The notes under the pieces: generated by a model
Told to the model about the DNA's origin: nothing
The model's database searches: none
Seen by the model: only the letters and a program-made list of their open reading frames with translations
Assembly: GCA_011364905.1 (NCBI GenBank)
Contig: RDNZ01000007.1
Coordinates: 16,394 to 80,393, forward strand
From: Candidatus Thorarchaeota archaeon
GTDB lineage: Archaea > Asgardarchaeota > Thorarchaeia > Thorarchaeales > Thorarchaeaceae
DNA: 64,000 nt
Direction of reading: 5' to 3'
In this document: positions 1-64,000 of the stretch, one piece after another
How positions within the stretch are numbered: position 1 is the first letter of the stretch
How the letters are laid out: every line of letters starts with the position of its first letter
Position numbers and translations under genes: made by a program

Positions 1-420
1 AACGAAACACCTTGGAATACACATAGAGAATGTTCTGAAGAGGAACTAACTGGGCTACTTGAAGCGGAGTTTGCGAGAGTCACTGAGGGCGATTATGAGA
101 ACCTGCTCTGCAATTTTCACGCGCCTCCATACGGATCTAATTTAGATGTAGCGCCCAAACTGACTAAGGATCATAGTGTTTCATATTCTGGGGGATTTGC
201 TCTCACAGAGCCCGTTGGGAGTACCGCTGTGAGAGATGTCATCATGAAGTATCAACCCCTTGTTGCAATGCATGGACATATCCATGAGTCAGTTGGATTT
301 ACAAACCTGGGGAAAACCCTTTGCGTCAATCCAGGCTCAGAATATCGCGAAGGCATATTGAAGGGCTTTATTATAACAATAGATGACGGAAAAGCCACAG
401 CTGGTCGTGTGGAACTCTGA
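1..420 (+). CDS. Metallophosphoesterase (Icc-related), 5'-truncated by window edge
   Basis: Frame +1 is open from base 1 (NETPWNTHRE...); HAPP, GHIHES and NPGSEY calcineurin-like motifs. Confidence 0.8.
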   Translation, partial: NETPWNTHRECSEEELTGLLEAEFARVTEGDYENLLCNFHAPPYGSNLDVAPKLTKDHSVSYSGGFALTEPVGSTAVRDVIMKYQPLVAMHGHIHESVGFTNLGKTLCVNPGSEYREGILKGFIITIDDGKATAGRVEL

Positions 421-530
421 AATCAGTTGGTAGGGACAGATAATATGCATAACTTCTCCCATTTTAGGTTTCATAATACTTAAAGTATGGATTAATCTCA
501 TATGAAATGCACTTAAACAATATCAAGTAG

Positions 531-1658
531 GTGTTGTGGATGAGACTGGAACTGAAAACTCGAACTGATGTTGAAGATTTGTCGACCGGCTGCACCTTTT
601 TTGGGACTGGCGGAGGCGGCAGTAAGGAATTAGGTCTTAGAATGCTATATCCGCATGTTGATGAAGGCAAAGTCATAACCATTATTGATGTATCAGATGT
701 GAATGACAAGGATTGGGTTGCATGTCCATACTACTCAGGAACGATTGCACCCCCCACACCCGACATCGAATCCGCAAGATCAAGGTTTCCTTGGGACTAT
801 TATGAAAAAGAGTTAGTGACAGGACTTCAAATGCTGGAGGACCATCTAAACATTAAGTTCTCAGCTGTAGCGCCATTTGAACTCGGAGGAGTTAATACAC
901 CAGCCCCAATTGATGCCGCACTCAAACATGGTATTCCTTGTGTAGATGGCGATTACTCAGGTAGAGCTGTTCCAGAAATATGTCAGAATACTGTTTGTGT
1001 TAAAAACTTCTCAATGGCACCTCTTGCGTTGGTGGATTGGTTTGGAAATAAAACTCTTGTAAAGGAAATCATCAATTACGAAATGGGTGAGAGGATATCA
1101 AAGGCAATTAGTGAGGTGGCATGGGGTAGAGTTGGTAATGTCGCTTTTCCGGTAAAAGGTCAAGAATTTCACAAAGTCATAATTCCGGGCACCCTTTCAT
1201 TGAGCTACAATGTGGGAAGAACAATAAGAGAATGCAGAGAGTCCGGTGACGATCCTGCAGAAAAAATTGTCGAAAAATATGGTGGATGGGTCCTCTTTAA
1301 AGGGAAGGTCGTTGAAAAGACATGGGAGAATCGTGAAGGCTACATGTGGGGAGAAACCTCAATCAAAGGTTCAGGAATCAAACCAGGCAGTACCCTCAAA
1401 GTATGGTTCAAGAATGAGAATCATATGACATGGCTAGATAATAAGCCATGGATTATGAGCCCTGATATCATAGAAGTCATAAATCAGAAGACAGGTGAAC
1501 CAATTACAAACACGGATATCAAGAATGGTGATCCTGTTAGTGTCATTGGTATGAAAGCTGCACATGATATCTTCAGAGAGCCTGCTGGACTTGAAGTACT
1601 TGGTCCAAAGCATTTCGGATTCGATGTAAAATACACACCCATCGAAAAAGTGGTATAA
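531..1658 (+). CDS. DUF917 family protein
   Basis: GTGGGG, E-GGxN, DGDYSGRAVPE and KNEN motifs; C-terminal GPKHFGFD. Confidence 0.85.
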   Translation: MLWMRLELKTRTDVEDLSTGCTFFGTGGGGSKELGLRMLYPHVDEGKVITIIDVSDVNDKDWVACPYYSGTIAPPTPDIESARSRFPWDYYEKELVTGLQMLEDHLNIKFSAVAPFELGGVNTPAPIDAALKHGIPCVDGDYSGRAVPEICQNTVCVKNFSMAPLALVDWFGNKTLVKEIINYEMGERISKAISEVAWGRVGNVAFPVKGQEFHKVIIPGTLSLSYNVGRTIRECRESGDDPAEKIVEKYGGWVLFKGKVVEKTWENREGYMWGETSIKGSGIKPGSTLKVWFKNENHMTWLDNKPWIMSPDIIEVINQKTGEPITNTDIKNGDPVSVIGMKAAHDIFREPAGLEVLGPKHFGFDVKYTPIEKVV

Positions 1659-1697
1659 ACATAAGGCTGGTTTCGATGGATTCATTGCAGTCCAAGT

Positions 1698-2402
1698 TCA
1701 TACTACAATATTGACGACATAGTGTTTCCTATACCAATTGGGCGTTGCCTTGACTATGATGCCATCGTAATCATCATTATAGAATTTGATGGGATTCTTG
1801 CTTGAGAGTTGATCCTCCTTTCTGAGTCTGAATTTTGCATGAGCGATTAAACGTTGAGTCCATTTTTTCAACGCATTATTCTCAGCTCGAAGAAGACTTT
1901 TGTGTTCAATCCAATAATCATCAATCATCCGCGCAGTCTTGAGGTTAATATAGTGACCAACAGTCCACTGGATGACAAAAAAGACAACCGCAACGGCAAC
2001 AAGCGGAAGAGAAATCGGTGCTAACCATACTAAAGAAAAGACGTATGTGGCAACTATGGTTGGGACCGCTGCAACCATCAAGAAGGTCGCTATATATCTC
2101 AATAACTGTCTCCTTTCATAAAGCTTGATAATTCCTGGAACCTTCGGTCCAACGGCAGCAAATTTGTGCAGTACCGTCCGGATAACTTTCCATTGATCCA
2201 CAAATGTGCGAGGTAGCCTACCTTCTCCAATTGCTTTTTCGATGAATGTAAGATCAAAGCACCTATGAATCCTGTATCCATCAAAGACCGTTATCATATC
2301 CTTGGTCCATTCAAGATCCAGACCTGTTGGAGAGAATTCAAATGAATTAAGATCTTGATCTTGTGAGGGTTCTACTCGTTTTCGTTTGCTCATTATTGTC
2401 AT
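1698..2402 (-). CDS. Hypothetical membrane protein (2 TM)
   Basis: 234-aa ORF with a central pair of hydrophobic helices. Confidence 0.6.
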   Translation of the reverse strand: MTIMSKRKRVEPSQDQDLNSFEFSPTGLDLEWTKDMITVFDGYRIHRCFDLTFIEKAIGEGRLPRTFVDQWKVIRTVLHKFAAVGPKVPGIIKLYERRQLLRYIATFLMVAAVPTIVATYVFSLVWLAPISLPLVAVAVVFFVIQWTVGHYINLKTARMIDDYWIEHKSLLRAENNALKKWTQRLIAHAKFRLRKEDQLSSKNPIKFYNDDYDGIIVKATPNWYRKHYVVNIVV

Positions 2403-2552
2403 TCCGTTATGGAATTTTAAATTCGGGCAGGTTTATTCAAGTCATAAGCCTTGCGTTTTAAGAATGCACACGAGTATTAAAGTCCAAGCGTCAAAAGATG
2501 GGAAAGAGTAAATAGGGGAGTACAATCCGAAAGGATGAATTGAACCTGTGGA

Positions 2553-3497
2553 TTGAGCCAGATGGAAGAATATGACAGAGCAGACATAGACTGGGAAATT
2601 AGCAGTGTGAATCCCTATTCAAAGGAGCGAGCGGAGCTTCGGATGAATGCAGACCAAATCGACTTCATTCTTCCAAGACGGAAAAGAGGACGTTCCTATA
2701 ATGTTGTCTTCAATGTCAAATGGGATGAAATTATTTCATTCGATTGCAGCCAAATCATTTACTGCAAAGATGAACTGACATGGCCTGCAGAAGAACCTCT
2801 TCCTAAGAAGTATGTCGAAATTGGGCCTGCAGGAATTTTCTTTTTATTTCTGAGAGCTGGTGGAGAGGCATTCTTTCAAATCTGGGCAATAGTCCCTCAA
2901 AGCGACATCGAGAAAATTACAGAATTCGCTCAGGAGCAACTGAGTCGTCAGAATGTTCCGGGCCTAGCTCATCATGGTACAACAGGAGTTGTCAACTATA
3001 TATTGGACCGATGTGAGATAATAGAGAAGATTCCCCTCCACTGGCACGACTGGATTCGAAGTGGACCATCTACAAAGCCGCGAGAAAAGTTTATGGAGAT
3101 TGACCCAGAACTTGTAATCTGTAAGGAAGGAATGGCTTTCAATTTTGCAGGGGCGAGTTCAAAGCTCAAACAGATGTCAACATTCTGGCCCTGGAGAGTG
3201 ATTCGAGAAATTGCCCCTTTGAAGGATGAGGTTCCTCAGATTGCCTACATCTGGCATGAAGATAACTACACATTCACTCAGCAAGTCTGGGATGACAGCG
3301 AGAGAAATGAAATACTCATGAAGGTTAAAACTGCCCACGAAGAATATCAAAAGGATGACTCGATTAAAGAACTTCGTTTGATTCGACCTTGGTCCTTCCC
3401 TTCTGTGTTTCATGACACATGGGATAATCTCAAGCCATTTGTATCAAAAGCGAGCAGAGATGGATTTCCACCAATTGAGGAGATCATAGAAGACTGA
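2553..3497 (+). CDS. Hypothetical protein
   Basis: 314-aa ORF with no recognised motif. Confidence 0.6.
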   Translation: MSQMEEYDRADIDWEISSVNPYSKERAELRMNADQIDFILPRRKRGRSYNVVFNVKWDEIISFDCSQIIYCKDELTWPAEEPLPKKYVEIGPAGIFFLFLRAGGEAFFQIWAIVPQSDIEKITEFAQEQLSRQNVPGLAHHGTTGVVNYILDRCEIIEKIPLHWHDWIRSGPSTKPREKFMEIDPELVICKEGMAFNFAGASSKLKQMSTFWPWRVIREIAPLKDEVPQIAYIWHEDNYTFTQQVWDDSERNEILMKVKTAHEEYQKDDSIKELRLIRPWSFPSVFHDTWDNLKPFVSKASRDGFPPIEEIIED

Positions 3498-3530
3498 TTA
3501 CTTATTTGAAAGAATTATAAAAAATAGAAG

Positions 3531-3549
3531 GAGAGAGCAAAGCTCTCTC
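3531..3549. terminator. Hairpin between convergent genes
   Basis: GAGAGAGC-AAA-GCTCTCTC; on the - strand it is followed by a T-rich tract downstream of the permease stop. Confidence 0.5.
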
Positions 3550-3560
3550 TCTAAGCTATT

Positions 3561-5120
3561 CTACTCTGGTGGAAGCTGTCCGAAGATGGCAGCCATGTCA
3601 ACACCTTTGGCCTTGTTCTTTGCACCATAGTACATGTACATCATCTGACCCCAGAAGTATACTGCGACAGTGAATAGTGTCTCGAATGCAACTCCTGATG
3701 TTGGGACAAATGAGACCAAGGCGTAGAAGAACACAGCGCCGCTTATCAGACCAGCGATGGAGACCAATGGTATACCTAGAAACTTCCAGCCACCAGATCT
3801 CTCCCATAGGGTTGGTCTGTAGTATGGCAAAGCCACTTCAGCTAGCGTGAACTGCCAGCGGATGAACACATATGTGAATGCCACTCCAATCGCTATAGAC
3901 ACATCATACCAGAGTGCCATTACAATAATGACAATCTGCACGAGGAGCCAGAAGTATAGCGAATTATGCGGGACATGATACTTGGGATGAATCTGAGCCA
4001 TAGCCTCAGGACACATCCTGTCCATAGCCATTGCATGGAACGGTCGAGTCACCCAAAGCGCATTGCTTGGTCCATCCAGTGTATTGGCTAATATTGGCTG
4101 CGTCACTAGAACTGCGCCGAGCATGGCGCCACTAGGTCCTAGGGCAATAGCAGCGAAGTTGCCAAATCCCGGAAAGATGCCAGCAGTAGAACCGGGGTTC
4201 TGTGCATTGTTCCAGTACAGCAGATCACCCATGCCCACCGTTACAGCAAATGCCGATAGCATGAAGAGGGCACCAATGCCGATAACACCACCAATGCAGC
4301 TCAAGGGGATGTTTCGGCTTGGTTGCGATACTTCACCTGCAACTGGCATGATCAGATATGGCCACATAATACCTACCGCAGTGGTAAGTGCTGCCGCGAC
4401 AGCAGACCAGCTTAGTGTCGTATAGTCACCAATGTTTGCGATATACGAATTTGAGACCAAGTCTGCATATGTATGTCCGGTACCGGCAAATAATGTGTCC
4501 CATCTGGCTTGACTAATCGGCATTGTGAGCAGGACAATGTCAGAAATGAGTAGTAATGCTATGACTATAAGTCCTAGGACTACTACGAACCACCCAAGGA
4601 TCTTGACACTCAAATAGCTAAATATGAAGCCAATGAAAGTCAAGACCAATGCCAAGGCGACAAGTACAATGGGATTTGTCAGTAATGCGGTACCCATACC
4701 CTCGATTCCTGCGTTTCCGGTAATAGCACCAATCGCAACAAGACCACCACCAGTGACCTTTGCTGAGAAGAAACTAGCGGAACCACGGAATACAGGATTT
4801 GTTATAACGCTACGCCATCCTTCCATCACACCGAAGATCGGGCTCAGTCCACGACCTACGAAGTGGTATGATGCCCCAGACCGAGGCATCGCAAGCATCA
4901 GGACCATCGTACCGATACCTTCGAAGAGGATGGCAAATGTACCCACTGCGAAGACAGGAACGAGCTGAGCACCTGCAAACCAAGTGCTTACCTGCGGTGC
5001 CACAAAGTGAAAGTATGGGCCAACAGTAAGAGCTATTGGTAGTAATAGCGCAAACCACGGACCTACTTCTTTCACCAAACCGGAGCTCTCACGGACGAAA
5101 AGTAACTGGTCGTCACTCAT
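3561..5120 (-). CDS. APC family amino acid/polyamine permease
   Basis: FVRESSGLVKEV N-terminus, MPRSG, AGEV, AMDR, HPKYHVP motifs, ~12 TM, LPPE end. Confidence 0.85.
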   Translation of the reverse strand: MSDDQLLFVRESSGLVKEVGPWFALLLPIALTVGPYFHFVAPQVSTWFAGAQLVPVFAVGTFAILFEGIGTMVLMLAMPRSGASYHFVGRGLSPIFGVMEGWRSVITNPVFRGSASFFSAKVTGGGLVAIGAITGNAGIEGMGTALLTNPIVLVALALVLTFIGFIFSYLSVKILGWFVVVLGLIVIALLLISDIVLLTMPISQARWDTLFAGTGHTYADLVSNSYIANIGDYTTLSWSAVAAALTTAVGIMWPYLIMPVAGEVSQPSRNIPLSCIGGVIGIGALFMLSAFAVTVGMGDLLYWNNAQNPGSTAGIFPGFGNFAAIALGPSGAMLGAVLVTQPILANTLDGPSNALWVTRPFHAMAMDRMCPEAMAQIHPKYHVPHNSLYFWLLVQIVIIVMALWYDVSIAIGVAFTYVFIRWQFTLAEVALPYYRPTLWERSGGWKFLGIPLVSIAGLISGAVFFYALVSFVPTSGVAFETLFTVAVYFWGQMMYMYYGAKNKAKGVDMAAIFGQLPPE

Positions 5121-5294
5121 TCTTGAGTTTCTCCTTTTTCTCTCTCACGACAGAATACCTATCAAATCGTGATAGCTAACAACAAATGAAACCTGATATT
5201 TAAACTAAAGGGTGCCTTTTTTTGGCACTTTAACTTCGACTTTAAGAATATTAGTTCCTATTCAATACGGCTATTGCCGGATTCATTCAATATA

Positions 5295-6077
5295 CTACGA
5301 TGAACGCCGAAGTCTTTTGAAAAACTCATGGTCCAAAAGGAGTACCTTGACATCCTTTGCACGAACGCCTGTTTGACTCTCCATCAGAACGTTGAGGATG
5401 ATCTCAATGTCCATTATATGAACAGGTGGTACTGATACCTTGATGTCGCGGGATGTATAACCCAGAGCCTCTTGTTTTCCTTCGTTCGTGACGATACCAT
5501 TCGTGATCAACACGCCTTGATTAGCTCCATGAGTCGGCAAAGAGCCACGGATTTCACGAATGAGATCACTACCGATTTTTCCATCGTAGTCACACTTCTT
5601 GGCGTAGACAACAACCGGCGAATGCCCACCATCATCCCGCCATGAGGTTATTATAACTACTGTGCTATTGTACTGGTCAACCTCAACAGCTTCCTCGATT
5701 CGAGCACGGACATTAAGCAGTACAATTCTAGCTAAGTCAGTAAACCCATCAATGTCAAGTTTCGCAATCTCATGACGCAACTCACGACGGGTCGCGCGAT
5801 TGAAATCAGCCGCTCGGGCACTCACCTCAGAGATAAGCTCTTCATCCACGGCTCCTTCACACAGGTCATTGTACTGATAGAGACCAGGTCCTACACGTTG
5901 AAAATAGGCGGGCCTGTTGTCTTCCAGGGCTTGTTTTCCTTCAATTGAAAGAGACGCTGAGACGGATGCTGGATCTCTTTCAAGGGCTTCTGCAATGTCC
6001 CTGTAATGGACAGGTTCTGCACGTGCGTGCTGTGCGAGCCATTCACGAAGAGTGAGTTTCGATGCTTTGTCTGCCAT
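5295..6077 (-). CDS. HTH (HARE-like) + Mrr-like restriction endonuclease domain protein
   Basis: N-terminal wHTH (VHYRDIAEAL...FQRVGPGLY); C-terminal Mrr_cat-like IREIRGSL...GVLITNG. Confidence 0.7.
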   Translation of the reverse strand: MADKASKLTLREWLAQHARAEPVHYRDIAEALERDPASVSASLSIEGKQALEDNRPAYFQRVGPGLYQYNDLCEGAVDEELISEVSARAADFNRATRRELRHEIAKLDIDGFTDLARIVLLNVRARIEEAVEVDQYNSTVVIITSWRDDGGHSPVVVYAKKCDYDGKIGSDLIREIRGSLPTHGANQGVLITNGIVTNEGKQEALGYTSRDIKVSVPPVHIMDIEIILNVLMESQTGVRAKDVKVLLLDHEFFKRLRRSS

Positions 6078-6105
6078 TCGATCGCGACCATTGATTTCAT
6101 ATGTT

Positions 6106-6226
6106 AGAGGGACTCCGCTTACTCGTTTTGAGGCAACTCATGCGAATGCGAGCGAAATACATCAGGGGCGGAAGACGAAACCCCTTATGATGTTTACCCT
6201 AGCCTGCATTTAGGAAGGGGCTTTCT
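6106..6226 (+). ncRNA. Putative structured RNA upstream of MoaD/ThiS gene
   Basis: Closing stem AGAGGGACTCC/GGGGCTTTCT (G-U pairs on +) enclosing a GAG-GCAA-CTC arm and an ACATCA-GGGG...CCCC-TGATGT arm. Confidence 0.4.
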
Positions 6227-6297
6227 TAATTTTGTATTCAGATGGGTAAATTTAAACTTTAACTCTGTATTAAGATAAACCAATGGTGTGAAGACAG

Positions 6298-6588
6298 TTG
6301 ACGGAGGTCTTTGTGAAGCTCATGAACAAGGGACTCAAACATGAGGAGCATGACAAATTCCCGTTTGAAACAAGTGAGAACGCCACTATTGGAGATTTAA
6401 TCGATGGGCTACATGAGGAGTATGGGGAGAGATTTGAAATCTACCTAGATGATAGAGGCAAAAGAACCTTGAGAAGAGATACAGTAGTCATCGTTAACGG
6501 AATGAACATGGTTGCAAGAAAAGGTGTAAAGACAAAACTGTCAAAGGGCGACCTTATTGTTTTCATGATTGCGGCTGTTGGTGGATAG
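6298..6588 (+). CDS. MoaD/ThiS/SAMP ubiquitin-like sulfur carrier
   Basis: Beta-grasp pattern (VIVNG...LSKGDLIVF) and C-terminal GG. Confidence 0.85.
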   Translation: MTEVFVKLMNKGLKHEEHDKFPFETSENATIGDLIDGLHEEYGERFEIYLDDRGKRTLRRDTVVIVNGMNMVARKGVKTKLSKGDLIVFMIAAVGG

Positions 6589-6622
6589 TACTGAATAAGA
6601 GGAGGGCGAAAAGTACCCTCAC

Positions 6623-7819
6623 TCAATCTTCAGGGAAATAATCCGGTTCAAGGATCTCAGGACTGATAATACCTGCAGAAACAGCTAACAGCTCAGCTAG
6701 ATCAAGGACTCGGACTTCCAAGTCTGCTTCATACATTCCATGTGTGAGGTTCATTTCACATGCAGGGCAAATAGTAGCCATCAGTTCTGCATCAGTCTTA
6801 ACAAAGTCGCGAATGCGTTCGTCTGATACCTTCTGAGAGTGGTCAGGGAACATTATCTTGCACCCGCCGCCACCACCACAACAAAATGCATGTTCACGAT
6901 TTCTGGACATCTCGATGAATTCTACTCCTGGAATCGATTCGATGACCTTACGGGGTGGCTCGTAGATGTCCCTGTACCGCCCAATCTCACAGGGGTCGTG
7001 GTATGTAATTTTCTTTTTCACCGACTGCTTGAGTTTGAGTTTCTCTTCTTTAACAATCTCTTCTAGAACCTCACTTGTATGCCGGACCTTGATTGGGAGT
7101 TTTTCAATTCCAAGGAGCTTAGGATATTCCTCATCAAAGGCCCTGAAGCAACTGGGACAAGGCGTGATAATCTCCTTGACACCGCGATCCTGCAGTTTTT
7201 TGAGGTATGCTTCAGCGTATTTCTTGGAGTGCTCCATCTTTCCAGTAATCCAATAGGGAGTGCCACAACAGGTCTGGTCTTCACCAAGAAAGTCGAGTTC
7301 ATACCCAGCTGCTTGAAGAAGCTGAACAAGAATGTTGGTTTTCTCCTTGAAACGATGACTGGCAAGACATCCGGGAAAGAATAGAGTCCCTGAACCTTTT
7401 TTGAACTCAAGACCTTCTGACCATTTGTTGTGAACTTTTGTGGGGTCAGCGAAGATGTTTCCCGAGGAAGTCACTGTGTCAGCCATATGTGCTCCAGCTT
7501 CTGGGATTTTAATCCCTTGATCGATGAAGTCTTGACGCATCGCTTTAGTGACTTCAATCACATCAATTTGAGCGGCCTTTTTGCACTCTTCTCGACATCG
7601 TCCACACATAAAGCATCCAAATACTCGCTCTGCGAGGTCCTCAGAGTATTCAAGTTTGCCTTCTAGAATTGCTCGTGCTATAGCCATTCGGCCTCTCGCT
7701 GTCGAGGATTCCCAGTATTGGGTGAAAACCTCTGGGCAACGGTCGTTGTAGTCGAAACCGCGACAAAACTCACACCTCCCACAGGCATAGATCATGTCTT
7801 TGTATTCTTCTATCCTCAT
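6623..7819 (-). CDS. Fe-S oxidoreductase (GlcF/HdrD-like, CCG domains)
   Basis: CxxCxxC clusters, CCG, TYHDPC, CCGGGGG. Confidence 0.85.
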   Translation of the reverse strand: MRIEEYKDMIYACGRCEFCRGFDYNDRCPEVFTQYWESSTARGRMAIARAILEGKLEYSEDLAERVFGCFMCGRCREECKKAAQIDVIEVTKAMRQDFIDQGIKIPEAGAHMADTVTSSGNIFADPTKVHNKWSEGLEFKKGSGTLFFPGCLASHRFKEKTNILVQLLQAAGYELDFLGEDQTCCGTPYWITGKMEHSKKYAEAYLKKLQDRGVKEIITPCPSCFRAFDEEYPKLLGIEKLPIKVRHTSEVLEEIVKEEKLKLKQSVKKKITYHDPCEIGRYRDIYEPPRKVIESIPGVEFIEMSRNREHAFCCGGGGGCKIMFPDHSQKVSDERIRDFVKTDAELMATICPACEMNLTHGMYEADLEVRVLDLAELLAVSAGIISPEILEPDYFPED

Positions 7820-9213
7820 CGCAGTTCCTCCTCTGGTATGTAGATTCCTCGTTGCAAGATGTTTTTGGGGTCCAGAGTCTTTTTGAGTGTCTTTAGCAAT
7901 CGATAATACCCAGTATCACGTTCCGCTACGAATCTCCGAAGGCCATCCCGCCCTCCAATCCCGTAAGGAACAACTGGTCCTCGCAATGTGATTTCATCAA
8001 TCTCATCAGCCATTTTTACTAGTTCTTTCCATTCTTCAGGTTCATTGTAATTGGTGACCATAAAGGCAAGCCAGTCCCTCGGGAGGATTTGCCCGCCAAA
8101 CCCAGCTTTCGTGTATCCACGCTTCTCTATGACCTCTTCTCTCCAGATTCTATACAAGAAAGTGATGTCATCAATCCTCAGAGATCCTGAACCAAAGAAG
8201 TGCCAAACACCTGTATTGAACAGGTCTTGAAGTCCAGTAAGAATGCGACCAAAATAGTCATCAGCTGGGGCACGGTCTCCAATCTCGCCGCCTAGTTCTT
8301 GGATTTTCGCAATTACCTTCTTCTTCCTGTGGTCAACAATCTCCCGCTCATAACCAAAAATGTCTATCATCATGAAGAAGACGTCCGGTGCGGAGGGATC
8401 TACCCACAGATAGACCCCTTGCAAAAACTCGTCGCCCACATGTCTATTGATGAAGTGTCCAAACTCGATGACGTCGTTGAGTGTCTTCATTGTAGCTGTA
8501 AATCGCTCAGAAATATCAGTCACAGGACGTATTCGTAATGAGAGTTCAGTACAGACACCAAGAATACCCTCTGCGCCAATGAACATCCCAGCCAAGTCGG
8601 GACCCAGGCATTGGCGCTTGAATTTGCCTGCACTCGGCCATGCAGCAGAACCAGTCTCCACAACATCTCCGTTTGGTAGAACCATTTCTAGGGAGATGAT
8701 GTCCTGGTTCCCATGAAATCCGAACTTAGCAGTTGAGTGTGGTCCACCACCAGCTTTCATGACAGATCCTCCAACTGTCATTGCAGGACCCCCAGCCTCA
8801 CTACAGAGATACGTCAGACCTTGTTTTCGTAGCTCTTGATCCAATTTCGCCCAGGTGCAGCCAGGTTGCACAGAAGCAACAAGATCTCTATCATTGATGT
8901 TTACAATCTTGTTCATCCGTCCTAAATCAAGCATGATTCCAGATTCCTGAGGAAGGTAAGCATCCCAATGAGAAGTTCCGCCTCCGCGAATGTAGACTGG
9001 AACATTCTTCTCATTCGCTATCTTGAGAATCGCTTGAATTTCCTCACGGGTTTCAGGCATTGCAACATGAGTTGGCATCTTTTGTTCTGATGGACTTAAG
9101 TCACGACTATACGGCAGCAAGTCGAAATTTCGATCGGTGACCCGACTTGGACCTACAACATCTTCTAATAGAGAGGTGATTTTTTTGATATCAACCATTG
9201 TGGCACTCTCCAA
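7816..9213 (-). CDS. FAD-binding oxidoreductase (GlcD/VAO family)
   Basis: RGGGTS, GAEGILG, DPKNIL; overlaps the Fe-S partner gene. Confidence 0.85.
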   Translation of the reverse strand: MESATMVDIKKITSLLEDVVGPSRVTDRNFDLLPYSRDLSPSEQKMPTHVAMPETREEIQAILKIANEKNVPVYIRGGGTSHWDAYLPQESGIMLDLGRMNKIVNINDRDLVASVQPGCTWAKLDQELRKQGLTYLCSEAGGPAMTVGGSVMKAGGGPHSTAKFGFHGNQDIISLEMVLPNGDVVETGSAAWPSAGKFKRQCLGPDLAGMFIGAEGILGVCTELSLRIRPVTDISERFTATMKTLNDVIEFGHFINRHVGDEFLQGVYLWVDPSAPDVFFMMIDIFGYEREIVDHRKKKVIAKIQELGGEIGDRAPADDYFGRILTGLQDLFNTGVWHFFGSGSLRIDDITFLYRIWREEVIEKRGYTKAGFGGQILPRDWLAFMVTNYNEPEEWKELVKMADEIDEITLRGPVVPYGIGGRDGLRRFVAERDTGYYRLLKTLKKTLDPKNILQRGIYIPEEELR

Positions 9214-9291
9214 TAGTAATAGTCTTGGGGCTCACCGATTAATTAAAGACTGCGGTTCGAATGCAATTTAAGAAGAGATTATAAAATTCAG

Positions 9292-10437
9292 ATGCTGAGG
9301 AAAGGAAGCATGAACCCGCGAGAGAGATTCCTTGCAGCTGTCAATCATGAAGAGCCGGACAGAGTGCCGTTGGACTATTGGACAACTCCTCAAGCATACG
9401 AGGGTTTGCGTGACCACATAGGAATTGTATCTCCAGAAACTCAAGAATGGGGAATCATGTCTTCTTGGAAAACATCAGAGGAATTACTCAGACGTCTAAA
9501 TGTGGACTTCAGACGCGTCTACATGAATCCAGCAGCTGATTTTGAACCCAAAATTCTCCCAGATGGTTCCACTGAAACTGAGTTTATGTGTGGAATGAAA
9601 TTGATAGGTGGATACTACGAGGTCACATACTATCCCTGGGCTGAGTTCACCGAGGTTGAACAGGTTGAGGATTTCGAATGGATTGACCCAGATGATCCAT
9701 CTAGAATGGAAGGAGTTCGGGATTGGGCAAAACACCTCCATGAGGAAACAGATTATGCGGTTGTTGGTATGGTTGGCGGTCCTTGGGGAGCTTTCGAGGT
9801 TGTAGCTCATTACATGAGGGGCTTCGACAAGTTTCTCATTGACCTTCTGAGGCATCAAGACCTCGCTGTAGCAATGATGGAAAAGAGCGCTCGGCTCGCT
9901 ATTGAAATGAACAGAGTGTTCTTAGACGAGGTTGGGGAATTTCTGGACATTGTACAAGTCGGTGATGACCTTGGTCATCAAGATGGGCTGTTGATCAGTC
10001 CCAGAATATACAGAAGCATGGTGAAACCAAGACACAAGAGAATCTACAGTGATATCCACAAGAGAGCACCACATGTCAAGATACTTTATCATTCATGTGG
10101 AGCAATCGAGCCAATGATTGAAGATTTGATTGAAGTTGACGTAGATATTCTTAATCCAATTCAACCTCTTGCCAAGGGAATGGACTCATTTGAGCTCAAA
10201 CGCAAATATGGTAATCGACTCACGTTTCATGGCGGAATTGACCTGCAGTTCGCAATGTCCGCGCAGGGATCATTGGACGATTTAAGGAAAGAGATTGACA
10301 CTCGGATCGATGCACTTGCACCTGGTGGAGGATACATCCTAGCTCCAGCACATAATATACAACCAGAGTCTACACCAGAGAAGATTCTCGAACTGTATGA
10401 CTATGCAACGAAGAGAGGCGTATATCCCATAAACTGA
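9292..10437 (+). CDS. Uroporphyrinogen decarboxylase / MtaA-CmuA (MT2) family protein
   Basis: PRER...EPDRVP, GDDLG, HSCG, GGIDLQ, GGGYILAPAH. Confidence 0.85.
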   Translation: MLRKGSMNPRERFLAAVNHEEPDRVPLDYWTTPQAYEGLRDHIGIVSPETQEWGIMSSWKTSEELLRRLNVDFRRVYMNPAADFEPKILPDGSTETEFMCGMKLIGGYYEVTYYPWAEFTEVEQVEDFEWIDPDDPSRMEGVRDWAKHLHEETDYAVVGMVGGPWGAFEVVAHYMRGFDKFLIDLLRHQDLAVAMMEKSARLAIEMNRVFLDEVGEFLDIVQVGDDLGHQDGLLISPRIYRSMVKPRHKRIYSDIHKRAPHVKILYHSCGAIEPMIEDLIEVDVDILNPIQPLAKGMDSFELKRKYGNRLTFHGGIDLQFAMSAQGSLDDLRKEIDTRIDALAPGGGYILAPAHNIQPESTPEKILELYDYATKRGVYPIN

Positions 10438-10438
10438 A

Positions 10439-11113
10439 TCATGGAATTGGTCGGTCTTTGTGAAGATCGTGAGGATCCTCACCCTCATCTAGCTTATCAG
10501 ACCACCACTCATCTGTAGCAACAACCTGTTCCGCATGAGATAGAACTTCTTCTATTTGATGTGCTGGAATAACGACTATTCCGTCACCATCTCCAAAAAT
10601 CAAATCGCCGGGATTGACTGTCACTCCTCCGCACACGATGGGCTTTTGAACGGAATCCATGTCCAGTCTACCTCTCATTGTACCGGGGTGACGCCCTCGC
10701 GCAAAGACTGCAAAATTCATCTTATCAATATCATGAATATCTCTGGAGGTCCCATCAACCACAGCACCTCTGACTCCTTTAGGTATGCCAATCTTAGTCA
10801 GTATCTGACCCCAGGCAGAGCAATCTGTAGCTCCAGCCATGTCTATGACAATCACATCGCCCTCATCTGCGTCTGTTGCTAGGCTCATGAATAAATCCAG
10901 CTGCTTCTCATCATATGGCCGAGTATCTGGAGAGCGTACCAATCTTCCTGTCCGTGCGAAACCAGCTATCCGACTGCACTTCGTTAGAGGCGTGATGCCT
11001 CGATCCATACACACCGCCCCAATTCCTATTTCATCTGCCGCATCAGAGAGAGCTGCAACATACAGCTTCAGTGTTCGTTCTATGATTTCATTCCGAGTTG
11101 CCATTATTGACAT
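10439..11113 (-). CDS. RraA-family / HMG-CHA aldolase-like protein
   Basis: AWGQI, GAVVDGTSRD, GGVTVNPGDLIFGDGDG; ATG at 11113 overlaps the upstream TGA. Confidence 0.85.
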   Translation of the reverse strand: MSIMATRNEIIERTLKLYVAALSDAADEIGIGAVCMDRGITPLTKCSRIAGFARTGRLVRSPDTRPYDEKQLDLFMSLATDADEGDVIVIDMAGATDCSAWGQILTKIGIPKGVRGAVVDGTSRDIHDIDKMNFAVFARGRHPGTMRGRLDMDSVQKPIVCGGVTVNPGDLIFGDGDGIVVIPAHQIEEVLSHAEQVVATDEWWSDKLDEGEDPHDLHKDRPIP

Positions 11114-11595
11114 CACTCCTTCTCCCAGCGATATATGCAATGGTCATCCCCACGCATCATGCATTTGGGAATAGACAGGGTTACGTTGAAGTCGACAGCT
11201 TGTCCAATTCCTTCATCAATCTTTGTTACGTACTCGCAAATATCCGGCCCAGCACCTTTGGCTTTGAATGACTCAATCCAAGGGCATGATGTCACCTTTA
11301 GCTCAAAGCACTTCTCACTCTCAGTTTCAATAGAGAGTTCGAATCCGAAGTATGGATGCGCTGCATCAAAAAAATCGAAAATAGAGTGTAGGTCTCCACT
11401 CCTCAGTGATCCTTGCTTGATAGCAGCCCTTCCGAGTTCGAAACCATGGTGCCGATTCACTTCACTGATAGCATCCAATCCCTTTTTGCCCATTAGCTTT
11501 CGTATTACTTCAACATAGATTGCATGGGTATCAGCTAGTGTATGCATATTGGTTCTTCGAACATCATCCGCGCCTGGATTAGACATTGCCAACAT
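11113..11595 (-). CDS. L-2-amino-thiazoline-4-carboxylate hydrolase-like / V4R-like protein
   Basis: VTSCP...IC...D...MMRGDDHCIY Cys pattern; start adjusted from the ORF track. Confidence 0.7.
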   Translation of the reverse strand: MLAMSNPGADDVRRTNMHTLADTHAIYVEVIRKLMGKKGLDAISEVNRHHGFELGRAAIKQGSLRSGDLHSIFDFFDAAHPYFGFELSIETESEKCFELKVTSCPWIESFKAKGAGPDICEYVTKIDEGIGQAVDFNVTLSIPKCMMRGDDHCIYRWEKE

Positions 11596-11729
11596 TTTCC
11601 ATTGAACTTTGAACTTGGGATTACTAAGGTATCTTAAATCTCCTCTGAGTTGGCTACTACGGTTTGTTAAATTAATATAGTCCATTCGATAGGTTATATA
11701 AACTAGGAAATTCTCTGCGACTACAAAAG

Positions 11730-12899
11730 GTGCTGCCTATGCTTGCTGAGAGAAATATCGATGTTCCTGCTAGTGAGATTAGAAAGGTCTACAATAATAT
11801 CATTGGGAGAACCGACGTTTTCGACATGACTGTTGGGATACCCGATTATGACACTCCTCAGCATATCAAAGATGCAGCAAAGAGAGCCATCGACGAAGGA
11901 TATACGACGTATACTCACAATGCAGGGTATATTGAGGTCAGGGAGGCACTCGCTGAAAAACTCAAGCGGGACAACAATATAACAGCAGACCCAGCTACAG
12001 AACTGATTTGTACAGCAGGCGGCATGGGAGCTCTTGTTCTCGCAAACCTAGTTATGATTGATCCTGGGGACGAGGTCATCTATCCAGATCCTGGCTTTGT
12101 AAGTCATTATGCACACATAAAACTCGCTGGTGGCATTCCAGTCCCAGTCCAACTAAAAAAAGAGAATGATTTCGGTATAACTGCAGAAGATGTTGCAAAC
12201 CTCATAACACCAAAAACAAAAATGATTGTGCTAAACTCACCTAACAATCCAACAGGGGGAGTTATACCCAATAAAGAATTGAAGCAAATTGCGGAGCTTT
12301 GCATTGAGAACGACATCTATGTGATTGCTGATGAGGCATATGAAAAATTCAGGTACATAAATGAAGAACCCCAATTTATTGGCTCATTTGAGGGGATGAA
12401 AGAACGAACAGTCTCTATATTCTCTTTCTCTAAGACCTATGCAATGACCGGGTGGCGGATAGCTGTTGCCACAGGCTCCAGTGAACTAATTGGTGCAATG
12501 ACTAAACTGCAAGAACACATTATTGCAATGCCTACTTCCATTGCGCAAAAGGCTGCAGAGGCGGCAGCAATAGGACCTCAGGACTGTGTCAACGAGATGC
12601 TCAATACATTTCGAAAACGAAGGGAGATAATCACAAAGGGACTAAGCGAAATTGAAGGAATTGAGTTGCATCCTCCAGGTGGGGCGTTTTATGTGTTTCC
12701 AGATGTATCAGCTTATGGAGTCAAATCGTACGATTTGGTATACAAGATTTTGAATGCGACAAATGTAGCGACACTTCATGGTTCAGCCTTTGGAAAATAC
12801 GGAGAGGGATTCCTGAGGTTGTGCTATGCTGTTTCAACAGAGAGAATCAATGAAGCTCTGAGCAGACTTGATGCCTATCTGCCAAAACTATTGCACTGA
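11730..12899 (+). CDS. PLP-dependent aminotransferase class I/II
   Basis: NSPNNPTG, DEAY, SFSKTYAMTGWR. Confidence 0.9.
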   Translation: MLPMLAERNIDVPASEIRKVYNNIIGRTDVFDMTVGIPDYDTPQHIKDAAKRAIDEGYTTYTHNAGYIEVREALAEKLKRDNNITADPATELICTAGGMGALVLANLVMIDPGDEVIYPDPGFVSHYAHIKLAGGIPVPVQLKKENDFGITAEDVANLITPKTKMIVLNSPNNPTGGVIPNKELKQIAELCIENDIYVIADEAYEKFRYINEEPQFIGSFEGMKERTVSIFSFSKTYAMTGWRIAVATGSSELIGAMTKLQEHIIAMPTSIAQKAAEAAAIGPQDCVNEMLNTFRKRREIITKGLSEIEGIELHPPGGAFYVFPDVSAYGVKSYDLVYKILNATNVATLHGSAFGKYGEGFLRLCYAVSTERINEALSRLDAYLPKLLH

Positions 12900-12948
12900 T
12901 AGTACTAGATGCGAAAAGTAATGTATGGAAAAAGCTGTGGGATGAGGG

Positions 12949-15261
12949 ATGACATCTCGGAGTAAGCGTCTCAAACAGCAAATGCTCGAGTCAGAACCAA
13001 CCATTTCATCAGAACGAGCGGTTCTATTTACAGAGTATATGAAGGAGCATTGGTCAGATTCAACAATTCTCCGAAATGCTGGTGCTTTTGCTTATGTACT
13101 TGATAACATGACTATCCGGATTGAACCAGAGGAACTCATCGTTGGAAACATGGGGCCAACTCCTCGTTCTTGTCAGGTATTTCCAGAGTATAGCTGGAAG
13201 TGGATTGAGGATGAATTAGATCGGTTCGCCAAGAGAAGAACCGAGAAGTTCATGATAAGTGAGGAGGACAAGCAGAACCTCCGCGAAGTCTTCAAGTTCT
13301 GGAGGGGAAAAAGCACAGCAGAACTGGCAGGATTTGCGATGCCAGCAGAATCAATAAAGGCTTCAAAAGCGGGTCTCTTTACGATTGGTGCTCCAGGGAC
13401 TGGTATTGGCCATGTCATTGTCGATTACAACGAAGTCTTACACAAAGGGCTCCTTAGGATCCTGAATGAGTTGAACGGGAGAGAGGGAGACTACTTCGAA
13501 GCGGTTCGCATTGAGATTGAAGCGGTAGTGAGATTCTCTGAACGCTTCTACCATCTTGCCGCAGAGATGGCTACGAAAGAGGTTGATAAAGAACGAAAGG
13601 CAGAACTATTGGAAATCGCACGAATTTGTAAGAAAGTTCCTGCTGAACCCGCTGGAACATTCTACGAGGCACTCCAGTCATTCTGGTTCATCCACTTACT
13701 GATACAGACTGAATCAAATGGTCATTCAATCTCCACAGGTAGGTTTGACCAGTACATGTTTCCATTCTACGAAACAGACCTCAAGAGCGGCAAACTTGAT
13801 GAAACAGGAGCTATTGAACTCCTTGAGGTACTCTGGGTAAAGTTATCATCTCTAATCAAAATAAGAAACGAATACTATAGTGTGGCCTTTGCGGGTCATC
13901 CCATGTTTCAAAACCTCACCATTGGCGGTCAGCATGCGAATGGACAAGATGCAACAAATAGCTTAACGAAAGCAATCCTTCAAGCTACAGCGAACATAAG
14001 GGTTACACAACCAAGTGTTTCATTTCGATGGCACAAGAAAACTCCTGAAGACATCAAATTGCAGGTTGTCGATGTGATCTCGAAAGGCCTCGGTATGCCA
14101 GGTCTCTTCAACGATAATGCAATAATCCCTATGATGATTGAGAAGGGGACTGATCACTCAGAGGCGCATGATTACTCCATTTTGGGATGCGTTGAGCCAA
14201 TCATAGGTGGAAAGTCTGACCCAAGACAGAACATAGGATATGTCAATCTGCCAAAGATTCTCGAAGTGACACTGAACAACGGAAGGGACCCAAAGACAAG
14301 TGAATTGATTGGCAGGGAAACTGGAGATCCTAGAAGTTTCAAGTCGTTTGATGAATTATGGTTAGCATTTGAAGAACAGACTGACTATACTATTGAGCTG
14401 CTGACGCAGGCAGATAGGGAAGCTGCTAGAGTCCTGGCCAAAAACACGCCGACACCATTTATCTCATCGCTTTTGCAACGATGCAACGAATCGGGCAAGA
14501 CATTACAAGAAGGAGGAGCAATCTATAGCTCTGGTGGAATCATGGGTGTTGGAGTGGCAATTGTGGCTGACTCACTCGAGGCTCTCAGGAAATACGTATT
14601 CGAAAACCGAGAAGTCGCGATGGATGAGATGCTTCAAGTCCTTGCTAAGAACTATGAAGGCTATGAGGAACTCAGAGTCAGGTTAGAGAATGACTCCGAA
14701 AAGTATGGTAATGACATTGAACGAGTAGATCTTCTTGCTAGGAACACTGGCAGGATATTTTGTAATTCAGTTCAGAATCGAATGACGACGAGAAACACTC
14801 CTTATCATGCTGCTTTGTTCTCAGTGTCTATGTATATTCCGCAGGGGGAGGTACTTGGAGCCACACCAGATGGAAGAAAGGCGGGGTATATGATATCTGA
14901 TGGTGTTTCACCCACTCAAAACAGAGATGTCAATGGACCTACTGCAGCCATGAAATCTGTGGCCAGGTTAGATCACTCTCTGTGTTACAATGGCACGCTC
15001 TACAATATGAAGTTCACACCGGATTTCTTTGAGAATGAGTCAAAGAGAAAGAAGTTCATTGGCATGGTTGATGCGTACTTCGCAATGGGCGGATTTCATG
15101 TCCAGTTCAATGTGGTTTCACGAGAAATCCTTGAAGATGCGAAAGTAAATCCGCTGCAGCATAGAGACCTAATAGTAAGAGTTGCTGGATATAGTGCTTA
15201 TTTCATCGAATTGGACCCGTTCGTTCAGGATGAGGTCATTGCTCGAACGGAATTCTCCTAA
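12949..15261 (+). CDS. Glycyl radical enzyme, eliminase (diol dehydratase/PFL2-like) class
   Basis: Single-Cys GCVEP loop, C-terminal RVAGY glycyl motif, GRFDQY, ATPDGRKAG. Confidence 0.9.
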   Translation: MTSRSKRLKQQMLESEPTISSERAVLFTEYMKEHWSDSTILRNAGAFAYVLDNMTIRIEPEELIVGNMGPTPRSCQVFPEYSWKWIEDELDRFAKRRTEKFMISEEDKQNLREVFKFWRGKSTAELAGFAMPAESIKASKAGLFTIGAPGTGIGHVIVDYNEVLHKGLLRILNELNGREGDYFEAVRIEIEAVVRFSERFYHLAAEMATKEVDKERKAELLEIARICKKVPAEPAGTFYEALQSFWFIHLLIQTESNGHSISTGRFDQYMFPFYETDLKSGKLDETGAIELLEVLWVKLSSLIKIRNEYYSVAFAGHPMFQNLTIGGQHANGQDATNSLTKAILQATANIRVTQPSVSFRWHKKTPEDIKLQVVDVISKGLGMPGLFNDNAIIPMMIEKGTDHSEAHDYSILGCVEPIIGGKSDPRQNIGYVNLPKILEVTLNNGRDPKTSELIGRETGDPRSFKSFDELWLAFEEQTDYTIELLTQADREAARVLAKNTPTPFISSLLQRCNESGKTLQEGGAIYSSGGIMGVGVAIVADSLEALRKYVFENREVAMDEMLQVLAKNYEGYEELRVRLENDSEKYGNDIERVDLLARNTGRIFCNSVQNRMTTRNTPYHAALFSVSMYIPQGEVLGATPDGRKAGYMISDGVSPTQNRDVNGPTAAMKSVARLDHSLCYNGTLYNMKFTPDFFENESKRKKFIGMVDAYFAMGGFHVQFNVVSREILEDAKVNPLQHRDLIVRVAGYSAYFIELDPFVQDEVIARTEFS

Positions 15262-15328
15262 ATAAGCAGCACCAACGGCAGATTTAACATTTCCAAAAGA
15301 ATCTGAGCACCCGTCAAACTACTTTGAG

Positions 15329-16333
15329 TTGTCAAAAATGAGTTATGATGTGGTTACCTTTGGTGAAGTAATGCTAAGGCTCTCTCCTCCCAACTTCAAG
15401 AGATTCGAGCAAACTGAGAGCTTCGATGCGCATGCTGGAGGAGCAGAGATGAATGTCGCAGTGGCGTGCACTCGGTTAGGATTGACGTCTGCCTATATCA
15501 CAAAACTAGGTGACAATTCTATTGGACATTTCATCCGGAACAAAGCGAGAGAACATGGAGTGGACACTTCACATATACTCTGGGACCCTGATAGTCGGTG
15601 CGGCGTCTATTTTGTGGAGTTTGGAGCAGCTCCCCGAACCAACCGTGTGATCTATGACCGAAAAGATTCTGCAATAAGCAAGATTAAACCGGGGGAAGTT
15701 GATTGGAAGAAGATTCTGAAAGGGACCAAGCTTTTTCATACAAGTGGAATCACCCCTGCTTTAAGCGCAAGCTGTGCAGCAGCAACAGAAGAGGCTCTTA
15801 AGATCGCTAAAGAGCAAGGAGCCAAAGTCTCATACGATGTGAACTACAGAGGAAAACTGTGGACACCAAAAGATGCTCAAAAGTTCACCGAACCAGCATC
15901 AGAGTTCATTGACATTCTAATAACAACAGAGGAGGACACAAAGGTTGTCTATGGCATTGAAGGAAAGGACTACGAGGAAGTTGCGGCCAAACTCACTGAT
16001 AAGTTTGGATTCGAGATTGTAGTCATCACACTCCGAGAGACCCCATCAGTTTGGTTCAATAAGTGGTCAGTCTTTGCTTATTCAAATGGGAAGGTCTATA
16101 GAAGTCCGGTTTATGACGTGGAGATAGTTGATCGGCTTGGTGGGGGAGATTCTTGTAGCGCTGGATTCATCTATGGCTACCTTGAGCTAAAAAACCTACA
16201 GAAAGCAGTCGACTTTGGCTCAGCATTCTCTGCGCTAAAGCACTCAGTTCCTGGAGACCTTGCATTTGTAAACAAATCAGAGGTTGAAGAACTGACAAAG
16301 GGACGCCAACGCGGATTCCGTATTGAAAGGTGA
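15329..16333 (+). CDS. kdgK: 2-keto-3-deoxygluconate kinase (PfkB family)
   Basis: TFGEVMLRLSPP, GGAEMNVA, SGITPALS, DVNYRGKLW, DRLGGGDS. Confidence 0.85.
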   Translation: MSKMSYDVVTFGEVMLRLSPPNFKRFEQTESFDAHAGGAEMNVAVACTRLGLTSAYITKLGDNSIGHFIRNKAREHGVDTSHILWDPDSRCGVYFVEFGAAPRTNRVIYDRKDSAISKIKPGEVDWKKILKGTKLFHTSGITPALSASCAAATEEALKIAKEQGAKVSYDVNYRGKLWTPKDAQKFTEPASEFIDILITTEEDTKVVYGIEGKDYEEVAAKLTDKFGFEIVVITLRETPSVWFNKWSVFAYSNGKVYRSPVYDVEIVDRLGGGDSCSAGFIYGYLELKNLQKAVDFGSAFSALKHSVPGDLAFVNKSEVEELTKGRQRGFRIER

Positions 16334-16989
16334 AAGGCATGTGGACAAAGGAAAAAGCAATGAAATTAATCTATGACACAGCTCTGATTCCAATTATTCG
16401 TGTTGAGTCGGCGGATATTGCTTTCAAAGTGGCGGATGCATTTTTGCAGGGAGGCGTTCCCATCATAGAAGTGACCATGAGCGTTCCAGGCGCTGTCGAG
16501 GTTGTGCAACAACTTGTAGAGAAGTTTGGTAATAAGGTCCTGATAGGTTCAGGGACTGTTGTTAGCGGGAAAATGGCTGAGGAAGTCATCAAAGCTGGAA
16601 GTGAGTTCATTGTGAGCCCTAATTATTCTCGTGATTTGATTGAGACTGCAATGAAACATGACAAGCCAATTATACCAGGAGCCCTCACGCCCACTGAGAT
16701 CTATGATGCATACACAATGGGGGCAGATGCGGTCAAAGTATTCCCGTGTGGTATGGTGGGGGGTGCGGATTATCTGAAAGCCATAAGAGGGCCACTGCCC
16801 CACATCCCGCTCGTCCCAACTGGTGGCGTAGAACTAGAAACTGCAGGGTCCATGCTTGAGGCAGGAGCATATGCGCTTGGTGTTGGTGGAGCAATCACTG
16901 ACAAAAAAGCCATCAAGGAAGGCCGGTATGAAGTAATTACTGAGAATGTTAGTAAATTTCTTGAGATTGTAAAGGACTACAGGAGGTAA
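16330..16989 (+). CDS. eda: KDPG/KHG aldolase
   Basis: IEVT, GSGTV, FIVSP, PGALTPTE, VKVFP, PTGGV. Confidence 0.9.
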   Translation: MKGMWTKEKAMKLIYDTALIPIIRVESADIAFKVADAFLQGGVPIIEVTMSVPGAVEVVQQLVEKFGNKVLIGSGTVVSGKMAEEVIKAGSEFIVSPNYSRDLIETAMKHDKPIIPGALTPTEIYDAYTMGADAVKVFPCGMVGGADYLKAIRGPLPHIPLVPTGGVELETAGSMLEAGAYALGVGGAITDKKAIKEGRYEVITENVSKFLEIVKDYRR

Positions 16990-17036
16990 AATGCCGATTT
17001 AGGAAATCGAAAAGGTAGAAGGGAGAACAGATCAAG

Positions 17037-17309
17037 ATGATTGAGGGATATTATAAAGAAAGACTGACTAAAGTGATTCAAAAGAAAACGTTTGGTCAGC
17101 TTGAGAGGTTTGCGCTAGACAGTGCTGGAAACACAAAGGTATACAAGCTAAGAGAAGTATTGCAGACATTTGATCCGGTTCATCTAACCATGTACATGGT
17201 AGGTGTTTGTGGAAGAAAGATTAAGGTGAAACTCAATACTTTCGATTTCCCTGATGGCGAACGTAGGGTAGGAATTGAGTTCATTGAGGTTCTTAAATGG
17301 GATGAATAG
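17037..17309 (+). CDS. Small hypothetical protein
   Basis: 90-aa ATG-started ORF downstream of eda. Confidence 0.5.
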   Translation: MIEGYYKERLTKVIQKKTFGQLERFALDSAGNTKVYKLREVLQTFDPVHLTMYMVGVCGRKIKVKLNTFDFPDGERRVGIEFIEVLKWDE

Positions 17310-17433
17310 AGAATCCTCAGAACAGTAGCAGAGCAGCAAGATATACAGCCAGAACGATCAATCAATATGAACCTTTAAGAGATATAACTAAATCCAGCGC
17401 TAAATCTGTACATTCTCATAGGAGCACTTAGAG

Positions 17434-17760
17434 ATGACTCAGGACCTACTAGAACTTATGCAAGAACGAATCACAATCGGATTAGAAAGAGAGAAGACCC
17501 ATGAAGCGATACAAGGGTGGGAACGCACAGTCCAACTTACACTGAAGGAAGGACCACAGTACCACTTCATTGTCAAAGACAACAATATCACAGTTCACGA
17601 GGGACCTATCGATGATCCAGATATGAGGATCCAGAGTGATGAGGACACGATTCGGAAACTGTTTCTTGAAGAGATGAGCGCAAGCTCAGCCATCTTTAAA
17701 CGCAAGTTGAAAGTGAAAGGATCGACTTCTGATCTCATGAAGATAAGACACATTTTCTAG
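17434..17760 (+). CDS. SCP2 sterol/lipid-binding domain protein
   Basis: DPDMRIQSD...SAIFKRKLKVKG SCP2 pattern. Confidence 0.8.
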   Translation: MTQDLLELMQERITIGLEREKTHEAIQGWERTVQLTLKEGPQYHFIVKDNNITVHEGPIDDPDMRIQSDEDTIRKLFLEEMSASSAIFKRKLKVKGSTSDLMKIRHIF

Positions 17761-17778
17761 GTCATAGGGGGAAAGCGA

Positions 17779-19191
17779 GTGGCAATTGACAAGAAGATTG
17801 CAAAGGAATTTGAAAATGCAGTCGGGGCCGAATATGTATCAACAAGACCTGATGTTCTACTAACATATTCACAGACTGCGTCCATGGCAGTCGAGCCTGT
17901 TATTCCATCTGCGGTTATTCGTCCAGCAAATGCGAAAGAGGTATCTCAGATACTAAAGTTGGCAAACAAGCATAGGATACCTGTGACTCCTCGGTCGGGA
18001 GGATCTAGTCTTCAAGGAGAAGCCATCCCAAAACCGGGAGGAATTGTTGTCGACCTTTTGAGACTGGGTGGCATCACTCTTTACGAAAATCTCCGTTCCG
18101 TAACAGTTGGAGCAGGGGTCACTTATGGAGAACTAGACAAATTTCTAGCTAAGCATGGTCTCTTCCTCCCAGTTTATCCAGAGTCTTCTTTGGTCTGTAC
18201 TGTTGCGGGTAATGTGGCCGTGAATGGAGCGGGTGTTGGTTCTAGTCTATATGGGTGCACTGGCGAGATGGTTCTCGGACTAGAAGTAGTTCTCCCTGAT
18301 GGCACTATCATACAGACCGGTTCGGAAGCAAATCCAAATTCGCCAGGGCCATTCATCCGATATGCCTTTGGTCCAGATCTGACAGGTTTGTTCATTGGCT
18401 CACTTGGTAGTTTTGGAATTATTACAAAGGTATCAGTGAAGACATTCAAACGGATGAAGTACTTTGACTATAACATGTACGGATTTGATACTGTTGAACT
18501 TGCGGAGCAGTTCCTCATTGAAATTAAACAGAACGACATCAACGGTCTCTTCACCTCTATCTACTCAGGAGAAGTCCTTGACTTATTCATGGACATGCTC
18601 TCGGAGGAACTTGGGTTCCCACCATTTGAGCATGCAGAGCGCACTGTATCAATGACAATAGGTCGCGTACGTGAAGACATGCTAGAGAGTGACGCTAAAC
18701 TTGCACGCGAGATATGTGAGAGATTGGGAGGGAGAGTACTGAATGTCCGAGAAATGCCACAGCAAGAATGGGAGGGGCGCTTTTGGAACTTCGTTCGAGC
18801 CTCGTACATACACGGATGGCATTGGAGGACACTTTACCATCATCAGACTCCAACGAACTCGCACAAATCAGTAGACATCATAATGGATGCAATGGACAAA
18901 TACAGGTTTCTTGGTCATACAGCTGGCTTTCAATCAGGACATAGCAGTATGAACCTCTATCCTCACCTCTACTTCGACCCGCAAGACAAAGATGAAGAAG
19001 AAAAGGTTGTAAAGGCCCACCAAGAAATAGCGAAAGCCTTGTTCAAATCGGGAGCAGTTCCCTTCAAGCTTGCTGAGTTTTGGAAGGATGCGATTGAGGA
19101 CATGGATGAGTACATGGACTTTCTCAAACATATAAAGAACTCAATTGACCCGAACAACATAATGAATCCGGGAGTGCTTGGAGGGATCTAA
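17779..19191 (+). CDS. FAD-binding oxidoreductase (GlcD/AGPS-like)
   Basis: PRSGGSSL, GSLGSFGIIT, DPNNIMNPG. Confidence 0.85.
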   Translation: MAIDKKIAKEFENAVGAEYVSTRPDVLLTYSQTASMAVEPVIPSAVIRPANAKEVSQILKLANKHRIPVTPRSGGSSLQGEAIPKPGGIVVDLLRLGGITLYENLRSVTVGAGVTYGELDKFLAKHGLFLPVYPESSLVCTVAGNVAVNGAGVGSSLYGCTGEMVLGLEVVLPDGTIIQTGSEANPNSPGPFIRYAFGPDLTGLFIGSLGSFGIITKVSVKTFKRMKYFDYNMYGFDTVELAEQFLIEIKQNDINGLFTSIYSGEVLDLFMDMLSEELGFPPFEHAERTVSMTIGRVREDMLESDAKLAREICERLGGRVLNVREMPQQEWEGRFWNFVRASYIHGWHWRTLYHHQTPTNSHKSVDIIMDAMDKYRFLGHTAGFQSGHSSMNLYPHLYFDPQDKDEEEKVVKAHQEIAKALFKSGAVPFKLAEFWKDAIEDMDEYMDFLKHIKNSIDPNNIMNPGVLGGI

Positions 19192-19194
19192 TCA

Positions 19195-20355
19195 ATGGCA
19201 GAGATAGATCTTGACGAACTCATAGAGAACTTACTTCAATGTCGTAGGTGCGGCATCTGCCGCAATGCGGTCTATGAGGAAAGAGGATTTGATGGAGTTT
19301 GTCCGGTCTGGAAGAACTCCCCTGGGTTTGAAACCAGTTTTATGCGTGGCCGGATTCAGGTTGCTTTAGCACTCTTGGAAGGAGTTCTTGAAAAGACTCC
19401 AGAGAATTCTGAAGCGCTTTTTTCATGTACCCTCTGTGGAAACTGCACCGAAATCTGTGCCGCAGAGTTCAATCCTGCGGATTGCCTTGAGGAAGTCAGA
19501 GCAGTCCTGAATGATATTCCTAATGATGTTCGTGATGCAATAGCAGAGAAGATAATCCAGTTTGATAACCCCTATGAGAAAAACAGGAGTCTTAAACGCG
19601 AGTGGATTAAGGAGGTAGGTTTTGAGATTCCAACCTCTGGTGAAGTCCTCTACTTCACTGGATGTACTGCAGGGATGAAGCTTCCAACTGTCGTCATATC
19701 GGCAGCAAGAATACTCAAAGCCGCAAATATTGAGTTCGCGGTCCTTGAAGAGGAACCATGCTGCGGTAGCGTCATGTTGCGAACAGGAAAAACAGATGAG
19801 GCCCGTCTTAATGCACAGAGGGTAGTAAGCGCAATTCAAAAGTCTGGAGCGAAAAAAGTCATTGTTACTTGCGCAGGATGTTTAAAGACCCTTCGAGAGG
19901 ATTTTCCGAAGTTGGGACTCGAGATTCCCGAAGTCCTGCACATAACCGAGATCTTACAGGAAACTGCGGCGTGTAAGAAGCTGAAGCTCAAACCGGTGAC
20001 AAAAAGACTCAAGGTGACATATCACGATCCCTGTCACCTATCTAGAGCTATGGGAGTTTATGATGCGCCAAGAGAAGTAATCATGTCAATACCCAACATT
20101 GAGTTTGTCGAAATGGAAACAAGTAGAGAAACTGCAATGTGCTGCGGAGCTGGAGGGGGTCTTCGTTCATATGATCCTGAGCTTGCAAAGAAGATTGCCG
20201 CAGACAGAGTGATGAGTGCTCATGAAGTTGGGGCGGAGATAATAGCTACTGCGTGTCCGTTCTGCGAGAGCAATCTAAGGTTGGGAGCTGAGCAAATAAA
20301 CAGCTCAATTCGGGTTGCAGATATTGTGGACTTAATAGCTGAGCGCCTGATGTAA
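19195..20355 (+). CDS. Fe-S oxidoreductase (GlcF-like, CCG domains)
   Basis: CRRCGIC, CTLCGNC, CCG, TYHDPC, CCGAGGG. Confidence 0.85.
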   Translation: MAEIDLDELIENLLQCRRCGICRNAVYEERGFDGVCPVWKNSPGFETSFMRGRIQVALALLEGVLEKTPENSEALFSCTLCGNCTEICAAEFNPADCLEEVRAVLNDIPNDVRDAIAEKIIQFDNPYEKNRSLKREWIKEVGFEIPTSGEVLYFTGCTAGMKLPTVVISAARILKAANIEFAVLEEEPCCGSVMLRTGKTDEARLNAQRVVSAIQKSGAKKVIVTCAGCLKTLREDFPKLGLEIPEVLHITEILQETAACKKLKLKPVTKRLKVTYHDPCHLSRAMGVYDAPREVIMSIPNIEFVEMETSRETAMCCGAGGGLRSYDPELAKKIAADRVMSAHEVGAEIIATACPFCESNLRLGAEQINSSIRVADIVDLIAERLM

Positions 20356-20367
20356 AAAACAACAAAG

Positions 20368-20395
20368 GGCAGGCATCACCTTAGTAACGCCTGCC
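20368..20395 (-). terminator. Hairpin plus U-tract downstream of ssb
   Basis: GGCAGGC/GCCTGCC stem followed on - by CTTTGTTGTTTTTT. Confidence 0.55.
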
Positions 20396-20420
20396 GCATC
20401 AATAGTAGTGCGAATCTGTT

Positions 20421-20918
20421 TCAATAGCCTCTGCTTCGGTCGCGATATCCACCGCCACCGCGACGATCTCGGTCCCCATATCCACGGCCTCGGCCATATC
20501 CCCGACCGCCACCGCCACCGCCACCGCCATAGCGTGGACGTTGTTCGTGCTCTTCCGCACTCATGTCAACTTCATTGTTGACCTCTTCGATGGCTTCCTC
20601 AGCGTCCTTGAGGGTACCGTAACGTCCGATGTTGAGTCTAAGATGACCCTGAAAGAGAGTCGTGTATCCATTCTCGAGCCGGTAGGTCTTCTCATCTTCT
20701 ATCTCATCGATTGAAGCATCCCATAATGGAACTGTCACAAGACCAGTACTGTCTCCAACAACCGTATCGCAGACACGGTGGTTTTCTCCATCAGCCCTGG
20801 ATGTCACTTCCCTGACTTCTCCTTTCTCAATCACCTTGAATGAGATATTCACACTCTTCATTCTTGGTTTAAGTTCTGAAATTTGAGCCTCAATTGGCTC
20901 TCTCTCTTGATATCCCAT
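20421..20918 (-). CDS. ssb: Single-stranded DNA-binding protein (single OB fold) with Gly/Arg-rich tail
   Basis: ISELKP...VGDSTG...LWD...NGYTTLFQGHLRLNIGRYG; GGGGGGGRGYGRGRG tail. Confidence 0.85.
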   Translation of the reverse strand: MGYQEREPIEAQISELKPRMKSVNISFKVIEKGEVREVTSRADGENHRVCDTVVGDSTGLVTVPLWDASIDEIEDEKTYRLENGYTTLFQGHLRLNIGRYGTLKDAEEAIEEVNNEVDMSAEEHEQRPRYGGGGGGGGRGYGRGRGYGDRDRRGGGGYRDRSRGY

Positions 20919-21095
20919 GGTCTATCACCTTGGATTTGCAGGCTTTCAAAAGTAGAATCTTCCTCAGGGATCGCAAAGCTGTGCCTGGAACTCTGGAGCT
21001 TGTGATTCAACTAATCTTTGAGGGCACTGCTACTCTATCGGGATATCTAATTCCCTTTAAACTCTTGTCTAATATCTGGAAAGTCCAAAATGAGG

Positions 21096-21342
21096 TGGAC
21101 GATTGTAGACACCCAGACTTGGTGCCCGATTTTGCGGGCTCGAGGTCCACCCTCTTTTGTTATTTTGAACATGAGTGGCGCTCCAATGCACACATTGTCA
21201 AGACACCTCTCTGAACCCTCGGGGGTGAGAGCACGAATTTCCCTGCAGATGGATAATTCGTATACGCCTACGCAATGCGGTCGCATCGTTTCCACGACTA
21301 TCGACGATGCGTGGAGCAATGGGGCATCCGACCAATCGTCCA
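21096..21342 (-). ncRNA. Putative 247-nt structured RNA, family unknown
   Basis: Perfect 10-bp terminal stem, adjacent stem with G-U pairs only on -, at least 5 internal helices; no credible CDS. Confidence 0.55.
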
Positions 21343-21443
21343 AGATATTGTATGCAACATACCAACATAAGTCCTTCCCCAATGTTCAAAAATCATTCAA
21401 CTATTCTATACTCATAGAATAACTTATAAGAAATCAACAGGAC

Positions 21444-22541
21444 TTGGCTATAATAGAGCCAAAGGTGACGTATTTGAACGGAATAAAGGTCGCGATAGTT
21501 GGAGTTGGCAACTGTGCGAGTGCACTTGTTCAGGGTGTTGAATTCTATAAGAGTGCAAAGACTGAAGATGAACTGATTGGATTAAACCATCTTGATTTTG
21601 CAGGATATCATGTGAAGGATATTCAGTTCGTGGCAGCCTTTGATGTTACAGACACCAAAGTTGGCTTTGATCTTGCAGAAGCCATCTTTGCCGAACCAAA
21701 CAATGTGATGCGGTTTGCAAAAGTTCCAACGACTGGAGTCAAGGTGTTGAAAGGTCCTGAGCTTGATGGTGTAGACGACATGCTAAGAGGGATCGTGAAA
21801 GTTGCATCTGGGGATGAAGCTGATGTAGTCAAGGTCCTCAAGGATTCAGGTGCTGAAATGCTCATCAACTTGATACCTGGCTCAGCTGAACAGGCCACGA
21901 AGTTCTATGCCAATGCCGCACTGGAGGCGGGCTGTGCATACATTAATGGCACGCCAATTCCAATTGCATCGGATCTAGAATGGAGTAAGAAGTTTGAGGA
22001 GAAAGGATTGCCTCTAGTTGGCGATGACATTCAGGACCAGCTCGGTTCTACTGTGTTTCATCGAAACATACTACAACTCTTAGTATCACGAGGAGTCAAA
22101 GTTGACAAAAGCTATCAACTAGATGTTGGAGGCGGCGCTGAGTCTTTAGACTCGCATTATCGAGGTAGGATGAGAAAGAGAGGCGTAAAAAGTGAGGCAA
22201 TTAGTCAAGACTTGCCCTATGATGCGCCATTGGTTGCTGGATCAAGCGACTACATTCCTTTTATGGATAATGCGCGAGACTCGTATTTCTACATCAACGG
22301 ACGACAGTTTGGAGGAGCTCCAATCAAGATTGACATCAGAATGGAGGTCACGGATGGACCAAATGCTGGCCCAATACTCATGGATGCAATCAGGGGAACA
22401 AAGCTTGCTCTGAAAAGAGGTCTTGCGGGGTCTCTAGAGTCAATCTCAGCTTATGGTTTTAAGATGCCACCGACCCCTACGACAATGTATAGAGCTGAGA
22501 GATGGGTTGAAGAGTTCTTATTGGGTAAGAAAAGAAACTAG
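21444..22541 (+). CDS. ino1: myo-inositol-1-phosphate synthase family protein
   Basis: VAIVGVGNCASALVQG, FVAAFDV, GDDI..QLGST..HR. Confidence 0.8.
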   Translation: MAIIEPKVTYLNGIKVAIVGVGNCASALVQGVEFYKSAKTEDELIGLNHLDFAGYHVKDIQFVAAFDVTDTKVGFDLAEAIFAEPNNVMRFAKVPTTGVKVLKGPELDGVDDMLRGIVKVASGDEADVVKVLKDSGAEMLINLIPGSAEQATKFYANAALEAGCAYINGTPIPIASDLEWSKKFEEKGLPLVGDDIQDQLGSTVFHRNILQLLVSRGVKVDKSYQLDVGGGAESLDSHYRGRMRKRGVKSEAISQDLPYDAPLVAGSSDYIPFMDNARDSYFYINGRQFGGAPIKIDIRMEVTDGPNAGPILMDAIRGTKLALKRGLAGSLESISAYGFKMPPTPTTMYRAERWVEEFLLGKKRN

Positions 22542-22609
22542 CTGAGAATAAACAGCTAGGGAATGAAGCAAGTCTTCAAACGAGCTATTCTTCATACTCC
22601 GTCGATTCA

Positions 22610-24202
22610 TCAAAGAAATGTCGTGTATAGACCACCCTGTATAACATCATCGGGAAGGCTCGATGAGAATAGTATGAGGTTATCTATTAGCCTGCTTCTC
22701 TCAGACGGCATCACTACGTAAAACGACACCGTACTGGCATGTGCAACTATATTGTGGTGAATGGTCCAGTTGCCAACCTGCTCCCAATCATCAGGGATGT
22801 ACTTATCCGCATACACTATTGCTATTTTGACACCTCGCTCTGTAGCAATGTTCTGCAACATAGTCGCACTCATTGATCCATTGAGTAGCGCTTCTCCTAT
22901 TTCAAGAGTACCAATTCCCCATTTGTCAACACACACAATGTCTGAGAGATAATTCACACAACCAATATCATTGACCATAATAGTTTCACCCGTATAGAAG
23001 TTATTGAGAAAGAGGCCCATCTGATATTGTTGTTCATAGATGTTGTTAGAAGCAAGAGGGGTCCAAACGACAGCTAGAACGCCTCGTCCCGCCAGGGGTG
23101 CTACGAACAGAATGACAAAAGCGAATCCATACAGGCGTTTCTTTTCCAGAGATCTTCCTTTCAATGACATCCAGAGAGATGACAAATCTAAGTTGGAGAT
23201 GAACTGATGGCCTTGAATTGAAATGGCGATGACTCCAATCGCGACTAGATAGGCCTCATACCTGAAGAACCATCCAACTCGACCCAGCAGAACATGTAAC
23301 AGAAGGGTTGGAACGAATATCAGTTTTAATACATTGTTAATGTGCCAGAAGCCATATTCTCTAGCGCTTGTCAACTTGACAGAGGCGAGTAGGAGTGCAA
23401 CCAAGTGAGGCGATACTAATAAAGAGCCAAAACCGCGAACGAAAAAGAAGGAAACGCCTTCATCCATTGCGTTGACACTCTTCACAAGCAGCGAGTTCGA
23501 AATAAGCAGCCAACCATTTTGTGCTGACACGATACCGTATGCAATCCACGGAAGTGCAGCCATAATCAGAACCGCCAAAGCATAGACCCATTTTCTCCGC
23601 AGCGCAAAAAGACAGACTACCGGCAAAGCTAGAAAAACTGTTTCAATACGAAATGCAGAAGCGAAAAAGGTGGCAATCAACATGAGGAGTAATTGACTCC
23701 TGGTGCTGGCTTCTCCAAGCGAAAGAATCCTCGCAGCGAGAACAAAAAGGACAATGGAGAAAACAACATGAAACGTGTGCTCCATCCCTGTGAAGACAAG
23801 ACCAGGCAGTGAGGTAAAAAAGATGAACGATATCAGAACAACAGTGAGGTATCTCGAGTTCATTTCCGTGTCTTTTAGCAAAACATAGAGTATCACCACA
23901 GCAATCGAGGCAGCAAAGACATTGAGAACAAGTGGGACCAAGTCAGAAACTCCAGTCAGAATAAAAACTGCAGAGATCATCAAATTCCAAATTGGCGATG
24001 AAGAGCTTGAGCTGAATCCGTATCGAGTCACGCCAAAAATCGAGTATTCGGTCAGATTCTTGGATATCGCAAGATGAATGTAGGCGTCGTCAAGTGTATA
24101 TACCATCAAACCTGAATTGATAATCAAGATTGAGACATACATTACGGCAAGCGATATCCAGAGGCAGGCAAGTGCTATTATCACCGGAAGATGTTTCGCC
24201 AT
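22610..24202 (-). CDS. Polytopic membrane protein, GT-C-like glycosyltransferase
   Basis: LDDAYIH after TM1, SSSP, GME motif, many TM helices, soluble C-domain; start adjusted. Confidence 0.6.
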   Translation of the reverse strand: MAKHLPVIIALACLWISLAVMYVSILIINSGLMVYTLDDAYIHLAISKNLTEYSIFGVTRYGFSSSSSSPIWNLMISAVFILTGVSDLVPLVLNVFAASIAVVILYVLLKDTEMNSRYLTVVLISFIFFTSLPGLVFTGMEHTFHVVFSIVLFVLAARILSLGEASTRSQLLLMLIATFFASAFRIETVFLALPVVCLFALRRKWVYALAVLIMAALPWIAYGIVSAQNGWLLISNSLLVKSVNAMDEGVSFFFVRGFGSLLVSPHLVALLLASVKLTSAREYGFWHINNVLKLIFVPTLLLHVLLGRVGWFFRYEAYLVAIGVIAISIQGHQFISNLDLSSLWMSLKGRSLEKKRLYGFAFVILFVAPLAGRGVLAVVWTPLASNNIYEQQYQMGLFLNNFYTGETIMVNDIGCVNYLSDIVCVDKWGIGTLEIGEALLNGSMSATMLQNIATERGVKIAIVYADKYIPDDWEQVGNWTIHHNIVAHASTVSFYVVMPSERSRLIDNLILFSSSLPDDVIQGGLYTTFL

Positions 24203-24345
24203 CCATTTTTCCACCTTTAACGCCTTCCTGCCAAGCTCAAAACTGAAGCGCGCATGAAATATCCAGTCAGCTCCTGCCGAATCGGATTTGAACACGGTTT
24301 TATTTCTTTTGCAATATATATGACATCCAATCTTGACCTTTACAG

Positions 24346-24421
24346 AATCCCCTTGTATTTTACAGCTCCACTGTTACAAAATTGGAGAGCCGCAATACGG
24401 TGAGAATCACTCGTGGGGATT
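24346..24421. other. 76-nt cloverleaf-like intergenic fold (not a canonical tRNA)
   Basis: AATCCCC/GGGGATT 7-bp closing stem with 3-4 internal arms. Confidence 0.3.
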
Positions 24422-24437
24422 AGCAAACTCTTTAGAA

Positions 24438-24869
24438 CTAACTATGGGCTTTAAGATACTCATCAAGCATTGCCTTTAGCATGTCGAGCTTGCTAATGAC
24501 TAGAAATTCAGTTTCCTCACCGATCTCGCTAAGAGTCTCATTAAATGAGATTACACTGTGAAACTCCTGAAGAAGATTCTCCTTGACAGCATTTGACCGA
24601 GCTGCAGGATCGAAGACAACAATCTTGTTTTCAGGTTCGAAGTTCACTACTATGCTTCTTTTGAGGTACATTACTTTTTTGCATTTAGGGCATTGAACAC
24701 GATTTGCTTTACCAGTTCTTAGAGGCTTAATCATATCCCGGTCTTCATACAAATCAATGTGGTCTACTACTTGAGTCTCATAGACCCTTTTGCATTTTGA
24801 GCACTTCACTTCTGTTGAACTCTTACTGACCAAAATTGTCACCCAGACATTGTTTGAAAGTTGAGGCAT
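24438..24869 (-). CDS. CpXC-domain zinc-binding protein
   Basis: CSKC...CPKC with the family spacing. Confidence 0.7.
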   Translation of the reverse strand: MPQLSNNVWVTILVSKSSTEVKCSKCKRVYETQVVDHIDLYEDRDMIKPLRTGKANRVQCPKCKKVMYLKRSIVVNFEPENKIVVFDPAARSNAVKENLLQEFHSVISFNETLSEIGEETEFLVISKLDMLKAMLDEYLKAHS

Positions 24870-24887
24870 CCACTTAAGAATTCCGCA

Positions 24888-25541
24888 CTAATCATCTGCC
24901 TTTGTATTTGTATCTAGCACCTCATCGTCTATGATGTCTTGAAGCATATCAGATTCAGCCCCTTCAGTTTTTCTCTTAAACAAGATACCAGTGATAATTG
25001 CAGTTAGTGCGATTGATGCAACCACAATTGGTGTCGACTCGAAAAACCCACCTCCAAATGAAAGACCAAGAAGGGCAATCAGAGCACCGGCAATTGTCAC
25101 AGCGACTTTGCCTGTGAAATAGCTGAGGATAAACTTGGTAGTATTATATTTGGTGAGCCCTACGTATACTATAAGGGGATCATCAGGAATGGGAGAAGCT
25201 GCAGCAATAAAGAGCGCAATCGCACCCCATTTCTCAACACGACGTTTCTCAGAATCTAATGATTTCAGCCGTTCTGGTGACAGGATTGCTCGCGAACCTC
25301 GCACCACATAGAAATGAATCAGTTTGGCAAGCGTAGCTGTTACTGCGACAATAATTCCGATGAGAATTGCTTCTACTATCCCAACAGGTCCTATAATTGA
25401 TAGAATCAGAACAGCAGCAAAGGCCAAGACCATGTTACTCGGGCTGAGAAAAGGAATCATGTTGATTGCAAAACAGATGATGAAGAGACCTACATAGCCT
25501 TGACTTATCATATCAGTTATGAATTGGGAGATGTTCTGCAT
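24888..25541 (-). CDS. DedA/VTT (SNARE-associated) membrane protein
   Basis: NMIPFLSP, AASPIPDD, FTGK motifs. Confidence 0.75.
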   Translation of the reverse strand: MQNISQFITDMISQGYVGLFIICFAINMIPFLSPSNMVLAFAAVLILSIIGPVGIVEAILIGIIVAVTATLAKLIHFYVVRGSRAILSPERLKSLDSEKRRVEKWGAIALFIAAASPIPDDPLIVYVGLTKYNTTKFILSYFTGKVAVTIAGALIALLGLSFGGGFFESTPIVVASIALTAIITGILFKRKTEGAESDMLQDIIDDEVLDTNTKADD

Positions 25542-25582
25542 CTCAAAAACACCAATGCTGTGAACTACTGATCCTTTATGGA

Positions 25583-26005
25583 CTATTCCGACACCCGTTC
25601 AACAACGACTCTCTGAACTCCATCAAGAACCTTGAGTGAATTCTCCAAATCTGCCAAGTCTGAACTGAGTTGTCCGGGGTTGAAATAGCACTCATAGAAG
25701 CATCTTGTTCCTCGGAGACACACACCTGTTGAAAATAAAAGATCAACAAGACCTGCTTTCTTGAAAATCTGGGACAGTTTGGTCAAGAAATCATTTGTGA
25801 GTTTTCCTATCTCGAGACTGAGGAACAAAACTTCATCACTCTCGAGCGGGAATATCTTAATGAGCCGGTCCTTGTGCACTAGCACCATTAATCCTTGAGA
25901 GGTCCCCATAGCGCTCTTAAACGCAGATGGAAATTTCACAGTTTCACTATCATCAAAAACTAATACTTTTCCGGCGGTTGCACCTTCATAGGCTTCGTCT
26001 GACAT
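25583..26005 (-). CDS. Hypothetical protein with ACT-like C-terminal domain
   Basis: Alternating beta/alpha pattern ending LDGVQRVVVE; start adjusted to MSDEAY. Confidence 0.5.
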   Translation of the reverse strand: MSDEAYEGATAGKVLVFDDSETVKFPSAFKSAMGTSQGLMVLVHKDRLIKIFPLESDEVLFLSLEIGKLTNDFLTKLSQIFKKAGLVDLLFSTGVCLRGTRCFYECYFNPGQLSSDLADLENSLKVLDGVQRVVVERVSE

Positions 26006-26133
26006 CAGTTTTGGTCTCCGTAACGAAATCCTGCTGATGTATCTCCCCAAACTCGAATATAAGTGAATCTCTACTGTTTGGTCGGATATGTGCTCCTTTT
26101 GTAGGTGTCATTCATACATTACTCTGATATACT

Positions 26134-26403
26134 ATGAAACTGACAGATACTGAAAAAGAGCCATTTCATGGACTGAGAGATGTATCAGACTTAAGAACTC
26201 AATTTCAATGTGAGTACCGATTGCGTCTCAAACAGGCAACTGGAAACACTTCCACACCAGCAAGTGTCGCCGGGACAAGGTTTCATCAACTTCTTGCATC
26301 ACAGACAGATATTCGCAAAACTGAGAATGGAAAAAATCGGTTTGTTCCTTTATTGATAATCATCATCACTCTACTTGTTGGTACCCTTTGGATCATCTGG
26401 TGA
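26134..26403 (+). CDS. N-terminal half of a Cas4-like nuclease with C-terminal TM helix
   Basis: VSDL...CEYR (first Fe-S Cys) and GTRFH helix, then FVPLLIIIITLLVGTLWIIW. Confidence 0.65.
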   Translation: MKLTDTEKEPFHGLRDVSDLRTQFQCEYRLRLKQATGNTSTPASVAGTRFHQLLASQTDIRKTENGKNRFVPLLIIIITLLVGTLWIIW

Positions 26404-26407
26404 TTGT

Positions 26408-27067
26408 ATGAGTAACCTTGTCAGTTTTCTCATGATACTAATGTGCATGCTTGGACTCTTAGTCTTCTTAGCATATCAACCAAAGAGTGGTCTTGTATCG
26501 TCTGGGATGATAATGAGAAGAGCAGTATCTGCACCCGTGTGTCTCTCCGAGTTCTTGACTAAGAAGCAGAAGCAGTGGAAGAACCACACCTATTATTACT
26601 TCGCTGAAGAAACAGTTAGGTCCTTGGGACATAGGTTCATTGGAAGATTCGATGGAGCAGTAATCCATTGGGAAGATGTACCTATCTTGGATCTCATAAT
26701 TGAACACAAATTCCCATCGCAGCATCTCCCAAGACACATGAGACCAGAAGATGTTTTTCAAGCAGGCCTCTATGCACTGGCCTTGATGGAGAGCGGTGTT
26801 TCTTGTTCCTCGACAAAACTTGTGACAATATACTGCTCCCAAGATAAGGCGGAAAAATGTTTAGAAAGAAAATCGACTAGAGATTGCTGGCGTTGCAACG
26901 AGAGTAGATCATATGTGAAGAAATTCAGACCAAACGATGTGCTTAGGATCCTAAAGAGATTGGATGAAGTTTGGTACGAAGGTAGGAAGTCAAGAACCAC
27001 TCATGATGAAAGCAATTGTTGGGTTTGTCCATATAGTAATGGCAGATGCAACTATGCTTTGGTTTGA
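26408..27067 (+). CDS. C-terminal half of a Cas4-like PD-(D/E)xK nuclease with N-terminal TM helix
   Basis: GRFDG, IEHK, QAGLYALAL, CWVCPY....C; ATG at 26408 preceded by GGTGA. Confidence 0.75.
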   Translation: MSNLVSFLMILMCMLGLLVFLAYQPKSGLVSSGMIMRRAVSAPVCLSEFLTKKQKQWKNHTYYYFAEETVRSLGHRFIGRFDGAVIHWEDVPILDLIIEHKFPSQHLPRHMRPEDVFQAGLYALALMESGVSCSSTKLVTIYCSQDKAEKCLERKSTRDCWRCNESRSYVKKFRPNDVLRILKRLDEVWYEGRKSRTTHDESNCWVCPYSNGRCNYALV

Positions 27068-27129
27068 TTTGGAAGTTGATATACAACAACACAGACCTTT
27101 TTACGTTAGAGAATCAACAAGAAGATGCT

Positions 27130-27549
27130 ATGGTTCATTCATTAACAAGACTCCTATCTTATGTAATAGCCGCAAAGAGAGATTTGAAACGTACCTACTA
27201 CACCGCACGAAATCACGATGCCAAATTGGATGCAAAAGAGCTTGTAGCAGCTACGATAGCTCTTCAGCGACTATTGGAGGACCTTCTTGCCAAACGTAGA
27301 ACGAGTAGGTTAGCCAAAAGAATCTTGGAAGACAGAAAAGCGAATCTGTCGGTTCAACGATGGATAAACGGATTTCCAAAGCGGGTGAAAGAGTATCTAT
27401 CGAAGTCGAAAAAGCTCGAACAGCAGCATCTTCGAAAGTATCAACAAGTTCTCCTAGAGTACATAAACGGGATAAGCATGGAGCTTGCTCGATGGATTGA
27501 AGATATCGAAACAATGAAAGAACTGCCAAGACTTCCCCGAGAATCATGA
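27130..27549 (+). CDS. Basic all-helical hypothetical protein
   Basis: 139 aa from ATG 27130, amphipathic helices. Confidence 0.6.
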   Translation: MVHSLTRLLSYVIAAKRDLKRTYYTARNHDAKLDAKELVAATIALQRLLEDLLAKRRTSRLAKRILEDRKANLSVQRWINGFPKRVKEYLSKSKKLEQQHLRKYQQVLLEYINGISMELARWIEDIETMKELPRLPRES

Positions 27550-27561
27550 GGATTTTTTATT

Positions 27562-28683
27562 CTACCATCGAAGACGCGCAGCCATTCCACCAAATGCCTT
27601 CAGTTGCTGTCCTGATTCTGTTTGGTTGGAAAACACTAACAAATTGCTGCCATAGTCTGCAACCATGTCGTAGAGTTCATCCATTTCATCTGCAATGTCC
27701 TCTAACACCATTACTGTGTCCACACGGCCCTGACGTAGTGCCTCCAAGACTTCATTCTTGCCGTATGTCACTGTGTTCAAACCCTTCATCAGATCCTCCA
27801 TAAATTGGTCCCATGTTTGACGTTCAACATAAATCTCGGTTTCACGGAGGATTCGGGAAGCCTCTTTCATCGCTTGGTAGAGACCAGTTTCATCGATGAT
27901 GCTGACAGGAATGATGGTTTCGGCAATCTTCTCACGGATTCGATAGTCAAGGTCCCCTTTTTCTAAGAATTCTTGACAACGAATTGTGTTTCCTCCCAAG
28001 ACTATTGCATCGACGCCGTCCAAATTGTCAAGTAGCAGATCTGCAAGAATGCGACCTACATGCTTGAAGAACTCCATCATTTTTTCCTCGCGAATTCGAA
28101 GGTATCGTTTTGCACTCTGGCCGCCAGCTCTGGTCTTGCCAATTATGTAAAAATCTTCATCGCGGACCAGTTCCATGTGCTTTCCTCTGAGGTATCCGAT
28201 CGTTACCTTACCACCCTCAAGAAGAACAATGACGACCAAACTCTTAGGCTTCGTCATGTTTTCAAGTTCTTCTGTCACAAATTCCCGTCCACAGAGGTAG
28301 ACAAATTGGGATATCGGACTGGGCGGAACGACGAGCTCTCGTATTACATTCCCAGTGCCTCCCTCTTCTTCTATACCAAAAAAGAAAACCAATCCGTTTT
28401 CGGGAATGCCGGTCATTTTTGTAAGTTCGCTCAGTATTGCAGTTAGATTGTCAGCAACATTCTTTCTATTTGCTTTGCTCTTGATGTTATCAGCGCCTGC
28501 AAGTTCAGTCTTGACGAAGTTAATCACATCAGTAAGATTCTTTGAAGGAGGTATATAGAGTGTGGTGAAAGAACTATGGCGCCCCTTGTACGCTTTGAGC
28601 TGTTCAACCTTGCGTTTGAGCCTATGTCTTTCTACGGACATTGTTTTCACCATCTCTATTATGCTATTCACTGATTTCATCAA
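27562..28683 (-). CDS. prf1: Peptide chain release factor aRF1 (divergent)
   Basis: NIKS, YLCGREF (YxCxxxF), GGQS, C-terminal FGGMAARLRW. Confidence 0.9.
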   Translation of the reverse strand: MMKSVNSIIEMVKTMSVERHRLKRKVEQLKAYKGRHSSFTTLYIPPSKNLTDVINFVKTELAGADNIKSKANRKNVADNLTAILSELTKMTGIPENGLVFFFGIEEEGGTGNVIRELVVPPSPISQFVYLCGREFVTEELENMTKPKSLVVIVLLEGGKVTIGYLRGKHMELVRDEDFYIIGKTRAGGQSAKRYLRIREEKMMEFFKHVGRILADLLLDNLDGVDAIVLGGNTIRCQEFLEKGDLDYRIREKIAETIIPVSIIDETGLYQAMKEASRILRETEIYVERQTWDQFMEDLMKGLNTVTYGKNEVLEALRQGRVDTVMVLEDIADEMDELYDMVADYGSNLLVFSNQTESGQQLKAFGGMAARLRW

Positions 28684-28951
28684 AAATCAGAGGCAGCCAT
28701 TCCTGCCAGTTGGTTGACTCGATTGAGGATATTTTAACATTCCGTAGTAGCTGTGAACTTCCGCGACCCTAAAGCGATGGCGACACATTAAAAAGGTGAG
28801 CTCTTAGTCCAATTCTAGAAAGGTGAAGGACGGATGGATAACCGCCAATTTACAAATACCCCATGAGGGGTCATTCATTGTGCCAAGACAGAATATATGC
28901 GGTGCACCATTCGCGATTGATTCGAAAGACCTTAGGAGTTTTGAGTAACAA

Positions 28952-30460
28952 ATGAGCGAGCAGTTGACAAAAGGAGAAAAAACCATTCTTAGGGAACTAA
29001 TGAATATTGGTCAGCGTGTACCCACCTCGCAGCTAGCAAACAACCTCGGCCAAGCAGAAGAAAGAGTGATCTCAATTCTCAATTCACTGGCAAGTAGGAA
29101 TCTTGTAGAGATTATCTCAAGAGAGATCGTGTCCTACAAAATAACTGAGGAGGGGCAGGAGTATGCCGAAACAGGCCTTCCCGAGGTGCGTCTCTTTAAT
29201 GCTGTGAAGAGTTTAGGAGGAGTAGCCAGCTTTGATGATGCCTCTGCTCAATCTGGAATGGACCATAAAACAAAAGGTATCGCGATGAACTGGGCCAGGA
29301 AGAATCACTGGCTCCAGATATTAAAAGAAGACGATGCTACAGTGCTTCGTTCTCTCGTAGATGCACCAGAATCTGATGTATCGGATGTGTTGGAACAAGT
29401 TGCATCAGGAAAAGGCACACTTTCCAAGTCAATGTCAGATGCTCTTAGACAGGCACTAGAGAGGAACCTAGTGTCGGAAGTTATAACCAAGAAATTCGAA
29501 ACGGAGATCATCGAATCTGAGGTTGCAGAGGTTGAGCAGCTACTCGCCGTGGATTCAGGAGGGATTGGAAATTTGACTCCAGAGATTCTAACCACTGGCG
29601 CTTGGAGAAACAAGTCATTTAGACCATATAATGTAGACATCGTACCAGCCTATGCAAACTACGGGAAGAAGCATCCTTACGCGGAATTCAATGATTGGCT
29701 TAGAGAGATTATGATTGGACTGGGTTTCACAGAATGGTTTGGTCCCTATGTTGAAACCGAATTCTGGGGTCATGATACACTCTTTGTTCCCCAAGATCAT
29801 GTTTCGCGTGAAGTCCAAGATCAATTCAGAGTTGCAGCTCCATTCGACCACGGGCACATTCGGGACAGGAAATATTACAAAGCTGTGAAAGCAGTACATG
29901 AGAATGGAGGAACCACTGGTTCTAAGGGCTGGGACTGGCCATATAGTGAAGAGGTGGCAACCAGACTTTGTCTGCGCCCTCATACAACCCCAGTATCAAT
30001 GAGGTATCTCTATGAACATCGTGAAAGCCCTCAGAAGATGTTCATCATAGACCGAAACTTCAGGTCAGAAACACTCAGTGCAACACATGGGCAGGAATTT
30101 GACCAGTGTGAGGGAATCATCATGGACAAAGGACTGACGTTGAGAGACCTCCTAGGATACCTCACTTCAATATGCAATGCTGTAGGCATTAAGAAGTTGA
30201 AATTCAAACCTGGGCAGTTTCCTTTCACTGAGCCAAGTGTTGAAACTTTCGGAAAACATGAGAAGCTTGGATGGATTGAGCTTGGTGGTTCCGGGATTTT
30301 TCGACCAGAGGTCACCCTGCCGCTTGGAATAGAAGATACGGTCCTCGCATGGGGAATCGGTTCAGGGAGGCTCTACATGGCAGCTATGGGTATCAATGAC
30401 ATTAGAGACCTCTTCTCAAGAGATTTGAATTGGCTTAGGAGGAGCCACTTCGTCAGGTAG
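28952..30460 (+). CDS. pheS: Phenylalanine-tRNA ligase alpha subunit
   Basis: PQDH, LRPHTT, FRSE, FPFTEPS, GSGIFRPEV, AWGIG. Confidence 0.95.
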   Translation: MSEQLTKGEKTILRELMNIGQRVPTSQLANNLGQAEERVISILNSLASRNLVEIISREIVSYKITEEGQEYAETGLPEVRLFNAVKSLGGVASFDDASAQSGMDHKTKGIAMNWARKNHWLQILKEDDATVLRSLVDAPESDVSDVLEQVASGKGTLSKSMSDALRQALERNLVSEVITKKFETEIIESEVAEVEQLLAVDSGGIGNLTPEILTTGAWRNKSFRPYNVDIVPAYANYGKKHPYAEFNDWLREIMIGLGFTEWFGPYVETEFWGHDTLFVPQDHVSREVQDQFRVAAPFDHGHIRDRKYYKAVKAVHENGGTTGSKGWDWPYSEEVATRLCLRPHTTPVSMRYLYEHRESPQKMFIIDRNFRSETLSATHGQEFDQCEGIIMDKGLTLRDLLGYLTSICNAVGIKKLKFKPGQFPFTEPSVETFGKHEKLGWIELGGSGIFRPEVTLPLGIEDTVLAWGIGSGRLYMAAMGINDIRDLFSRDLNWLRRSHFVR

Positions 30461-30469
30461 GTGATAACG

Positions 30470-32140
30470 ATGATTGTAGAATGTAGGATAGACGATCTCC
30501 TATCATTGATCGGCAAGAAACTAACCCATCGACAACTGGAAGACACACTCTTTCTAATCAAGGCGGAGATAGAGAAGCTTGAGGGGAACATTGTGGAGAT
30601 AGAAGTGAATCCAGACCGCCAAGATATGCTCTCGACTGAAGGCATTGCAAGGGCGGTTAGGTCATTCCTAAGAATAGACTCTGGTCTCTGGAAGTATCCA
30701 GTCCGAAAATCCGGAAAGCAAGTCATCGTCAAGCCAGGTCTCAGCAAAATAAGACCATTCATTTGCTGCTCAATCATTAAGGGAGTTCCTTCAGATGATG
30801 AACTAATCAAGGAGTATATGCATCTGCAAGATGCTCTGACTTCCACACATGGAAGAAACAGAAACAAAGCTAGTATTGGTCTCTATGTCTATGATGACAT
30901 TCAGTTCCCAGTAATCTATAAGCCACAAAAACCGGAGAAGATAAAATTCATACCTCTTGGCTATGAGAAGGAGATGGATGGTCCAACAATCCTAGCTGTT
31001 CACGAAAAAGGAGTTGAGTTTGGACCAATATTGCAGAATCACAGTAAGTGGCCTCTACTAATTGACTCCAAAAACCAGGTGCTAAGTCTACCACCTATTA
31101 TCAATAGTAATAACTTAGGCAGAATGACCACTGAAACAAAGAATCTTTTCATCGAAGTCACCGGGACTCATTTACCGACTGTTGACCAAGCATTGAACAT
31201 CATCACTGCGTCTCTTGCAGAAAGAGGAGGAAAGATCGAGTCGGTCAATGTTGTGTACCCTGACGGTTCAACTGAAGAGACCCCTAACTTCAAGCCTGAA
31301 GGAATGAAACTAGATATCAGAGAGATCAATCGCATGATTGGGCTTGATTTGACAGGAACTGAGATTATCCAAGCTTTAGAGAGGATGGGTTACGGAACAA
31401 AAATGCTGAGGTCCAAACAAGTCCAAATCCTAATTCCACAAGTACGAATGGACATTCTTCATCCAGTGGATATTATCGAGGATGTTGCTATCGGATATGG
31501 ATTCGATAACTTGAAACCAGCAATGCCTCAAACAATGACGGCGGGCAAGACAAATCCGGTGACTCGGGTTAAAAACAAGCTAAGAGATCTAATGGTGGGA
31601 ATGGAGTATAATGAAGTCATGAACTACATTATGACATCTCCGGAACTCTTGAATGACAAAATGCTTCGGAACCGACTCATGATTACCACAGGAAATCCGA
31701 AAAGTCTGAGCTACTCTGTTCTTCGGAATTCGCTCCTGCCAATTCTTCTTGATTTCACATCACAGAATCAACATGCTGACTATCCACAGAAAGTTTTCGA
31801 GGTGGGAGACATTGTGATTCCTGATGAGACCAAGGAAACATGCGTGGACCAAGTCCCATCAGTGTGTGGCTTAGAGAGTGATGTTAAGGTGAATATTACT
31901 AAACTCATGTCCGAGATAGGATTCCTATTGCGGAATTTGGGATTGGGCGAGCGTTTCAAATTCGAATCAGAGAAGAATACAGATTTCATTGAAGGTAGGT
32001 CTGGATGTATCAAAATCGATGGAAAGACATGGGGCATCTTTGGAGAGATTTCTCCCGTGATACTTTCAAACTTTGGTATCGGATATCCTATTGTTGCATT
32101 TGAGATATTCTTCCCGAGAGAGATTGATTGGCTCATGTAA
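30470..32140 (+). CDS. pheT: Phenylalanine-tRNA ligase beta subunit
   Basis: NPDRQDMLS.EG.AR, SLPPIINS, R.DILHPVDIIEDVAIGYG; GGTGA SD before ATG 30470. Confidence 0.95.
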   Translation: MIVECRIDDLLSLIGKKLTHRQLEDTLFLIKAEIEKLEGNIVEIEVNPDRQDMLSTEGIARAVRSFLRIDSGLWKYPVRKSGKQVIVKPGLSKIRPFICCSIIKGVPSDDELIKEYMHLQDALTSTHGRNRNKASIGLYVYDDIQFPVIYKPQKPEKIKFIPLGYEKEMDGPTILAVHEKGVEFGPILQNHSKWPLLIDSKNQVLSLPPIINSNNLGRMTTETKNLFIEVTGTHLPTVDQALNIITASLAERGGKIESVNVVYPDGSTEETPNFKPEGMKLDIREINRMIGLDLTGTEIIQALERMGYGTKMLRSKQVQILIPQVRMDILHPVDIIEDVAIGYGFDNLKPAMPQTMTAGKTNPVTRVKNKLRDLMVGMEYNEVMNYIMTSPELLNDKMLRNRLMITTGNPKSLSYSVLRNSLLPILLDFTSQNQHADYPQKVFEVGDIVIPDETKETCVDQVPSVCGLESDVKVNITKLMSEIGFLLRNLGLGERFKFESEKNTDFIEGRSGCIKIDGKTWGIFGEISPVILSNFGIGYPIVAFEIFFPREIDWLM

Positions 32141-32243
32141 AATAACATACTGAAGGTTTGAGAATCTCCGAAGAAAAGATATAAGACAAAACCTGTGAAC
32201 TGTCAGAGTAAGTCCGGTAAGTGATAACCCAAGGTGCTCCTGT

Positions 32244-32840
32244 ATGGCTCAGAGCAATGACACCACAGCTGCTGCATCCGACGACGGATTTGAAGGATAC
32301 AAGTTTAGAATAGTTTTGTTAGGAGAGGCAGCCGTAGGCAAAACATCGCTCGTGAGGAGATACACTGAGAATGTCTTTGATGAGGAGTATAAGCAGACCA
32401 TCGGAACAACATTCGCAACAAAAGATATCGATGTGACCGATGGTGAGGGCAACGTTCGGACAGTTCGTTTGAATATATGGGACATGGGCGGACAATCAAC
32501 CTATAGAGAACTCCGCAGGCAGTTCATGAAAGGAGCCTCTGGGGCGGTAATCGTCTACGATGTAACCCGTCCGGAAACTTTCATGGCAATGAACAATTGG
32601 TTTGAGTCATTCAAAGAGGTGTGCCCAGATTCGCCGGTTATCATTAGCGCAAACAAAGTGGATCTATCAGAGAACAGGATGGTCCCTCAAGAACCCGGAA
32701 TGATGCTGCGTGATTGGTTTCAGGCAGAGTATTTTGAGACTTCGGCGAAGACTGGCGACAAGGTAAACAATGTATTTACACGAGTTGCAGAGGTTGTTCT
32801 GGAGAAGGCACTATCTGAGAGCAAGAGTCCTTTGATGTGA
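32244..32840 (+). CDS. Rab-like small GTPase
   Basis: GEAAVGKTS, TIG, WDMGGQ, NKVD, ETSAK. Confidence 0.9.
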   Translation: MAQSNDTTAAASDDGFEGYKFRIVLLGEAAVGKTSLVRRYTENVFDEEYKQTIGTTFATKDIDVTDGEGNVRTVRLNIWDMGGQSTYRELRRQFMKGASGAVIVYDVTRPETFMAMNNWFESFKEVCPDSPVIISANKVDLSENRMVPQEPGMMLRDWFQAEYFETSAKTGDKVNNVFTRVAEVVLEKALSESKSPLM

Positions 32841-32855
32841 CCCTTTCCGGGTGAG

Positions 32856-33278
32856 GTGAAGGTGAACGTGATAGTAAGGGACTTCATGACATCATTTATT
32901 GTCACAGCTGATGCAGATACTCTTGTAGTCGATGCCGCGAAATTGATGGCAGCAGAGGATGTTGGCAGCCTGCTCGTTACAAAAGCAGATGTTCTTGCTG
33001 GGATGATTACAAGACGCGAAGTAATTGGTGCTCAGCTTCTATCGGATAAAGCCTATCATTCTCTGTGCGTAAAAGACATAATGACAACTCCTGTTGTAAC
33101 AATTGGACCTGAAGCTGATCTTGGTCAAACCATCGCGTTGATGAATCAGACAGGAGTACGTCATGTGCCAGTCATTGAAGGAAACGACATAATCGGACTT
33201 GTTGCGTCAACAGACATAATCAGAGTACTGGCAACAATGAAGCTAATCGCTGATGGTGCGCCGGCAATCGAAGATTAA
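32856..33278 (+). CDS. CBS-domain pair protein
   Basis: VRDFMT...VKDIMTTPVVTI...RHVPV. Confidence 0.85.
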   Translation: MKVNVIVRDFMTSFIVTADADTLVVDAAKLMAAEDVGSLLVTKADVLAGMITRREVIGAQLLSDKAYHSLCVKDIMTTPVVTIGPEADLGQTIALMNQTGVRHVPVIEGNDIIGLVASTDIIRVLATMKLIADGAPAIED

Positions 33279-33973
33279 CCTATTTTGTATTTTGAAGCTT
33301 CAGCTCTGATCTCTTTTTTCAGTTGGATTATATCACGCGCTTGCATCTCTTTGCGTTTCTGATAACCTCCAACGATTCCAGCCCACCTATCGATATGAAC
33401 CATAATGGGATCGCTTGGAACAATTTTCATTATAGCAGCTTTTGATTCTGCCAAAGCATCTAGGACATCTCCAGCTACACAACCCATCTTTAGGGATTTA
33501 ATTATGGAGTCGAGATGTCCTGCAATTTGCAGTGATCGGTCAGCTGAAAGCGAGGAGGGAGCAGCTGAAGGCGCCGGAGTTGGTTCAGGTCTGGATGCAG
33601 GAGCAGGTTCCGGTGCCGGAGCGGATCTTGCAGGTGTGGGGGCTACCTGTACTGGCACGGGTTCGGGAACCGGCATATTCTGAATGATCTGTAGCATCTC
33701 ATTTCGTAGGTTCTCGATGGACTGCTGAATGAAGACGCGGATTGCCCCGACCTCCTGCACGACCATGTTTGCCAAGTCTTCCTGATTATCAGGAGCTGGA
33801 GCGGCTTGAGCTTGATTACCCAGAGCAGCAATAATCTCGTCCTTAGCAGTTCGTACCTCAGATTTGATCTCGGTGACTGTTCCTAGAATGGTGATCATTC
33901 GTTTGAGAGTTTCACCAAGTTGGTTGATGCTTTCTTCAATCTTCATCAAACGGCTAAGGAATTGCTCTGCCAT
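33275..33973 (-). CDS. Hypothetical coiled-coil protein with Pro/Ala-rich linker
   Basis: Heptad N-terminus, PAPEPAP linker, helical C-domain; start adjusted to MAEQFL. Confidence 0.65.
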   Translation of the reverse strand: MAEQFLSRLMKIEESINQLGETLKRMITILGTVTEIKSEVRTAKDEIIAALGNQAQAAPAPDNQEDLANMVVQEVGAIRVFIQQSIENLRNEMLQIIQNMPVPEPVPVQVAPTPARSAPAPEPAPASRPEPTPAPSAAPSSLSADRSLQIAGHLDSIIKSLKMGCVAGDVLDALAESKAAIMKIVPSDPIMVHIDRWAGIVGGYQKRKEMQARDIIQLKKEIRAEASKYKIG

Positions 33974-34159
33974 AGTATTCACCAACAGTCGACATTTCAT
34001 CCGAATATGGAAAATGCCCACTATAATCCTTGCTATGACGAACCCAGAATGAGATTGTGAGTACTATGAAATTTTGGATATTACGAGGATATACTCAGAA
34101 CTATTATTAACCAAAAAGCCGGCAAAGATACTTGGCAGTGAAATCTAGGACGTAGTACC

Positions 34160-34759
34160 ATGTCGATGGATGATGCTAGTCACATGTTTAAGCTGGTTGC
34201 GCTGGGAAATGGCGCTGTTGGCAAGACTAGCTGTATTAAGAGGTACACGGAAGATAGTTTCAGCGAGCGGTACATTGCAACAATTGGCACCACATTCGCC
34301 CTGAAGACTGTGAATACTGTTTTGCCAAGTGGAAGTACTGTAACTGCACGAGTTGTTCTTTGGGATCTTGCAGGGCAGCCCACATACAACGAACTGCGAC
34401 GCAGGTACATGGCTGGCGCATCAATGGCAATCATTGTATATGATGTAACACGGCCTCAAACGTTCTTGGATATAGGTGAATGGTTCACCAAGTTTATCAC
34501 TGTGTGTCCCAATGCTGTGGTCGCGGTCGTAGCCAATAAGATAGATCGTGAGGACAGACTTGTTCCTCCAGAAGCAGGCAAGATGGTCACCCAGTGGTTG
34601 GATGTAGTACATTACGAAACTTCAGCCAAGACCGGAGAGAATGTCAACATTCTCTTCACAGAATTGGTGCAGAAAGCAATTGCCAAACAAGCAGAAACTG
34701 GTCCACTTGATTCAACATCAGGGGATCAACCACCAAAACCATTCAAGCTAGGAGTCTGA
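34160..34759 (+). CDS. Rab-like small GTPase
   Basis: GNGAVGKTS, TIG, WDLAGQ, NKID, ETSAK. Confidence 0.9.
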   Translation: MSMDDASHMFKLVALGNGAVGKTSCIKRYTEDSFSERYIATIGTTFALKTVNTVLPSGSTVTARVVLWDLAGQPTYNELRRRYMAGASMAIIVYDVTRPQTFLDIGEWFTKFITVCPNAVVAVVANKIDREDRLVPPEAGKMVTQWLDVVHYETSAKTGENVNILFTELVQKAIAKQAETGPLDSTSGDQPPKPFKLGV

Positions 34760-34782
34760 GAGGGACACTAGGAAGGATATGA

Positions 34783-35319
34783 ATGGTTTCGACAACCAAA
34801 TATTTAGAAGGATTAATTGGGCATCTTTTTCTCTTCTTAGTTAACTTCTCCGTCCTAGTAGGGATTATTGAGAGTCTTCAGCTTTTTACTCCGTCACTAC
34901 CAATCCTCAATGCTCTGGTCCTGGGATACATGCTTGCTCACACATTCGTACTCCTCACTGTGCAACAAGGCATTCAAATTCTGGAGCTTATTAGAATGCA
35001 TCTACCCACCGTGTTAATTCTTTACTACTTTAGAATCAGTGATCAGGAAACTATTCAGGTTCCGCTGTTTGACCCCACAAAAAGTCGATTGGCAGTTCTA
35101 ATTGTTCTCCTTGTGATAACAGGCGGACCAATACTCTACCCAATTTTCGCAATCTACGGATTTCTTCTCGTTTGGGGACACCTCACAATCATTGCACTAG
35201 ATCCAGCAAGAATTGTTCAATACTTTGGTATATTCCTCAACTATGCACCTCCTTTGTTACTCATTGTAGCAGGAGCCATAGTCATCTCAATTGTGATGAT
35301 TGAAAGAAGACATGTCTGA
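34783..35319 (+). CDS. Hypothetical multi-pass membrane protein
   Basis: 4-5 hydrophobic segments; 23 nt after the GTPase gene. Confidence 0.65.
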   Translation: MVSTTKYLEGLIGHLFLFLVNFSVLVGIIESLQLFTPSLPILNALVLGYMLAHTFVLLTVQQGIQILELIRMHLPTVLILYYFRISDQETIQVPLFDPTKSRLAVLIVLLVITGGPILYPIFAIYGFLLVWGHLTIIALDPARIVQYFGIFLNYAPPLLLIVAGAIVISIVMIERRHV

Positions 35320-35328
35320 GGCGCTGAT

Positions 35329-36612
35329 TCAAGAAACAATGATTGTATCTGCCCTATCCGGGCCGATTGAAACCAGTTTCACCTGTGTGTTCGTTAATTT
35401 TTCAATAAACGCAAGGTATCTTTTCAGTTGGACCGGCAAATCGTGCAACGACTCTAATTCTGATAGAGATAGGTCATCAAGTGTCCACCCTTCTAACTCT
35501 TCATAGATAGGAACTACGTTTGACAGAGTGGTAGCATCGGCAGGGAAATTCGTGGTTTCTTCGCCGTCTACATCGTAGGCGACACAGACTTTCAAGGGAT
35601 TGATTCCCGTCAGAGCATCAGCTTTTGTAACTGCCAGAAACTTGCCACCATTGAGCCTGACCGCATACCGCAACGCAACAATATCCAACCACCCGCATCT
35701 TCGAGGCCGACCTGTTACTGTGCCATACTCTCTGCCTTTATCGCGAATTCTTAGACCAACGCTTCCTTCAACCTCTGTTGGAAAAGGGCCGGTTCCGACT
35801 CTAGTCAGATACGCCTTGCAGATACCTAACACAGACTCGAGTTTCGAGAATGGAACTCCAGTTCCGATTGATGCAGCGGCAGAAATACAATTAGAACTTG
35901 TGACAAAAGGATAGGTCCCATGGTCAATATCAAGTAGAGTACCTTGAGCTCCTTCAAATAGGACACGTTTTCCTGCACTCATCTCCTTCTCCAAGAAGAC
36001 GCCACTGTCTCCAACATAGGGCAAAAGGCTCTTGACAGCAGAGGTAAAAGACTCCAATGAAGGACCATTTTGTGTATCCACATCTGCATGATGAACTGCC
36101 TCAATAATAGACCTCGATGAAGCTTCAAGAGATGACCATTGATCACCTGAATGGTTTCTGAAATCGCAAAATCGAACACCGACACGAGACACCTTGTCAG
36201 AGTATGTAGGACCAATTCCTCTCCTCGTGGTACCGATCATCTTTCCTCCTTTAGATAACTCATTAAGGCCATCAATCTGAATGTGATACGGTGTGATGAG
36301 ATGCGCTCGGTCACTGATTAGCAGGTTAACCTCGATTCCGGCCTTCCTCAAGGCGTTAATCTCATCTAAGAGAATGATGGGATCAACCACAACACCATTT
36401 CCAATCACTACACTTTTTTTGCGTATAGCGCCAGTGGGCATAATTCTAAACTTGTGTACCTTCTCGCCTATTTTCACAGTATGCCCTGCGTTACTGCCAC
36501 CTTGAAATCTAACTACAATGTCAAAGTCCTCTGAAAGTACATCGACTATCTTGCCTTTGCCTTCGTCGCCCCACTGCAGTCCGACGACGACCAAGCTTTG
36601 AGAGGAGTTCAT
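35329..36612 (-). CDS. purA: Adenylosuccinate synthetase
   Basis: QWGDEGKGK, GGSNAGHT, EGAQG, GTVTGRPRRCGWLD. Confidence 0.95.
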   Translation of the reverse strand: MNSSQSLVVVGLQWGDEGKGKIVDVLSEDFDIVVRFQGGSNAGHTVKIGEKVHKFRIMPTGAIRKKSVVIGNGVVVDPIILLDEINALRKAGIEVNLLISDRAHLITPYHIQIDGLNELSKGGKMIGTTRRGIGPTYSDKVSRVGVRFCDFRNHSGDQWSSLEASSRSIIEAVHHADVDTQNGPSLESFTSAVKSLLPYVGDSGVFLEKEMSAGKRVLFEGAQGTLLDIDHGTYPFVTSSNCISAAASIGTGVPFSKLESVLGICKAYLTRVGTGPFPTEVEGSVGLRIRDKGREYGTVTGRPRRCGWLDIVALRYAVRLNGGKFLAVTKADALTGINPLKVCVAYDVDGEETTNFPADATTLSNVVPIYEELEGWTLDDLSLSELESLHDLPVQLKRYLAFIEKLTNTQVKLVSIGPDRADTIIVS

Positions 36613-36717
36613 AGAGTGAGACCTTCGTTCGTTGTAGATAATAGTTATGCCTTGTTTCAGACTTTTGTGTTATGCAGGTATTTAAATTCCAGAGCTAGTT
36701 TATGGAGTCGAGAGACT

Positions 36718-38070
36718 TTGAAGAAATCAGATGTTGTTATCGTTGGTGCAGGATCAGCAGGATGTGTCACAGCTAGAAGATGTGCTGAACTTGGACTGAA
36801 GACACTGCTTTTGGATAGAAAGCCTCAGGAAGAAGTCGGGCAGAAAGTATGCGGCGACGAGGTTAGTAAAACACACTTTGAGGCAACAGGAATAGACTAC
36901 CCTGAGGGTGATGAAATATCGTCAGCCATTTTAGGCGCAGATGTCTATCCTCCAAACAGAAAGAACGAATTACAGGTCAGAGGATGGACTGAGTTTGACG
37001 GTTGGACTGTGAACAGGCTCATTTGGGGGCAAAGGCTACTAAAGGATGCTATCGATGCAGGTGTCAAATTCCTGCCCAATATCCATGTAGCCGAACCTGT
37101 GGTGAATTCGGACCGTGTCATAGGTGTTGAATACAAAGACCTCGAATCTGCGGAAACTGTCGTTGTTAGTAGCAAGATAGTCGTTGATGCAAGCGGATTT
37201 GCAGCAGTTATAAGAAACAAGTTGGAAAGCCCTCTCATTGAAAACAACATTGACAAAGAGGACGTTGCCCTCTGTTATAGAGAGATTCTGAAGCTGAAGA
37301 TGCCTTTGGCTGAACCCGAGGTTGCTCGTGTTTTCCTTGGTGGAGAAATAGCACCAAAGGGCTACGCATGGATTTTCCCCAAGGGGGTTCAAGAGGTCAA
37401 TGTAGGTGTAGGCATAACAGGCGGTGAAGGACGCGGCTCACCAAAATCACACTGCTTTAAGTTCAAGGAGCAATACCCGTTGCTGTTCGGCAGCAAGGTA
37501 ATAGATGGAAAGGGAGGTGCAGTGCCAGTCAGGAGACCCCTCAAGAGTCTTGTTGGAGATGGTATTGCATTCGTTGGAGACGCCGCACTGCAAGTCAATC
37601 CAATCCATGGTGGAGGCATTGGAGCAGGCATGAGAGCAGGAATCATCCTTGGTGAAGTTGTGAGAGGAGCAATTGCAAAACGAGATCTTTCAGCGGCGGG
37701 TTTATGGTCATATAACATGCGATACCTTCCTAACTTCGGACGCAGACTAGCATCTCTTGAGGTCTTCAAAAGACTCCTCCAAGCAGTATCAGATGAAGAC
37801 ATGAACTTCGGTTTTGAAAGAAGACTACTCGAAGCTGAAGACTTGATGGCTGCAAACCGTGGTGATGGGATTTCTCTCAGCATTGTTGAAAAAATGAAGA
37901 GAGTAAAAAGAGGAGCAGGCAGAATATCTCTTCTAATGAAGTTGCAGAAGGCAGCAGGGCTCATGAAAAAGATGAACAAAGCTTACAGTAACTACCCGAC
38001 CAGCCCAGATAGACTTGATAGTTGGGAAAAGTCAGTCTTGAGCATTATAGAATCGGCAACTTTCAAATAG
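36718..38070 (+). CDS. Digeranylgeranylglycerophospholipid reductase (GGR family)
   Basis: VGAGSAG, YAWIFPKG, VGDAA..VNPIHGGG; TTG start inferred downstream of TTTAAA. Confidence 0.85.
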   Translation: MKKSDVVIVGAGSAGCVTARRCAELGLKTLLLDRKPQEEVGQKVCGDEVSKTHFEATGIDYPEGDEISSAILGADVYPPNRKNELQVRGWTEFDGWTVNRLIWGQRLLKDAIDAGVKFLPNIHVAEPVVNSDRVIGVEYKDLESAETVVVSSKIVVDASGFAAVIRNKLESPLIENNIDKEDVALCYREILKLKMPLAEPEVARVFLGGEIAPKGYAWIFPKGVQEVNVGVGITGGEGRGSPKSHCFKFKEQYPLLFGSKVIDGKGGAVPVRRPLKSLVGDGIAFVGDAALQVNPIHGGGIGAGMRAGIILGEVVRGAIAKRDLSAAGLWSYNMRYLPNFGRRLASLEVFKRLLQAVSDEDMNFGFERRLLEAEDLMAANRGDGISLSIVEKMKRVKRGAGRISLLMKLQKAAGLMKKMNKAYSNYPTSPDRLDSWEKSVLSIIESATFK

Positions 38071-38078
38071 AGAAGAAA

Positions 38079-38099
38079 GATGGTCTTTGCGAGACCATC
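38079..38099. terminator. Hairpin between convergent GGR and radA
   Basis: GATGGTCT/AGACCATC stem with T-rich tracts on both strands. Confidence 0.55.
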
Positions 38100-38119
38100 A
38101 GTTTCTGCAAAAATGAATT

Positions 38120-39172
38120 TTAGACGTCACGTATGCCATCCTTAACAACAGTGAAAACTGCTTCACCCTCGGGAAGGTTGGGAGAATCTACTAGCCGGCA
38201 GATTCTTCGTTCACCTTTTGATTTTCTGAGATAACAACGGGTCTGTGGCACATGTGCAAGGACATGACCACCTACAGGAGCTGTTGGGTCTCCAAAGAAT
38301 GCATCCGGCCGGGACATGACTTGATTGGTGATATACACCGCCATATTGTTGATCTCCGCACCTCTCTGGAGATGGTGGAGATGCTTGTTTAATTTCTGTT
38401 GTCTTGCTGCCAGGGTACCTCTACCAGTATATTCCGCTCTAAAGTGACTCGTCACGGAGTCAACAACCAATAGTCTGGCATTCTGGTCAGTTGCCATTTC
38501 CATGGCTTGATCGCACAAAAGGATTTGATGGTCCGAGTTGTACGCGCGAGCCCACACGACATTCTTCAGAACTTTGGCTGGGTCCATCCCATAGGCCTCT
38601 GCCATGTCAACTAAGCGCTCAGGCCGGAAAGTCCCTTCGGTATCCACATAGATTGCTTTTGCGCCAAGACCCCCCTCTTCTGGGGAACGCTGTACCATCA
38701 CAGCCAATTGATGTGCAATCTGAGTTTTTCCCGACCTGAAAGATCCGTACATCTCTGTGATGGATTGAGTTTCAAGGCCTCCTGCAAAAAGCTCATCCAA
38801 AGCCTTGGAACCTGTGGAGATACGACCAGCTGTTTTACGCCTTTCCAAAAGTAAATCGGCAGTCTCGAATCCAATGTCTAGCATCTCTCGAGCCGCTTTG
38901 ATGATCTTTGTGGCCGTTGTCTCTCCAATTGAACCAGCTGCTGCTAGTTCTCCAGGGGATGCAACAGCAATTGCTTCTACATTCTTATAGCCCGATTCGG
39001 CTAATCGTTTTCCAATAGCTGGACCGACTCCAGGGAGATCGGTCACTTCAATCCCTGACACTCCAGCATCTTCGCCAGAAGTTTCAAGGGTTTCCTGATC
39101 ATTCGCATCGAACTCCTCGTAGTCCATTTCCTCTTCGTCTTTTTCTTCATCTGCTTCCTTTTTTGGTGACAA
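38120..39172 (-). CDS. radA: DNA repair and recombination protein RadA
   Basis: HhH N-domain, [31 protein letters not shown]. Confidence 0.95.
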
Positions 39173-39384
39173 GTAGAAGACCTCCCTATATCACCCAACA
39201 TCTATCCTCAGACTTTGTTGAGCATGTAGACGTGATAATGTCGATTCACTGAGTATAAAAATAGCACTAGTGAACAGACCGAGTGATGAGTCTATAACTT
39301 CTCTAAAGAACTTGACTCTTCCTACAGAAAGAACTCTGGAATATTTCAATCATAAGACCAATGGTAACAAGGATCGAAAGCGTT

Positions 39385-39711
39385 CTAGCCGCGCGTTAGT
39401 GTGACTAAAATGAATTCCTCTTGGGGAGCGATTCGAATTCCACCCATGTTTGTCTGAATCTGAATGAAAGCCAGCTCGCCGCCTTCTTTAACACCCCGAA
39501 CAATCTCCCATGTCTTACCAATCAGTGCGCTTAGAAGAGCCGAGATTTCTTCAGCCCTCTCAAGAGTCACACCCCATGTGTTGATTGGAAATCCTTCTGG
39601 ACTAATGAAAAGAGCGGCATATACATCGGGAAACTTGCTTGTTATATTTTGAATAATCCTCTCGAATATCTCACGCTTTGGCATTGCTGGCATGTTTTTG
39701 TACACATCCAT
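39385..39711 (-). CDS. Roadblock/LC7 domain protein
   Basis: AALFISPEGFPI...EISALLSAL...GELAFIQIQT. Confidence 0.8.
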   Translation of the reverse strand: MDVYKNMPAMPKREIFERIIQNITSKFPDVYAALFISPEGFPINTWGVTLERAEEISALLSALIGKTWEIVRGVKEGGELAFIQIQTNMGGIRIAPQEEFILVTLTRG

Positions 39712-39871
39712 AGCAGTTTCTGGGTGTTCTGGTATCTCAAAGGTGTTAAATGGACAAAGAAAAAGCTTGTTGTCATATAGCCAAGAGCTAGGAGTGAAAC
39801 TATTTCACTTGATTTCATAAAAAGAGAAACGCTTCCTGATTACCCTATCTGGATACGACTACCAAAACTAT

Positions 39872-40582
39872 TTGAAACACACTGGAACGTCATTCTTCGA
39901 ACTCAAAGTAGGGACTGAAAACGAACTTACAATATTCCAAACCATGATGGTGAAACTAGTGAAATACCACGATGAGTTGCTAGAATTGGCAGGAGCGAGA
40001 GTTACTTTTTCTAGAGCAATTTCAAGACTTACTCCGGCTCCGCTAATCAATCTCTATGTTGGTATTATCTTTTCACTTACTTCACCAATAGGTCTCGGAC
40101 CGTATCTTAGTCCTCTTCAATCTGTGTTGATCTGCCTACTCATAATGGTCATTCTCCCCATTGCTCCAATAGTCTTAGAGGCGTGGAGAGGAAATGTAGA
40201 TCTCGATGTGTCTAACAGAGAAAGCCGGACAAAGTTCTTTGTGTTTTCGATGATGTGCGATGTCTTAGCTTTTGTCGTCTATGGATATTTCAAATGTCAT
40301 ATCATGAGTACTCTTGCTGCAGCATACTTCTCTGTAACGTTTGGTGTACTGTTGGTCAGCTTGAGATGGAAGATATCAGTCCATGGAGCAGGGATAGGTG
40401 GCCCTGGTGCAGCTCTAATCTATGTCTATGGTCCTATTGCTCTCAGTGTCATCGCTGTTTGGGCATTGGTCATTTACTCTAGGGTCAAACTGAAACAGCA
40501 TACACTGTTACAGTCAATTGCAGGCGTATTGATAGCAGTGATTATCTCATGGGCGACCTATGTTGCTTTGTACGCAGTATGA
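39872..40582 (+). CDS. PAP2-like membrane protein
   Basis: KISVH and SRVKLKQHT motifs, ~6 TM; true start probably downstream. Confidence 0.65.
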   Translation: MKHTGTSFFELKVGTENELTIFQTMMVKLVKYHDELLELAGARVTFSRAISRLTPAPLINLYVGIIFSLTSPIGLGPYLSPLQSVLICLLIMVILPIAPIVLEAWRGNVDLDVSNRESRTKFFVFSMMCDVLAFVVYGYFKCHIMSTLAAAYFSVTFGVLLVSLRWKISVHGAGIGGPGAALIYVYGPIALSVIAVWALVIYSRVKLKQHTLLQSIAGVLIAVIISWATYVALYAV

Positions 40583-40688
40583 CAATCGAGATGCGATATG
40601 ACGATTTTGTACGAAATCGATTCATATGTGAACTTTCGAATTTGTTAGATGCAGTTACGCCGCTGTCTAACTATAGGAATGTCTGTCA

Positions 40689-41975
40689 ATGCAGGACCAA
40701 GTGATTTGTCCAAATTGTGGAAAACACATCAGAAAGGGATCGACATTCTGTATAGGTTGTGGAAACAAAGTGCCCGAAGATTTGCCAATAGCCCCGCAAG
40801 AACCTACACTTGAAGATTCAGAGATTTCAGATGAATCTGACGAACTTCCAAGCCTTGAAGAGTCTGTCTTGGATGAGATACCTTCCGAATCGACTTCGCA
40901 AGCTACTGAACCGGAGGTCTTGCCACCGATAGAGGAAGACATGAGCTGGGATGATTCACCATTACCAACACCCGAAGGGCAACTAACTGAAGATGACATA
41001 ACCCTCGTTGACAAAATCGTCGAGGCTCATGCAGGAGAGCCTTCCGGAAGTGCCACAGAAGGACCAAGCACCTCTGCGTCAGATGGTCCCCCACTATTGC
41101 CAATTGGAGACCCAGCAGTACCAGAAGGAAGAAGTACCGACCTATCATGGGAAGAGGGAGTGGAAGGAATCAAAGTGGGAATGCCCTTCAAAGAGGTTGA
41201 ACCACCTAGAGTCTTTGATGAAGAGGTTCCAATCACAACTGAAGAGGCACTTGAGCATCTGTTCCCTGAAGGAGCACCAAAAGAGATTCAAGAAGAAACA
41301 AGAGAAGCTGTTGAGCATCTGTTCCCTGAAGGGAGAGGAACTACAACAACGTCGTTCATCGATGTTGTAGTCGGGAAACCCTCAAGAGTTGGTCTTAAGG
41401 GACCACTTCAGGAGCTTGAAACACCTGTTTGCCCGAACTGCGGGGTCGCACTTTCATCAGACGATTTTGAGTATCCGCCTTATGTTTTTGAGGCCATGGG
41501 GAAAGCGCGACTTGAGCGAGGCGAACAGTACCTTCAGGAGAATGAGCATGAGAAAGCAATCGAATCCTTTGAGATTGCAAAGATGCTGTTCGAGCAAGCC
41601 GGAAACGAAAAGGGTGTTGCTGAAAGCGTAAAGAGAGTAGATATTGGCTATGATGAGATGGCAAAGTTTCACTTTGATCAGGGCGAGAACCATATGAAAG
41701 TGAATGAATATGAATGGGCTATTGTGCAGTTCAGAAAAGCTCGGGAGCTCTACATGTTCAGCACTGATGAAAAGAAGCGTGCTCGATGTTCAGAGAAAGC
41801 TCGGGAAGCCTATGTAGAGTGGGGGAAAGACCTCGAGTCCCAGGGAGACCAGTTGGCCAAAGACGGAAGTTCAAGGGATGCACTGTCAAAGTACCAGGAA
41901 GCCGCTGCCAAGTATCGAGAAGGCGAGGATAGTAAAAGACTCCGAGGCCTTGAGAAGAAGATTCGGAAGGCTTAG
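40689..41975 (+). CDS. Zinc-ribbon / acidic disordered / TPR-like repeat protein
   Basis: CPNC..CIGC, long acidic Pro-rich region, second CPNC, helical repeats (AIESFEIA, AIVQFRKA, ALSKYQEA). Confidence 0.7.
   Translation: MQDQVICPNCGKHIRKGSTFCIGCGNKVPEDLPIAPQEPTLEDSEISDESDELPSLEESVLDEIPSESTSQATEPEVLPPIEEDMSWDDSPLPTPEGQLTEDDITLVDKIVEAHAGEPSGSATEGPSTSASDGPPLLPIGDPAVPEGRSTDLSWEEGVEGIKVGMPFKEVEPPRVFDEEVPITTEEALEHLFPEGAPKEIQEETREAVEHLFPEGRGTTTTSFIDVVVGKPSRVGLKGPLQELETPVCPNCGVALSSDDFEYPPYVFEAMGKARLERGEQYLQENEHEKAIESFEIAKMLFEQAGNEKGVAESVKRVDIGYDEMAKFHFDQGENHMKVNEYEWAIVQFRKARELYMFSTDEKKRARCSEKAREAYVEWGKDLESQGDQLAKDGSSRDALSKYQEAAAKYREGEDSKRLRGLEKKIRKA
41251..41332 (+). repeat. 22-nt direct repeat, 60-nt spacing (encodes EHLFPEG x2)
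   Basis: TTGAGCATCTGTTCCCTGAAGG at 41251 and 41311. Confidence 0.9.
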
Positions 41976-41980
41976 TGCCT

Positions 41981-42898
41981 TCAATCTTTCTTTGGTTTGA
42001 ACCCAGTGAGTCTCAGGATATTATCTCGAAAGATAAGATCCACATCTTCTTGCGTATAATTAAATCGAGGTAACAATGACTGAACAGCATTATACTGCTC
42101 TTCCAATATGTTGTATCTAAATCCGCGTGGGAAGAATGAAGAATCTGTACCAAAAACCACTCTGCAAGATGCTCCTGCTCTTAATGCATGTTCAAAGATT
42201 CTGGTAATAGTTAGTTCAGTATCCTGGTATTTCATCCACATGTTACTTCCACTTGTGTCCATAACCACATTGGGAATCTGATACATGAGCATCAACACTT
42301 CGCGGAAAAATCCCGCTCCAAAATGAGCAATCATAAAATTCAGCTCGGGAAAATCCTGAGCAGGTTTTTGGATATCGAGAGGATTTCCATATCTAAGATT
42401 CGCCTGGTCACCAATAGTTATACCGAAGTGGAGGATCACTAGTAGTTTCTGCTTCTTAGCTTCCTCATAGATGGGATATACTCGTTCATCATACATATGC
42501 ATACTACCAGAACTAGGATACAACTTGATACCCTGAAAGCCATCCTTTCCTGCTCTTTTCACCAAGTCAGCAGCGTTCTCTTGAGCAGGATCAATATTCG
42601 CATAGCCCATAAATCGACCGGGAAATCGCTTCCGAGTTTCATTAAACTCATCCCAGACTTCCTCACCAATCATCATACCAATTGCAGTTATACCATATTT
42701 ATCCAGTTCATCTATCCACATCTGACCAGCATCCCAACTCTCATCAGGGATCGTCAGTCCTGGCATGTCGGTCTGAAATGAGACCCTGTTTTGCATTCGC
42801 TCCATTGAGTGACCACTATTTAGCCATCTCTTAATTGTGTCATAAGTGAAGAAATGGGCATGGCTATCAATCACTTCAGTTCCAACTTTCGATATCAC
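41981..42898 (-). CDS. Amidohydrolase_2 family metal-dependent hydrolase
   Basis: IDSHAH, GIKLYP, ILHFG, IAHFG, FGTDS. Confidence 0.85.
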   Translation of the reverse strand: MISKVGTEVIDSHAHFFTYDTIKRWLNSGHSMERMQNRVSFQTDMPGLTIPDESWDAGQMWIDELDKYGITAIGMMIGEEVWDEFNETRKRFPGRFMGYANIDPAQENAADLVKRAGKDGFQGIKLYPSSGSMHMYDERVYPIYEEAKKQKLLVILHFGITIGDQANLRYGNPLDIQKPAQDFPELNFMIAHFGAGFFREVLMLMYQIPNVVMDTSGSNMWMKYQDTELTITRIFEHALRAGASCRVVFGTDSSFFPRGFRYNILEEQYNAVQSLLPRFNYTQEDVDLIFRDNILRLTGFKPKKD

Positions 42899-42984
42899 AG
42901 CAAAAGTCCCCTAAGTTTACAATAGTTATTGATACTGCCCCTTAGAGGTAATAAGGGCTCACTTGTAGGACAAGAGTGACATAA

Positions 42985-45225
42985 CTAGATCCAATCGCCA
43001 GTTTCGAGCTTTCGCGGGAGATATTCGTCTGTTAGATACTCAAAGCTGTGACTAGCAAATGCTTGGATCTCAGCTTTCTCTTTCAGTTTCAGCATCAACT
43101 CTAAGTCATTCACCCAAGGCTTGTTACGCTTTACAAATGGTTCCTTTAACATGTCTTTTACTCGCTTGATGTCATTGGGCTGCATTGGGATTCGAACAGC
43201 TTTTGGAATCTTGTATTCATCCAGGTCACGACTTAATACTCCTAAGAGTTTCAATTCTGGTGTAGCGATGAAGGGCGACTCATAACTAAGCCTCTTACTG
43301 CCTCGAAGGAACACAGAGTATATGTAGTGTCCATATGGGTCGGAATCAACAAGCGCAAATGCAGGAATCTCCAACTCTTTGACCAGCATCTTTAGGAAGG
43401 CTCTTGTAGCAATGTCTCCCGAGCCTTTCCCGGTTATTACGATGCAAGGTTGCCGGTTCCAGTACTTTGCTTCTGCAAGTCGCATGACTGCAGCATCTTT
43501 CTCAGATAGAATAATGAACTCCGCATCACTCTCGACAATCTCAAGCTGGTCTAAGAAGGGAGTAACGGCCCACCCACCAGTTCCCATTTTGGTAAGGTCG
43601 ATGAGGTCACCACCATCTCGAATTGTCACACGACCCATTGCTGAACCTCTGGCTGACGCAACAACATGAATGCTATCTCGTGTCGTTTGAATCATCGAAG
43701 CAACATCTTCAATGATCTTGTCACTGTACTTCTGCTCTCTAAAGAGATTGACATCACTGTAGTAGACCTCTCTTTTGGTTGCGTGAAGGTGCAACTTCAG
43801 CAAGTTGAATACTATCTCCATGACACGAGCAGTTCTTGTTGCATCAACAACAGATGCCAGTGAGTGATAGGGGCGAGAAATTGTACGCATTCCTAAGAGC
43901 AAAAGATCACGAACCTCATCCCAGACGATGTTGTCACCAGACCTACTCGGTATGTCGAAAGCTGGTCTGCCACTCATCATGGTTTCATTGAGAATATCTA
44001 ATGCAGTGTCAACTATTCTCTCGGTTGTTTCATCCGCTGTTAGACTAACAACTTCAACAGTTTCAAGAATTGGTTTTGCTTCCTCATCTGATTCATTTCT
44101 ATCCTGAATTTTTTGTTCCGCATTCGCCCAGTTCTCTTTCAATTCGATTGCCAAACTTTCGACAGCTTTTGGCACATGTAAACCTGAATCTTTTCTCACT
44201 GGTTTGGGTTTCTTCTTGGGTGGCCTTATAGGCATCTTCGTGGGTTTTCTTGCAGGAGGCGATTTCTTTTTTGGCTGAGCTCGCTTGCGCTCCTTTCTTT
44301 TTTGGGGCTTCTTTTCTGGTTCTTCTTCTTCTTTTGCTGGTTCTTCAATAACCTGAGGGGTTTTTTCCTCAGGCAGAACCTTGGCTGAAACCACAGTTTC
44401 TGGCTCTCCGACTAACTCAGCTAATTCTTGTTCGCGAATCAATCCCTTTGCGGCTCTCACAAATGATGTTGCTTTTGCTGTACTCAAACCCCCCACTTTC
44501 TTTGCGACATTTTCAGGGGAAGCTCTCGCCAATCGAGCCACAGAATCATAACCAGCCCGCTCTAATGAGAGGGCGAGTTTCGAACCCAAGCCGGGAACGT
44601 CGGTCAGAGATAGTTTTGGAGGTGAGATTGCCTCCTCCTCACCACTTACCTGTGTTTCAAGTTCATCCACAGGCGTAGTGGCTTTTTCGTGTCTTTTGAC
44701 CATCTCTTTTGCAGTATCTACTAGTTTCTTAGCTCCAGACAGACTGAGACCTTCAACCTTCTTTGAAAGAGAAGCAGGCCGTGAACGTGAGATCTGTTCA
44801 ACGGTTTCATACTTTGCATCAATCAGCCTCTCTTCCAGTTTAGATCCTACACCAGGGAGCTGAGTCAGACTGAAGGAGCTTTCTGGAAGTGCAGGTTTTG
44901 CCTTTTTCTTTGCAGGGGACTCTTTCTTCTTTGAACCAGCCTTCTTTTTCTGAGTTTGTTTCTTATCAGCTGGCTTTTTCGATGGCTTTTTTGAACCAGC
45001 CTTCTTTTTCTGAGTTTGTTTCTTATCAGCTGGCTTTTTCGAAGTCTGTTTCTTCACAGCTGGTTTTTTCGATGGCTTCTTTTGACTCTTGGACTTAGTT
45101 GCTTTCTTAGAAGGGCTTTTGGAGCTCTTTCTTGCCGATTTCTTCTTCGTTTTTTGTTCTTCAACAACGTCACTAAGAGTTGCTTGAACCGTGTCCTGTT
45201 TGTCTTTCTTTTTCTTACGACTCAA
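42985..45225 (-). CDS. top6A: DNA topoisomerase VI subunit A with long N-terminal extension
   Basis: TKREVYY catalytic Tyr, SEKDA and DSDPYG TOPRIM motifs, KAEIQA. Confidence 0.9.
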   Translation of the reverse strand: MSRKKKKDKQDTVQATLSDVVEEQKTKKKSARKSSKSPSKKATKSKSQKKPSKKPAVKKQTSKKPADKKQTQKKKAGSKKPSKKPADKKQTQKKKAGSKKKESPAKKKAKPALPESSFSLTQLPGVGSKLEERLIDAKYETVEQISRSRPASLSKKVEGLSLSGAKKLVDTAKEMVKRHEKATTPVDELETQVSGEEEAISPPKLSLTDVPGLGSKLALSLERAGYDSVARLARASPENVAKKVGGLSTAKATSFVRAAKGLIREQELAELVGEPETVVSAKVLPEEKTPQVIEEPAKEEEEPEKKPQKRKERKRAQPKKKSPPARKPTKMPIRPPKKKPKPVRKDSGLHVPKAVESLAIELKENWANAEQKIQDRNESDEEAKPILETVEVVSLTADETTERIVDTALDILNETMMSGRPAFDIPSRSGDNIVWDEVRDLLLLGMRTISRPYHSLASVVDATRTARVMEIVFNLLKLHLHATKREVYYSDVNLFREQKYSDKIIEDVASMIQTTRDSIHVVASARGSAMGRVTIRDGGDLIDLTKMGTGGWAVTPFLDQLEIVESDAEFIILSEKDAAVMRLAEAKYWNRQPCIVITGKGSGDIATRAFLKMLVKELEIPAFALVDSDPYGHYIYSVFLRGSKRLSYESPFIATPELKLLGVLSRDLDEYKIPKAVRIPMQPNDIKRVKDMLKEPFVKRNKPWVNDLELMLKLKEKAEIQAFASHSFEYLTDEYLPRKLETGDWI
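44930..45042. repeat. Tandem 60-nt duplication within top6A (53 nt identical)
   Basis: 44930-44982 equals 44990-45042; encodes SKKPADKKQTQKKKAGSK x2. Confidence 0.9.
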
Positions 45226-47225
45226 TCAAGCTCACCTTCTTCGGAGGTATCTTCCCCATTATCTAATGGAATGTCGGCGATAAGGTCAGTCCCGAGTGCA
45301 TCAGTTTCAGTTTCCTCTTGGTCCTCAACTGTTTCAAACCCGGTTATCGAATCTCGTAGCTTACTCGCAATTGTTTCAGCATCAAAAAGAGGCTTCTTCT
45401 TACCATCATTGGCAATAGTCACCAAGCTCTGTGCAAACTGATCAGCATACATCGCAAGAATGCCTGCGCGCTTGGCCTTCCTTCGTGCTGTTTCACGCCT
45501 GGTAATGAATCGCCTGAATTTTCGTCCAGCATCCTCGAGGGCGAGTTTGATCTCTCTTAGAAGCACCTCGTCTTCTGCGAGGGCTTGTTTACTCTGCCCC
45601 TTAAACATGACATGCACATAGGCTCCTGCGACGTGAATAAACACCATTACAGGTCCTCGCGGAATTCCATTATCAAAGGTCTGCAATTTGTAGTTCTTCC
45701 AGTTCACTAGTGCCGTAGCCTTCCAAGTGGCGCAGTCGCTATTGTCTCTGAGTTTTGGAACCCGATTCACAAATCGCCAAAGGACCATTGGCGCAGATGA
45801 TGCAGATTTGATCTCACCGCCATAAGCAATACAAACCTCAATGGCAAACGATAGACCTTTTCCTGAGGTGGGCTTTCGTGTCACTGCGGCTACAAAGTCT
45901 GGCTTGTATGCCATCTTAATTGTTTGTTCGAATATCTCTTCTCCAACTGGCACAACAGTATCAGTGGGAGGTGCTATATAGTCCTCGCTTGAAAAGGAGC
46001 GATAGAGTAGCTCAACTTCTGTCTTAGACAGAGAGTCTGTTGGTGTTGTCATTTTAAGATCATCAAGATGCCTTCTTCGAAGGTCTTTACTTGCATTGGC
46101 AATAATCGTCCTAGCTTTATTGGTACTTAGACGACAGAACGCTTTTGTCAGAAAACCTCGTAGATCCGATTCCTTGGTTTCCCTTAACAGATCTTGAAAC
46201 TCACCAATCCTAATACTTGCGGGGTGAGGTTGAGCATACTTGGGTTCTTCTGGGAATGTATTCACCCTACGTGGATGAATGTGAACCAAACCGTAGGGAT
46301 CAATAAAGATGATTGTCACATGAGAGTTTAGTAGTGATGCCATCTCTGCATATACATCAGCATAACCTCGTCGATATTGGATATTCAGATAGTATAATCT
46401 GATGTAGGTTCCGTGATTGAAAGGAAGGTCCATGTCTATTGGTCCACCAACATGTTCCTTGGTGTTTGCAGTGGTCGTGTAGAAGTTGGTTACTGTAGCC
46501 ATATCAGTATTGAATCGTTTTGATATTGTAAAAATGGGCTTTCCAGTAGTGTTTTGTGCATCACTGAATGCTGATGGAGCACCAAATCCTTGGCTGCCTC
46601 TCGTTTGCCTCAGTTTCTCAGACTTACTTGATGCTAGATAGATTCCAAATTTCTCCAAGTCATTTGGAACCATCCCTACGCCAGTATCGAAACAGGTGAA
46701 CTCGTATACCTTGAAGCCTTCTTCGTCATCAATGGGAACAAGGTCAGGCATCTGAACTTCTTTTAGCTCCATGACCACTAGAGGTTCTCGTTTAGATATG
46801 AGAGTGCGCAAAGGCACCACGAACTTTCGAAACTCAGTAATTCGTTCATCGATGGTTTCCTTGCGTCTCGCAGGTATCTCTACTTCCTTGCCAGCTCGCA
46901 CATCTCGTTCAAGCTGCTTGCTGAGTGCAATAGAATCAATTTGCCCTTCTTCTAGTTTAGCTCGAACCTCAGCAATAACAGCAGGATCTAGCTGATCTTG
47001 AAGACGAGGGTGTCGCTTTGCTTTCCACCACCAACTCTCAAGAGCATCAATGGCATTGTCCAAGAACTCGATTGCGTACTGTGTATGTTTGTTAAGTCCT
47101 GTTTCAAAACCGACAAGCTGGGTACGTTTTCTCATGAATTTTGCAATTGTACCTTGCTTGATGTCTCCTGACTCGGCCTTGATTACCGTAGGAGCTGGAT
47201 TTGAATTGGATTTTTTCCCGGACAA
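45222..47225 (-). CDS. top6B: DNA topoisomerase VI subunit B
   Basis: GHKL motifs EFLDNAID, DTGVGM, RGSQGFG; RFVNRVP, FKGQSKQA. Confidence 0.9.
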   Translation of the reverse strand: MSGKKSNSNPAPTVIKAESGDIKQGTIAKFMRKRTQLVGFETGLNKHTQYAIEFLDNAIDALESWWWKAKRHPRLQDQLDPAVIAEVRAKLEEGQIDSIALSKQLERDVRAGKEVEIPARRKETIDERITEFRKFVVPLRTLISKREPLVVMELKEVQMPDLVPIDDEEGFKVYEFTCFDTGVGMVPNDLEKFGIYLASSKSEKLRQTRGSQGFGAPSAFSDAQNTTGKPIFTISKRFNTDMATVTNFYTTTANTKEHVGGPIDMDLPFNHGTYIRLYYLNIQYRRGYADVYAEMASLLNSHVTIIFIDPYGLVHIHPRRVNTFPEEPKYAQPHPASIRIGEFQDLLRETKESDLRGFLTKAFCRLSTNKARTIIANASKDLRRRHLDDLKMTTPTDSLSKTEVELLYRSFSSEDYIAPPTDTVVPVGEEIFEQTIKMAYKPDFVAAVTRKPTSGKGLSFAIEVCIAYGGEIKSASSAPMVLWRFVNRVPKLRDNSDCATWKATALVNWKNYKLQTFDNGIPRGPVMVFIHVAGAYVHVMFKGQSKQALAEDEVLLREIKLALEDAGRKFRRFITRRETARRKAKRAGILAMYADQFAQSLVTIANDGKKKPLFDAETIASKLRDSITGFETVEDQEETETDALGTDLIADIPLDNGEDTSEEGELD

Positions 47226-47538
47226 TGTAATTCACTCCGAACTATGGAAATGTTGCTACATTTTATCAATGAGCAATCGGACAGGTTTACCTACGAAACG
47301 GTCTTCTGCCTTGTCTAATCGGATTTCTTTTACTATATATTAATGATTTCTGTCACTAATACCTTCAAAATGCCTCTTTCTATGATTTTGTGCACTTAGA
47401 ACGCTTTTGAAGTCATATAATCGGAGAAATATCTCACTCGTAGGGCAAACTAGAACTCACATTCCCGTTTTTACAGATTAACGGAGACCAATGGACAACC
47501 TTTTCCGGAGGAATAGCACCTCAGTCTAGAGCAAGAAA

Positions 47539-48294
47539 ATGAGTCCCAAACCAGTCAATGCAATAGCAATACACTCGATTCCTGATGTCAATCCGGAGGA
47601 TAATATTCCGGAGATGATACTTGACGCAGTTCGAGAAACGGGACTTGAATTAATGGATCGAGATGTCCTGGTCATTGCTTCTAAAATTGTTTCCAAATCA
47701 GAAGATAGGATCGTTCACGCATCAGCGATCGAAGTTTCAAAGCAGGCAGAGAAGATTGCTGAAAAGAACAACTTCGACCCAATTCATGTTGAAATCGCGC
47801 TCCGCGAAGCAAATGAGGTCATAAACAGTGATGGTGTGTTAATTACAGAAACCCATTTCGGACTAGTCTGCAACTTCAGTGGTGTAGATAAGTCCAATGC
47901 TCCAGAAGGAGCATACATTCTCCTTCCGGAAAACCCGGATAGGTCTGCTGAGAGAATCCTCTCAATACTCTCTGAAAAAACAGGATTACAACTAGCTGTT
48001 ATAATATCGGATACTCAAGGGAGACCCTGGAGAAAAGGTTCGGTTAATATAGCCATAGGATGCGCAGGTATCAATGCCTACAAGCATAACAAAGGAAGGA
48101 GGGACTTGTATGGTAGGATTCTGCAACGCTCTAGTGTTTGCCAAATTGACGAAATCGCATCACTCGCAGAGCCGCTCATGGGACAAGCTGGAGAGAGAAC
48201 ACCTGTAGTCGTTGTTAGAGGTTACGAATACTCTAAGGGAAACGAAAAAGCTACAGACATAAATCGACCTAAGAGCGAGGATCTTTTCAGATAG
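47539..48294 (+). CDS. cofE: Coenzyme F420-0:L-glutamate ligase
   Basis: SKIVSKSE, SGVDKSN, DTQGRPWRKG, DLYGR. Confidence 0.9.
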   Translation: MSPKPVNAIAIHSIPDVNPEDNIPEMILDAVRETGLELMDRDVLVIASKIVSKSEDRIVHASAIEVSKQAEKIAEKNNFDPIHVEIALREANEVINSDGVLITETHFGLVCNFSGVDKSNAPEGAYILLPENPDRSAERILSILSEKTGLQLAVIISDTQGRPWRKGSVNIAIGCAGINAYKHNKGRRDLYGRILQRSSVCQIDEIASLAEPLMGQAGERTPVVVVRGYEYSKGNEKATDINRPKSEDLFR

Positions 48295-48344
48295 TACAAT
48301 GGGATAACAGAAGGGCCCTAATATGAGCCCTTCGATAGCATTAA

Positions 48345-49091
48345 CTAGTTAAGCTTCTGTCCGCATTTATTGCAGAATCTAGCACCTTGAGGATAGGGAG
48401 TTCCACAATTACCGCAAAAGCCTGCTTGACCACCAGGAACACCAGCCCCAGCTTGAGCTCCACTGGAGCCCTGAGCAGGACTTCCGCCTTCAATAACTCC
48501 ACCGCAATTGGGACATGTAGGTACATTTCCAGCATTCGTTCCGCAATATGGACACTTGCCTTGACTCTGCGCGGAGCTGACATTAGCGAGGATTGAGGGA
48601 ATGACCTTCTTTTGCTTAAAGCGAAATTCCATTGTTCCTCCGGATTTCAGCTCGACAATGAGACGATCTCCGCTCTGAGTAGCATTGCTGATTGCTAGAA
48701 GAGGCAGAGCAATGCTTTCCGTATTCCCGTGCTGATCTTTGTTATAGTACGAGTCAGCGGTCCAGGACGAAATAGCGGTTCCGACAGCTGCATAAGTGAT
48801 TCCTCTTGCAAGGGAACGAGTAACTGCTCGACCGACACCACCCATCTGTCGTCCAGCACCCTCAAGAAGTGCAGCTCCAGCTACCGCACCGGCAAGCGCG
48901 CCCCATTTTTTCAGCCCACTCCTCTTTGATGGTTTCTTGTACCACACAATACGAATATCGGTAAGCTCGAGTGAGCCATCTTCTCCGTCAAACTTTACAT
49001 CCTTCTCACGGACCATTTTCCGCTCATAGTTCATGGTATCTAGTCCTGAGCCTGAATAAGATACGGTTAAAAACTGTGGTCTATCTGACAA
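48345..49091 (-). CDS. PH/GRAM-like + double zinc-ribbon protein
   Basis: GSLELTDIRIVW...LPLLAISN beta pattern; CPYC/CPNC and CGNC/CNKC ribbons. Confidence 0.6.
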   Translation of the reverse strand: MSDRPQFLTVSYSGSGLDTMNYERKMVREKDVKFDGEDGSLELTDIRIVWYKKPSKRSGLKKWGALAGAVAGAALLEGAGRQMGGVGRAVTRSLARGITYAAVGTAISSWTADSYYNKDQHGNTESIALPLLAISNATQSGDRLIVELKSGGTMEFRFKQKKVIPSILANVSSAQSQGKCPYCGTNAGNVPTCPNCGGVIEGGSPAQGSSGAQAGAGVPGGQAGFCGNCGTPYPQGARFCNKCGQKLN

Positions 49092-49191
49092 TTATAAGCA
49101 CCAATGCCCAATTCACAACATTGAGTATTAACTTTTTGTTGGGCGATAAAATAATGGAATGGCTGCTGTCGTAAGCAGCCTCCATACAATT

Positions 49192-50757
49192 CTAATCATC
49201 CAGATGGATACGCTCGGCAATCTCATCTGTCCCTCCAGACTCGATTTCATCGAGGAGTTCTTCATCGATTAACTCAATTCCAGTGGTTTCGATTGTCTCG
49301 ATTGGTTCTGGGGGAACAACAACATCACCGTTTGCCCAGGTTTCTCCTTCAATCTCTGGAGGTTCATGTCGAAAGCCCTGAACAATAAGGAGGACCCCAA
49401 TCAGGGATGTGACACCGCAAGCTGCGAGAGTTAGTGGGAATCCGATGATTGTGATTAGCCATCCAAATAGGGCAATCTGTGGAATTGCGAATATAGTGGC
49501 AATTGTGGGAAACAGAGAGTACATTGAGTTGCGAATCCTGTTTGGTATGACATCAATCAAGACTCTCTGAGTCAGAACCTCTGCGAACCCTCCAAAGAAA
49601 CTAGTTGATACAAAAGTTGTGAATATCAGCACTATTGGTAGAATGTTCTCCACAGGAAGACTCAGGAGTTGAATGTTGGTGAGAGGCCAGTACAGAATCA
49701 GTGTATCGGTACTGGTTGCAGCTGGTGGGAAGATAAGCATGATTGCAGCAAAGACCCAGAAGAAGATGAAACCGCATGTCTGCATTAAACGGAATCGTGG
49801 TATCCAGGTTTTTGGTTCGAATTTACGAGACCAGATACCTGATCGCTCCTGCGAAAAAATGCCAGGGATGAATAGCAGTGTTCTGAAACTCGCGACTCCT
49901 ACATCTGTTATCAGATAGAGGTAATACATTGGAAATAGAATGAGATTACCCCAGACCATTATACTACTTACAGCTATCATGCTGCCAATGCCAATGTAGC
50001 GGACAAAGGAATTCCTAAAGAGATAGCTTACACCACCCTTTAGTATTGAGAAGTACTCGCCCATGTCAGGACGCCCACCTTCCTGAGCTCTCTGTTCCTC
50101 GACCTCAGGGAAATCACGTACTAGTCTGAACGTAATCATGGCGAAGAAAAAGGCGAGAATACCTTGGAATTGGAAGACCCAGGCTCTTGAGAAGACAACT
50201 GCAAGAATGCTTCCAGGAATCAAAGCAGCTGTTGCCACGACCTGCATGATCATACCCATTCGGCCCCAGAAGACACCGTACTGTTTCCGGTCTGTGTCTC
50301 CAGGCATAGCAACTCTGTAGTTGTTGTCAAACCATGCACCCCAGGCCCCACTGGACTGGGATTGAGCAAATCCCTGCAGTCCGTAGATTAGAACAAGGTA
50401 GAGGTACGGTGTATCAACGGTCACAAACGAGAGCAAGAGAAAAGCCACACCAAAGGAGAGGTTTGAGGAGGCTATAATGTATCGTTGACCAATCCAATCA
50501 CCAATTGCGCCGGTTGGATAGTCGAGAGATATTTGCACAACCATCTCGATAACCACCAGAGTTCCAACCAGTCCCATGCCCTGAAGATACATTCCAGGGC
50601 CACCGCCCAGTGCCTCAGCGACGAAGATCACATAGAATGTACTGCTCAAGACAAACGTGATGTTTGCTAGTGGTCCAAGTATGGCCATGATTTTTGCCAG
50701 TCGTAGAACTTTCTCAGTGGCATCTGGCAAGCCGAGGAAGGATTTCATTCGACTCAT
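49192..50757 (-). CDS. MFS transporter
   Basis: DYPTGAIGDWIGQR motif A, ~12 TM, acidic tail. Confidence 0.8.
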   Translation of the reverse strand: MSRMKSFLGLPDATEKVLRLAKIMAILGPLANITFVLSSTFYVIFVAEALGGGPGMYLQGMGLVGTLVVIEMVVQISLDYPTGAIGDWIGQRYIIASSNLSFGVAFLLLSFVTVDTPYLYLVLIYGLQGFAQSQSSGAWGAWFDNNYRVAMPGDTDRKQYGVFWGRMGMIMQVVATAALIPGSILAVVFSRAWVFQFQGILAFFFAMITFRLVRDFPEVEEQRAQEGGRPDMGEYFSILKGGVSYLFRNSFVRYIGIGSMIAVSSIMVWGNLILFPMYYLYLITDVGVASFRTLLFIPGIFSQERSGIWSRKFEPKTWIPRFRLMQTCGFIFFWVFAAIMLIFPPAATSTDTLILYWPLTNIQLLSLPVENILPIVLIFTTFVSTSFFGGFAEVLTQRVLIDVIPNRIRNSMYSLFPTIATIFAIPQIALFGWLITIIGFPLTLAACGVTSLIGVLLIVQGFRHEPPEIEGETWANGDVVVPPEPIETIETTGIELIDEELLDEIESGGTDEIAERIHLDD

Positions 50758-50839
50758 AAGTTTTCAACACTCGGTTTTTAGTTGCGATCTCTACAAGAAA
50801 CTGAAGTGCCCTAGGCATGTAGTTATTGCCATCATGCTT

Positions 50840-51142
50840 TGGGGTTGAGATTCGTGTTTCATGTTTTTCTGACTTCCTATAGTAGCAACGGTCCCCGGAT
50901 CACACAAACGAGGACCGCTGCTGAATCTCCACATTGGGAGATTCGGAGATAGGAGATTTGTCCGATTCGACTCTGATGTGAAATTGCATTGCTCTAGTCG
51001 GCTATACTTAGACCAGTATTACACAATGCTCCAAATGACTGGACACAAATCGTCTTGTCACCTTTGGTCAAGCAGGGCTTGTCCATTGACAGGATTCTCG
51101 GTAGTGTCATCGTCATCATCACGCTTTTTTTTCTTAACCCCA
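50840..51142 (+). ncRNA. Putative 303-nt structured RNA, family unknown
   Basis: 11-bp closing stem TGGGGTTGAGA/TCTTAACCCCA with three branched domains; most wobble pairs favour +. Confidence 0.55.
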
Positions 51143-51375
51143 CATGTTAAATAGTTTGTGGGCCACACCATTATTATTAAATGGTTTGATTATAAGCATT
51201 ATTCTCGAAGCATTATTTTGTACTCCGCACTTAAATCCATCATTTTGTTGGTTTTTGGGACCAAAATTATAATGGTTGCACAGGGAGGCCATTGATTCTA
51301 CCTCCTAAAGTACATGTCAGCGATAGCACGCGTCGATACAGTCTGCGATCTGCTCTTTTTGGTCAAGCTTGTTAC

Positions 51376-51853
51376 CTCCTATAGACATGGGCATGAATAA
51401 TGGCACTTGTCTGAATGACTGCTTTCCTATCCAACGCAATTGGACAGTTGCTATTCGTTAGCGCCATGACATTTCACAACTCTCTATAGGTTGGTCACAG
51501 GATATGCTGTTTCTGAGACTAACTGACCAGTTCTGTGACCACACTGTGGCCAGAACTCAGCCACACTAGGATCTGCAGAGATCCAGCATATTGTCCGTTC
51601 AGGATTCACCAAATCGTTCACCTTGTAACGGTCAGGTAAGCATAAGTTACAGCAAAGGTCGAGACCTTTGCCTTATCGTTCTTGAGCACAGATGTTGTTC
51701 GTGAGTTAGTTGTTAGAGCCATGATATTTCACAAGAATTAGTACTCAGATTTAGTATATATAGCGAAGCCACTTCTGAGGGTCACCAGAGGGAGTCACAA
51801 TATGTGACTACTGTATACCACATAGACAAGCATATCAGGGTCCACAGGTGGCT
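51376..51853. ncRNA. Putative structured non-coding region
   Basis: Dense hairpins, no ORF of 60 aa or more, internal 23-nt repeat. Confidence 0.4.
51457..51734 (+). repeat. 23-nt imperfect direct repeat (21/23)
   Basis: GTTAGCGCCATGACATTTCACAA (51457) and GTTAGAGCCATGATATTTCACAA (51712). Confidence 0.85.
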
Positions 51854-51887
51854 CAAAATTGTATTAAGTCGAAAAACGTGAAGAACA

Positions 51888-52514
51888 ATGGCTCCTGATG
51901 ACCAGACTCAACAATTAATCGACTATTTTTCAAATATGGCGCTACAGGAATTAACGAATCAGTTCGAAGACCGTGGTTCAGCGATGCACAAGCTCTTCGT
52001 GCGGCAATTCAAGATTCACTACAACAACTATGAGCAGATGATGCCAAATCCGCTCGCAAAGAGACATGGAATCAACTCATTATTCGTGATGGCAATGGAC
52101 GATGTGATGTGCGAGGTCAGAGCATCATTCTCAGAACTCAAAGACATTGTGGTTTCAATATACCGTGCAATGCTTCAAGATTACTTCAAGAGAGAAGTTG
52201 AGAAACTTGAGGCTTCCAGCGATCCATGGCACGCCTTTGTTGAGTGGACTCGTCAAGGGAATGAAACCAACAACAACAATGAATACTTCCAAGTCAAAGA
52301 GGTTGAAACACAAGAGGGGTGCTTTGGATTCGATATTCAGAGATGTCTCTATTTTGAAATCCTCAGAGAAGCTGGAAAACCAGAGCTAGGGCCAATACTT
52401 TGCAAATATGATAGTCTCCTAGCTGAAGCCGTACAGAATTGGATCGGATTTACAAGACACGAAACAATAGCGCGTGGAGATAAGTGTTGCACATTCAGAT
52501 ACTGCAAAAAATAG
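51888..52514 (+). CDS. L-2-amino-thiazoline-4-carboxylate hydrolase-like protein
   Basis: FDIQRCLY...PELGPILCKYD...TIARGDKCCTFRY. Confidence 0.8.
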   Translation: MAPDDQTQQLIDYFSNMALQELTNQFEDRGSAMHKLFVRQFKIHYNNYEQMMPNPLAKRHGINSLFVMAMDDVMCEVRASFSELKDIVVSIYRAMLQDYFKREVEKLEASSDPWHAFVEWTRQGNETNNNNEYFQVKEVETQEGCFGFDIQRCLYFEILREAGKPELGPILCKYDSLLAEAVQNWIGFTRHETIARGDKCCTFRYCKK

Positions 52515-52617
52515 CAGGTACATCTATTCTTAGTAGACCATCCTTGTTCAATCAACAGTCAAACATATTTAGAGGCAGCTGCGAACCTGATAACAGATTA
52601 ACCAGAGGTGGACATTA

Positions 52618-53499
52618 TTGGAAATCAAGAAAATTGCAGTTTTGGGTGCAGGTCTGATGGGAAATGGTATTGCCCATGTGTGTGCTCAAGCTGGTTATGA
52701 AGTCAAGATGCGTGACATCGACCAGAAATTTGTTGACAAAGGTATTGCAACCATCAAGAAAAATCTAGAGAGAGGCCTTCAGAAAGGTAGAATCACCCAG
52801 AAGGAGATAGATGAGATCCTAGGGAGGATTGAAGGAATTCTAGACTTGAAGGAAGCGGTCAAGGATGCAGACCTCGTCATTGAAGCAGTTCCAGAGATTG
52901 TCAGTCTGAAGATTGATGTCTGGAAAGAAGTTGATGCGGCAGCGCCCGATCATGCTATCCTAGCTTCCAATACTTCAAGCATTAGTATAACACAGATGGC
53001 AGCAGCGACCAAGAGGCCTGGGAAGTTCATTGGGATGCATTTCTTCAATCCAGTCCCAGTCATGAATCTTGTTGAGATCATCAAGGGACAAGCTACTGAT
53101 GAAGAAACAGCGAAAATTATTGTGGATGTGTCAAAGAAGCTCGGCAAAGAAACGGTGCTCGTAAATGAAGCACCAGGTTTTGCTGTTAATCGCATTCTTG
53201 TTCCTACGCTACTGGAAGCTGTATTCGCAATTCAGGAGGGAGTAGCTACCGTGGAGGACATGGATACATCGGTTCGTTTAGGGTTGAACTGGCCAATGGG
53301 ACCACTGACCCTACTGGACTTTGTGGGTCTCGATACAGCGCTTCATATCTCAGATTATTTCGTTGATGAATTCAAGGACAGCAAATACAGAGCTCCAACC
53401 CTGTTGCGAAAGATGGTCCGTGCGGGATGGCTTGGTAGGAAATCGGGCATGGGTTTCTACGACTATTCTGGCGACAAACCTAAACCAAACAGATTCTAA
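52618..53499 (+). CDS. hbd: 3-hydroxybutyryl-CoA dehydrogenase
   Basis: GAGLMGNGIA, IEAVPE, SNTSS, GMHFFNP, PMGP. Confidence 0.9.
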   Translation: MEIKKIAVLGAGLMGNGIAHVCAQAGYEVKMRDIDQKFVDKGIATIKKNLERGLQKGRITQKEIDEILGRIEGILDLKEAVKDADLVIEAVPEIVSLKIDVWKEVDAAAPDHAILASNTSSISITQMAAATKRPGKFIGMHFFNPVPVMNLVEIIKGQATDEETAKIIVDVSKKLGKETVLVNEAPGFAVNRILVPTLLEAVFAIQEGVATVEDMDTSVRLGLNWPMGPLTLLDFVGLDTALHISDYFVDEFKDSKYRAPTLLRKMVRAGWLGRKSGMGFYDYSGDKPKPNRF

Positions 53500-53510
53500 A
53501 TGCTTGTAGA

Positions 53511-53532
53511 GACTGGTCCTTCAGGACCAGTC
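53511..53532 (+). terminator. Hairpin after hbd
   Basis: GACTGGTCCT/AGGACCAGTC inverted repeat followed by CATTTCCTTT. Confidence 0.6.
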
Positions 53533-53589
53533 CATTTCCTTTCAATACGGGCAAACTAAATAGAAGTCTATACGTAAGACACGATAACG

Positions 53590-54441
53590 GTGTGTGACTT
53601 GATTTACAAGGAAACTAAATACATTGGCTATGATGGAACAAGGATGTTCATGGCGCTTTGGCGCCCGGATGACGATAAACCGAAAGCTCTCATCCTTGCC
53701 CTTCATGGACTGGGAGGTCATGGGGGAGATATGAGAAACATTGGCGAATTTCTCGCAGAACGTGGACTCGCAGTGTTTGCCCCAGACCTGAGGGGCTTCG
53801 GGCACTATTCTGGAACAAAGGGACATGTTATGAACTTTGACGAGTATATCGAAGACATCGAGAACCTAGTAATGCAGGTGAAGGACACTTATCTGAATAA
53901 AATAACGTACATCTTTGGAGCTTCTCTTGGAGGGTTGAATGCTATTCGGTATGTAGTAAAGTATCCTAGAACAGTCGACGGTCTGTTACTTGAGTGTCCA
54001 GCAGTGAGTCAAAAACTGAGCATTGGTGCTGGAAAGCAGTTTGTCGGAAAAATCCTCTCCGCTCTCAATGTTAAGAGATACGTGGTGACTGGAGTAGAGT
54101 ATGAAAAAGCATCCAGAAATCCTGACAATGTAAAGAGACTTCAAACTGATCCACTAAGAGTGAATATGGTCACACCGCGTTTTGGTATCGAGGCATTGCG
54201 AGCGACGAAAGATGCATTTCTCTCTGCAAAAGATATCGTCCTGCCAGTTCTGCTTCAACAAGCTGGAGATGATAACCTGGTTGTTCCTGAAAAAAGCAAG
54301 GAATTCTTTGAGAACCTTAGCTCAGCTGACAAGACCTGGTATCTTTACGATGGCCTCTATCATCAGCTCCACGAAGAACCTGAGAAAGACAAAGTGCTTG
54401 GAGACCTCTATAACTGGCTTGATAAGCGCCTTCCAGCTTAG
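53590..54441 (+). CDS. Alpha/beta hydrolase (lysophospholipase/monoacylglycerol lipase)
   Basis: HGLG, DLRGFG, GASLGG nucleophile, D and H triad (DNLV, YHQL). Confidence 0.85.
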   Translation: MCDLIYKETKYIGYDGTRMFMALWRPDDDKPKALILALHGLGGHGGDMRNIGEFLAERGLAVFAPDLRGFGHYSGTKGHVMNFDEYIEDIENLVMQVKDTYLNKITYIFGASLGGLNAIRYVVKYPRTVDGLLLECPAVSQKLSIGAGKQFVGKILSALNVKRYVVTGVEYEKASRNPDNVKRLQTDPLRVNMVTPRFGIEALRATKDAFLSAKDIVLPVLLQQAGDDNLVVPEKSKEFFENLSSADKTWYLYDGLYHQLHEEPEKDKVLGDLYNWLDKRLPA

Positions 54442-57254
54442 TCTGTTTTGGACTTTCGGAAATATCCAAAGATTAGGTGCGGAGGAACCAGTAGCGCAGG
54501 CATACAGCTAAGAATGACAATAAACCAGTCTTCCGGATTGAGTGGAACCGTTTGAAAAAGAACTGCTACTGGCGGGAAGTATATCGTCACCAGCGTCAGA
54601 ACTAGGGATAGAATAACTGCAGCCGCTAGAACCTTTGACTTTCTCACATCAGTCCTCCATACCGGATGATATTCATTCCTACAATTCCACACGAATAGGA
54701 GTTCAAAACACACTACACTCGCAAAGACAGCAGTTCGCCCGTGAGTACGGACGTATGCCCAGGAGAGACCAGTTATTGGTGAAACGTCAGTGTTCCAAAG
54801 GACATCTGGACCTGTAATTCCGGGAATCCATCCCCCATATGCCCAAAGAGACCAAAACCACATTATGAGTGATGCCAAGAATGCCGCTGCACCTGCGATA
54901 AGGATGAAAGATATCATTCCACGGTCCATCATCTTGGCGCCTGGTTTTCTGGGTGGTCTATCCATCACGCCAGACTCCGGAGGATCAACACCAAGGGCCA
55001 ATGCAGGAAAACCGTCAGTTGCTAGGTTGAGCCAGAGTATCTGAATTGCTGTAATGGGTGGAGGTAATCCCAACATGACGACTGTGAATATCAAAAAGAC
55101 CTCGTCAAAGTTTGCAGCTAGCAAGAACCGCACGAACTTTCTTATGTTTGAATATATCTCACGACCCTTTTCCACTGCAGACACGATTGTGGCAAAGTTG
55201 TCATCGGTCAAGATGACATCTGAGGTCTCCTTTGTAACATCCGCTCCACGAATACCCATGGAAACGCCAACATCTGCAGTCTTGATTGCAGGGGCATCAT
55301 TGACACCATCCCCGGTCATTGCGACAACTTGCCCACTTGATCTCAGAAAACTCACGATCTGCAGCTTGTGTTCTGGGGCCACTCTTGCAAACACATTACA
55401 ACGATTCACTGCATCCTGAAACGCCTCTTGAGTCATTTCATCAAGTTCGGCTCCAGTTATTACTTCTCCATCATTGTCAATTAGTCCAACATCTCTAGCA
55501 ATCGCGCGGGCTGTTAGATGATGGTCGCCAGTTATCATTATTGGGCGAATCCCGGCCATTTTGCAAATTTGCATCGCGTTTCGCACCTCACTGCGAGGCG
55601 GATCAATCATGCCAATGAGACCCACAAAGATGAGATTACGCTCAACCTGCTCAGGCTCCCAACCCGGAATTTCGTGCTCCAAGGGGCGATAAGCAAAGGC
55701 TAAGACTCTCAACGCATTCTCTGCGAATCCAGCGTTGATTTGGATTATGTTCTCCTTCTCGTTCTGCGTCAATTCTCGAATTTCATTATTCTCATAGATA
55801 TGAGTACAAAGAGGAAGTAGTATCTCAGGGGCCCCCTTTGCATTCGCAACGAGTCTTCCATTCTTGTCCCGAACGATCGACGTCATGCGCTTTCTTGCGG
55901 AATCGAATGAGATCTCAGTGACTTCGGTGTTTCGTGACATTGTGTCATCATAGGAGAGACCTGCTTTTTCAGCAAGAACAAGGATGGCACCTTCGGTTGG
56001 GTCTCCAACAACACTCCAATCATCCTTTCCAGTTGGATTGGTTTGCAGGATTGAGTTACTACAGAGTTGCCCTATCTCAAGCAGCTTCAAGACATGAGGA
56101 TCGTCTCTCACACTATAGTCCTCGCTTGCTCGTCTGAATTCGCCTCTCCGATTATATCCTACTCCACTTACAGAAATGGTCATGCCGTTCACAAACAAAG
56201 TTGTCGCAGTCATTTCGTTCTTTGTGATGGTTCCAGTCTTATCAGAACAGATGATTGTTGTTGATCCTAGGGTTTCAACGGAGGGAAGTCTTCGAACTAT
56301 GGCATTTCTAGCCACCATTCTTTGAACACCTATGGCAAGTGTGATTGTCACTACTGCAGGCAGTCCCTCAGGGATTGCAGACACCGCTAAGGCAATTGAG
56401 GCTAGCAATGCATCCATAATGGTTGCAGTGGAGTGCTCAAAAACCTCCGCTCCAAAGACGATAATACAGAGAGCGATAATCAAAAGCCCTAATTTCTTGC
56501 CAAGATCATCAAGGTCGACTTGGAGAGGAGTCATGCTCTGCTCGCTCTCCTGAACAAGTTCAGCTATTTTCCCGAACTGAGTTTTCATTCCTGTCGCAGT
56601 CACGAGGGCTTGACCTTTTCCAGCTGTTATGGTAGTTCCTTGGAATACCATATTCTTCATGTCTCCAACAACAGCCTTGCGGAGATAGATAGGATCCAGC
56701 ATCTTTCGAACCGCTACAGATTCTCCAGTAAGGGGAGCCTCATCAGCTGACAAACCCACAGCATAAGAAACCCGACCATCAGCAGGTATTAGGTCGCCGG
56801 CTTCGAATCCAATAAGGTCGCCGGGTACAATTTTTTTGGATTCAAGTTCAGTCCAAAGGCCATCTCGCATAACCCGTGCTTTTGGTGCCGCCATCTCTTT
56901 CAGAGCTTCTAACGCCTTCTCAGACTTGTATTCTTGCGCGAATCCGAATATCGCGTTGAAAATCACAATTGCGGAAATCACAATTGCGTCAATAATTCCA
57001 CCTTCGTGATTAGTCTCAGATGAAAGCATTGTAGTAAGTACTGAGATTACTATTGCAATGAGAAGGATAATTACCATGGGATCCATGAACTGTCGGAGAA
57101 ACATCTTGATTGGATTAATACCACCAGTTTCAACCAGTTCATTGGGCCCATATTCCACAAGTCGCTTCTCTGCTTCTGTGGTTGAGAGGCCCTCTTGTGA
57201 CGATTCAAGATGTTCTATCACGTAGTCAAGATCGTTGCTATACCACTCAGTCAT
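54438..57254 (-). CDS. P-type ATPase, type IIA (Ca2+-like)
   Basis: TGES, IPEGL, DKTGT, KGAPE, TGDGVND. Confidence 0.95.
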   Translation of the reverse strand: MTEWYSNDLDYVIEHLESSQEGLSTTEAEKRLVEYGPNELVETGGINPIKMFLRQFMDPMVIILLIAIVISVLTTMLSSETNHEGGIIDAIVISAIVIFNAIFGFAQEYKSEKALEALKEMAAPKARVMRDGLWTELESKKIVPGDLIGFEAGDLIPADGRVSYAVGLSADEAPLTGESVAVRKMLDPIYLRKAVVGDMKNMVFQGTTITAGKGQALVTATGMKTQFGKIAELVQESEQSMTPLQVDLDDLGKKLGLLIIALCIIVFGAEVFEHSTATIMDALLASIALAVSAIPEGLPAVVTITLAIGVQRMVARNAIVRRLPSVETLGSTTIICSDKTGTITKNEMTATTLFVNGMTISVSGVGYNRRGEFRRASEDYSVRDDPHVLKLLEIGQLCSNSILQTNPTGKDDWSVVGDPTEGAILVLAEKAGLSYDDTMSRNTEVTEISFDSARKRMTSIVRDKNGRLVANAKGAPEILLPLCTHIYENNEIRELTQNEKENIIQINAGFAENALRVLAFAYRPLEHEIPGWEPEQVERNLIFVGLIGMIDPPRSEVRNAMQICKMAGIRPIMITGDHHLTARAIARDVGLIDNDGEVITGAELDEMTQEAFQDAVNRCNVFARVAPEHKLQIVSFLRSSGQVVAMTGDGVNDAPAIKTADVGVSMGIRGADVTKETSDVILTDDNFATIVSAVEKGREIYSNIRKFVRFLLAANFDEVFLIFTVVMLGLPPPITAIQILWLNLATDGFPALALGVDPPESGVMDRPPRKPGAKMMDRGMISFILIAGAAAFLASLIMWFWSLWAYGGWIPGITGPDVLWNTDVSPITGLSWAYVRTHGRTAVFASVVCFELLFVWNCRNEYHPVWRTDVRKSKVLAAAVILSLVLTLVTIYFPPVAVLFQTVPLNPEDWFIVILSCMPALLVPPHLIFGYFRKSKTD

Positions 57255-57400
57255 TTTGAATACTCCGAGGGCAAAGAAGATTCTACTCTGAGATGCTACT
57301 CAGCGCCTGTCAGATGAACAAAAACCTATCGGAGTGGGAAAAACCCGTTTCGAAAGTGTTAAAGAGATTAAGGAAACGAAGCGCTTGACTACACCATCAG

Positions 57401-58030
57401 GTGAAGAGGATGTCTGAGAAATCAAAGTATAGCTTCAAGTGTTTAGAGCAAAAATGCGAAACAAAAGCATGCCACATCCGCCCTAAAGTCTTGGTCACTA
57501 TTGGGGACCTCAATAGATGGATGACTCAGGGATATATCATGAACATTCTACCGGGAATCACAATCCATATGCCGGGATCAGAAGAAGATACTTTCTATTT
57601 TGAAACAGCCAGGAAACCTTTGGAAGCAGATTCCGAGGTCAGTGCCTGCATTTTCTATAATGAGCAGGCAAATGGATGTGAAATACGATATAGCAGGCCA
57701 ATCTCTTGTCAAACATTTCCACTTGAGTTCAATGGAGAGAAATATCATTTGAGCAGTAAGGATTGCCCCGGAGTGGGAGAAGGTGAAGTCAGCAAGGAGG
57801 CACTTCAAGAATCAAGAGACTTGGCTGAAAAGGAATTCAGGGAACGTACAGAAACAACGGCTGCTCTCCCTGCAATCTATTCGGTTATGATGAATCAGAT
57901 AGTGCGACAGTCAGCTGAAGCAATGCAAAACCTTTCTGATGAAGATCGTAAAAAGATGGATGAGATTCTTGCCAAATCAAGTGAGGACTCAACCACTGAT
58001 GAAGATGCTACTGAGGACCAATCTGAATAA
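57401..58030 (+). CDS. YkgJ/FliB-like cysteine-cluster protein
   Basis: FKC...C...C, CIFY, CEIRYSRPISCQTFP, CPGVG. Confidence 0.75.
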   Translation: MKRMSEKSKYSFKCLEQKCETKACHIRPKVLVTIGDLNRWMTQGYIMNILPGITIHMPGSEEDTFYFETARKPLEADSEVSACIFYNEQANGCEIRYSRPISCQTFPLEFNGEKYHLSSKDCPGVGEGEVSKEALQESRDLAEKEFRERTETTAALPAIYSVMMNQIVRQSAEAMQNLSDEDRKKMDEILAKSSEDSTTDEDATEDQSE

Positions 58031-59120
58031 GATCTCTTGGCATGAAAGTAAGCAGTTCTGGTTTGTAATCGCGAATGCACACTAGGTCTTCAATCCGGAT
58101 ACCGAATTTCCCTTCGAGATATATTCCTGGTTCAATACTATGACACATTCCTGATTTCAGTTCCTGAGAATTGCCACGAACCACATATGGCTGTTCATGA
58201 ACCTCAAGGCCAATACCATGACCGAGTCTATGTGTGAAGTAGTCGCCAAATCCAGCATCATCAATGATTCTTCGAGCTATACCATCAGCAGTTCCACAAG
58301 TCATGCCAGCGACAACTTTCTCGATGGCTGTTTCTTGGGCACGAAGGACTGTTGAATAGACCGCTTTGATCTCCTCCGTTGGAGTGCCTGCAACACCTAC
58401 TCGGGTCATGTCAGTATTGTAGCCATTTAGCTCACAGCCACAGTCCATTAGCACCACATCGCCTTTCTTTAGCGCTCTATTTCCCGGTGCAGCATGAGGC
58501 AGTGCGCTGTTCTCGCCGAATTGCACAGCTGCGAATGTCGGAGTTGCTCCCTGACGGCGAATCTCCTTGTGAACTGTTTCTTGCACTTCGAGTTCAGTCA
58601 TACCAATTTCAGCTTCTTGAAAGGCTTTGAGTACTGCATCATTTATGATGTGACCAGCTTGTTTCATTAACTCGATTTCTGAAACTGATTTGGTTATACG
58701 CATGGATTCAATCATGGAACTGATTGAAGCTACTTTATGAAAGGCACCCATGGCATTCTCTAGCGCCCAAAAGACGCCCAATGGAGTATTCGCATCAACC
58801 AAAACAGAATGCCCTCCACTCTTATGCCCAACCAAACCTGCAACAACGGAGTATGGATCTTCATCCTCAGCCCAAGGCAATAAGTCGCCAATCCAAGTGT
58901 GAGAAGCGTGGTCTGTCATTTCAAATGCAGGGACAATAATGTGAGGATTCTCGCCCTTCTTAATAATGAGAGCAAGAAGTCTTTCACGCATATCATACTT
59001 AAAACCAGCAAGGTACTGAAAATTTGGAGACGGGGTCAAAAATGCAAAGTCGGACCCAGTTGACTCCAGAAAACTCTGAATTTTACTTATCCTCTCTCTG
59101 TATACTGATTCGTCAAGCAT
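58008..59120 (-). CDS. Xaa-Pro peptidase (M24B)
   Basis: DCG, DMTR, HRLGHGIGLEVHE, EPGIY, RIED; start adjusted to MLDESV. Confidence 0.9.
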   Translation of the reverse strand: MLDESVYRERISKIQSFLESTGSDFAFLTPSPNFQYLAGFKYDMRERLLALIIKKGENPHIIVPAFEMTDHASHTWIGDLLPWAEDEDPYSVVAGLVGHKSGGHSVLVDANTPLGVFWALENAMGAFHKVASISSMIESMRITKSVSEIELMKQAGHIINDAVLKAFQEAEIGMTELEVQETVHKEIRRQGATPTFAAVQFGENSALPHAAPGNRALKKGDVVLMDCGCELNGYNTDMTRVGVAGTPTEEIKAVYSTVLRAQETAIEKVVAGMTCGTADGIARRIIDDAGFGDYFTHRLGHGIGLEVHEQPYVVRGNSQELKSGMCHSIEPGIYLEGKFGIRIEDLVCIRDYKPELLTFMPRDLIQIGPQ

Positions 59121-59240
59121 CGATAAGCTTTCACAACCATGACCAGTATACGAACAGTACCACATAACAATGACGGTTGACTCAACATGTAGCGTAAGAA
59201 CTAGAGTTAATAGGAGGTCGAAGCGCCTCGACAAATACTG

Positions 59241-60617
59241 ATGATAGAGGCTGATGTGCAAGTTGAGAGCCCTGTAGACAAAAGGCTACCAGCGCGTGCA
59301 TATATTGTCGGAGCATTAACCCAGTTTGGAGTAGGCTTGTATGCTCCCTTTATCCAAGCATATTTAATCGACATGCAGGTGGCCCTCAGAGGCGTTCAGA
59401 ACTTCGCTGAACAAGGAGCATTTCGAAGCGTAGGTAACTTCGCACCAACAGTTCTTCAACCAGTATGGGGAGCAACCTCCGATAAGGTGAGAAAGACCAA
59501 GGCATTTGTTGCATTCGGTACATTGACAGGTCTTCTTGTTGTCTATATGTTCCTCTGGGCTGCAACACCAATTGATTTGATTGTCCTCTATGCGGTCCAA
59601 TCAATCCTATTCAGCATTCAAATCCCAACCTGGTTATCATTAATAGGGGGGTTAATGGATGAGAAAAACAGGGGAATTGAGCTTGGTAAGCTAGGGCTTG
59701 CTACTAATGTGGCATCTTTATCTGCCACAATGATGTCAGGTTTCATTGCTGTATTGCCAGCGGTTGTACCGTTGCTCAGAACCCTCTTTGGCCCACTGTT
59801 ATTCCCAATTCAATTAGGTACTCAGGCTTTTAGAGTTGCATACTATGGACCGTTCTTCTTTACAGCCGTGGTGGGAATAATCTCGTCTCTTCTTTCACTA
59901 ACAATTAAGGAATACACTAAGCAGCGTGATGGACCAACAAGATTCCCACCAATTCATCGGTTGATATCGCAACCAGGTGATTTCCGCAGATTCTGTTTTG
60001 TGGCTGTGTTCTTCTCATTTGCAATGTCCATGGCATGGCCATATTTCATAGTAGTCCAAAAAACTTGGTTGAACAACTCCAACCTTGAGATTGCTATTGC
60101 GTCAGCGCTCATGACCCTAGCTACCATAATATTCACCATTCCATTCGGAAAACTAAGTGACAGGGTAGGAAGAAAGCCGCTGATAATCCTAGGAAGAGGA
60201 CTATTATGCCTAGTCCCAATAATGTACGCATTTGCTCAAAATGTGTACTATGTTTATGCAGCCAACATACTAGCAGGTTTTTGCGTAGCTTCAAGCTTTA
60301 ATGCCATCACTGCATATATCTACGATATTGCTCCAGAAGCGGAACGAGGATCTCACCTTGCTGTGTTTAACACGTTCACGGGATTAGTATACTTGATTGG
60401 GTCTTTGATTGCAGGATTCGTCGGACAAGCCATTTTTGAAGCATTTGGAAGCGCTTATTTCTCGGTCTTCATTATGCTGGTCTTGAGTGGGGTTCTTCGA
60501 TTCTTTGCATCATTCTTTTACCTGCTCATCCGAGAGCCAAGAGAATATAGCTCAACCATCTGGCTGGAACTCAGAGCTCGCTTTCCCGGCAGACGTCACG
60601 ATGCGGATATCGCCTAG
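59241..60617 (+). CDS. MFS transporter
   Basis: GKLSDRVGRKP motif, 12 TM. Confidence 0.85.
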   Translation: MIEADVQVESPVDKRLPARAYIVGALTQFGVGLYAPFIQAYLIDMQVALRGVQNFAEQGAFRSVGNFAPTVLQPVWGATSDKVRKTKAFVAFGTLTGLLVVYMFLWAATPIDLIVLYAVQSILFSIQIPTWLSLIGGLMDEKNRGIELGKLGLATNVASLSATMMSGFIAVLPAVVPLLRTLFGPLLFPIQLGTQAFRVAYYGPFFFTAVVGIISSLLSLTIKEYTKQRDGPTRFPPIHRLISQPGDFRRFCFVAVFFSFAMSMAWPYFIVVQKTWLNNSNLEIAIASALMTLATIIFTIPFGKLSDRVGRKPLIILGRGLLCLVPIMYAFAQNVYYVYAANILAGFCVASSFNAITAYIYDIAPEAERGSHLAVFNTFTGLVYLIGSLIAGFVGQAIFEAFGSAYFSVFIMLVLSGVLRFFASFFYLLIREPREYSSTIWLELRARFPGRRHDADIA

Positions 60618-60682
60618 GATAGACATACTTAAGGAGATGTTATAGAATCCACTTTTCTAACAACTAAGAGGATTGCATCAGG

Positions 60683-61033
60683 TTGGATAATGCACCCAGC
60701 TTTGAGGACAGTTGGAAAATAGAAATCAGAAGAGGAATTCTTCAATATGCAGTCCTTGCCATAGTTAATCGTCATGAGAGAGGTATTCATGGCTATGGGA
60801 TTGCTCGTGAGCTTGAAGAAAAGACTGACGGACTTCTTCAAGTCAAGGAGGGTACACTATATCCAATACTTCACCGTCTTCGGAAAGAACGACTACTGAA
60901 TGTTCATACTGAGAAATCAGAGTCGGGTCCAATCAGGAAGGTCTATGTCCTAACGGGAGAAGGCGACCGAGTTTTTCGTCAGCTGTCTATTCTTGTTGGA
61001 GATATCTTTGAAAAACTGGAGGCGCTCAAATAA
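60683..61033 (+). CDS. PadR family transcriptional regulator
   Basis: HGYGI, EGTLYPILHRL, RKVYVLT. Confidence 0.9.
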   Translation: MDNAPSFEDSWKIEIRRGILQYAVLAIVNRHERGIHGYGIARELEEKTDGLLQVKEGTLYPILHRLRKERLLNVHTEKSESGPIRKVYVLTGEGDRVFRQLSILVGDIFEKLEALK

Positions 61034-61476
61034 TGAGTGATAAACAAATCGATCGTGATATAGAGAATTACATGAAAAGAATAGCTAAACTGCTTCCCGA
61101 TGGTTTTGAAACAGAAGACCTCTTAGAAGATCTGAGAGCTCATATCTATGAATCGTTCAATGCGAAGGTCCAGAAGGAACCTACAGAAGACAAACATCGT
61201 TTAATCATGGAAGTACTTCAGGCACTCGGTACGCCTGAGGAAATTGCAGAGGAATACGGTAAGGAGAAGCTTGCTGAAGAAGAAACGAGTCCAACAGACA
61301 GATGGATATACTATACAATGCGACTGACAGTGGCAATCTTAGTCATTGTGCTAGCGTCCTGGATTGTTTCAGTAATCTCGGAGGGCGCAATAAATTTTGC
61401 ACTTGCAGTTGTTGTATTGCTTGCCTTTGCACTCCTCGAATGGGTAGTTAGAACACAACAGACAAAGGATGCTTGA
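61033..61476 (+). CDS. HAAS/DUF1700-type membrane protein (PadR partner)
   Basis: LRAHI, LGTPEEIAEEY followed by 2 TM. Confidence 0.75.
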   Translation: MSDKQIDRDIENYMKRIAKLLPDGFETEDLLEDLRAHIYESFNAKVQKEPTEDKHRLIMEVLQALGTPEEIAEEYGKEKLAEEETSPTDRWIYYTMRLTVAILVIVLASWIVSVISEGAINFALAVVVLLAFALLEWVVRTQQTKDA

Positions 61477-61479
61477 TCA

Positions 61480-62049
61480 ATGACGATAAAAACAGTCTAT
61501 TTTGACAAGGCTTCATCAGCACATACCGAGAAAGTTCTCGACTTGGTTAAAGACCACTTAGATTCGAATCCAGATATCGAACATCTGATTGTGGCAACAA
61601 CAAAGGGAGCCACCGGTCTCGTAGCGGCTGAAAAGTTCCAAAACAAGAAAGTGATTGTAGTATCACATCAGACCGGATTCGCGGCTGAGAATGTGAATGA
61701 GCTAACCGAAGAGAATAGACTGAGAATTGAATCATTTGGAGCAAAGGTGCTCACCGCAACTCACGCATTTGCTGGAGTCGCCCGCAGCATTAGAAAGGAG
61801 TTGGGAACATGGATGCCTACTGAGATCATTGCTGTAGCTCTCAAAACATTCGGGCAAGGCACTAAGGTCTGCGCAGAGATTGCAATGATGGCTGCTGATG
61901 CCGGTCTTGTTCCTGTAGACAAGGACGTAATTTGCGTTGCTGGAACCGGAAGAGGTGCAGATACTGCATGGGTCATCAGACCAACTTATTCGCAATTCTT
62001 TCCAAGAATCAGAATGAAAGCGTGTTTATGCAAACCGTTAGAGTTCTAG
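61480..62049 (+). CDS. Pyruvate kinase C-terminal-like (MTH1675-type) protein
   Basis: VATTKGATG, FGQGTKVC.EI..MAADAG, GTGRGADTA. Confidence 0.8.
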   Translation: MTIKTVYFDKASSAHTEKVLDLVKDHLDSNPDIEHLIVATTKGATGLVAAEKFQNKKVIVVSHQTGFAAENVNELTEENRLRIESFGAKVLTATHAFAGVARSIRKELGTWMPTEIIAVALKTFGQGTKVCAEIAMMAADAGLVPVDKDVICVAGTGRGADTAWVIRPTYSQFFPRIRMKACLCKPLEF

Positions 62050-63086
62050 CCGAAGATATCCTCGAATTTGGATAGGTATTCCTTTTGTTCTTTGCTCATT
62101 TTTCGAGGGACATAGATGTTCACTCTCACAAGTTGGTCACCAGTTCGACCATTCTCTGTATGAACTCCTTTTCCTTTCATTCGAAACAGAGTTCCGCTCT
62201 CGGTCCCCTTCTTCACCTTTATCACACTACTTCCCCACATAGTTGGAACCTCAACTTCGCCACCCAGGGCTGCAGTTGAAAACGGAATGTCGGTTTCCAA
62301 ATATACATGGAGACCTCTCCGTACAAAGGCATCATGTTTCCCTACTGAGAACATCAGGATGAGATCTCCCGGGGGACCTCCTCTGGGTCCAAAGTTACCA
62401 CCACCTTGGATTCTGATTCCTTGTCCATCCTCTACTCCTGGGGGAATGGGTACTTTTGTTTCTCTGCGCTCGTCCTGCAGTCCTTGCCCCTTGCACTTAG
62501 GACATGGAGTTTCAATTGACTCTCCAAGTCCGCCGCAGGTTGGACATGTTTGAGCCACTCTCATGAAACCACCCATAGACCGCACTATTTGACCTTGTCC
62601 TCCACAAGTACGACATTGTGTGGGAGAGGTTCCTGGTTTAGCTCCACTTCCACCACAGTTCTCGCAACTAATCTTCCTTTTAAACGCAATTTCCTTTTCC
62701 GTACCAAAGAAGGCCTCATTAAAGCTCAATTTTATCGTCATGCGCAGCGTTTGGCCTGGCGGGGGTCCAGCTCTCCCGCTTCGCCCAAATCCCATGTCCC
62801 CGAAGCCTCCAAAACCACGAAAGAGAGAACTGAAAAGGTCGCCAAATCCACCCATATCAACCCTTTCAAAATCTGCTGTACCATATCTATCATAATTTGC
62901 TCGTTTTTCAGAGTCACCTAGGACATCATATGCCTCGTTAATTCGTTTTAACTTCTCTTCGGCACTTTTATCGGGATTTCGATCTGGATGATACTCCTTG
63001 GCTAGTCGACGATATGCCTTTCTAATCTCATCCTGAGTGGCTCTACGGTCCACTCCTAGAATGCCATAGTAGTCATCTTCGGCCAA
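62046..63086 (-). CDS. dnaJ: Chaperone DnaJ
   Basis: HPD J-domain, G/F region, four CxxCxGxG repeats. Confidence 0.95.
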   Translation of the reverse strand: MAEDDYYGILGVDRRATQDEIRKAYRRLAKEYHPDRNPDKSAEEKLKRINEAYDVLGDSEKRANYDRYGTADFERVDMGGFGDLFSSLFRGFGGFGDMGFGRSGRAGPPPGQTLRMTIKLSFNEAFFGTEKEIAFKRKISCENCGGSGAKPGTSPTQCRTCGGQGQIVRSMGGFMRVAQTCPTCGGLGESIETPCPKCKGQGLQDERRETKVPIPPGVEDGQGIRIQGGGNFGPRGGPPGDLILMFSVGKHDAFVRRGLHVYLETDIPFSTAALGGEVEVPTMWGSSVIKVKKGTESGTLFRMKGKGVHTENGRTGDQLVRVNIYVPRKMSKEQKEYLSKFEDIFG

Positions 63087-63109
63087 AGAGCATCACCTAT
63101 TACCTGAGC

Positions 63110-64000
63110 TTAATCGAGGTCTTCGAAGTCGACATCAACAACATCTTCATCGTCGTCCTTTGATGTCTTTTCGGTAGTTGGCCCAGTCGGTCCAGTCGCT
63201 CCGGCACCAGCCATATGACTCGGATCGAATCCTGCGGAGCCAGGACCCGCAGCTCCGGCTCCAGCTTTCGAGTAGACTTTCTCCGAGATCTTGTAGATTA
63301 TCTGTTGAAGTTCTTCAGTACCAGACTTCATCTTCTGAAGGTCATCCGACTCAATGGCTTTCTGCAATTCAGCGGCCTTTGTTTCAAACTCCTTTTTGAG
63401 GTCGCCAAGATCTTCTTTTACTAACTCTTTGAGAAGTTTTTCACCTTGGTATATCATCTGTTCAGCATTATTCCTTGTCTGGACTGCATCCTCACGTTTT
63501 GCATCTTCCTCTGCATACTTCTCTGCGTCTTTTACCATTCGGTTGACATCATCATCAGAGAGATTAGTTGTTGCAGTAATCGTGATGGACTGCTCGTTAC
63601 CAGTAGCAATATCTTTGGCTTTGACATTCACAATACCGTTTGCATCTATGTCAAAGGACACCTCAATTTTAGGCGTACCACGAGGAGCAGGCGGAATTCC
63701 AACGAGTTGGAATCTACCTAATGTCATGTTGTCTGTAACCATTTTCCTCTCCCCTTGAACAACATGGATATCCACGGCAGTCTGGCCATCAGCGGCAGTA
63801 GTGAATGTCTTGCTCTTTCGCGTAGGAATTGTTGTATTGCGATCAATAAGCGGTGTTGCTATCCCGCCAAGGGTTTCAATACTAAGTGTAAGAGGTGTCA
63901 CATCAAGCAATAGAATGTCCTTGACATCTCCTGCTAGCACTCCAGCTTGTGCGGCTGCACCTAGAGCAACGCACTCATCTGGGTTGATGCTCTTGTCGCC
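63110..64000 (-). CDS. dnaK: Chaperone DnaK, 5'-truncated by window edge
   Basis: [35 protein letters not shown]; frame open to 64000. Confidence 0.95.

Follow-up and report, generated by a model that had tools for sequence, protein, structure and literature searches.

A Thorarchaeota glycyl radical enzyme encoded beside KdgK and Eda is a candidate sugar-acid dehydratase

A four-gene cluster encodes a glycyl radical enzyme with KdgK and Eda

What reaction would a glycyl radical enzyme (GRE) carry out when its gene lies directly upstream of those for KdgK and Eda? This question is raised by the 64,000-nucleotide stretch of DNA analyzed here (the window), from an uncultured Thorarchaeota member of the Asgard archaea, in which positions 11730 to 16989 hold four co-oriented genes for a class-I aminotransferase (AT), a GRE (GRE1), a KDG-type kinase (KdgK) and an Eda aldolase. 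The initial annotation had described these genes as separated by gaps of under 70 nt, and the coordinates bear this out, with 49 nt between AT and GRE1, 67 nt between GRE1 and the kinase gene, and a 4-nt overlap of the kinase and Eda genes. The features of the locus are as follows.

11694..11702, + strand: putative TATA-box-like archaeal element, TTATATAAA, about 30 nt 5' of the AT start (assigned by eye)
11730..12899, + strand: AT, class-I/II PLP aminotransferase, 389 aa, Asp/aromatic aminotransferase-like (PF00155, 252 bits)
12949..15261, + strand: GRE1, glycyl radical 1,2-eliminase-type enzyme, 770 aa (PF02901, 682 bits; PF01228, 113 bits)
15329..16333, + strand: KdgK, 2-keto-3-deoxygluconate-type PfkB kinase, 334 aa (PF00294)
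16330..16989, + strand: Eda, KDPG/KHG aldolase, 219 aa (PF01081, 154 bits; TIGR01182)
17037..20355, + strand: orf90, SCP2-domain protein, GlcD-like FAD oxidase and CCG/Fe-S subunit, the last two D-lactate/glycolate dehydrogenase-like

Only 44 nt in total separate AT from the divergent upstream gene. By eye, the GRE1 ATG is preceded at 5 nt by a GAGG-like ribosome-binding motif, and second possible ATG starts are present in AT (11740) and KdgK (15338). The best solved relatives of AT are the Pyrococcus Asp/aromatic aminotransferases 1gd9/1dju (311 bits), and the protein reaches no NCBIfam equivalog cut-off. KdgK is closest among solved structures to KDG kinases (T. maritima 2afb, 291 bits; 1v19; 1wye) and scores 313 bits with the KDG/KDGal kinase model NF041332 (cut-off 440), 388 with NF041633 and 189 with NF040938 (cut-off 400). 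Eda passes the TIGR01182 cut-off (186.8 versus 156.05 bits) and is the sole PF01081 gene in the host genome, which is 80.8% complete.

The cluster contains no aldehyde dehydrogenase, alcohol dehydrogenase, microcompartment or activase gene, and no transporter, dehydrogenase or lactonase gene. The co-oriented genes that follow Eda may lengthen the operon; they are retained in closer relatives only, the SCP2 gene following Eda in 22 loci and not being found there in L029-L031, L034, L036, L039 and L041. A weak indication of RNA from the locus comes from three short contigs of one mangrove metatranscriptome run that are 100% identical to GRE1 and kdgK and that give neither strand, level nor shared transcript.

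GRE1 belongs to a Thorarchaeota-restricted clade with intact radical machinery

GRE1 has the barrel and the C-terminal glycine radical domain with RVxG[FWY] of the PFL-like GRE superfamily, and scores 736 bits with TIGR01774 (cut-off 678). The single-Cys GCVEP loop (residues 413-417), GIGH (152-155) and SNGHS (256-260) listed in the initial annotation are all found in the translation, together with RVAGYSAYF (744-752), and we take His155, Cys414, Glu416, Arg426, Asn428 and Gly747 as the key residues. The lack of a Cys-Cys pair and a TIGR01255 score of 151 against a cut-off of 994 show that GRE1 is not a pyruvate formate-lyase, while its CXE motif within GCVEP and its general-acid His are those of the glycyl radical 1,2-eliminases. 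Cys414, Glu416 and His155, which aligns to glycerol dehydratase His164, are kept in all 38 clade members, and the radical glycine Gly747 in 37, the remaining sequence being truncated. Judged by these residues, the radical machinery of GRE1 (the Gly747 motif, Cys414, Glu416 and His155) is intact. For glycerol dehydratase, His164, Cys433 and Glu435 are confirmed by excerpts of a superfamily review (PMC13450708).

By sequence, GRE1 is a member of an uncharacterized clade of glycyl radical 1,2-eliminases that is found in one Thorarchaeota family only; genomes sampled from 26 other Asgard families yielded no orthologue. The clade forms one 50% cluster among 1.84 billion representatives, where we found one relative at 72% identity and then a drop to 44%; at the level of genome loci, identity is 66 to 85% within Thorarchaeota-type metagenome-assembled genomes and 41% for the next match. 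GRE1 reaches no curated GRE equivalog cut-off in NCBIfam (scores versus cut-offs: HpfG, 590 versus 1000; HpsG, 540 versus 1000; HypD, 584 versus 1100; CutC, 551 versus 1050; PflD, 584 versus 1109), and only one of the 48 nearest representatives tested passes any, that for CutC. The earlier proposal that GRE1 groups with no characterized GRE therefore stands, since no equivalog cut-off is reached and its specificity positions differ from those of glycerol and propanediol dehydratase. The excerpted 2026 review describes all functionally characterized PFL-like GREs as bacterial and the archaeal clades as a clear gap, the sole structurally characterized archaeal member being Archaeoglobus fulgidus PFL2 (2F3O), whose function is also debated (PMC13450708). 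GRE1 scores only 421 bits against PFL2 and so belongs to a different clade.

An orthologue of GRE1 (P0015) is named "Benzylsuccinate synthase alpha subunit" in the public record, and GREs of Hermodarchaeota and Thorarchaeota were assigned as Ass/Bss on 29 to 33% identity and a single Cys, according to the portion of that study consulted (PMC8163825). We give almost no credence to GRE1 being an alkyl- or benzylsuccinate synthase. A single Cys is common to all non-PFL GREs, and GRE1 retains the CXE Glu and the His of the eliminases. The NCBIfam output for GRE1 contained no dedicated BssA model; the solved succinate synthases score 287 to 301 bits (TutD 287, MasD 301), compared to 681 for glycerol dehydratase. 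The neighbors are sugar-acid genes, and among the ORFs annotated from 5295 to 24295 there is neither a fumarate-addition or beta-oxidation gene nor a small subunit like those of succinate synthases.

The predicted active site departs from those of diol dehydratases

Among solved structures, GRE1 is closest to glycerol and propanediol dehydratases. The best match, the B12-independent glycerol dehydratase of Clostridium butyricum (1R8W/1R9D; 681 bits over residues 2-768), shares with GRE1 the fold, the Cys-x-Glu loop, the His164 equivalent, NGHS and the Gly radical motif. The glycerol-binding residues of that enzyme, which we take to be Tyr339, Tyr640, Ser642 and Asp447, are replaced in GRE1 by F320, F624, V626 and N428, and W445 and H446 by Arg and Gln/Pro, so that an R426-Q/P427-N428 stretch after the Cys loop replaces the Trp-His-Asp of diol dehydratases. 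The initial annotation had compared GRE1 with a glycerol dehydratase sequence: GHPMF and DPRQN are indeed present here, but the GYPMF given for that enzyme is not what the solved chain reads, the aligned changes being GYPMY to GHPMF and TEGWHD to SDPRQN. It had also suggested that a His and an Arg could bind an anion. The His, at position 317, is His in 28 and Phe in 10 of the 38 clade members and is therefore not a conserved anion ligand; the Arg holds, with Arg426 in all 38 members and Asn428 in 37. The literature passages searched gave nothing on the roles of Asp447 and Trp445 in glycerol dehydratase, and the roles given below to the equivalent GRE1 positions are proposals.

Around the expected position of the substrate tail, F320, F624 and V626 give GRE1 a more hydrophobic pocket than glycerol dehydratase has, one that resembles that of propanediol dehydratase and would suit a small or apolar tail more than a polyol. 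The propanediol dehydratases of Roseburia inulinivorans (5I2A, 629 bits) and GRM3 (9RCO, 612 bits) have Phe and Val at the F320 and V626 positions; unlike GRE1, they have Tyr for Phe624 and Trp-His-Asp for Arg-Gln/Pro-Asn.

These likenesses raise the question of whether the substrate of GRE1 is a small diol, such as 1,2-propanediol, glycerol, DHPS or a comparable C3 compound. The enzyme would then remove a C3 by-product of an aldolase pathway instead of making the aldolase substrate. All of the best solved matches are diol dehydratases, two pocket residues are those of propanediol dehydratase, the top NCBIfam equivalog is the DHPS dehydratase HpfG, whose reaction is an anion-bearing analogue of that of glycerol dehydratase, and clusters that combine an aldolase with a diol dehydratase exist, GRM5 being one in the part of the source consulted (PMC5311937). 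However, where all three solved diol dehydratases keep Trp and Asp, GRE1 invariantly has Arg and Asn, and the HpfG score is far under its cut-off. Genomic context also differs: GRE1 is archaeal and neighbors KdgK and Eda, with no adjacent 1,3-propanediol dehydrogenase as for glycerol dehydratase and no microcompartment gene as for propanediol dehydratases, and 41 loci contain no aldehyde dehydrogenase or reductase, shell protein or activase. HpfG clusters carry the aldehyde-handling partners HpfH, HpfD and HpfX, as described in the section of the source seen (PMC11489063), and these are absent beside GRE1. In addition, the expected Eda product after KdgK is glyceraldehyde-3-phosphate, with no free diol. 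On balance, we regard a small-diol substrate as unlikely.

A role in place of DHAD in branched-chain amino acid synthesis was considered because a hydrophobic pocket with a carboxylate site would fit 2,3-dihydroxyisovalerate. We rejected this as the main role, as only 10 of 61 family genomes, the host's not among them, have KARI (PF01450), compared to 31 of 43 with GRE1.

Co-inheritance and joint loss of GRE1, KdgK and Eda

The linkage claimed from the window is conserved across related genomes. Among evaluable loci, KdgK lies beside GRE1 in 33 of 35, Eda in 33 of 35, and AT directly upstream in 31 of 33. No gene of the cluster is better conserved than KdgK, whose orthologues are 73 to 92% identical across loci. 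Of 43 family genomes sampled, the same 31 contain a GRE1 orthologue (at least 66% identity) and Eda, and the other 12 have neither. Gene order persists in G027 despite an inserted gene for a 1147-aa sensor kinase. In G055, GRE1 has three in-frame stops and KdgK two, and no activase was found. These data show that the GRE1, KdgK and Eda genes have been passed on and lost as a set, with joint decay in one genome. All of this evidence stems from a single archaeal family, and its related genomes are not independent samples; none of 34 non-Thorarchaeota loci has kdgK/eda beside its GRE.

Shared gene order could also be inherited within one family with no common pathway, the GRE1 substrate then being unrelated to KdgK and Eda. 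The family members are kin, a wider 18-kb neighborhood (UROD-like, RraA-like, SSB and INO1 genes) is also syntenic in many loci, and in two loci, L005 and L006, an intact GRE1 sits elsewhere, adjoining 2-oxoacid:ferredoxin oxidoreductase and thermosome genes without KdgK-Eda. Against this, adjacency is kept even at 66% protein identity, with turnover among the flanking genes, the three genes are lost and decay together, and the host genome has KdgK and Eda without another evident supplier. We see a slim chance that the linkage is gene order alone.

Where GRE1 has moved away, AT, KdgK and Eda remain together. This and the position of AT directly upstream of GRE1 would fit a pathway in which GRE1 and AT act on a hydroxy amino acid or hydroxy 2-oxo acid, Eda serves as a KHG-type 4-hydroxy-2-oxo-acid aldolase yielding pyruvate and glyoxylate or an aldehyde, and the GlcD-like/Fe-S pair oxidizes glycolate or lactate. 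The Eda models are of bifunctional KHG/KDPG aldolases, the GlcD-like and CCG genes are co-oriented downstream, and hydroxyproline-acting GREs are known from the review excerpts (PMC13450708). Such a pathway leaves no role for the kinase, the most conserved gene of the cluster, and GRE1 is far below the HypD cut-off. AT resembles general Asp/aromatic aminotransferases and stands alone in the relative G167, and the deamination by GRE1 that the initial annotation had allowed for is therefore not indicated. This pathway appears quite unlikely.

No classical sugar-acid dehydratase was found in the host genome

The IlvD/Edd, enolase-superfamily and UxuA/UxaA enzymes convert a 2,3-dihydroxy acid to a 2-keto-3-deoxy acid upstream of KdgK and Eda, as we propose for GRE1, and do so by Fe-S or Mg/Mn acid-base chemistry with no radical. 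They have no kinship in fold or mechanism with GRE1. As had been noted initially, the window shows no gene of the IlvD/Edd, enolase or UxuA type. In the host genome (80.8% complete) we found no IlvD/Edd, UxuA, UxaA, UxaC or KduI, no match to PF00920, PF03786, PF04295, PF02614, PF08450 or PF04962, and no SGL lactonase; its one enolase-type match is a weak MR_MLE_C hit (38 bits) in a 434-aa protein.

Across the family, a strong MR_MLE_C (enolase-superfamily) gene is found in 14 of 61 genomes, including five of nine same-genus relatives, and an IlvD/EDD gene in five of 61, so the absence of other dehydratases is not general. Two MR_MLE genes that we inspected, in G149 and G087, are generic and fall below every equivalog cut-off and are thus not clear sugar-acid dehydratases; one lies two genes away from a PepQ-like dipeptidase.

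The only GRE activase detected in the host genome (G000:C43; TIGR02494, 317 bits, cut-off 174) adjoins a second GRE on another contig. There is no activase within about 8 kb of GRE1 in 41 Thorarchaeota-type loci, and at least one is present in 53 of 61 family genomes. We infer that the distant activase activates GRE1 in trans.

A proposed radical entry to KdgK and Eda

Our preferred, still tentative, explanation is that GRE1 is a radical 2,3-dihydroxy-acid dehydratase that supplies KdgK and Eda. After activation in trans, the thiyl radical would take a hydrogen from C2 of the substrate, a 2,3-dihydroxy carboxylic (sugar) acid, with Glu416 deprotonating the 2-OH and His155 protonating the leaving 3-OH. 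Arg426 and Asn428, in place of the Trp and Asp of diol dehydratases, would hold the carboxylate. The reaction is predicted to yield a KDG/KDGal-type 2-keto-3-deoxy acid, which KdgK would phosphorylate and Eda would then cleave to pyruvate and glyceraldehyde-3-phosphate. The substrate of AT is probably the 2-oxo-acid product, with pyruvate converted to alanine, and not the sugar acid.

A 2-keto-3-deoxy acid for KdgK and Eda could also arise if GRE1 were an isomerase of the YbiW/PflD kind that opens an anhydro-sugar acid, such as 3,6-anhydrogalactonate from red-algal galactans. The chemistry would parallel that of YbiW/PflD in anhydroglycolysis, whose sugar-derived products pass to downstream aldolases in the excerpted review (PMC13450708); GRE1 has the CXE motif, and a kinase and an aldolase gene lie directly downstream. 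YbiW and PflD, however, match GRE1 at only 489 to 506 bits, below the diol dehydratases, and GRE1 misses the NF007437 cut-off (584 versus 1109). In addition, their substrates are sugar phosphates from a PTS or from kinases upstream of the GRE, while here the kinase follows GRE1. We rate the chance of such an isomerase as very slim.

If GRE1 is a radical sugar-acid dehydratase or anhydro-sugar-acid isomerase that replaces the IlvD/Edd-, enolase- and UxuA-type enzymes, it could be the first archaeal PFL-like GRE with an assignable function, and Asgard archaea might have an oxygen-sensitive "radical Entner-Doudoroff" entry, with an activase acting in trans and shared by several GREs; we advance this as a possibility. 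No GRE listed in the excerpts of the review uses a sugar acid as substrate or produces a 2-keto-3-deoxy acid (PMC13450708), and a limited literature search found no description of an AT-GRE-KdgK-Eda cluster or of a KDG-forming GRE. KdgK and Eda are a concrete partner pair that is usable as a coupled assay for the GRE1 clade. If the proposal is true, the assignment of Asgard GREs to the hydrocarbon-activating succinate synthases, as given in the part of the source consulted (PMC8163825), would be corrected, with a bearing on Asgard carbon metabolism.

Other GREs with related features

A second Eda-linked GRE (GRE3, family f9) has the loop GCVDM and no Arg at the column of residue 426, and we found no convergent pocket features in it. 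Some bacterial relatives of GRE1 do bear the Arg. Among these, L042 has a GntR/FCD regulator, an MFS transporter and an acyl-CoA synthetase nearby, L043 a TRAP transporter, and L064 LacI, an FGGY kinase and a 2-oxoacid dehydrogenase complex; as a hint, these contexts point only to anionic or sugar substrates.

Gene cluster and its surroundings

ORF and family scans bore out the arrangement read in the initial annotation, in which genes for an aminotransferase (AT), a glycyl radical enzyme (GRE), KdgK, and Eda are co-oriented with gaps under 70 nt. The spacing is 49 nt between AT and GRE1 and 67 nt between GRE1 and KdgK, with a 4-nt overlap of KdgK and Eda.

Features of the cluster
~30 nt upstream of AT start: TATA-like TTATATAAA, read by eye
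11730-12899, co-oriented with GRE1, KdgK, and Eda: AT, class-I/II aminotransferase
Upstream of GRE1 start: GAGG motif, read by eye
12949-15261, co-oriented with AT, KdgK, and Eda: GRE1, 770-aa GRE
15329-16333, co-oriented: KdgK, PfkB kinase with KDG kinases as top models and top solved relatives
16330-16989, co-oriented: Eda aldolase, exceeding the curated cut-off
3' of Eda, same strand as the cluster: orf90, SCP2-domain gene, GlcD-like/Fe-S pair

Three RNA contigs from one mangrove metatranscriptome run are identical to GRE1 (14322-14495 and 14850-15022) and kdgK (15523-15701), matches that could also reflect DNA carry-over. Asgard archaeal origin is backed by window genes for Ras-family GTPases, RadA, Topo VI, eRF1, and archaeal PheRS, and the public loci nearest to the window are in Thorarchaeota MAGs.

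Pairs of GlcD-like FAD oxidase and CCG/Fe-S subunit genes lie on both sides of the cluster (6623-9213, minus strand; 17434-20355, plus strand), the downstream pair preceded by the gene for an SCP2-domain protein; the FAD gene is in tandem duplicate in related loci L009, L012, L014, L023, and L027. Conserved divergent neighbors at 9292-11685 encode a URO-D/MtaA-like methyltransferase, an RraA-like protein (HMG/CHA aldolase family), and an ATC_hydrolase-like protein, a second gene for which lies at 51888-52514. Two Ras/Roc-family small GTPase genes (32244-32840 and 34160-34759) are typical of Asgard eukaryotic signature proteins.

Linkage of GRE1 to KdgK and Eda

When 41 Thorarchaeota-type loci were compared by tblastn, KdgK and Eda were directly 3' of GRE1 in 33 of the 35 evaluable loci, and AT was directly 5' in 31 of the 33 with enough flank. 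In the exceptional loci L005, L006, and L038, GRE1 adjoins genes for a 2-oxoacid:ferredoxin oxidoreductase and a thermosome. Among 201 sampled Asgard genomes, GRE1 orthologues (at least 66% identity) occur in 31 of 43 genomes of the window's family and in no other family; Eda (PF01081) is present in exactly the same 31 and both are missing from the other 12, although these genomes are kin and not independent. Four of the 12 (G191, G158, G164, and G173) had GRE matches with no identity listed, and the AT orthologue of G164 is on a short contig, which may mean that the cluster of that genome was left unassembled. This adjacency and matching presence and absence show that the kdgK/eda linkage seen in the initial annotation is conserved, and the GRE1 clade is functionally tied to KdgK-Eda.

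Two genomes depart from this adjacency. In G027, a gene for a 1,147-aa multi-PAS histidine-kinase-type protein (L089:9772-13215) is inserted between GRE1 and KdgK, with gene order otherwise kept. In G055 (97% complete), AT, KdgK, and Eda stay contiguous, GRE1 is located elsewhere, and the search for an activase found none. Its GRE1 (L038:8001-10346) has three in-frame stops (one TGA, two TAG) and its KdgK (L090:4046-5035) has two, with no frameshift in either; these genes could be early pseudogenes or recoded.

KdgK or Eda matches were found in none of 34 non-Thorarchaeota GRE loci. In another Asgard family, a distinct GRE (31% identical) co-occurs with an Eda match in 10 genomes; in 4 of these, drawn from two genera, the genes run GPH-type transporter, Eda, activase, GRE. 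The arrangement in one locus, L091, which recurs in G083, G174, and G071, is as follows.

L091 (G177:C23:8000-24000), 3942-9938, one strand run: GPH/MFS_2 transporter, Eda, radical-SAM activase, 837-aa GRE

The GRE in L091 has an unusual Cys loop, GCVDM, and the glycine motif KVGGYS. By this case, GRE-Eda pairing extends beyond the GRE1 clade, but the case is uninformative on substrate.

Relation of GRE1 to known enzymes

GRE1 has a complete set of GRE 1,2-eliminase parts (RVAGYSAYF, Cys414-Val-Glu416, His155, and NGHS), and its three top solved matches are all diol dehydratases: Clostridium butyricum glycerol dehydratase (681 bits), Roseburia propanediol dehydratase (629 bits), and 9RCO (612 bits), described as the GRM3 propanediol dehydratase (PMC12756279). 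The only model whose cut-off it reaches is the broad subfamily TIGR01774. All equivalog scores fall far under their cut-offs (HpfG, 590/1000; HypD, 584/1100; PflD, 584/1109; CutC, 551/1050; PFL, 151/994), and GRE1 clusters with no characterized GRE.

In print, Asgard GREs have been read as alkyl- or benzylsuccinate synthases (PMC8163825), with low identity and the presence of only one Cys as the basis. One GRE1 orthologue does bear the source name benzylsuccinate synthase alpha subunit, but eliminases are far closer to GRE1 than succinate synthases are, making this function highly improbable for GRE1.

The 41 Thorarchaeota-type loci, from one-genome-per-species contigs, are 66 to 85% identical to GRE1 and include one labeled Hermodarchaeota and some labeled Promethearchaeota; beyond them, the closest locus belongs to a bacterium (41%). 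The best 120 clusters at 90% identity are each at least 70% identical to GRE1 and, where labeled, all Asgard (Thorarchaeota, Promethearchaeota, Sifarchaeia, Odinarchaeota, and Hermodarchaeota). Among 1.84 billion 50%-cluster representatives, searched exhaustively, the entire clade collapses into a single representative (72%), and the nearest beyond it is 42 to 44% identical. Of the 48 closest representatives that were tested, just one passes an equivalog cut-off, that of CutC. The archaeal clade of GREs to which GRE1 belongs is real, conserved, and isolated.

Relative to glycerol dehydratase, and in its numbering, GRE1 has the changes Y336H, Y339F, W445R, H446Q, D447N, Y640F, and S642V. Among 38 full-length clade members, there is no variation at R426, F320, F624, V626, Y619, H620, or Y431, and 37 members have N428; at position 427, 24 have Q and 14 have P. 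The initial annotation had proposed an anion-binding pair, of which Arg426 is a clade signature and His317 is variable (H in 28, F in 10). Among 151 aligned representatives, 24 have Arg at the 426 column and 10 have the Arg/Asn pair, and those tested all fall short of the equivalog cut-offs.

Proposed reaction and other possible sources of KDG

The best single reading is that GRE1 forms a 2-keto-3-deoxy acid for KdgK-Eda by radical chemistry, the initial annotation having named a sugar acid or amino-sugar acid as substrate. We offer this as an unproven and tentative proposal, mainly because F320, F624, and V626 are hydrophobic, residues that argue for a tail less polar than a hexonate. The template is the direct-elimination scheme of glycerol dehydratase (PMC13450708, section 5.6). 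The thiyl radical would take H from C2 of a 2,3-dihydroxy acid, the 2-OH proton would pass to Glu416, the leaving 3-OH would be protonated by His155, and the alpha-keto radical would regain an H atom to yield the 2-keto-3-deoxy acid. The change from the conserved Trp-x-Asp to Arg-x-Asn would remove one negative charge and add one positive charge beside the H-abstraction site, where Arg-x-Asn may seat the carboxylate. The pocket would also fit a C3-diol dehydratase, but aldehyde-handling genes are missing and GRE1 is co-lost with KdgK-Eda, so we consider that activity unlikely.

The AT, whose top solved relatives are Pyrococcus Asp/aromatic aminotransferases, is read as acting on the 2-oxo-acid product. 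Its orthologues follow the cluster except in G167, where AT (64% identity) has no GRE1, KdgK, or Eda nearby. No chemically sensible route could be constructed for a transaminase helping to form KDG.

The host genome, at 80.8% completeness, yielded no gene for IlvD/Edd, UxuA, UxaA-type, UxaC, SGL lactonase, or KduI, and the sole MR_MLE_C match was weak (38 bits, 434-aa ORF). Dehydratase absence is not family-wide, since among 61 family genomes 5 have an IlvD/EDD gene and 14, among them 5 of the 9 relatives in the same genus, carry a strong MR_MLE_C gene. Two inspected MR_MLE genes had muconate-cycloisomerase and Ala-Glu-epimerase as top models and missed every cut-off, and one sits two genes from a PepQ-like dipeptidase gene. 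MR_MLE genes do not follow the cluster, G176 and G204 carrying them without it. One in-frame TAG is present in each of three same-genus genes of the enolase superfamily (MR_MLE_C; G108:C43:16271-16894, G137:C409:11576-12202, and G120:C119:41231-41860).

IlvD/EDD (5 genomes) and KARI (10 genomes) never share a genome among these 61, which suggests that neither belongs to a full pathway for branched-chain amino acids. The KARI distribution gives no support to GRE1 as a DHAD substitute.

Activation of GRE1

A near-full-length activase match adjoins the GRE in 28 of the 34 non-Thorarchaeota loci. We infer that GRE1 is activated in trans, because activase is absent from the flanks of all 41 Thorarchaeota-type loci while 53 of 61 family genomes carry one, mostly exactly one each. 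The host genome encodes a second GRE besides GRE1, and its one detected activase lies directly 3' of that second GRE, the two genes being at G000:C43 (L088:9616-13031). The second GRE is an 813-aa protein with the Cys loop GCLEN that scores under every equivalog cut-off; its closest relative, at 54%, is from Heimdallarchaeota (locus L062).

Follow-up and report, generated by a model that had tools for sequence, protein, structure and literature searches.

Introduction

Two short, adjacent genes in an archaeal genome raise the question of whether one nuclease can be encoded as two membrane-anchored pieces, or whether the arrangement reflects a broken gene, a recoded gene, or an assembly error. 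The genes lie in a 64,000-nucleotide stretch of contig RDNZ01000007.1 from Candidatus Thorarchaeota archaeon (assembly GCA_011364905.1), and this whole stretch is referred to here as the window. An earlier note on the window described the pair as a split Cas4-like nuclease without CRISPR; the ORF coordinates and the GGTGA motif that it placed at the end of the first gene are borne out on the sequence. ORF1 (26134..26403, + strand) encodes 89 aa, comprising a predicted nuclease N-terminal piece (Cys26 and a G47-x3-H51 helix) and a C-terminal transmembrane (TM) helix. ORF2 (26408..27067, +) encodes 219 aa, comprising an N-terminal TM helix, a juxtamembrane segment, a PD-(D/E)xK core, a Cys4 insert, and a C-terminal Cys triad. 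From the results described below, we consider it highly probable that ORF1 and ORF2 constitute a two-subunit membrane nuclease architecture.

Results

ORF1 and ORF2 form a conserved two-gene arrangement

The split between ORF1 and ORF2 is a genuine, conserved, and old two-gene arrangement. In the window, ORF1 stops at a TGA (26401-26403) contained in a GGTGA (26399-26403), and the ORF2 ATG follows 4 nt on, at 26408, in the +1 frame; GGTGA, the 4-nt spacer, and the ATG make up the junction (26399..26410, +). In all 21 loci of the window genus, ORF1 terminates (TGA in 20, TAA in 1) and ORF2 restarts in the +1 frame, with a gap of 4 nt in 20/21. ORF2 is likewise separate in 27/27 additional loci from 13 other genera, and an intact ORF1 lies upstream in 24 of these. 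Altogether, ORF1 and ORF2 are separate ORFs in 48/48 loci from 14 genera of one Asgard family, whose proteins are labelled Thorarchaeota in the database sources, and ORF1 is intact in 45 of the 48 loci examined. The earlier note had asked whether the split is conserved across Asgard genomes; it is, within this one family, and the orthologues carry the TM helices as well. Moreover, a phmmer search of 1.84 billion representative proteins found no fused ORF1-ORF2 form among its 24 matches, 23 of which were 68-252 aa long and one of which was a weak match of 4586 aa. In seven database entries of greater length (243-294 aa), the N-terminus is extended by a stretch that lacks the ORF1 motifs.

Decay of the pair was found in a few lineages, as a pseudogene would predict: ORF1 contains an internal stop in one g19 genome (locus L043), a TnpB-like insertion has cut it short in two g29 genomes (L045 and L048), and locus L069 is a remnant. 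However, both halves are intact in 45/48 loci, and their catalytic and Cys residues are invariant at protein identities of 37-60% within the genus. A sequencing indel, against which the earlier note had also warned, is contradicted by contigs from 4 runs of 4 different studies, which span the junction region (26395-26410) without an indel. A broken gene or assembly error is therefore extremely improbable, and both versions of this explanation were rejected on the basis of the intact loci and the independent contigs.

Programmed frameshifting or stop readthrough could instead produce one chain with a TM hairpin. The ORF2 frame is open upstream into ORF1 in many loci (up to 296 aa), and in two loci the halves are in the same frame with one TGA between them. 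By contrast, the frame offset is 1 in the 21 genus loci, whereas among the 26 ORF1-bearing loci from other genera it is 2 in 19, 1 in 5, and 0 (a single stop codon) in 2, so that no single recoding mechanism fits all loci. In addition, where the N-terminus is extended out of frame, the added sequence shows no conservation at the protein level, and the ORF2 start codon is correctly placed in nearly all loci, with GGTGA before it in 35/47 junctions as scored by eye. We regard a single recoded protein as very unlikely. Programmed frameshifting was rejected because of the variable offset and the placement of the start codon and GGTGA.

Instead, ORF2 initiation looks coupled to ORF1 termination, given the recurrent 4-nt gap and GGTGA, which agrees with the earlier reading of the junction as designed coupling rather than a frameshift. 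Against coupling, a Shine-Dalgarno site would normally stand further from the start codon than the 4 nt that follow GGTGA here. A T-rich box (CCTTTTGTAGG; 26095..26105, +) begins 39 nt upstream of the ORF1 start, and a CCTTTT/GCTTTT/TCTTTT core was seen by eye in 20/20 aligned ORF1 upstreams of genus g1. This box is a putative archaeal TATA-type promoter of the ORF1-ORF2 pair.

Invariant nuclease motifs are distributed over the two proteins

The Cas4-type N-terminal elements attributed to ORF1 in the earlier note are all present, namely VSDL...C, which supplies Cys26, and the G..FH element, G47-x3-H51, followed by a hydrophobic tail (residues 70-88). These motif residues are invariant in 21/21 ORF1 sequences (alignment A2). 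Cys26 (26209..26211, +) is also present in 25/25 ORF1 pieces that cover its column in a further alignment.

ORF2 contains a hydrophobic N-terminus (residues 4-22), GRFD (D82), E99-x-K101, Q118-x3-Y122, and C204-x2-C207-x6-C214. Its catalytic motifs span 26651..26773 (+), with D82 at 26651-26653, E99-x-K101 at 26702-26710, and Q118-x3-Y122 at 26759-26773. We compared two sets of ORF2 proteins, one of 35 sequences and another of 27 from 13 further genera. D82, E99, K101, Q118, and Y122 are invariant in both (35/35 and 27/27), as is the C-terminal Cys triad (27017..27049, +), which aligns with the C-terminal Cys motif of EXO5. The same invariance holds for the four Cys of the insert C143-x7-C151-x8-C160-x2-C163 (26834..26896, +), which is absent from single-chain relatives and is predicted to be a second metal site (Zn or Fe-S). 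The earlier note had listed GRFD, ExK, QxxxY, and the three terminal Cys correctly and had counted one Cys too few in the insert. Chance is ruled out for the motif residues of the pair because they are invariant across all of these ORF1 and ORF2 sequences. Thus, the four Cys of a cluster-binding type are complete and invariant but are spread over two polypeptides, where Cys26 of ORF1 and C204, C207, and C214 of ORF2 are predicted to ligate one 4Fe-4S cluster.

The two halves are colinear with single-chain Exo5-like proteins

Single-ORF profile searches (Pfam, NCBIfam, and PADLOC) were nearly blank, and a search of genome contigs with the single ORF2 protein gave 84 pattern matches, none of which was confirmed. 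The ORF1 and ORF2 of the window gave no match to Pfam Exo5 (PF09810; gathering cut-off 25 bits) or Cas_Cas4 (PF01930; 22.7 bits). Among 22 members, 5 matched PDDEXK_1 (best E 9.4e-6), 2 matched Exo5 below its gathering cut-off (best E 0.098), and 1 matched Cas_Cas4 (E 0.0088), also short of its cut-off. In a genome scan, Exo5 was matched in 1/85 genomes of the family that has the pair (f1), below the cut-off, and in 11/12 genomes of family f20.

Profile alignments were more informative. ORF1 residues 16-57 align to residues 81-122 of single-chain Exo5-like Asgard proteins (hhalign, E 6.9e-5, probability 63%), and ORF2 residues 64-219 align to residues 134-311 of the single-chain Asgard relatives (hhalign, E 9.6e-15). 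Hence, the ORF1 and ORF2 profiles are colinear with single-chain soluble proteins of other Asgard families, three of four of which pass the Pfam Exo5 cut-off. ORF1 by itself is only weakly recognisable, as indicated by its hhalign probability and by its weak Pfam match to PDDEXK_1 (E=0.048). Against the PDB, the best sequence-profile match of ORF2 was human EXO5 (7lw7; E 0.011). By sequence, the nearest named family therefore appears to be EXO5, by way of the single-chain Asgard relatives, and not CRISPR Cas4.

The AF2 model of ORF2 (pLDDT 86) has a PD-(D/E)xK fold that contains the catalytic D...ExK and QxxxY, and its top Foldseek matches were Cas4 (8d3l), SSO0001 (4ic1), EXO5 (7lw9), and MGME1 (best E 2.1e-3). 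These matches and the colinearity uphold the earlier description of a Cas4-like split nuclease. The earlier note had further named a failure of the halves to model as one fold as grounds for refutation. The halves do model together, and the ORF1-ORF2 complex model scored 0.82 in all three runs compared to 0.05 for the best of three controls. This mark was reached by 58/80 solved complexes and 2/110 mismatched pairs in a calibration that is not strictly comparable, as our runs used their own alignments and a riding 4Fe-4S cluster. At least 69% of contacts are shared between the runs, with a partner pLDDT of at least 64. The confident interface consists of ORF1 residues 23-32, which cover Cys26, and ORF2 residues that include 204, 207, and 214; the TM helices of both proteins lie outside it. 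The score may be owed to likeness to solved single-chain Cas4 and EXO5 structures.

Each half carries one TM helix at the cut

TM helix 1 (ORF1 residues 70-88; 26341..26397, +) is followed by only 0-2 residues, and the best 19-residue Kyte-Doolittle window (2.55-3.23) is C-terminal in 21/21 ORF1 sequences. TM helix 2 (ORF2 residues 4-22; 26417..26473, +), which corresponds to a helix at residues 2-23 of the AF2 model, is N-terminal in 35/35 ORF2 sequences (1.98-3.32). This placement of one helix per half, on either side of the cut, is as first noted, with the TM calls made from Kyte-Doolittle windows and charge counts rather than by a dedicated predictor. ORF2 proteins contain a mean of 0.03 K+R before the helix versus 3.4 in the 15 residues after it, which is a positive-inside pattern. 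ORF1 would be tail-anchored with its N-terminus inside, and ORF2, as a signal-anchored protein, would have its N-terminus outside and the remainder inside, an arrangement that would place both soluble parts on the cytoplasmic side.

ORF3 is probably a neighbour

ORF3 (27130..27549, +) encodes a basic protein of 139 aa, predicted to be a four-helix bundle and restricted to one archaeal family. The earlier note had named it as a possible third component, which would make the nuclease a three-subunit system that depends on ORF3 as a partner or regulator. ORF3 lies directly downstream of ORF2 in 20/21 loci of the genus (the contig of the 21st ends first) and in 26/27 other loci, and it has the same family-restricted range, being present in 75 of the 85 f1 genomes and in none of the 314 others. 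However, ORF3 is kept in five genomes in which ORF2 was not found (3/3 of genus g28, 1/1 of g16, and G394), four of which have no trace of ORF1 or ORF2 and one of which (G394) has an ORF1 remnant, and in G368 it is about 12 kb from ORF2. It is also more conserved than the pair, with protein identities within the genus of 58-77%, compared to 37-57% for ORF1 and 46-60% for ORF2. Synonymous sites are saturated at 37-60% protein identity.

About 32 nt before the ORF3 ATG, the spacer contains a conserved box (CCTTTTTACG; 27096..27105, +) with a well-conserved ACACAGA-like stretch on its 5' side, and GACCTT followed by a T/A-rich box was seen by eye in 20/20 ORF2-ORF3 spacers of the genus. This box is a putative promoter of ORF3 itself.

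The AF2 model of ORF3 is all helical (pLDDT 89.6), and its alignment (A4) has a mean column identity of 79%. No fold or family hint pointed towards nucleases: the best PDB match in Foldseek was a generic helical bundle and was not significant (E 0.083), Pfam gave weak chance matches only, PADLOC-DB gave one weak chance-level match (E 0.0075, 12.9 bits), and the best score of 0.77 in an Atlas structural search is a lead only. Of the earlier suggestion, the basic and helical character of ORF3 stands, and its role as a component is weakened. Because ORF3 has its own promoter-like box and survives where ORF1 and ORF2 are lost, it is probably a neighbour and not an obligate third subunit; we consider a three-subunit system to be distinctly unlikely.

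The pair is a dispensable part of a housekeeping neighbourhood

ORF2 was present in one copy in 69/71 family genomes with a full-strength match (G000 included); in G002 and G371, the ORF2 gene is in two pieces on separate contigs. The pair was not found in genus g28 (0/3 genomes, 96-99% complete) or g16 (0/1), and ORF2 was not found in the g29 genome G394. The pair is dispensable. Its neighbours are genes for CpXC, DedA/VTT, aRF1, and PheRS-alpha, and Pfam searches of the source genome (80.8% complete) gave no match to Cas1 or Cas4, both of which agree with the absence of CRISPR stated in the earlier note. Because the pair is single-copy and occupies the same housekeeping locus in 48 loci from 14 genera, it is in a vertically inherited neighbourhood, which is not a defence island.

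These findings bear on a role in defence or in surveillance of DNA entry, akin to the DNA uptake or defence suggested in the earlier note. In such a role, the tethered nuclease would attack viral genomes on injection, or other DNA imported from outside, and destroy them as they emerge on the cytoplasmic side of the membrane, with assembly of the halves as a possible control point. Such a role would fit the predicted cytoplasmic location of the catalytic part and the prevalence of Cas4-type nucleases in viruses and defence, as reflected by 33 viral PD-(D/E)xK/Cas4 structural matches of the ORF2 model at E<=1e-3 and by Cas4 as its top PDB fold. Loss or disruption of the dispensable pair in several lineages is also frequent for defence genes. 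On the other hand, neither ORF1 nor ORF2 matched a PADLOC-DB family at E<=1, ORF2 had no tblastn match in 50,697 phage records, and no sensor or partner gene was evident among the neighbours. Together with the constant single-copy locus, these results make defence a rather unlikely function.

Discussion

We propose that ORF1 and ORF2 together make up a single two-subunit PD-(D/E)xK nuclease that belongs to the EXO5/Cas4/AddB Fe-S clan, and we think that the following account, taken as a whole, is probably the best explanation of the locus. In a soluble single-chain ancestor, the short link that joins the catalytic core to the N-terminal Cys/GxxxH helices would have grown by about 95 residues. 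These added residues would form a two-helix membrane hairpin and a juxtamembrane segment, and the gene would have been cut in the outer loop of the hairpin. ORF1 and ORF2 would be expressed from one bicistronic message, with ORF2 initiation tied to ORF1 termination. Because there are two coupled genes, with one membrane helix per half, the enzyme probably assembles from two pieces at the inner membrane face. The halves would dock so that Cys26 of ORF1 and Cys204, Cys207, and Cys214 of ORF2 hold one 4Fe-4S cluster across the subunit interface, and a second metal would sit in the lineage-specific Cys4 insert. Once assembled, the enzyme, presumably a cytoplasm-facing ssDNA nuclease, would cut or resect ssDNA ends in the manner of EXO5 and Cas4, with its activity confined to the inner membrane face. 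Its genes would be vertically inherited, single-copy, dispensable chromosomal genes of one Asgard family, with no link to CRISPR.

The assignment of any particular cellular role is tentative; DNA-end processing or repair at the membrane is the candidate that we favour. PMC8710748 describes a cluster in EXO5 that joins N- and C-terminal Cys, with ssDNA entering nearby. The 4Fe-4S cluster of the pair could act as an inter-subunit staple, with an ssDNA channel that closes only on contact between the halves. Gated in this way by assembly within the membrane, the nuclease would police DNA at the envelope (incoming viral or environmental DNA, or membrane-attached replication intermediates), and the Cys4 site could be a redox or metal sensor. 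This extension is speculative, and we consider it doubtful as a whole.

What is new here is the location of four predicted Fe-S ligands on two membrane-anchored proteins, which is kept across a whole Asgard family. The range is narrow, being confined to this one family of uncultured organisms. If the proposal is correct, the pair would be a natural split enzyme in which a cofactor bridges the subunits, and a member of this nuclease class that is able to work at the membrane. If the staple and gating also hold, it would represent a novel principle of nuclease assembly and regulation, and the Cas4/EXO5 clan would have its first membrane-integral member. The proposal would also add a lineage-specific element to the DNA metabolism of the archaea most closely related to eukaryotes. 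In eukaryotes themselves, EXO5 and MGME1 serve in organelles and the nucleus.

To our knowledge, each of the Fe-S stapled nucleases (such as Cas4, EXO5, AddB, and Dna2) is soluble and consists of one chain, whose N- and C-terminus are joined by the cluster. Every relative seen in this analysis was likewise a soluble single chain, and a literature search that covered sources other than subscription journals found no paper on a split or membrane-anchored Cas4 or EXO5. CRISPR Cas4 (PF01930; SSO0001, PDB 4IC1; type I-C Cas4 in 8D3L) ranks first among the structural matches to the ORF2 model, and we take the motif order and the 1+3 Cys cluster of the pair to be those of Cas4. However, Cas4 is a single-chain, soluble, CRISPR-linked protein, whereas ORF1 and ORF2 are two membrane-anchored chains that have housekeeping neighbours and fall below the PF01930 cut-off. 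The nucleases MGME1, Dna2 (nuclease domain), and AddB/AdnAB (nuclease domains), some of which are Fe-S stapled, belong to the same fold class as ORF2 and are among its Foldseek matches. These are soluble single domains or parts of helicase-nucleases; by contrast, no helicase is fused or adjacent to ORF1/ORF2. Membrane-bound competence nucleases, such as pneumococcal EndA, are likewise located at the membrane, where DNA crosses it, as single chains with an outward active site. Their fold is unrelated to that of ORF1/ORF2, whose active site is predicted to be cytoplasmic.

The closest comparison is with EXO5 (Exonuclease V, PF09810; human EXO5, PDB 7LW7-7LWA), which has the PD-(D/E)xK core in common with the pair and in which an N-terminal Cys helix and a C-terminal CxxC...C hold the 4Fe-4S cluster. 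EXO5 is one soluble chain, whereas ORF1 and ORF2 are two genes with a TM helix in each half and an added Cys4 insert; and where the EXO5-type relatives have an 11-residue link, ORF1 and ORF2 have about 95 residues in its place.

Sequence motifs and fold of the two halves

ORF1 (26134-26403, forward strand; 89 aa, TGA stop) is followed by ORF2 (26408-27067, forward strand; 219 aa), which begins 4 bases past the end of ORF1 in the +1 frame. The GGTGA reported in the earlier note just before ORF2 is seen in the window sequence, where it overlaps the ORF1 stop codon. All motifs that the note named were found: ORF1 carries Cys26, G47-x3-H51, and a hydrophobic C-terminus, and ORF2 carries a hydrophobic N-terminus, GRFD (D82), E99-x-K101, Q118-x3-Y122, and a Cys triad (C204-x2-C207-x6-C214). 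The additional Cys insert of ORF2 is also present, but it contains four invariant Cys (C143-x7-C151-x8-C160-x2-C163) instead of the three (CxxxxxxxxCxxC) first described.

As a single sequence, ORF2 gave no family match in Pfam and NCBIfam searches, and ORF1 alone matched Pfam PDDEXK_1 at E 0.048. Among 22 ORF2 family members, five matched PDDEXK_1 (best 9.4e-6), two Exo5, and one Cas_Cas4. The best PDB match of the ORF2 profile was human EXO5 (E 0.011), across the C-terminal Cys motif. The top structural matches of the AF2 model of ORF2 (pLDDT 86) were type I-C Cas4, SSO0001, EXO5, and MGME1 (best E 2.1e-3, probability about 1), and it had 33 PD-(D/E)xK/Cas4 matches among viral models at E<=1e-3. 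In the Atlas, ORF2 falls in its own Thorarchaeota cluster, with PDDEXK_1 clusters adjoining.

Conservation of the split

A word-indexed search returned 132 relatives of ORF2; among the 120 matches listed, nearly all are 201-230 aa long and most have source names of Thorarchaeota or Promethearchaeota. Seven longer entries (243-294 aa) were inspected, and their N-terminal extensions lack any ORF1 motif, which implies upstream read-throughs in the ORF2 frame rather than fusions. Exhaustive phmmer searching of 1.84 billion representatives gave 24 ORF2 matches (23 of 68-252 aa and one weak match in a 4586-aa protein), none of them a fused ORF1-ORF2 protein of ~310 aa. The 4586-aa protein, P0142, matches ORF2 residues 117-157 weakly in seven stretches (E 8.6e-6), which probably reflect a recurring Cys-rich or helical motif rather than a nuclease. 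In whole genomes, ORF2 was found in 20 of the 24 other species of the window's genus, and its profile matched 70/85 genomes of the family compared to four weak partial matches in 314 genomes of the other families of the phylum.

We inspected 48 loci, 21 of the window's genus and 27 from 13 further genera. The order ORF1, ORF2, ORF3 is identical in 21/21 genus loci, where the ORF1 stop codon is TGA in 20 and TAA in one, the gap to ORF2 is 4 nt in 20, and the offset is one frame in all. In the 27 further loci, ORF2 again stands as its own ORF in every case; gaps run from about -4 nt (a GTGA overlap) to +26 nt, and the frames differ by 2 in 19 loci, by 1 in five, and by 0 (one stop) in two. This variation among genera rules out a single programmed recoding event. 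In the two frame-0 loci (L058:1015-1030 and L059:2015-2045, reverse-complement coordinates, from genera g18 and g20), one TGA is all that stands between ORF1 and ORF2; no other arrangement seen would let plain readthrough yield a fused chain. In one genome (G001:C1:571993-572652; loci L015/L034), a TAG stands two codons after the usual ORF2 ATG; translation there probably starts at a TTG just past it, so that the junction would have been re-made.

ORF1 is intact in 24/27 further-genus loci. It has an internal stop at locus L043, and in two g29 genomes (L045:150-600 and L048:1550-2000) the C-terminal end of a TnpB/OrfB-like gene, with a zinc-ribbon CxxC...CxxC and a conserved tail of NAARNI type, stands in place of its 5' half. 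An IS200/IS605-type element thus cut the small subunit, and all invariant ORF2 residues are kept at both loci.

The earlier note had allowed that homologues might be single continuous ORFs or that an assembly indel might have created the split. Instead, the halves are separate ORFs in 48/48 loci, and at the junction the contigs that span it (four runs, four studies) carry substitutions and no indel. A one-base insertion variant (T) at window 27552, in contigs of two runs, lies just past the ORF3 stop, outside coding sequence. We conclude from the conservation of the split that it is real, and neither an assembly error nor a recent pseudogene.

Modeled docking and predicted membrane topology of the halves

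ORF1 and ORF2 were modeled together with a 4Fe-4S cluster riding along, in three runs with three controls. The complex score was 0.82 in 3/3 runs compared to 0.05 for the best control, in line with the expectation that the halves model as one fold. This mark is attained by 58/80 solved complexes and 2/110 mismatched pairs, a calibration from whose conditions custom alignments and a ligand depart, and halves of a fold solved as one chain can pass it through likeness to the solved structures. Contact agreement between runs was at least 69%, and partner pLDDT at least 64. The confident interface comprises ORF1 13-32, 36, and 46-54 and ORF2 residues including 204, 207, and 214; in the model, therefore, the segment around Cys26 adjoins the Cys triad. 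Both TM helices lie outside this interface.

The hydrophobic helix claimed for each half is borne out by Kyte-Doolittle analysis. Hydrophobicity over 19 residues peaks at the C-terminal end in 21/21 ORF1 sequences (2.55-3.23), with 0-2 residues beyond the peak segment, and at the N-terminal end in 35/35 ORF2 sequences (1.98-3.32). Mean Lys+Arg in ORF2 rises from 0.03 ahead of the helix to 3.4 over the 15 residues that follow it. Fe-S proteins are loaded with their clusters in the cytoplasm. This constraint and the positive-inside rule predict N-in/C-out for ORF1 and N-out/C-in for ORF2. The pair would then make up a hairpin of two helices that is interrupted in the outer loop, and the soluble parts would both be cytoplasmic.

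The downstream gene

ORF3 (27130-27549, forward strand; 139 aa) is confidently modeled as a basic four-helix bundle (pLDDT 89.6) and gave no significant structure or family match. It is confined to the window's family (75/85 genomes vs 0/314 elsewhere) and is more conserved than ORF1 and ORF2. A conserved GACCTT plus T/A-rich box (window 27096-27105, forward strand) stands ~32 nt before its ATG in 20/20 genus spacers, and a box of similar kind precedes ORF1. Judged from sequence, these boxes may be archaeal TATA-type promoters, in which case ORF1 and ORF2 would share one bicistronic message and ORF3 would have its own, almost leaderless transcript. The proposal that ORF3 is a third component is weakened by this promoter-like box and by its retention in five genomes without a found ORF2 (four without trace of ORF1 or ORF2, and one with an ORF1 remnant only). 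A third point against it is a genome in which ~12 kb separate ORF3 from ORF2. Taken together, these observations make an obligate third subunit of the nuclease quite unlikely.

Genomic context and role

The locus is flanked by genes for a CpXC protein, a DedA/VTT membrane protein, a 155-aa conserved family-less protein, aRF1, and PheRS-alpha, and the same neighbors surround it in other genera. The 155-aa gene (window 25583-26050, reverse strand; no Pfam match at E<=1) is divergent from ORF1, and their common intergenic region holds a conserved element containing AATATAAG. Its homologues keep the same neighborhood in four loci without ORF1/ORF2 and in the ORF1-remnant locus. Consistent with the suggested lack of a CRISPR link, this genome (80.8% complete) has no Pfam match to Cas1 or Cas4; ORF1 and ORF2 have no PADLOC match, and ORF2 has no phage match. 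The single-copy ORF1/ORF2 pair is vertically inherited yet dispensable: it was not found in g28 (0/3 genomes, 96-99% complete) or g16 (0/1), and one g29 genome has an ORF1 remnant only. Because inheritance is vertical and of a housekeeping type, we tentatively favor a membrane-located role in DNA-end processing or repair; a role in defence or DNA entry is rather doubtful.

Comparison with known nucleases

The four weak out-of-family ORF2 matches are single-chain, soluble proteins (open frames of 279-314 aa) whose sequences show no evident hydrophobic stretch; 3/4 pass the Pfam Exo5 cut-off. In profile-profile alignments, ORF1 residues 16-57 map to single-chain residues 81-122 (E 6.9e-5, probability 63%) and ORF2 residues 64-219 to residues 134-311 (E 9.6e-15, probability 98%). 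This order implies, at the level of aligned profiles, that ORF1 and ORF2 are colinear parts of one ancestral chain, in which an 11-residue link is replaced by ORF1 58-89 plus ORF2 1-63. By genome scan, clear single-chain Exo5 occurs in 11/12 genomes of family f20 (G116-G126; open frames of 312-323 aa), the window's family has one below-cut-off match in 85 genomes, and most families have none; the Exo5 clan is thus patchy in the phylum.

The best-supported reading is that ORF1 and ORF2 would form a heterodimeric, membrane-anchored ssDNA nuclease at the cytoplasmic face, with an Fe-S staple formed across the subunits by Cys26 of ORF1 and the Cys triad of ORF2; we hold the two-subunit membrane-nuclease architecture to be highly probable. 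Searches of non-subscription literature turned up no account of a Cas4/EXO5 that is split or membrane-integral. The single-chain Asgard Exo5-like proteins show no hydrophobic stretch and, by alignment, no counterpart of the Cys4 insert, whereas ORF1/ORF2 are two genes and have both. In EXO5, a cluster region joins N- and C-terminal Cys, with ssDNA entry beside the cluster (PMC8710748). That connection is made within one chain, whereas in ORF1/ORF2 it would run between two subunits.

Follow-up and report, generated by a model that had tools for sequence, protein, structure and literature searches.

The stretch at 50840-51142 of the window analysed here, 64,000 nt of DNA from Candidatus Thorarchaeota, appears to be the translation-control segment of a long micro-ORF leader ahead of a major-facilitator (MFS) transporter gene. 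We regard this overall reading as about evenly balanced between right and wrong. The analysis shows its strand, two hairpins (HA and HB), a small ORF (micro-ORF F), a fixed position before the transporter, and a single copy per genome within one genus. We hold with moderate confidence that the flagged interval is a piece of the minus-strand leader of the transporter gene and no stand-alone RNA gene. The original prediction had described the same 303 nt as a closed multibranch plus-strand RNA, an undescribed Asgard ncRNA in an ORF-free gap. The Asgard origin is borne out by the organism. The inner hairpins of its domain 1 survive as a conserved RNA structure with compensatory changes, but they lie in the transporter leader and have no gene of their own.

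The flagged 303 nt are part of a 1130-nt gap (50758-51887) that holds no ORF of at least 60 codons. On one side lies the MFS transporter gene (49192-50757, minus strand, start codon at 50757), which encodes a 521-aa protein (Pfam MFS_1, E 3.7e-16). On the other side, a gene for a 208-aa protein with the Pfam ATC_hydrolase domain starts at 51888 on the plus strand. A zinc-ribbon protein and an F420 ligase are also encoded in this neighbourhood. Within the genus, BLAST matched the 303-nt stretch in 15 of 24 genomes; the 16 genomes searched from the phylum's other families gave no match. All 15 relatives found in this way preserve the order of an MFS gene on the minus strand, about 1 kb, and the ATC_hydrolase gene on the plus strand. 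The entire gap of about 1.1 kb is conserved blockwise, and the flagged portion is only one part of it. The organism's own genome (G000) is represented by an assembly that is 80.8% complete and from which the 3' end of 16S rRNA is absent. The 303 nt are single-copy in this genome, on which ground a repeat or mobile element was rejected; the multi-copy portion of the gap is its far part alone (51472-51810).

All stems and inverted repeats named in the original prediction are present in the sequence where it placed them, the closing stem being an inverted repeat (I8) of 11 nt with 91% complementarity. The 303 nt also fold better than dinucleotide shuffles, with z near -4.5 on both strands: the plus strand reaches -100.5 kcal/mol (z -4.52, with 0 of 100 shuffles as good) and the minus strand -98.1 kcal/mol (z -4.58). 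Because folding is equally good on both strands, the single-sequence fold is above chance but uninformative on strand.

The stems were then compared in a MAFFT alignment of G000 and 15 relatives, with cells counted for each stem. The closing stem gives 34 Watson-Crick pairs against 34 non-pairs, with gaps in 93 of 176 cells. The outer stem of domain 1 gives 30 Watson-Crick, 29 G.U, 19 A.C and 34 other combinations, a rough count, as MAFFT sets the window one column off the other sequences there. In domain 2, GATTTG/CAAATC has 49 Watson-Crick, 7 G.U and 14 other cells, CGACT/AGTCG has 33 Watson-Crick and 25 other, and CCAGT/ACTGG has 34 Watson-Crick, 8 G.U, 12 A.C and 6 other. The domain 3 stem shows 39 Watson-Crick and 32 other cells, and its cap 52 and 23. 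For the two inner hairpins of domain 1, counted in the plus-strand reading, HA gives 180 Watson-Crick, 28 A.C, 4 G.U and 18 other cells, and HB gives 86 Watson-Crick, 2 A.C and 0 other. Such A.C mismatches of the plus strand read as G.U pairs on the minus strand. Comparison thus splits the proposed 303-nt structure, of which only HA and HB hold. The closed multibranch molecule does not withstand it, since its closing stem and its domain 2 and 3 stems fail.

Hairpin HA (50885-50921, minus strand; minus sense UUUGUGUGAUC) has a 13-bp stem with arms at 50885-50897 and 50909-50921 and a loop of 11 nt. Hairpin HB (50923-50944, minus strand) has an 8-bp stem with arms at 50923-30 and 50937-44, and is spaced from HA by one nucleotide. 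Homologues were gathered with a pattern made from the invariant parts in public genome and metagenome contigs, where 24 of 45 and 13 of 67 loci were true homologues and were then de-duplicated; the remaining loci were dropped as chance matches in bacterial or unrelated contigs. Alignment A1 holds 26 distinct minus-strand sequences, aligned with MAFFT and not fitted to any model. It served to build a covariance model that was used for the genome searches. Alignment A2 is fitted to the model and holds 35 matches, 32 of them distinct; fitting leans towards structure, and the unfitted A1 agrees with it.

Both alignments support the hairpins. In A1, HA has 97.9% of its cells paired with six pairs changed on both sides, HB has 97.3% with four such pairs, and 0 of 500 shuffles reach the observed pairing. 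In A2, 98.2% of the 544 cells of HA and HB pair, 11 of 21 pairs are changed on both sides, and again 0 of 500 shuffles match this; pairing drops to 32-52% when the partners are slid by 1-3 columns. Taken separately, HA has 97.6% of cells paired and seven of 13 pairs changed on both sides across the 32 distinct sequences, and HB has 100% paired with four such pairs in the 16 sequences that bear it. Covariation therefore supports HA and HB, with their 11 doubly changed pairs, and not the closing stem or the stems of domains 2 and 3. In HA, 12 of 13 stem pairs vary, while none of the 26 rows of A1 departs from the loop core GUGUGAU, which 29 of 32 distinct rows of A2 also retain. The HB site is taken by two unrelated hairpin sequences, and the other 16 of 32 sequences have no HB. 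The second HB version also occurs as a variant in a metagenome that contains the organism (loose end at 50925).

The pairing also settles the strand. Read on the minus strand, 534 of 544 cells in A2 pair, 59 of them as G.U; read on the plus strand, 479 of 544 pair, with 4 G.U. This asymmetry of 59 to 4 places the RNA on the minus strand, the same as the transporter gene. The plus strand had been preferred on the ground that G-U pairs work only there, which is true of the stems that fail comparison and reversed for HA and HB. In this genome, HB and HA together fold to -37.1 kcal/mol on the minus strand (z -6.4) versus -30.4 kcal/mol on the plus strand. We conclude that HA and HB are a conserved minus-strand RNA structure, as predicted from their compensatory changes, in which HA is always present and HB is optional. 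Archaeal SECIS, box C/D and K-turn RNAs, which carry an internal loop or a tandem sheared G.A motif within the helix, were considered for HA and rejected, given its unbroken 13-bp helix in 32 sequences and the lack of a SECIS or snoRNA match in Rfam.

Structured cis-regulatory leaders have compensatory helices on the sense strand of the downstream gene, as HA and HB do, and keep a constant position upstream of one gene across species. Among 24 loci from relatives, 23 have the N-terminus of the MFS transporter 100-250 nt downstream of the hairpin model on the same strand, and in the remaining one the MFS match is limited to residues 413-477. Searched with the covariance model, 25 of 28 genomes from a single Thorarchaeota genus yield one match each, as does the organism's own genome. 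A sample of 151 genomes from the phylum that included G000 yields nine matches, all in this genus (G000 and all eight other genus members drawn), and none in the 142 others, which comprise 18 genomes of the family's other genera and 124 of other families. Its distribution is limited to a single genus, and there to a single gene.

No Rfam family matches the element. The window as a whole contains no Rfam 15 match at gathering thresholds. With E allowed up to 10, a search of 50600-52000 returns only a chance miRNA match at 51507-51577, outside the element, with 15.1 bits versus a gathering score of 74. The archaeal SRP RNA (RF01857) and RNase P RNA (RF00373) resemble the element only in their length of about 300 nt. 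Neither is matched in the window or elsewhere in the 80.8% complete G000 assembly, and the 303-nt fold is not conserved. Of 27 relatives with the element, 26 encode SRP RNA, on different contigs (for example C25 versus C14 in G002, and C37 versus C78 in G018). RNase P RNA has a full match of 164-169 bits in four of the five relatives that were searched, also on contigs other than the element's. The element is thus neither of the two, since relatives that carry it encode both elsewhere, in keeping with the original prediction.

Beneath domain 3 and the 3' half of domain 2, the minus strand encodes micro-ORF F (50994-51119; 41 codons and a stop, MMTMTLPRILSMDKPCLTKGDKTICVQSFGALCNTGLSIAD), so that at the scale of micro-ORFs the gap is not free of ORFs as had been claimed. 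The frame is open in all 12 sequences that retain the stretch, with a conserved start, a stop at the same place and length changes that stay in frame. Its products range from 36 to 41 codons and share the core KPCLT.E[DN][KR].I.VQSFGALCNAG. Pairwise differences at codon positions 1, 2 and 3 number 880, 689 and 1281, and pN/pS is 0.48. Domains 2 and 3 hence overlie a conserved small ORF with a coding signature. A six-frame similarity screen of the gap was uninformative on coding, as the conserved DNA matches in all frames. Gene callers predicted F in five database clusters, all annotated as hypothetical and without a Pfam family. The micro-ORF products have no Pfam match at E up to 1, and in NCBIfam there is only one chance match (E 0.09).

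An F-like ORF ends where the hairpin model begins in 14 of 24 relatives' loci and is absent in the other ten. Four of 16 aligned sequences have the F stretch cleanly deleted and retain the hairpins, so F is not essential to the hairpins' role. One metatranscriptome run (X20, word share 0.10) contains three contigs identical to the window, which are unstranded, of low depth (2.7-4.6) and possibly derived from DNA in the library. They lie at 48215-48490, 49860-50069 and 51033-51219, and the last of them extends over the 5' part of F and the conserved boxes that precede it.

Further small frames occupy the remainder of the gap. On the minus strand, A1, B, A2, A3, E and F run head to tail, followed by the hairpins, G and the transporter. 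A1 (51722-51618), A2 (51467-51371) and A3 are paralogues that start with MAL..N and end with A[IL]T.AY.[YF]RR. Each ends in AGG AGG TAR, the last codons and stop, and these letters also serve the following frame as its ribosome-binding site. They show third-position bias, with pN/pS of 0.59, 0.57 and 0.50 for A1, A2 and A3, respectively; B and G are without it (0.86 and 0.66). A-type frames recur elsewhere in the genome, where they precede, in the same orientation, three other genes: another MFS gene, a tRNA_edit-domain gene and a GNAT acetyltransferase gene. The putative micro-ORF E (51134-51292, minus strand; 52 codons after AGGAGG) has its stop codon within the 3' arm of the proposed closing stem. 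It is open at about this length in G000-type relatives, and its frame is broken in more distant ones though the DNA is conserved.

Upstream of F, an A/T box (51148-51161), a palindrome ACCATT-N7-AATGGT (51167-51185) and a TATA-like box (51188-51197) are conserved on the minus strand in all 16 aligned sequences, including those with a broken frame E. These boxes are putative elements of an internal promoter or operator that serves F. On the other side of the hairpins, frame G (50791-50862, minus strand) has 23 codons here (MKHESQ...) and 30-35 codons (MKRE...) in relatives, and nine of the 13 intergenic regions that were aligned contain it. Several relatives have 6-9 nt between its stop and the transporter ATG. 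Its codon-position differences (336/395/367) carry no coding signature, and it is probably translated for its position rather than for its product.

Read in the minus sense, the core of the element begins with the F stop and a 20-nt motif, followed after about 20 nt by GGACAAAU, the invariant CUCCUAUCUCC, HB and HA. The 20-nt motif (50977-50996, minus sense TAGAGCAATGCAATTTCACA) is a conserved block whose first three bases are the F stop codon. It also occurs on the plus strand of the gap (51459-78 and 51714-33) and at three other genome loci, and at these other sites it contains the start codon of opposite-strand A-type micro-ORFs. The CU-rich box (50945-50955, minus strand; CUCCUAUCUCC) is complementary to purine runs of the Shine-Dalgarno type and does not vary across the 26 rows of A1. 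A frame H, which starts 4 nt past the F stop (with ATG in 15 of 32 sequences and GTG or TTG in eight), was considered as a coding frame through the CU box, HB and HA. It was rejected because neither frame nor length is conserved: it runs from 5 to over 45 codons, and a 1-nt insertion cuts it to 5 codons in several relatives. Coding does not account for the invariance of these nucleotides.

Past HA, the purine run AGGAAG (50873-50878, minus strand) is the likely ribosome-binding site of the next frame, 10 nt before an ATG at 50862. A run of the GGAG, GAGG or AGGA type is found at the equivalent place in 30 of 32 homologues. In most sequences the purine run and an ATG 7-9 nt past HA form the start of G or of the transporter, and in L016, L017, L018 and L020 the run immediately precedes the transporter's start codon. 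The minus-strand fold of this genome closes UCCUAU/AUAGGA around HB and HA and takes in part of AGGAAG; this helix is the outer stem of domain 1 seen on the opposite strand. Thermodynamic prediction on 30 of the 32 homologues, the two without a detected box or site being left out, has the ribosome-binding site after HA paired with a mean P of 0.78. Its predicted partner is mainly the CU box (P above 0.5) in 19 of the 30. In L146, L161, L077, L148 and L091 the site lies 46-48 nt past HA and its predicted partner is elsewhere, with P for the box of 0.01-0.34. Since the CU box never varies, its pairing with the ribosome-binding site cannot be tested by covariation. Pairing with a CU-rich box would be expected of every purine-rich site.

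We infer from these predictions that the CU box may sequester the ribosome-binding site. A single minus-strand transcript would carry the micro-ORFs, the hairpins and the transporter. From 5' to 3', its modules would be F, the 20-nt motif that begins with the F stop, the CU box, the optional HB and HA, and a ribosome-binding site with a start codon. The next frame after HA would be either the short G, which abuts the transporter, or the transporter itself. Paired to the ribosome-binding site across the foot of the two hairpins, the CU box would keep the start of G or of the transporter closed until the junction is opened. The stable HA helix could act as the scaffold of the closed junction, and the likeliest opener would be ribosomes that have translated the upstream micro-ORFs.

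By analogy, such gating may be likened to the leader-peptide attenuators of bacteria. The F stop codon lies 40 nt ahead of the CU box, which is too far for a terminating ribosome to open the box directly, and frame H, which might have brought ribosomes over this distance, is not conserved. No conserved alternative pairing was found among the homologues, and so the element does not display the mutually exclusive helices of a leader-peptide attenuator. The near-invariant HA loop is not explained by translational gating and points to a specific partner.

As the gating model names no partner for the HA loop, a protein that binds HA is the main rival to it. HA would then serve as an operator for a protein that binds RNA and reads the loop, for instance a translational repressor or a factor in processing or stability, and the micro-ORFs would be incidental. 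A near-invariant GUGUGAU on a stem in which almost every pair varies is the usual signature of a protein-bound hairpin, and the persistence of the element in the four genomes without F, as well as the loss of HB or its replacement by an unrelated hairpin, fit such an operator. Yet no candidate binding protein is encoded by the neighbour genes, a regulator would serve one site as there is no second copy in the genome, and the invariance of the CU box would go unaccounted for. We consider this operator unlikely. A riboswitch aptamer for the transporter, formed by the 20-nt motif, the CU box and HA, would account for invariant single-stranded stretches between covarying helices upstream of a transporter gene. 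It might involve a pseudoknot between UCACAU of the 20-nt motif and the HA loop, and pairing of UCACAU with GUGUGA is indeed possible in 93.5% of 184 cells, with all single-sided changes wobble-compatible. This pseudoknot has no support beyond conservation, however, as no pair is changed on both sides and 500 of 500 shuffles equal it. No multi-helix aptamer with covarying tertiary or pseudoknot contacts was found; one obligatory helix and an optional one are simple for an aptamer, the element occurs in one genus before one gene, and Rfam has no riboswitch match at E up to 10. An aptamer is accordingly very unlikely in our estimate.

The strong, conserved and strand-specific structure would also suit a separate small trans-acting RNA that consists of HB, HA and their flanks, with its own promoter or cut from the leader, and whose CU box could bind purine-rich sites of other mRNAs, such as the AGGAGG of the upstream micro-ORFs. 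On the minus strand there is, however, no promoter-like box immediately upstream of the hairpins and no U-run after HA, and the fixed spacing to the next start codon in most species is expected of a cis element; we rank this small RNA after the aptamer and likewise judge it very improbable. Conservation might instead act on the DNA, through transcription factor sites between divergent genes and without RNA function. The block conservation of the whole 1.1-kb gap, its palindrome and TATA-like boxes, and the recurrence of the 20-nt motif at the promoter-start regions of A-type frames are consistent with this. But DNA sites yield neither compensatory changes that preserve pairing, nor a wobble asymmetry of 59 to 4, nor third-codon-position bias. 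As an account of the whole, DNA-level conservation is highly improbable; such sites are unlikely for HA, HB and F and may account for the 20-nt motif, the palindrome and the A/T boxes that precede F. Least credible of all, and close to dismissed, is a new family of closed 303-nt multibranch plus-strand RNA. The good fold of the single sequence and the empty Rfam search speak for it. Against it stand a closing stem with as many non-pairs as Watson-Crick pairs, the poorly kept stems of domains 2 and 3 with a conserved ORF beneath them on the opposite strand, wobble counts that favour the minus strand, and the independent loss of its modules (the ORF stretch in four of 16 aligned sequences and HB in 16 of 32 distinct homologues).

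For the gated leader, which we prefer, the nearest known systems are bacterial. Leader-peptide translational attenuators control resistance and efflux genes through the ermC, cat, cmlA and tet(L) leaders. The element shares with them a short upstream ORF, adjacent hairpins, a predicted paired ribosome-binding site and the type of regulated gene, here a major-facilitator transporter. It differs in that it belongs to an archaeon, its small ORF ends 40 nt before the structure and does not overlap the first arm, no mutually exclusive helix pair was found, its hairpin loop is near-invariant, and F can be deleted with the hairpins kept. The termination-arrest leader peptides TnaC, SpeFL and PepNL lie directly upstream of the regulated gene. 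As in these systems, short conserved peptides are encoded upstream and chained to the gene by stop and start signals; we know of no counterpart of the hairpin element in them. In Salmonella, a structured ribosome-binding site before a transporter gene is reported to be opened in dependence on a uORF (PMC8092293). The two cases share a small ORF ahead of a transporter gene and a start region that is described there as often sequestered in secondary structure and is predicted to be so here, and differ in the domain of life and in their unrelated sequences.

The locus also shows why ncRNA should be called with care when only a single sequence is at hand. A stretch that looks free of ORFs and RNA-like on one strand can be a small coding frame and a pair of hairpins on the other.

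We tentatively propose, as a possibility short of an even chance, that the element is an Asgard ribosome-sensing leader for an efflux-type transporter, in which translation of the upstream micro-ORFs decides whether the junction of CU box and hairpins releases the ribosome-binding site of the transporter cistron. To our knowledge, few cis-acting RNA control elements have been described in Archaea. In the portions of the literature that our searches covered, SECIS elements and rRNA expansion segments were the only such entries for Asgard archaea, and neither this element nor control by leader peptides in these organisms was mentioned. The element is compact, its structure has statistical support, its strand is settled and its target gene is fixed. 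If the proposal is true, it would be a translational attenuator of the leader-peptide type in Archaea with a new hairpin motif, and a protein, or the ribosome itself, may additionally recognise its near-invariant HA loop.

The flagged stretch (50840-51142) contains, on the minus strand, an optional 8-bp hairpin, HB (50923-50944), that adjoins the always-present hairpin HA (50885-50921). Two unrelated versions occupy the HB site, AAUCUCC.../...GGAGAUU versus AAAAAUCG.../...CGAUUUUU. The latter also occurs as a variant at position 50925 in a metagenome holding the organism (run X1), as well as in L091, one homologue of the type that lacks HB. The two versions look like the product of a small hairpin being inserted or replaced, not of stepwise compensation.

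Searches of the organism's own assembly, which is 80.8% complete, detected no SRP RNA and no RNase P RNA, and a search of the same assembly for the 3' end of the 16S rRNA was likewise negative. Both SRP RNA and RNase P RNA are present in nearly all relatives. The absent RNA genes are probably unassembled.

Immediately upstream of the minus-strand micro-ORF F (50994-51119, 41 codons), the region 51148-51197 carries a conserved A/T box, the palindrome ACCATT-N7-AATGGT and a TATA-like box. These boxes are retained even in relatives in which the overlapping frame E (51134-51292, minus strand) is broken, and they may constitute an internal promoter and operator. Frame E and micro-ORF F are separated by a region (51124-51135) with a T8 run on the plus strand (A8 on the minus strand). 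The run is not conserved as such in relatives; in the organism's own genome it could terminate plus-strand transcripts.

A 20-nt motif occurs in six copies in the genome, counted with at most one mismatch. Three are in the window (50977-50996, minus; 51459-51478 and 51714-51733, both plus) and three on other contigs (C11 at 20160, C17 at 32216 and C53 at 14654). In five of the six copies, the reverse complement of the motif contains the ATG with which an A-type micro-ORF, one of a set of paralogues, begins. The sixth, at 50977-50996 within the flagged stretch, lies in the opposite orientation to its neighbours and carries ATT in place of the ATG of the others. This copy may be a shared binding site or an inverted copy that has decayed.

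One portion of the intergenic gap is itself multi-copy within the genome. The stretch 51472-51810 (core 51636-51810) has three additional copies, on C17, C53 and C11, with 76-89% identity, and in three DNA metagenomes the 51618-51818 bin shows an approximately tenfold rise in depth. On its minus strand this stretch carries a TATATATA box, and the A-type micro-ORF A1 (51722-51618) starts about 32 nt after it.

Further chains of A-type micro-ORFs are found on C17 (30411-32224), C11 (19294-20168), C53 (13028-14662) and C23 (about 19525-19845). The C17 chain runs straight into a second MFS gene (MFS_1/MFS_3), the C11 chain is located about 280 nt upstream of a gene with a tRNA_edit domain, and some 860 nt separate the C53 chain from a GNAT acetyltransferase gene downstream of it. 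Such a combination of genes for efflux, acetyl transfer and tRNA editing downstream of the A-type chains is reminiscent of bacterial genes that are induced by translation inhibitors.
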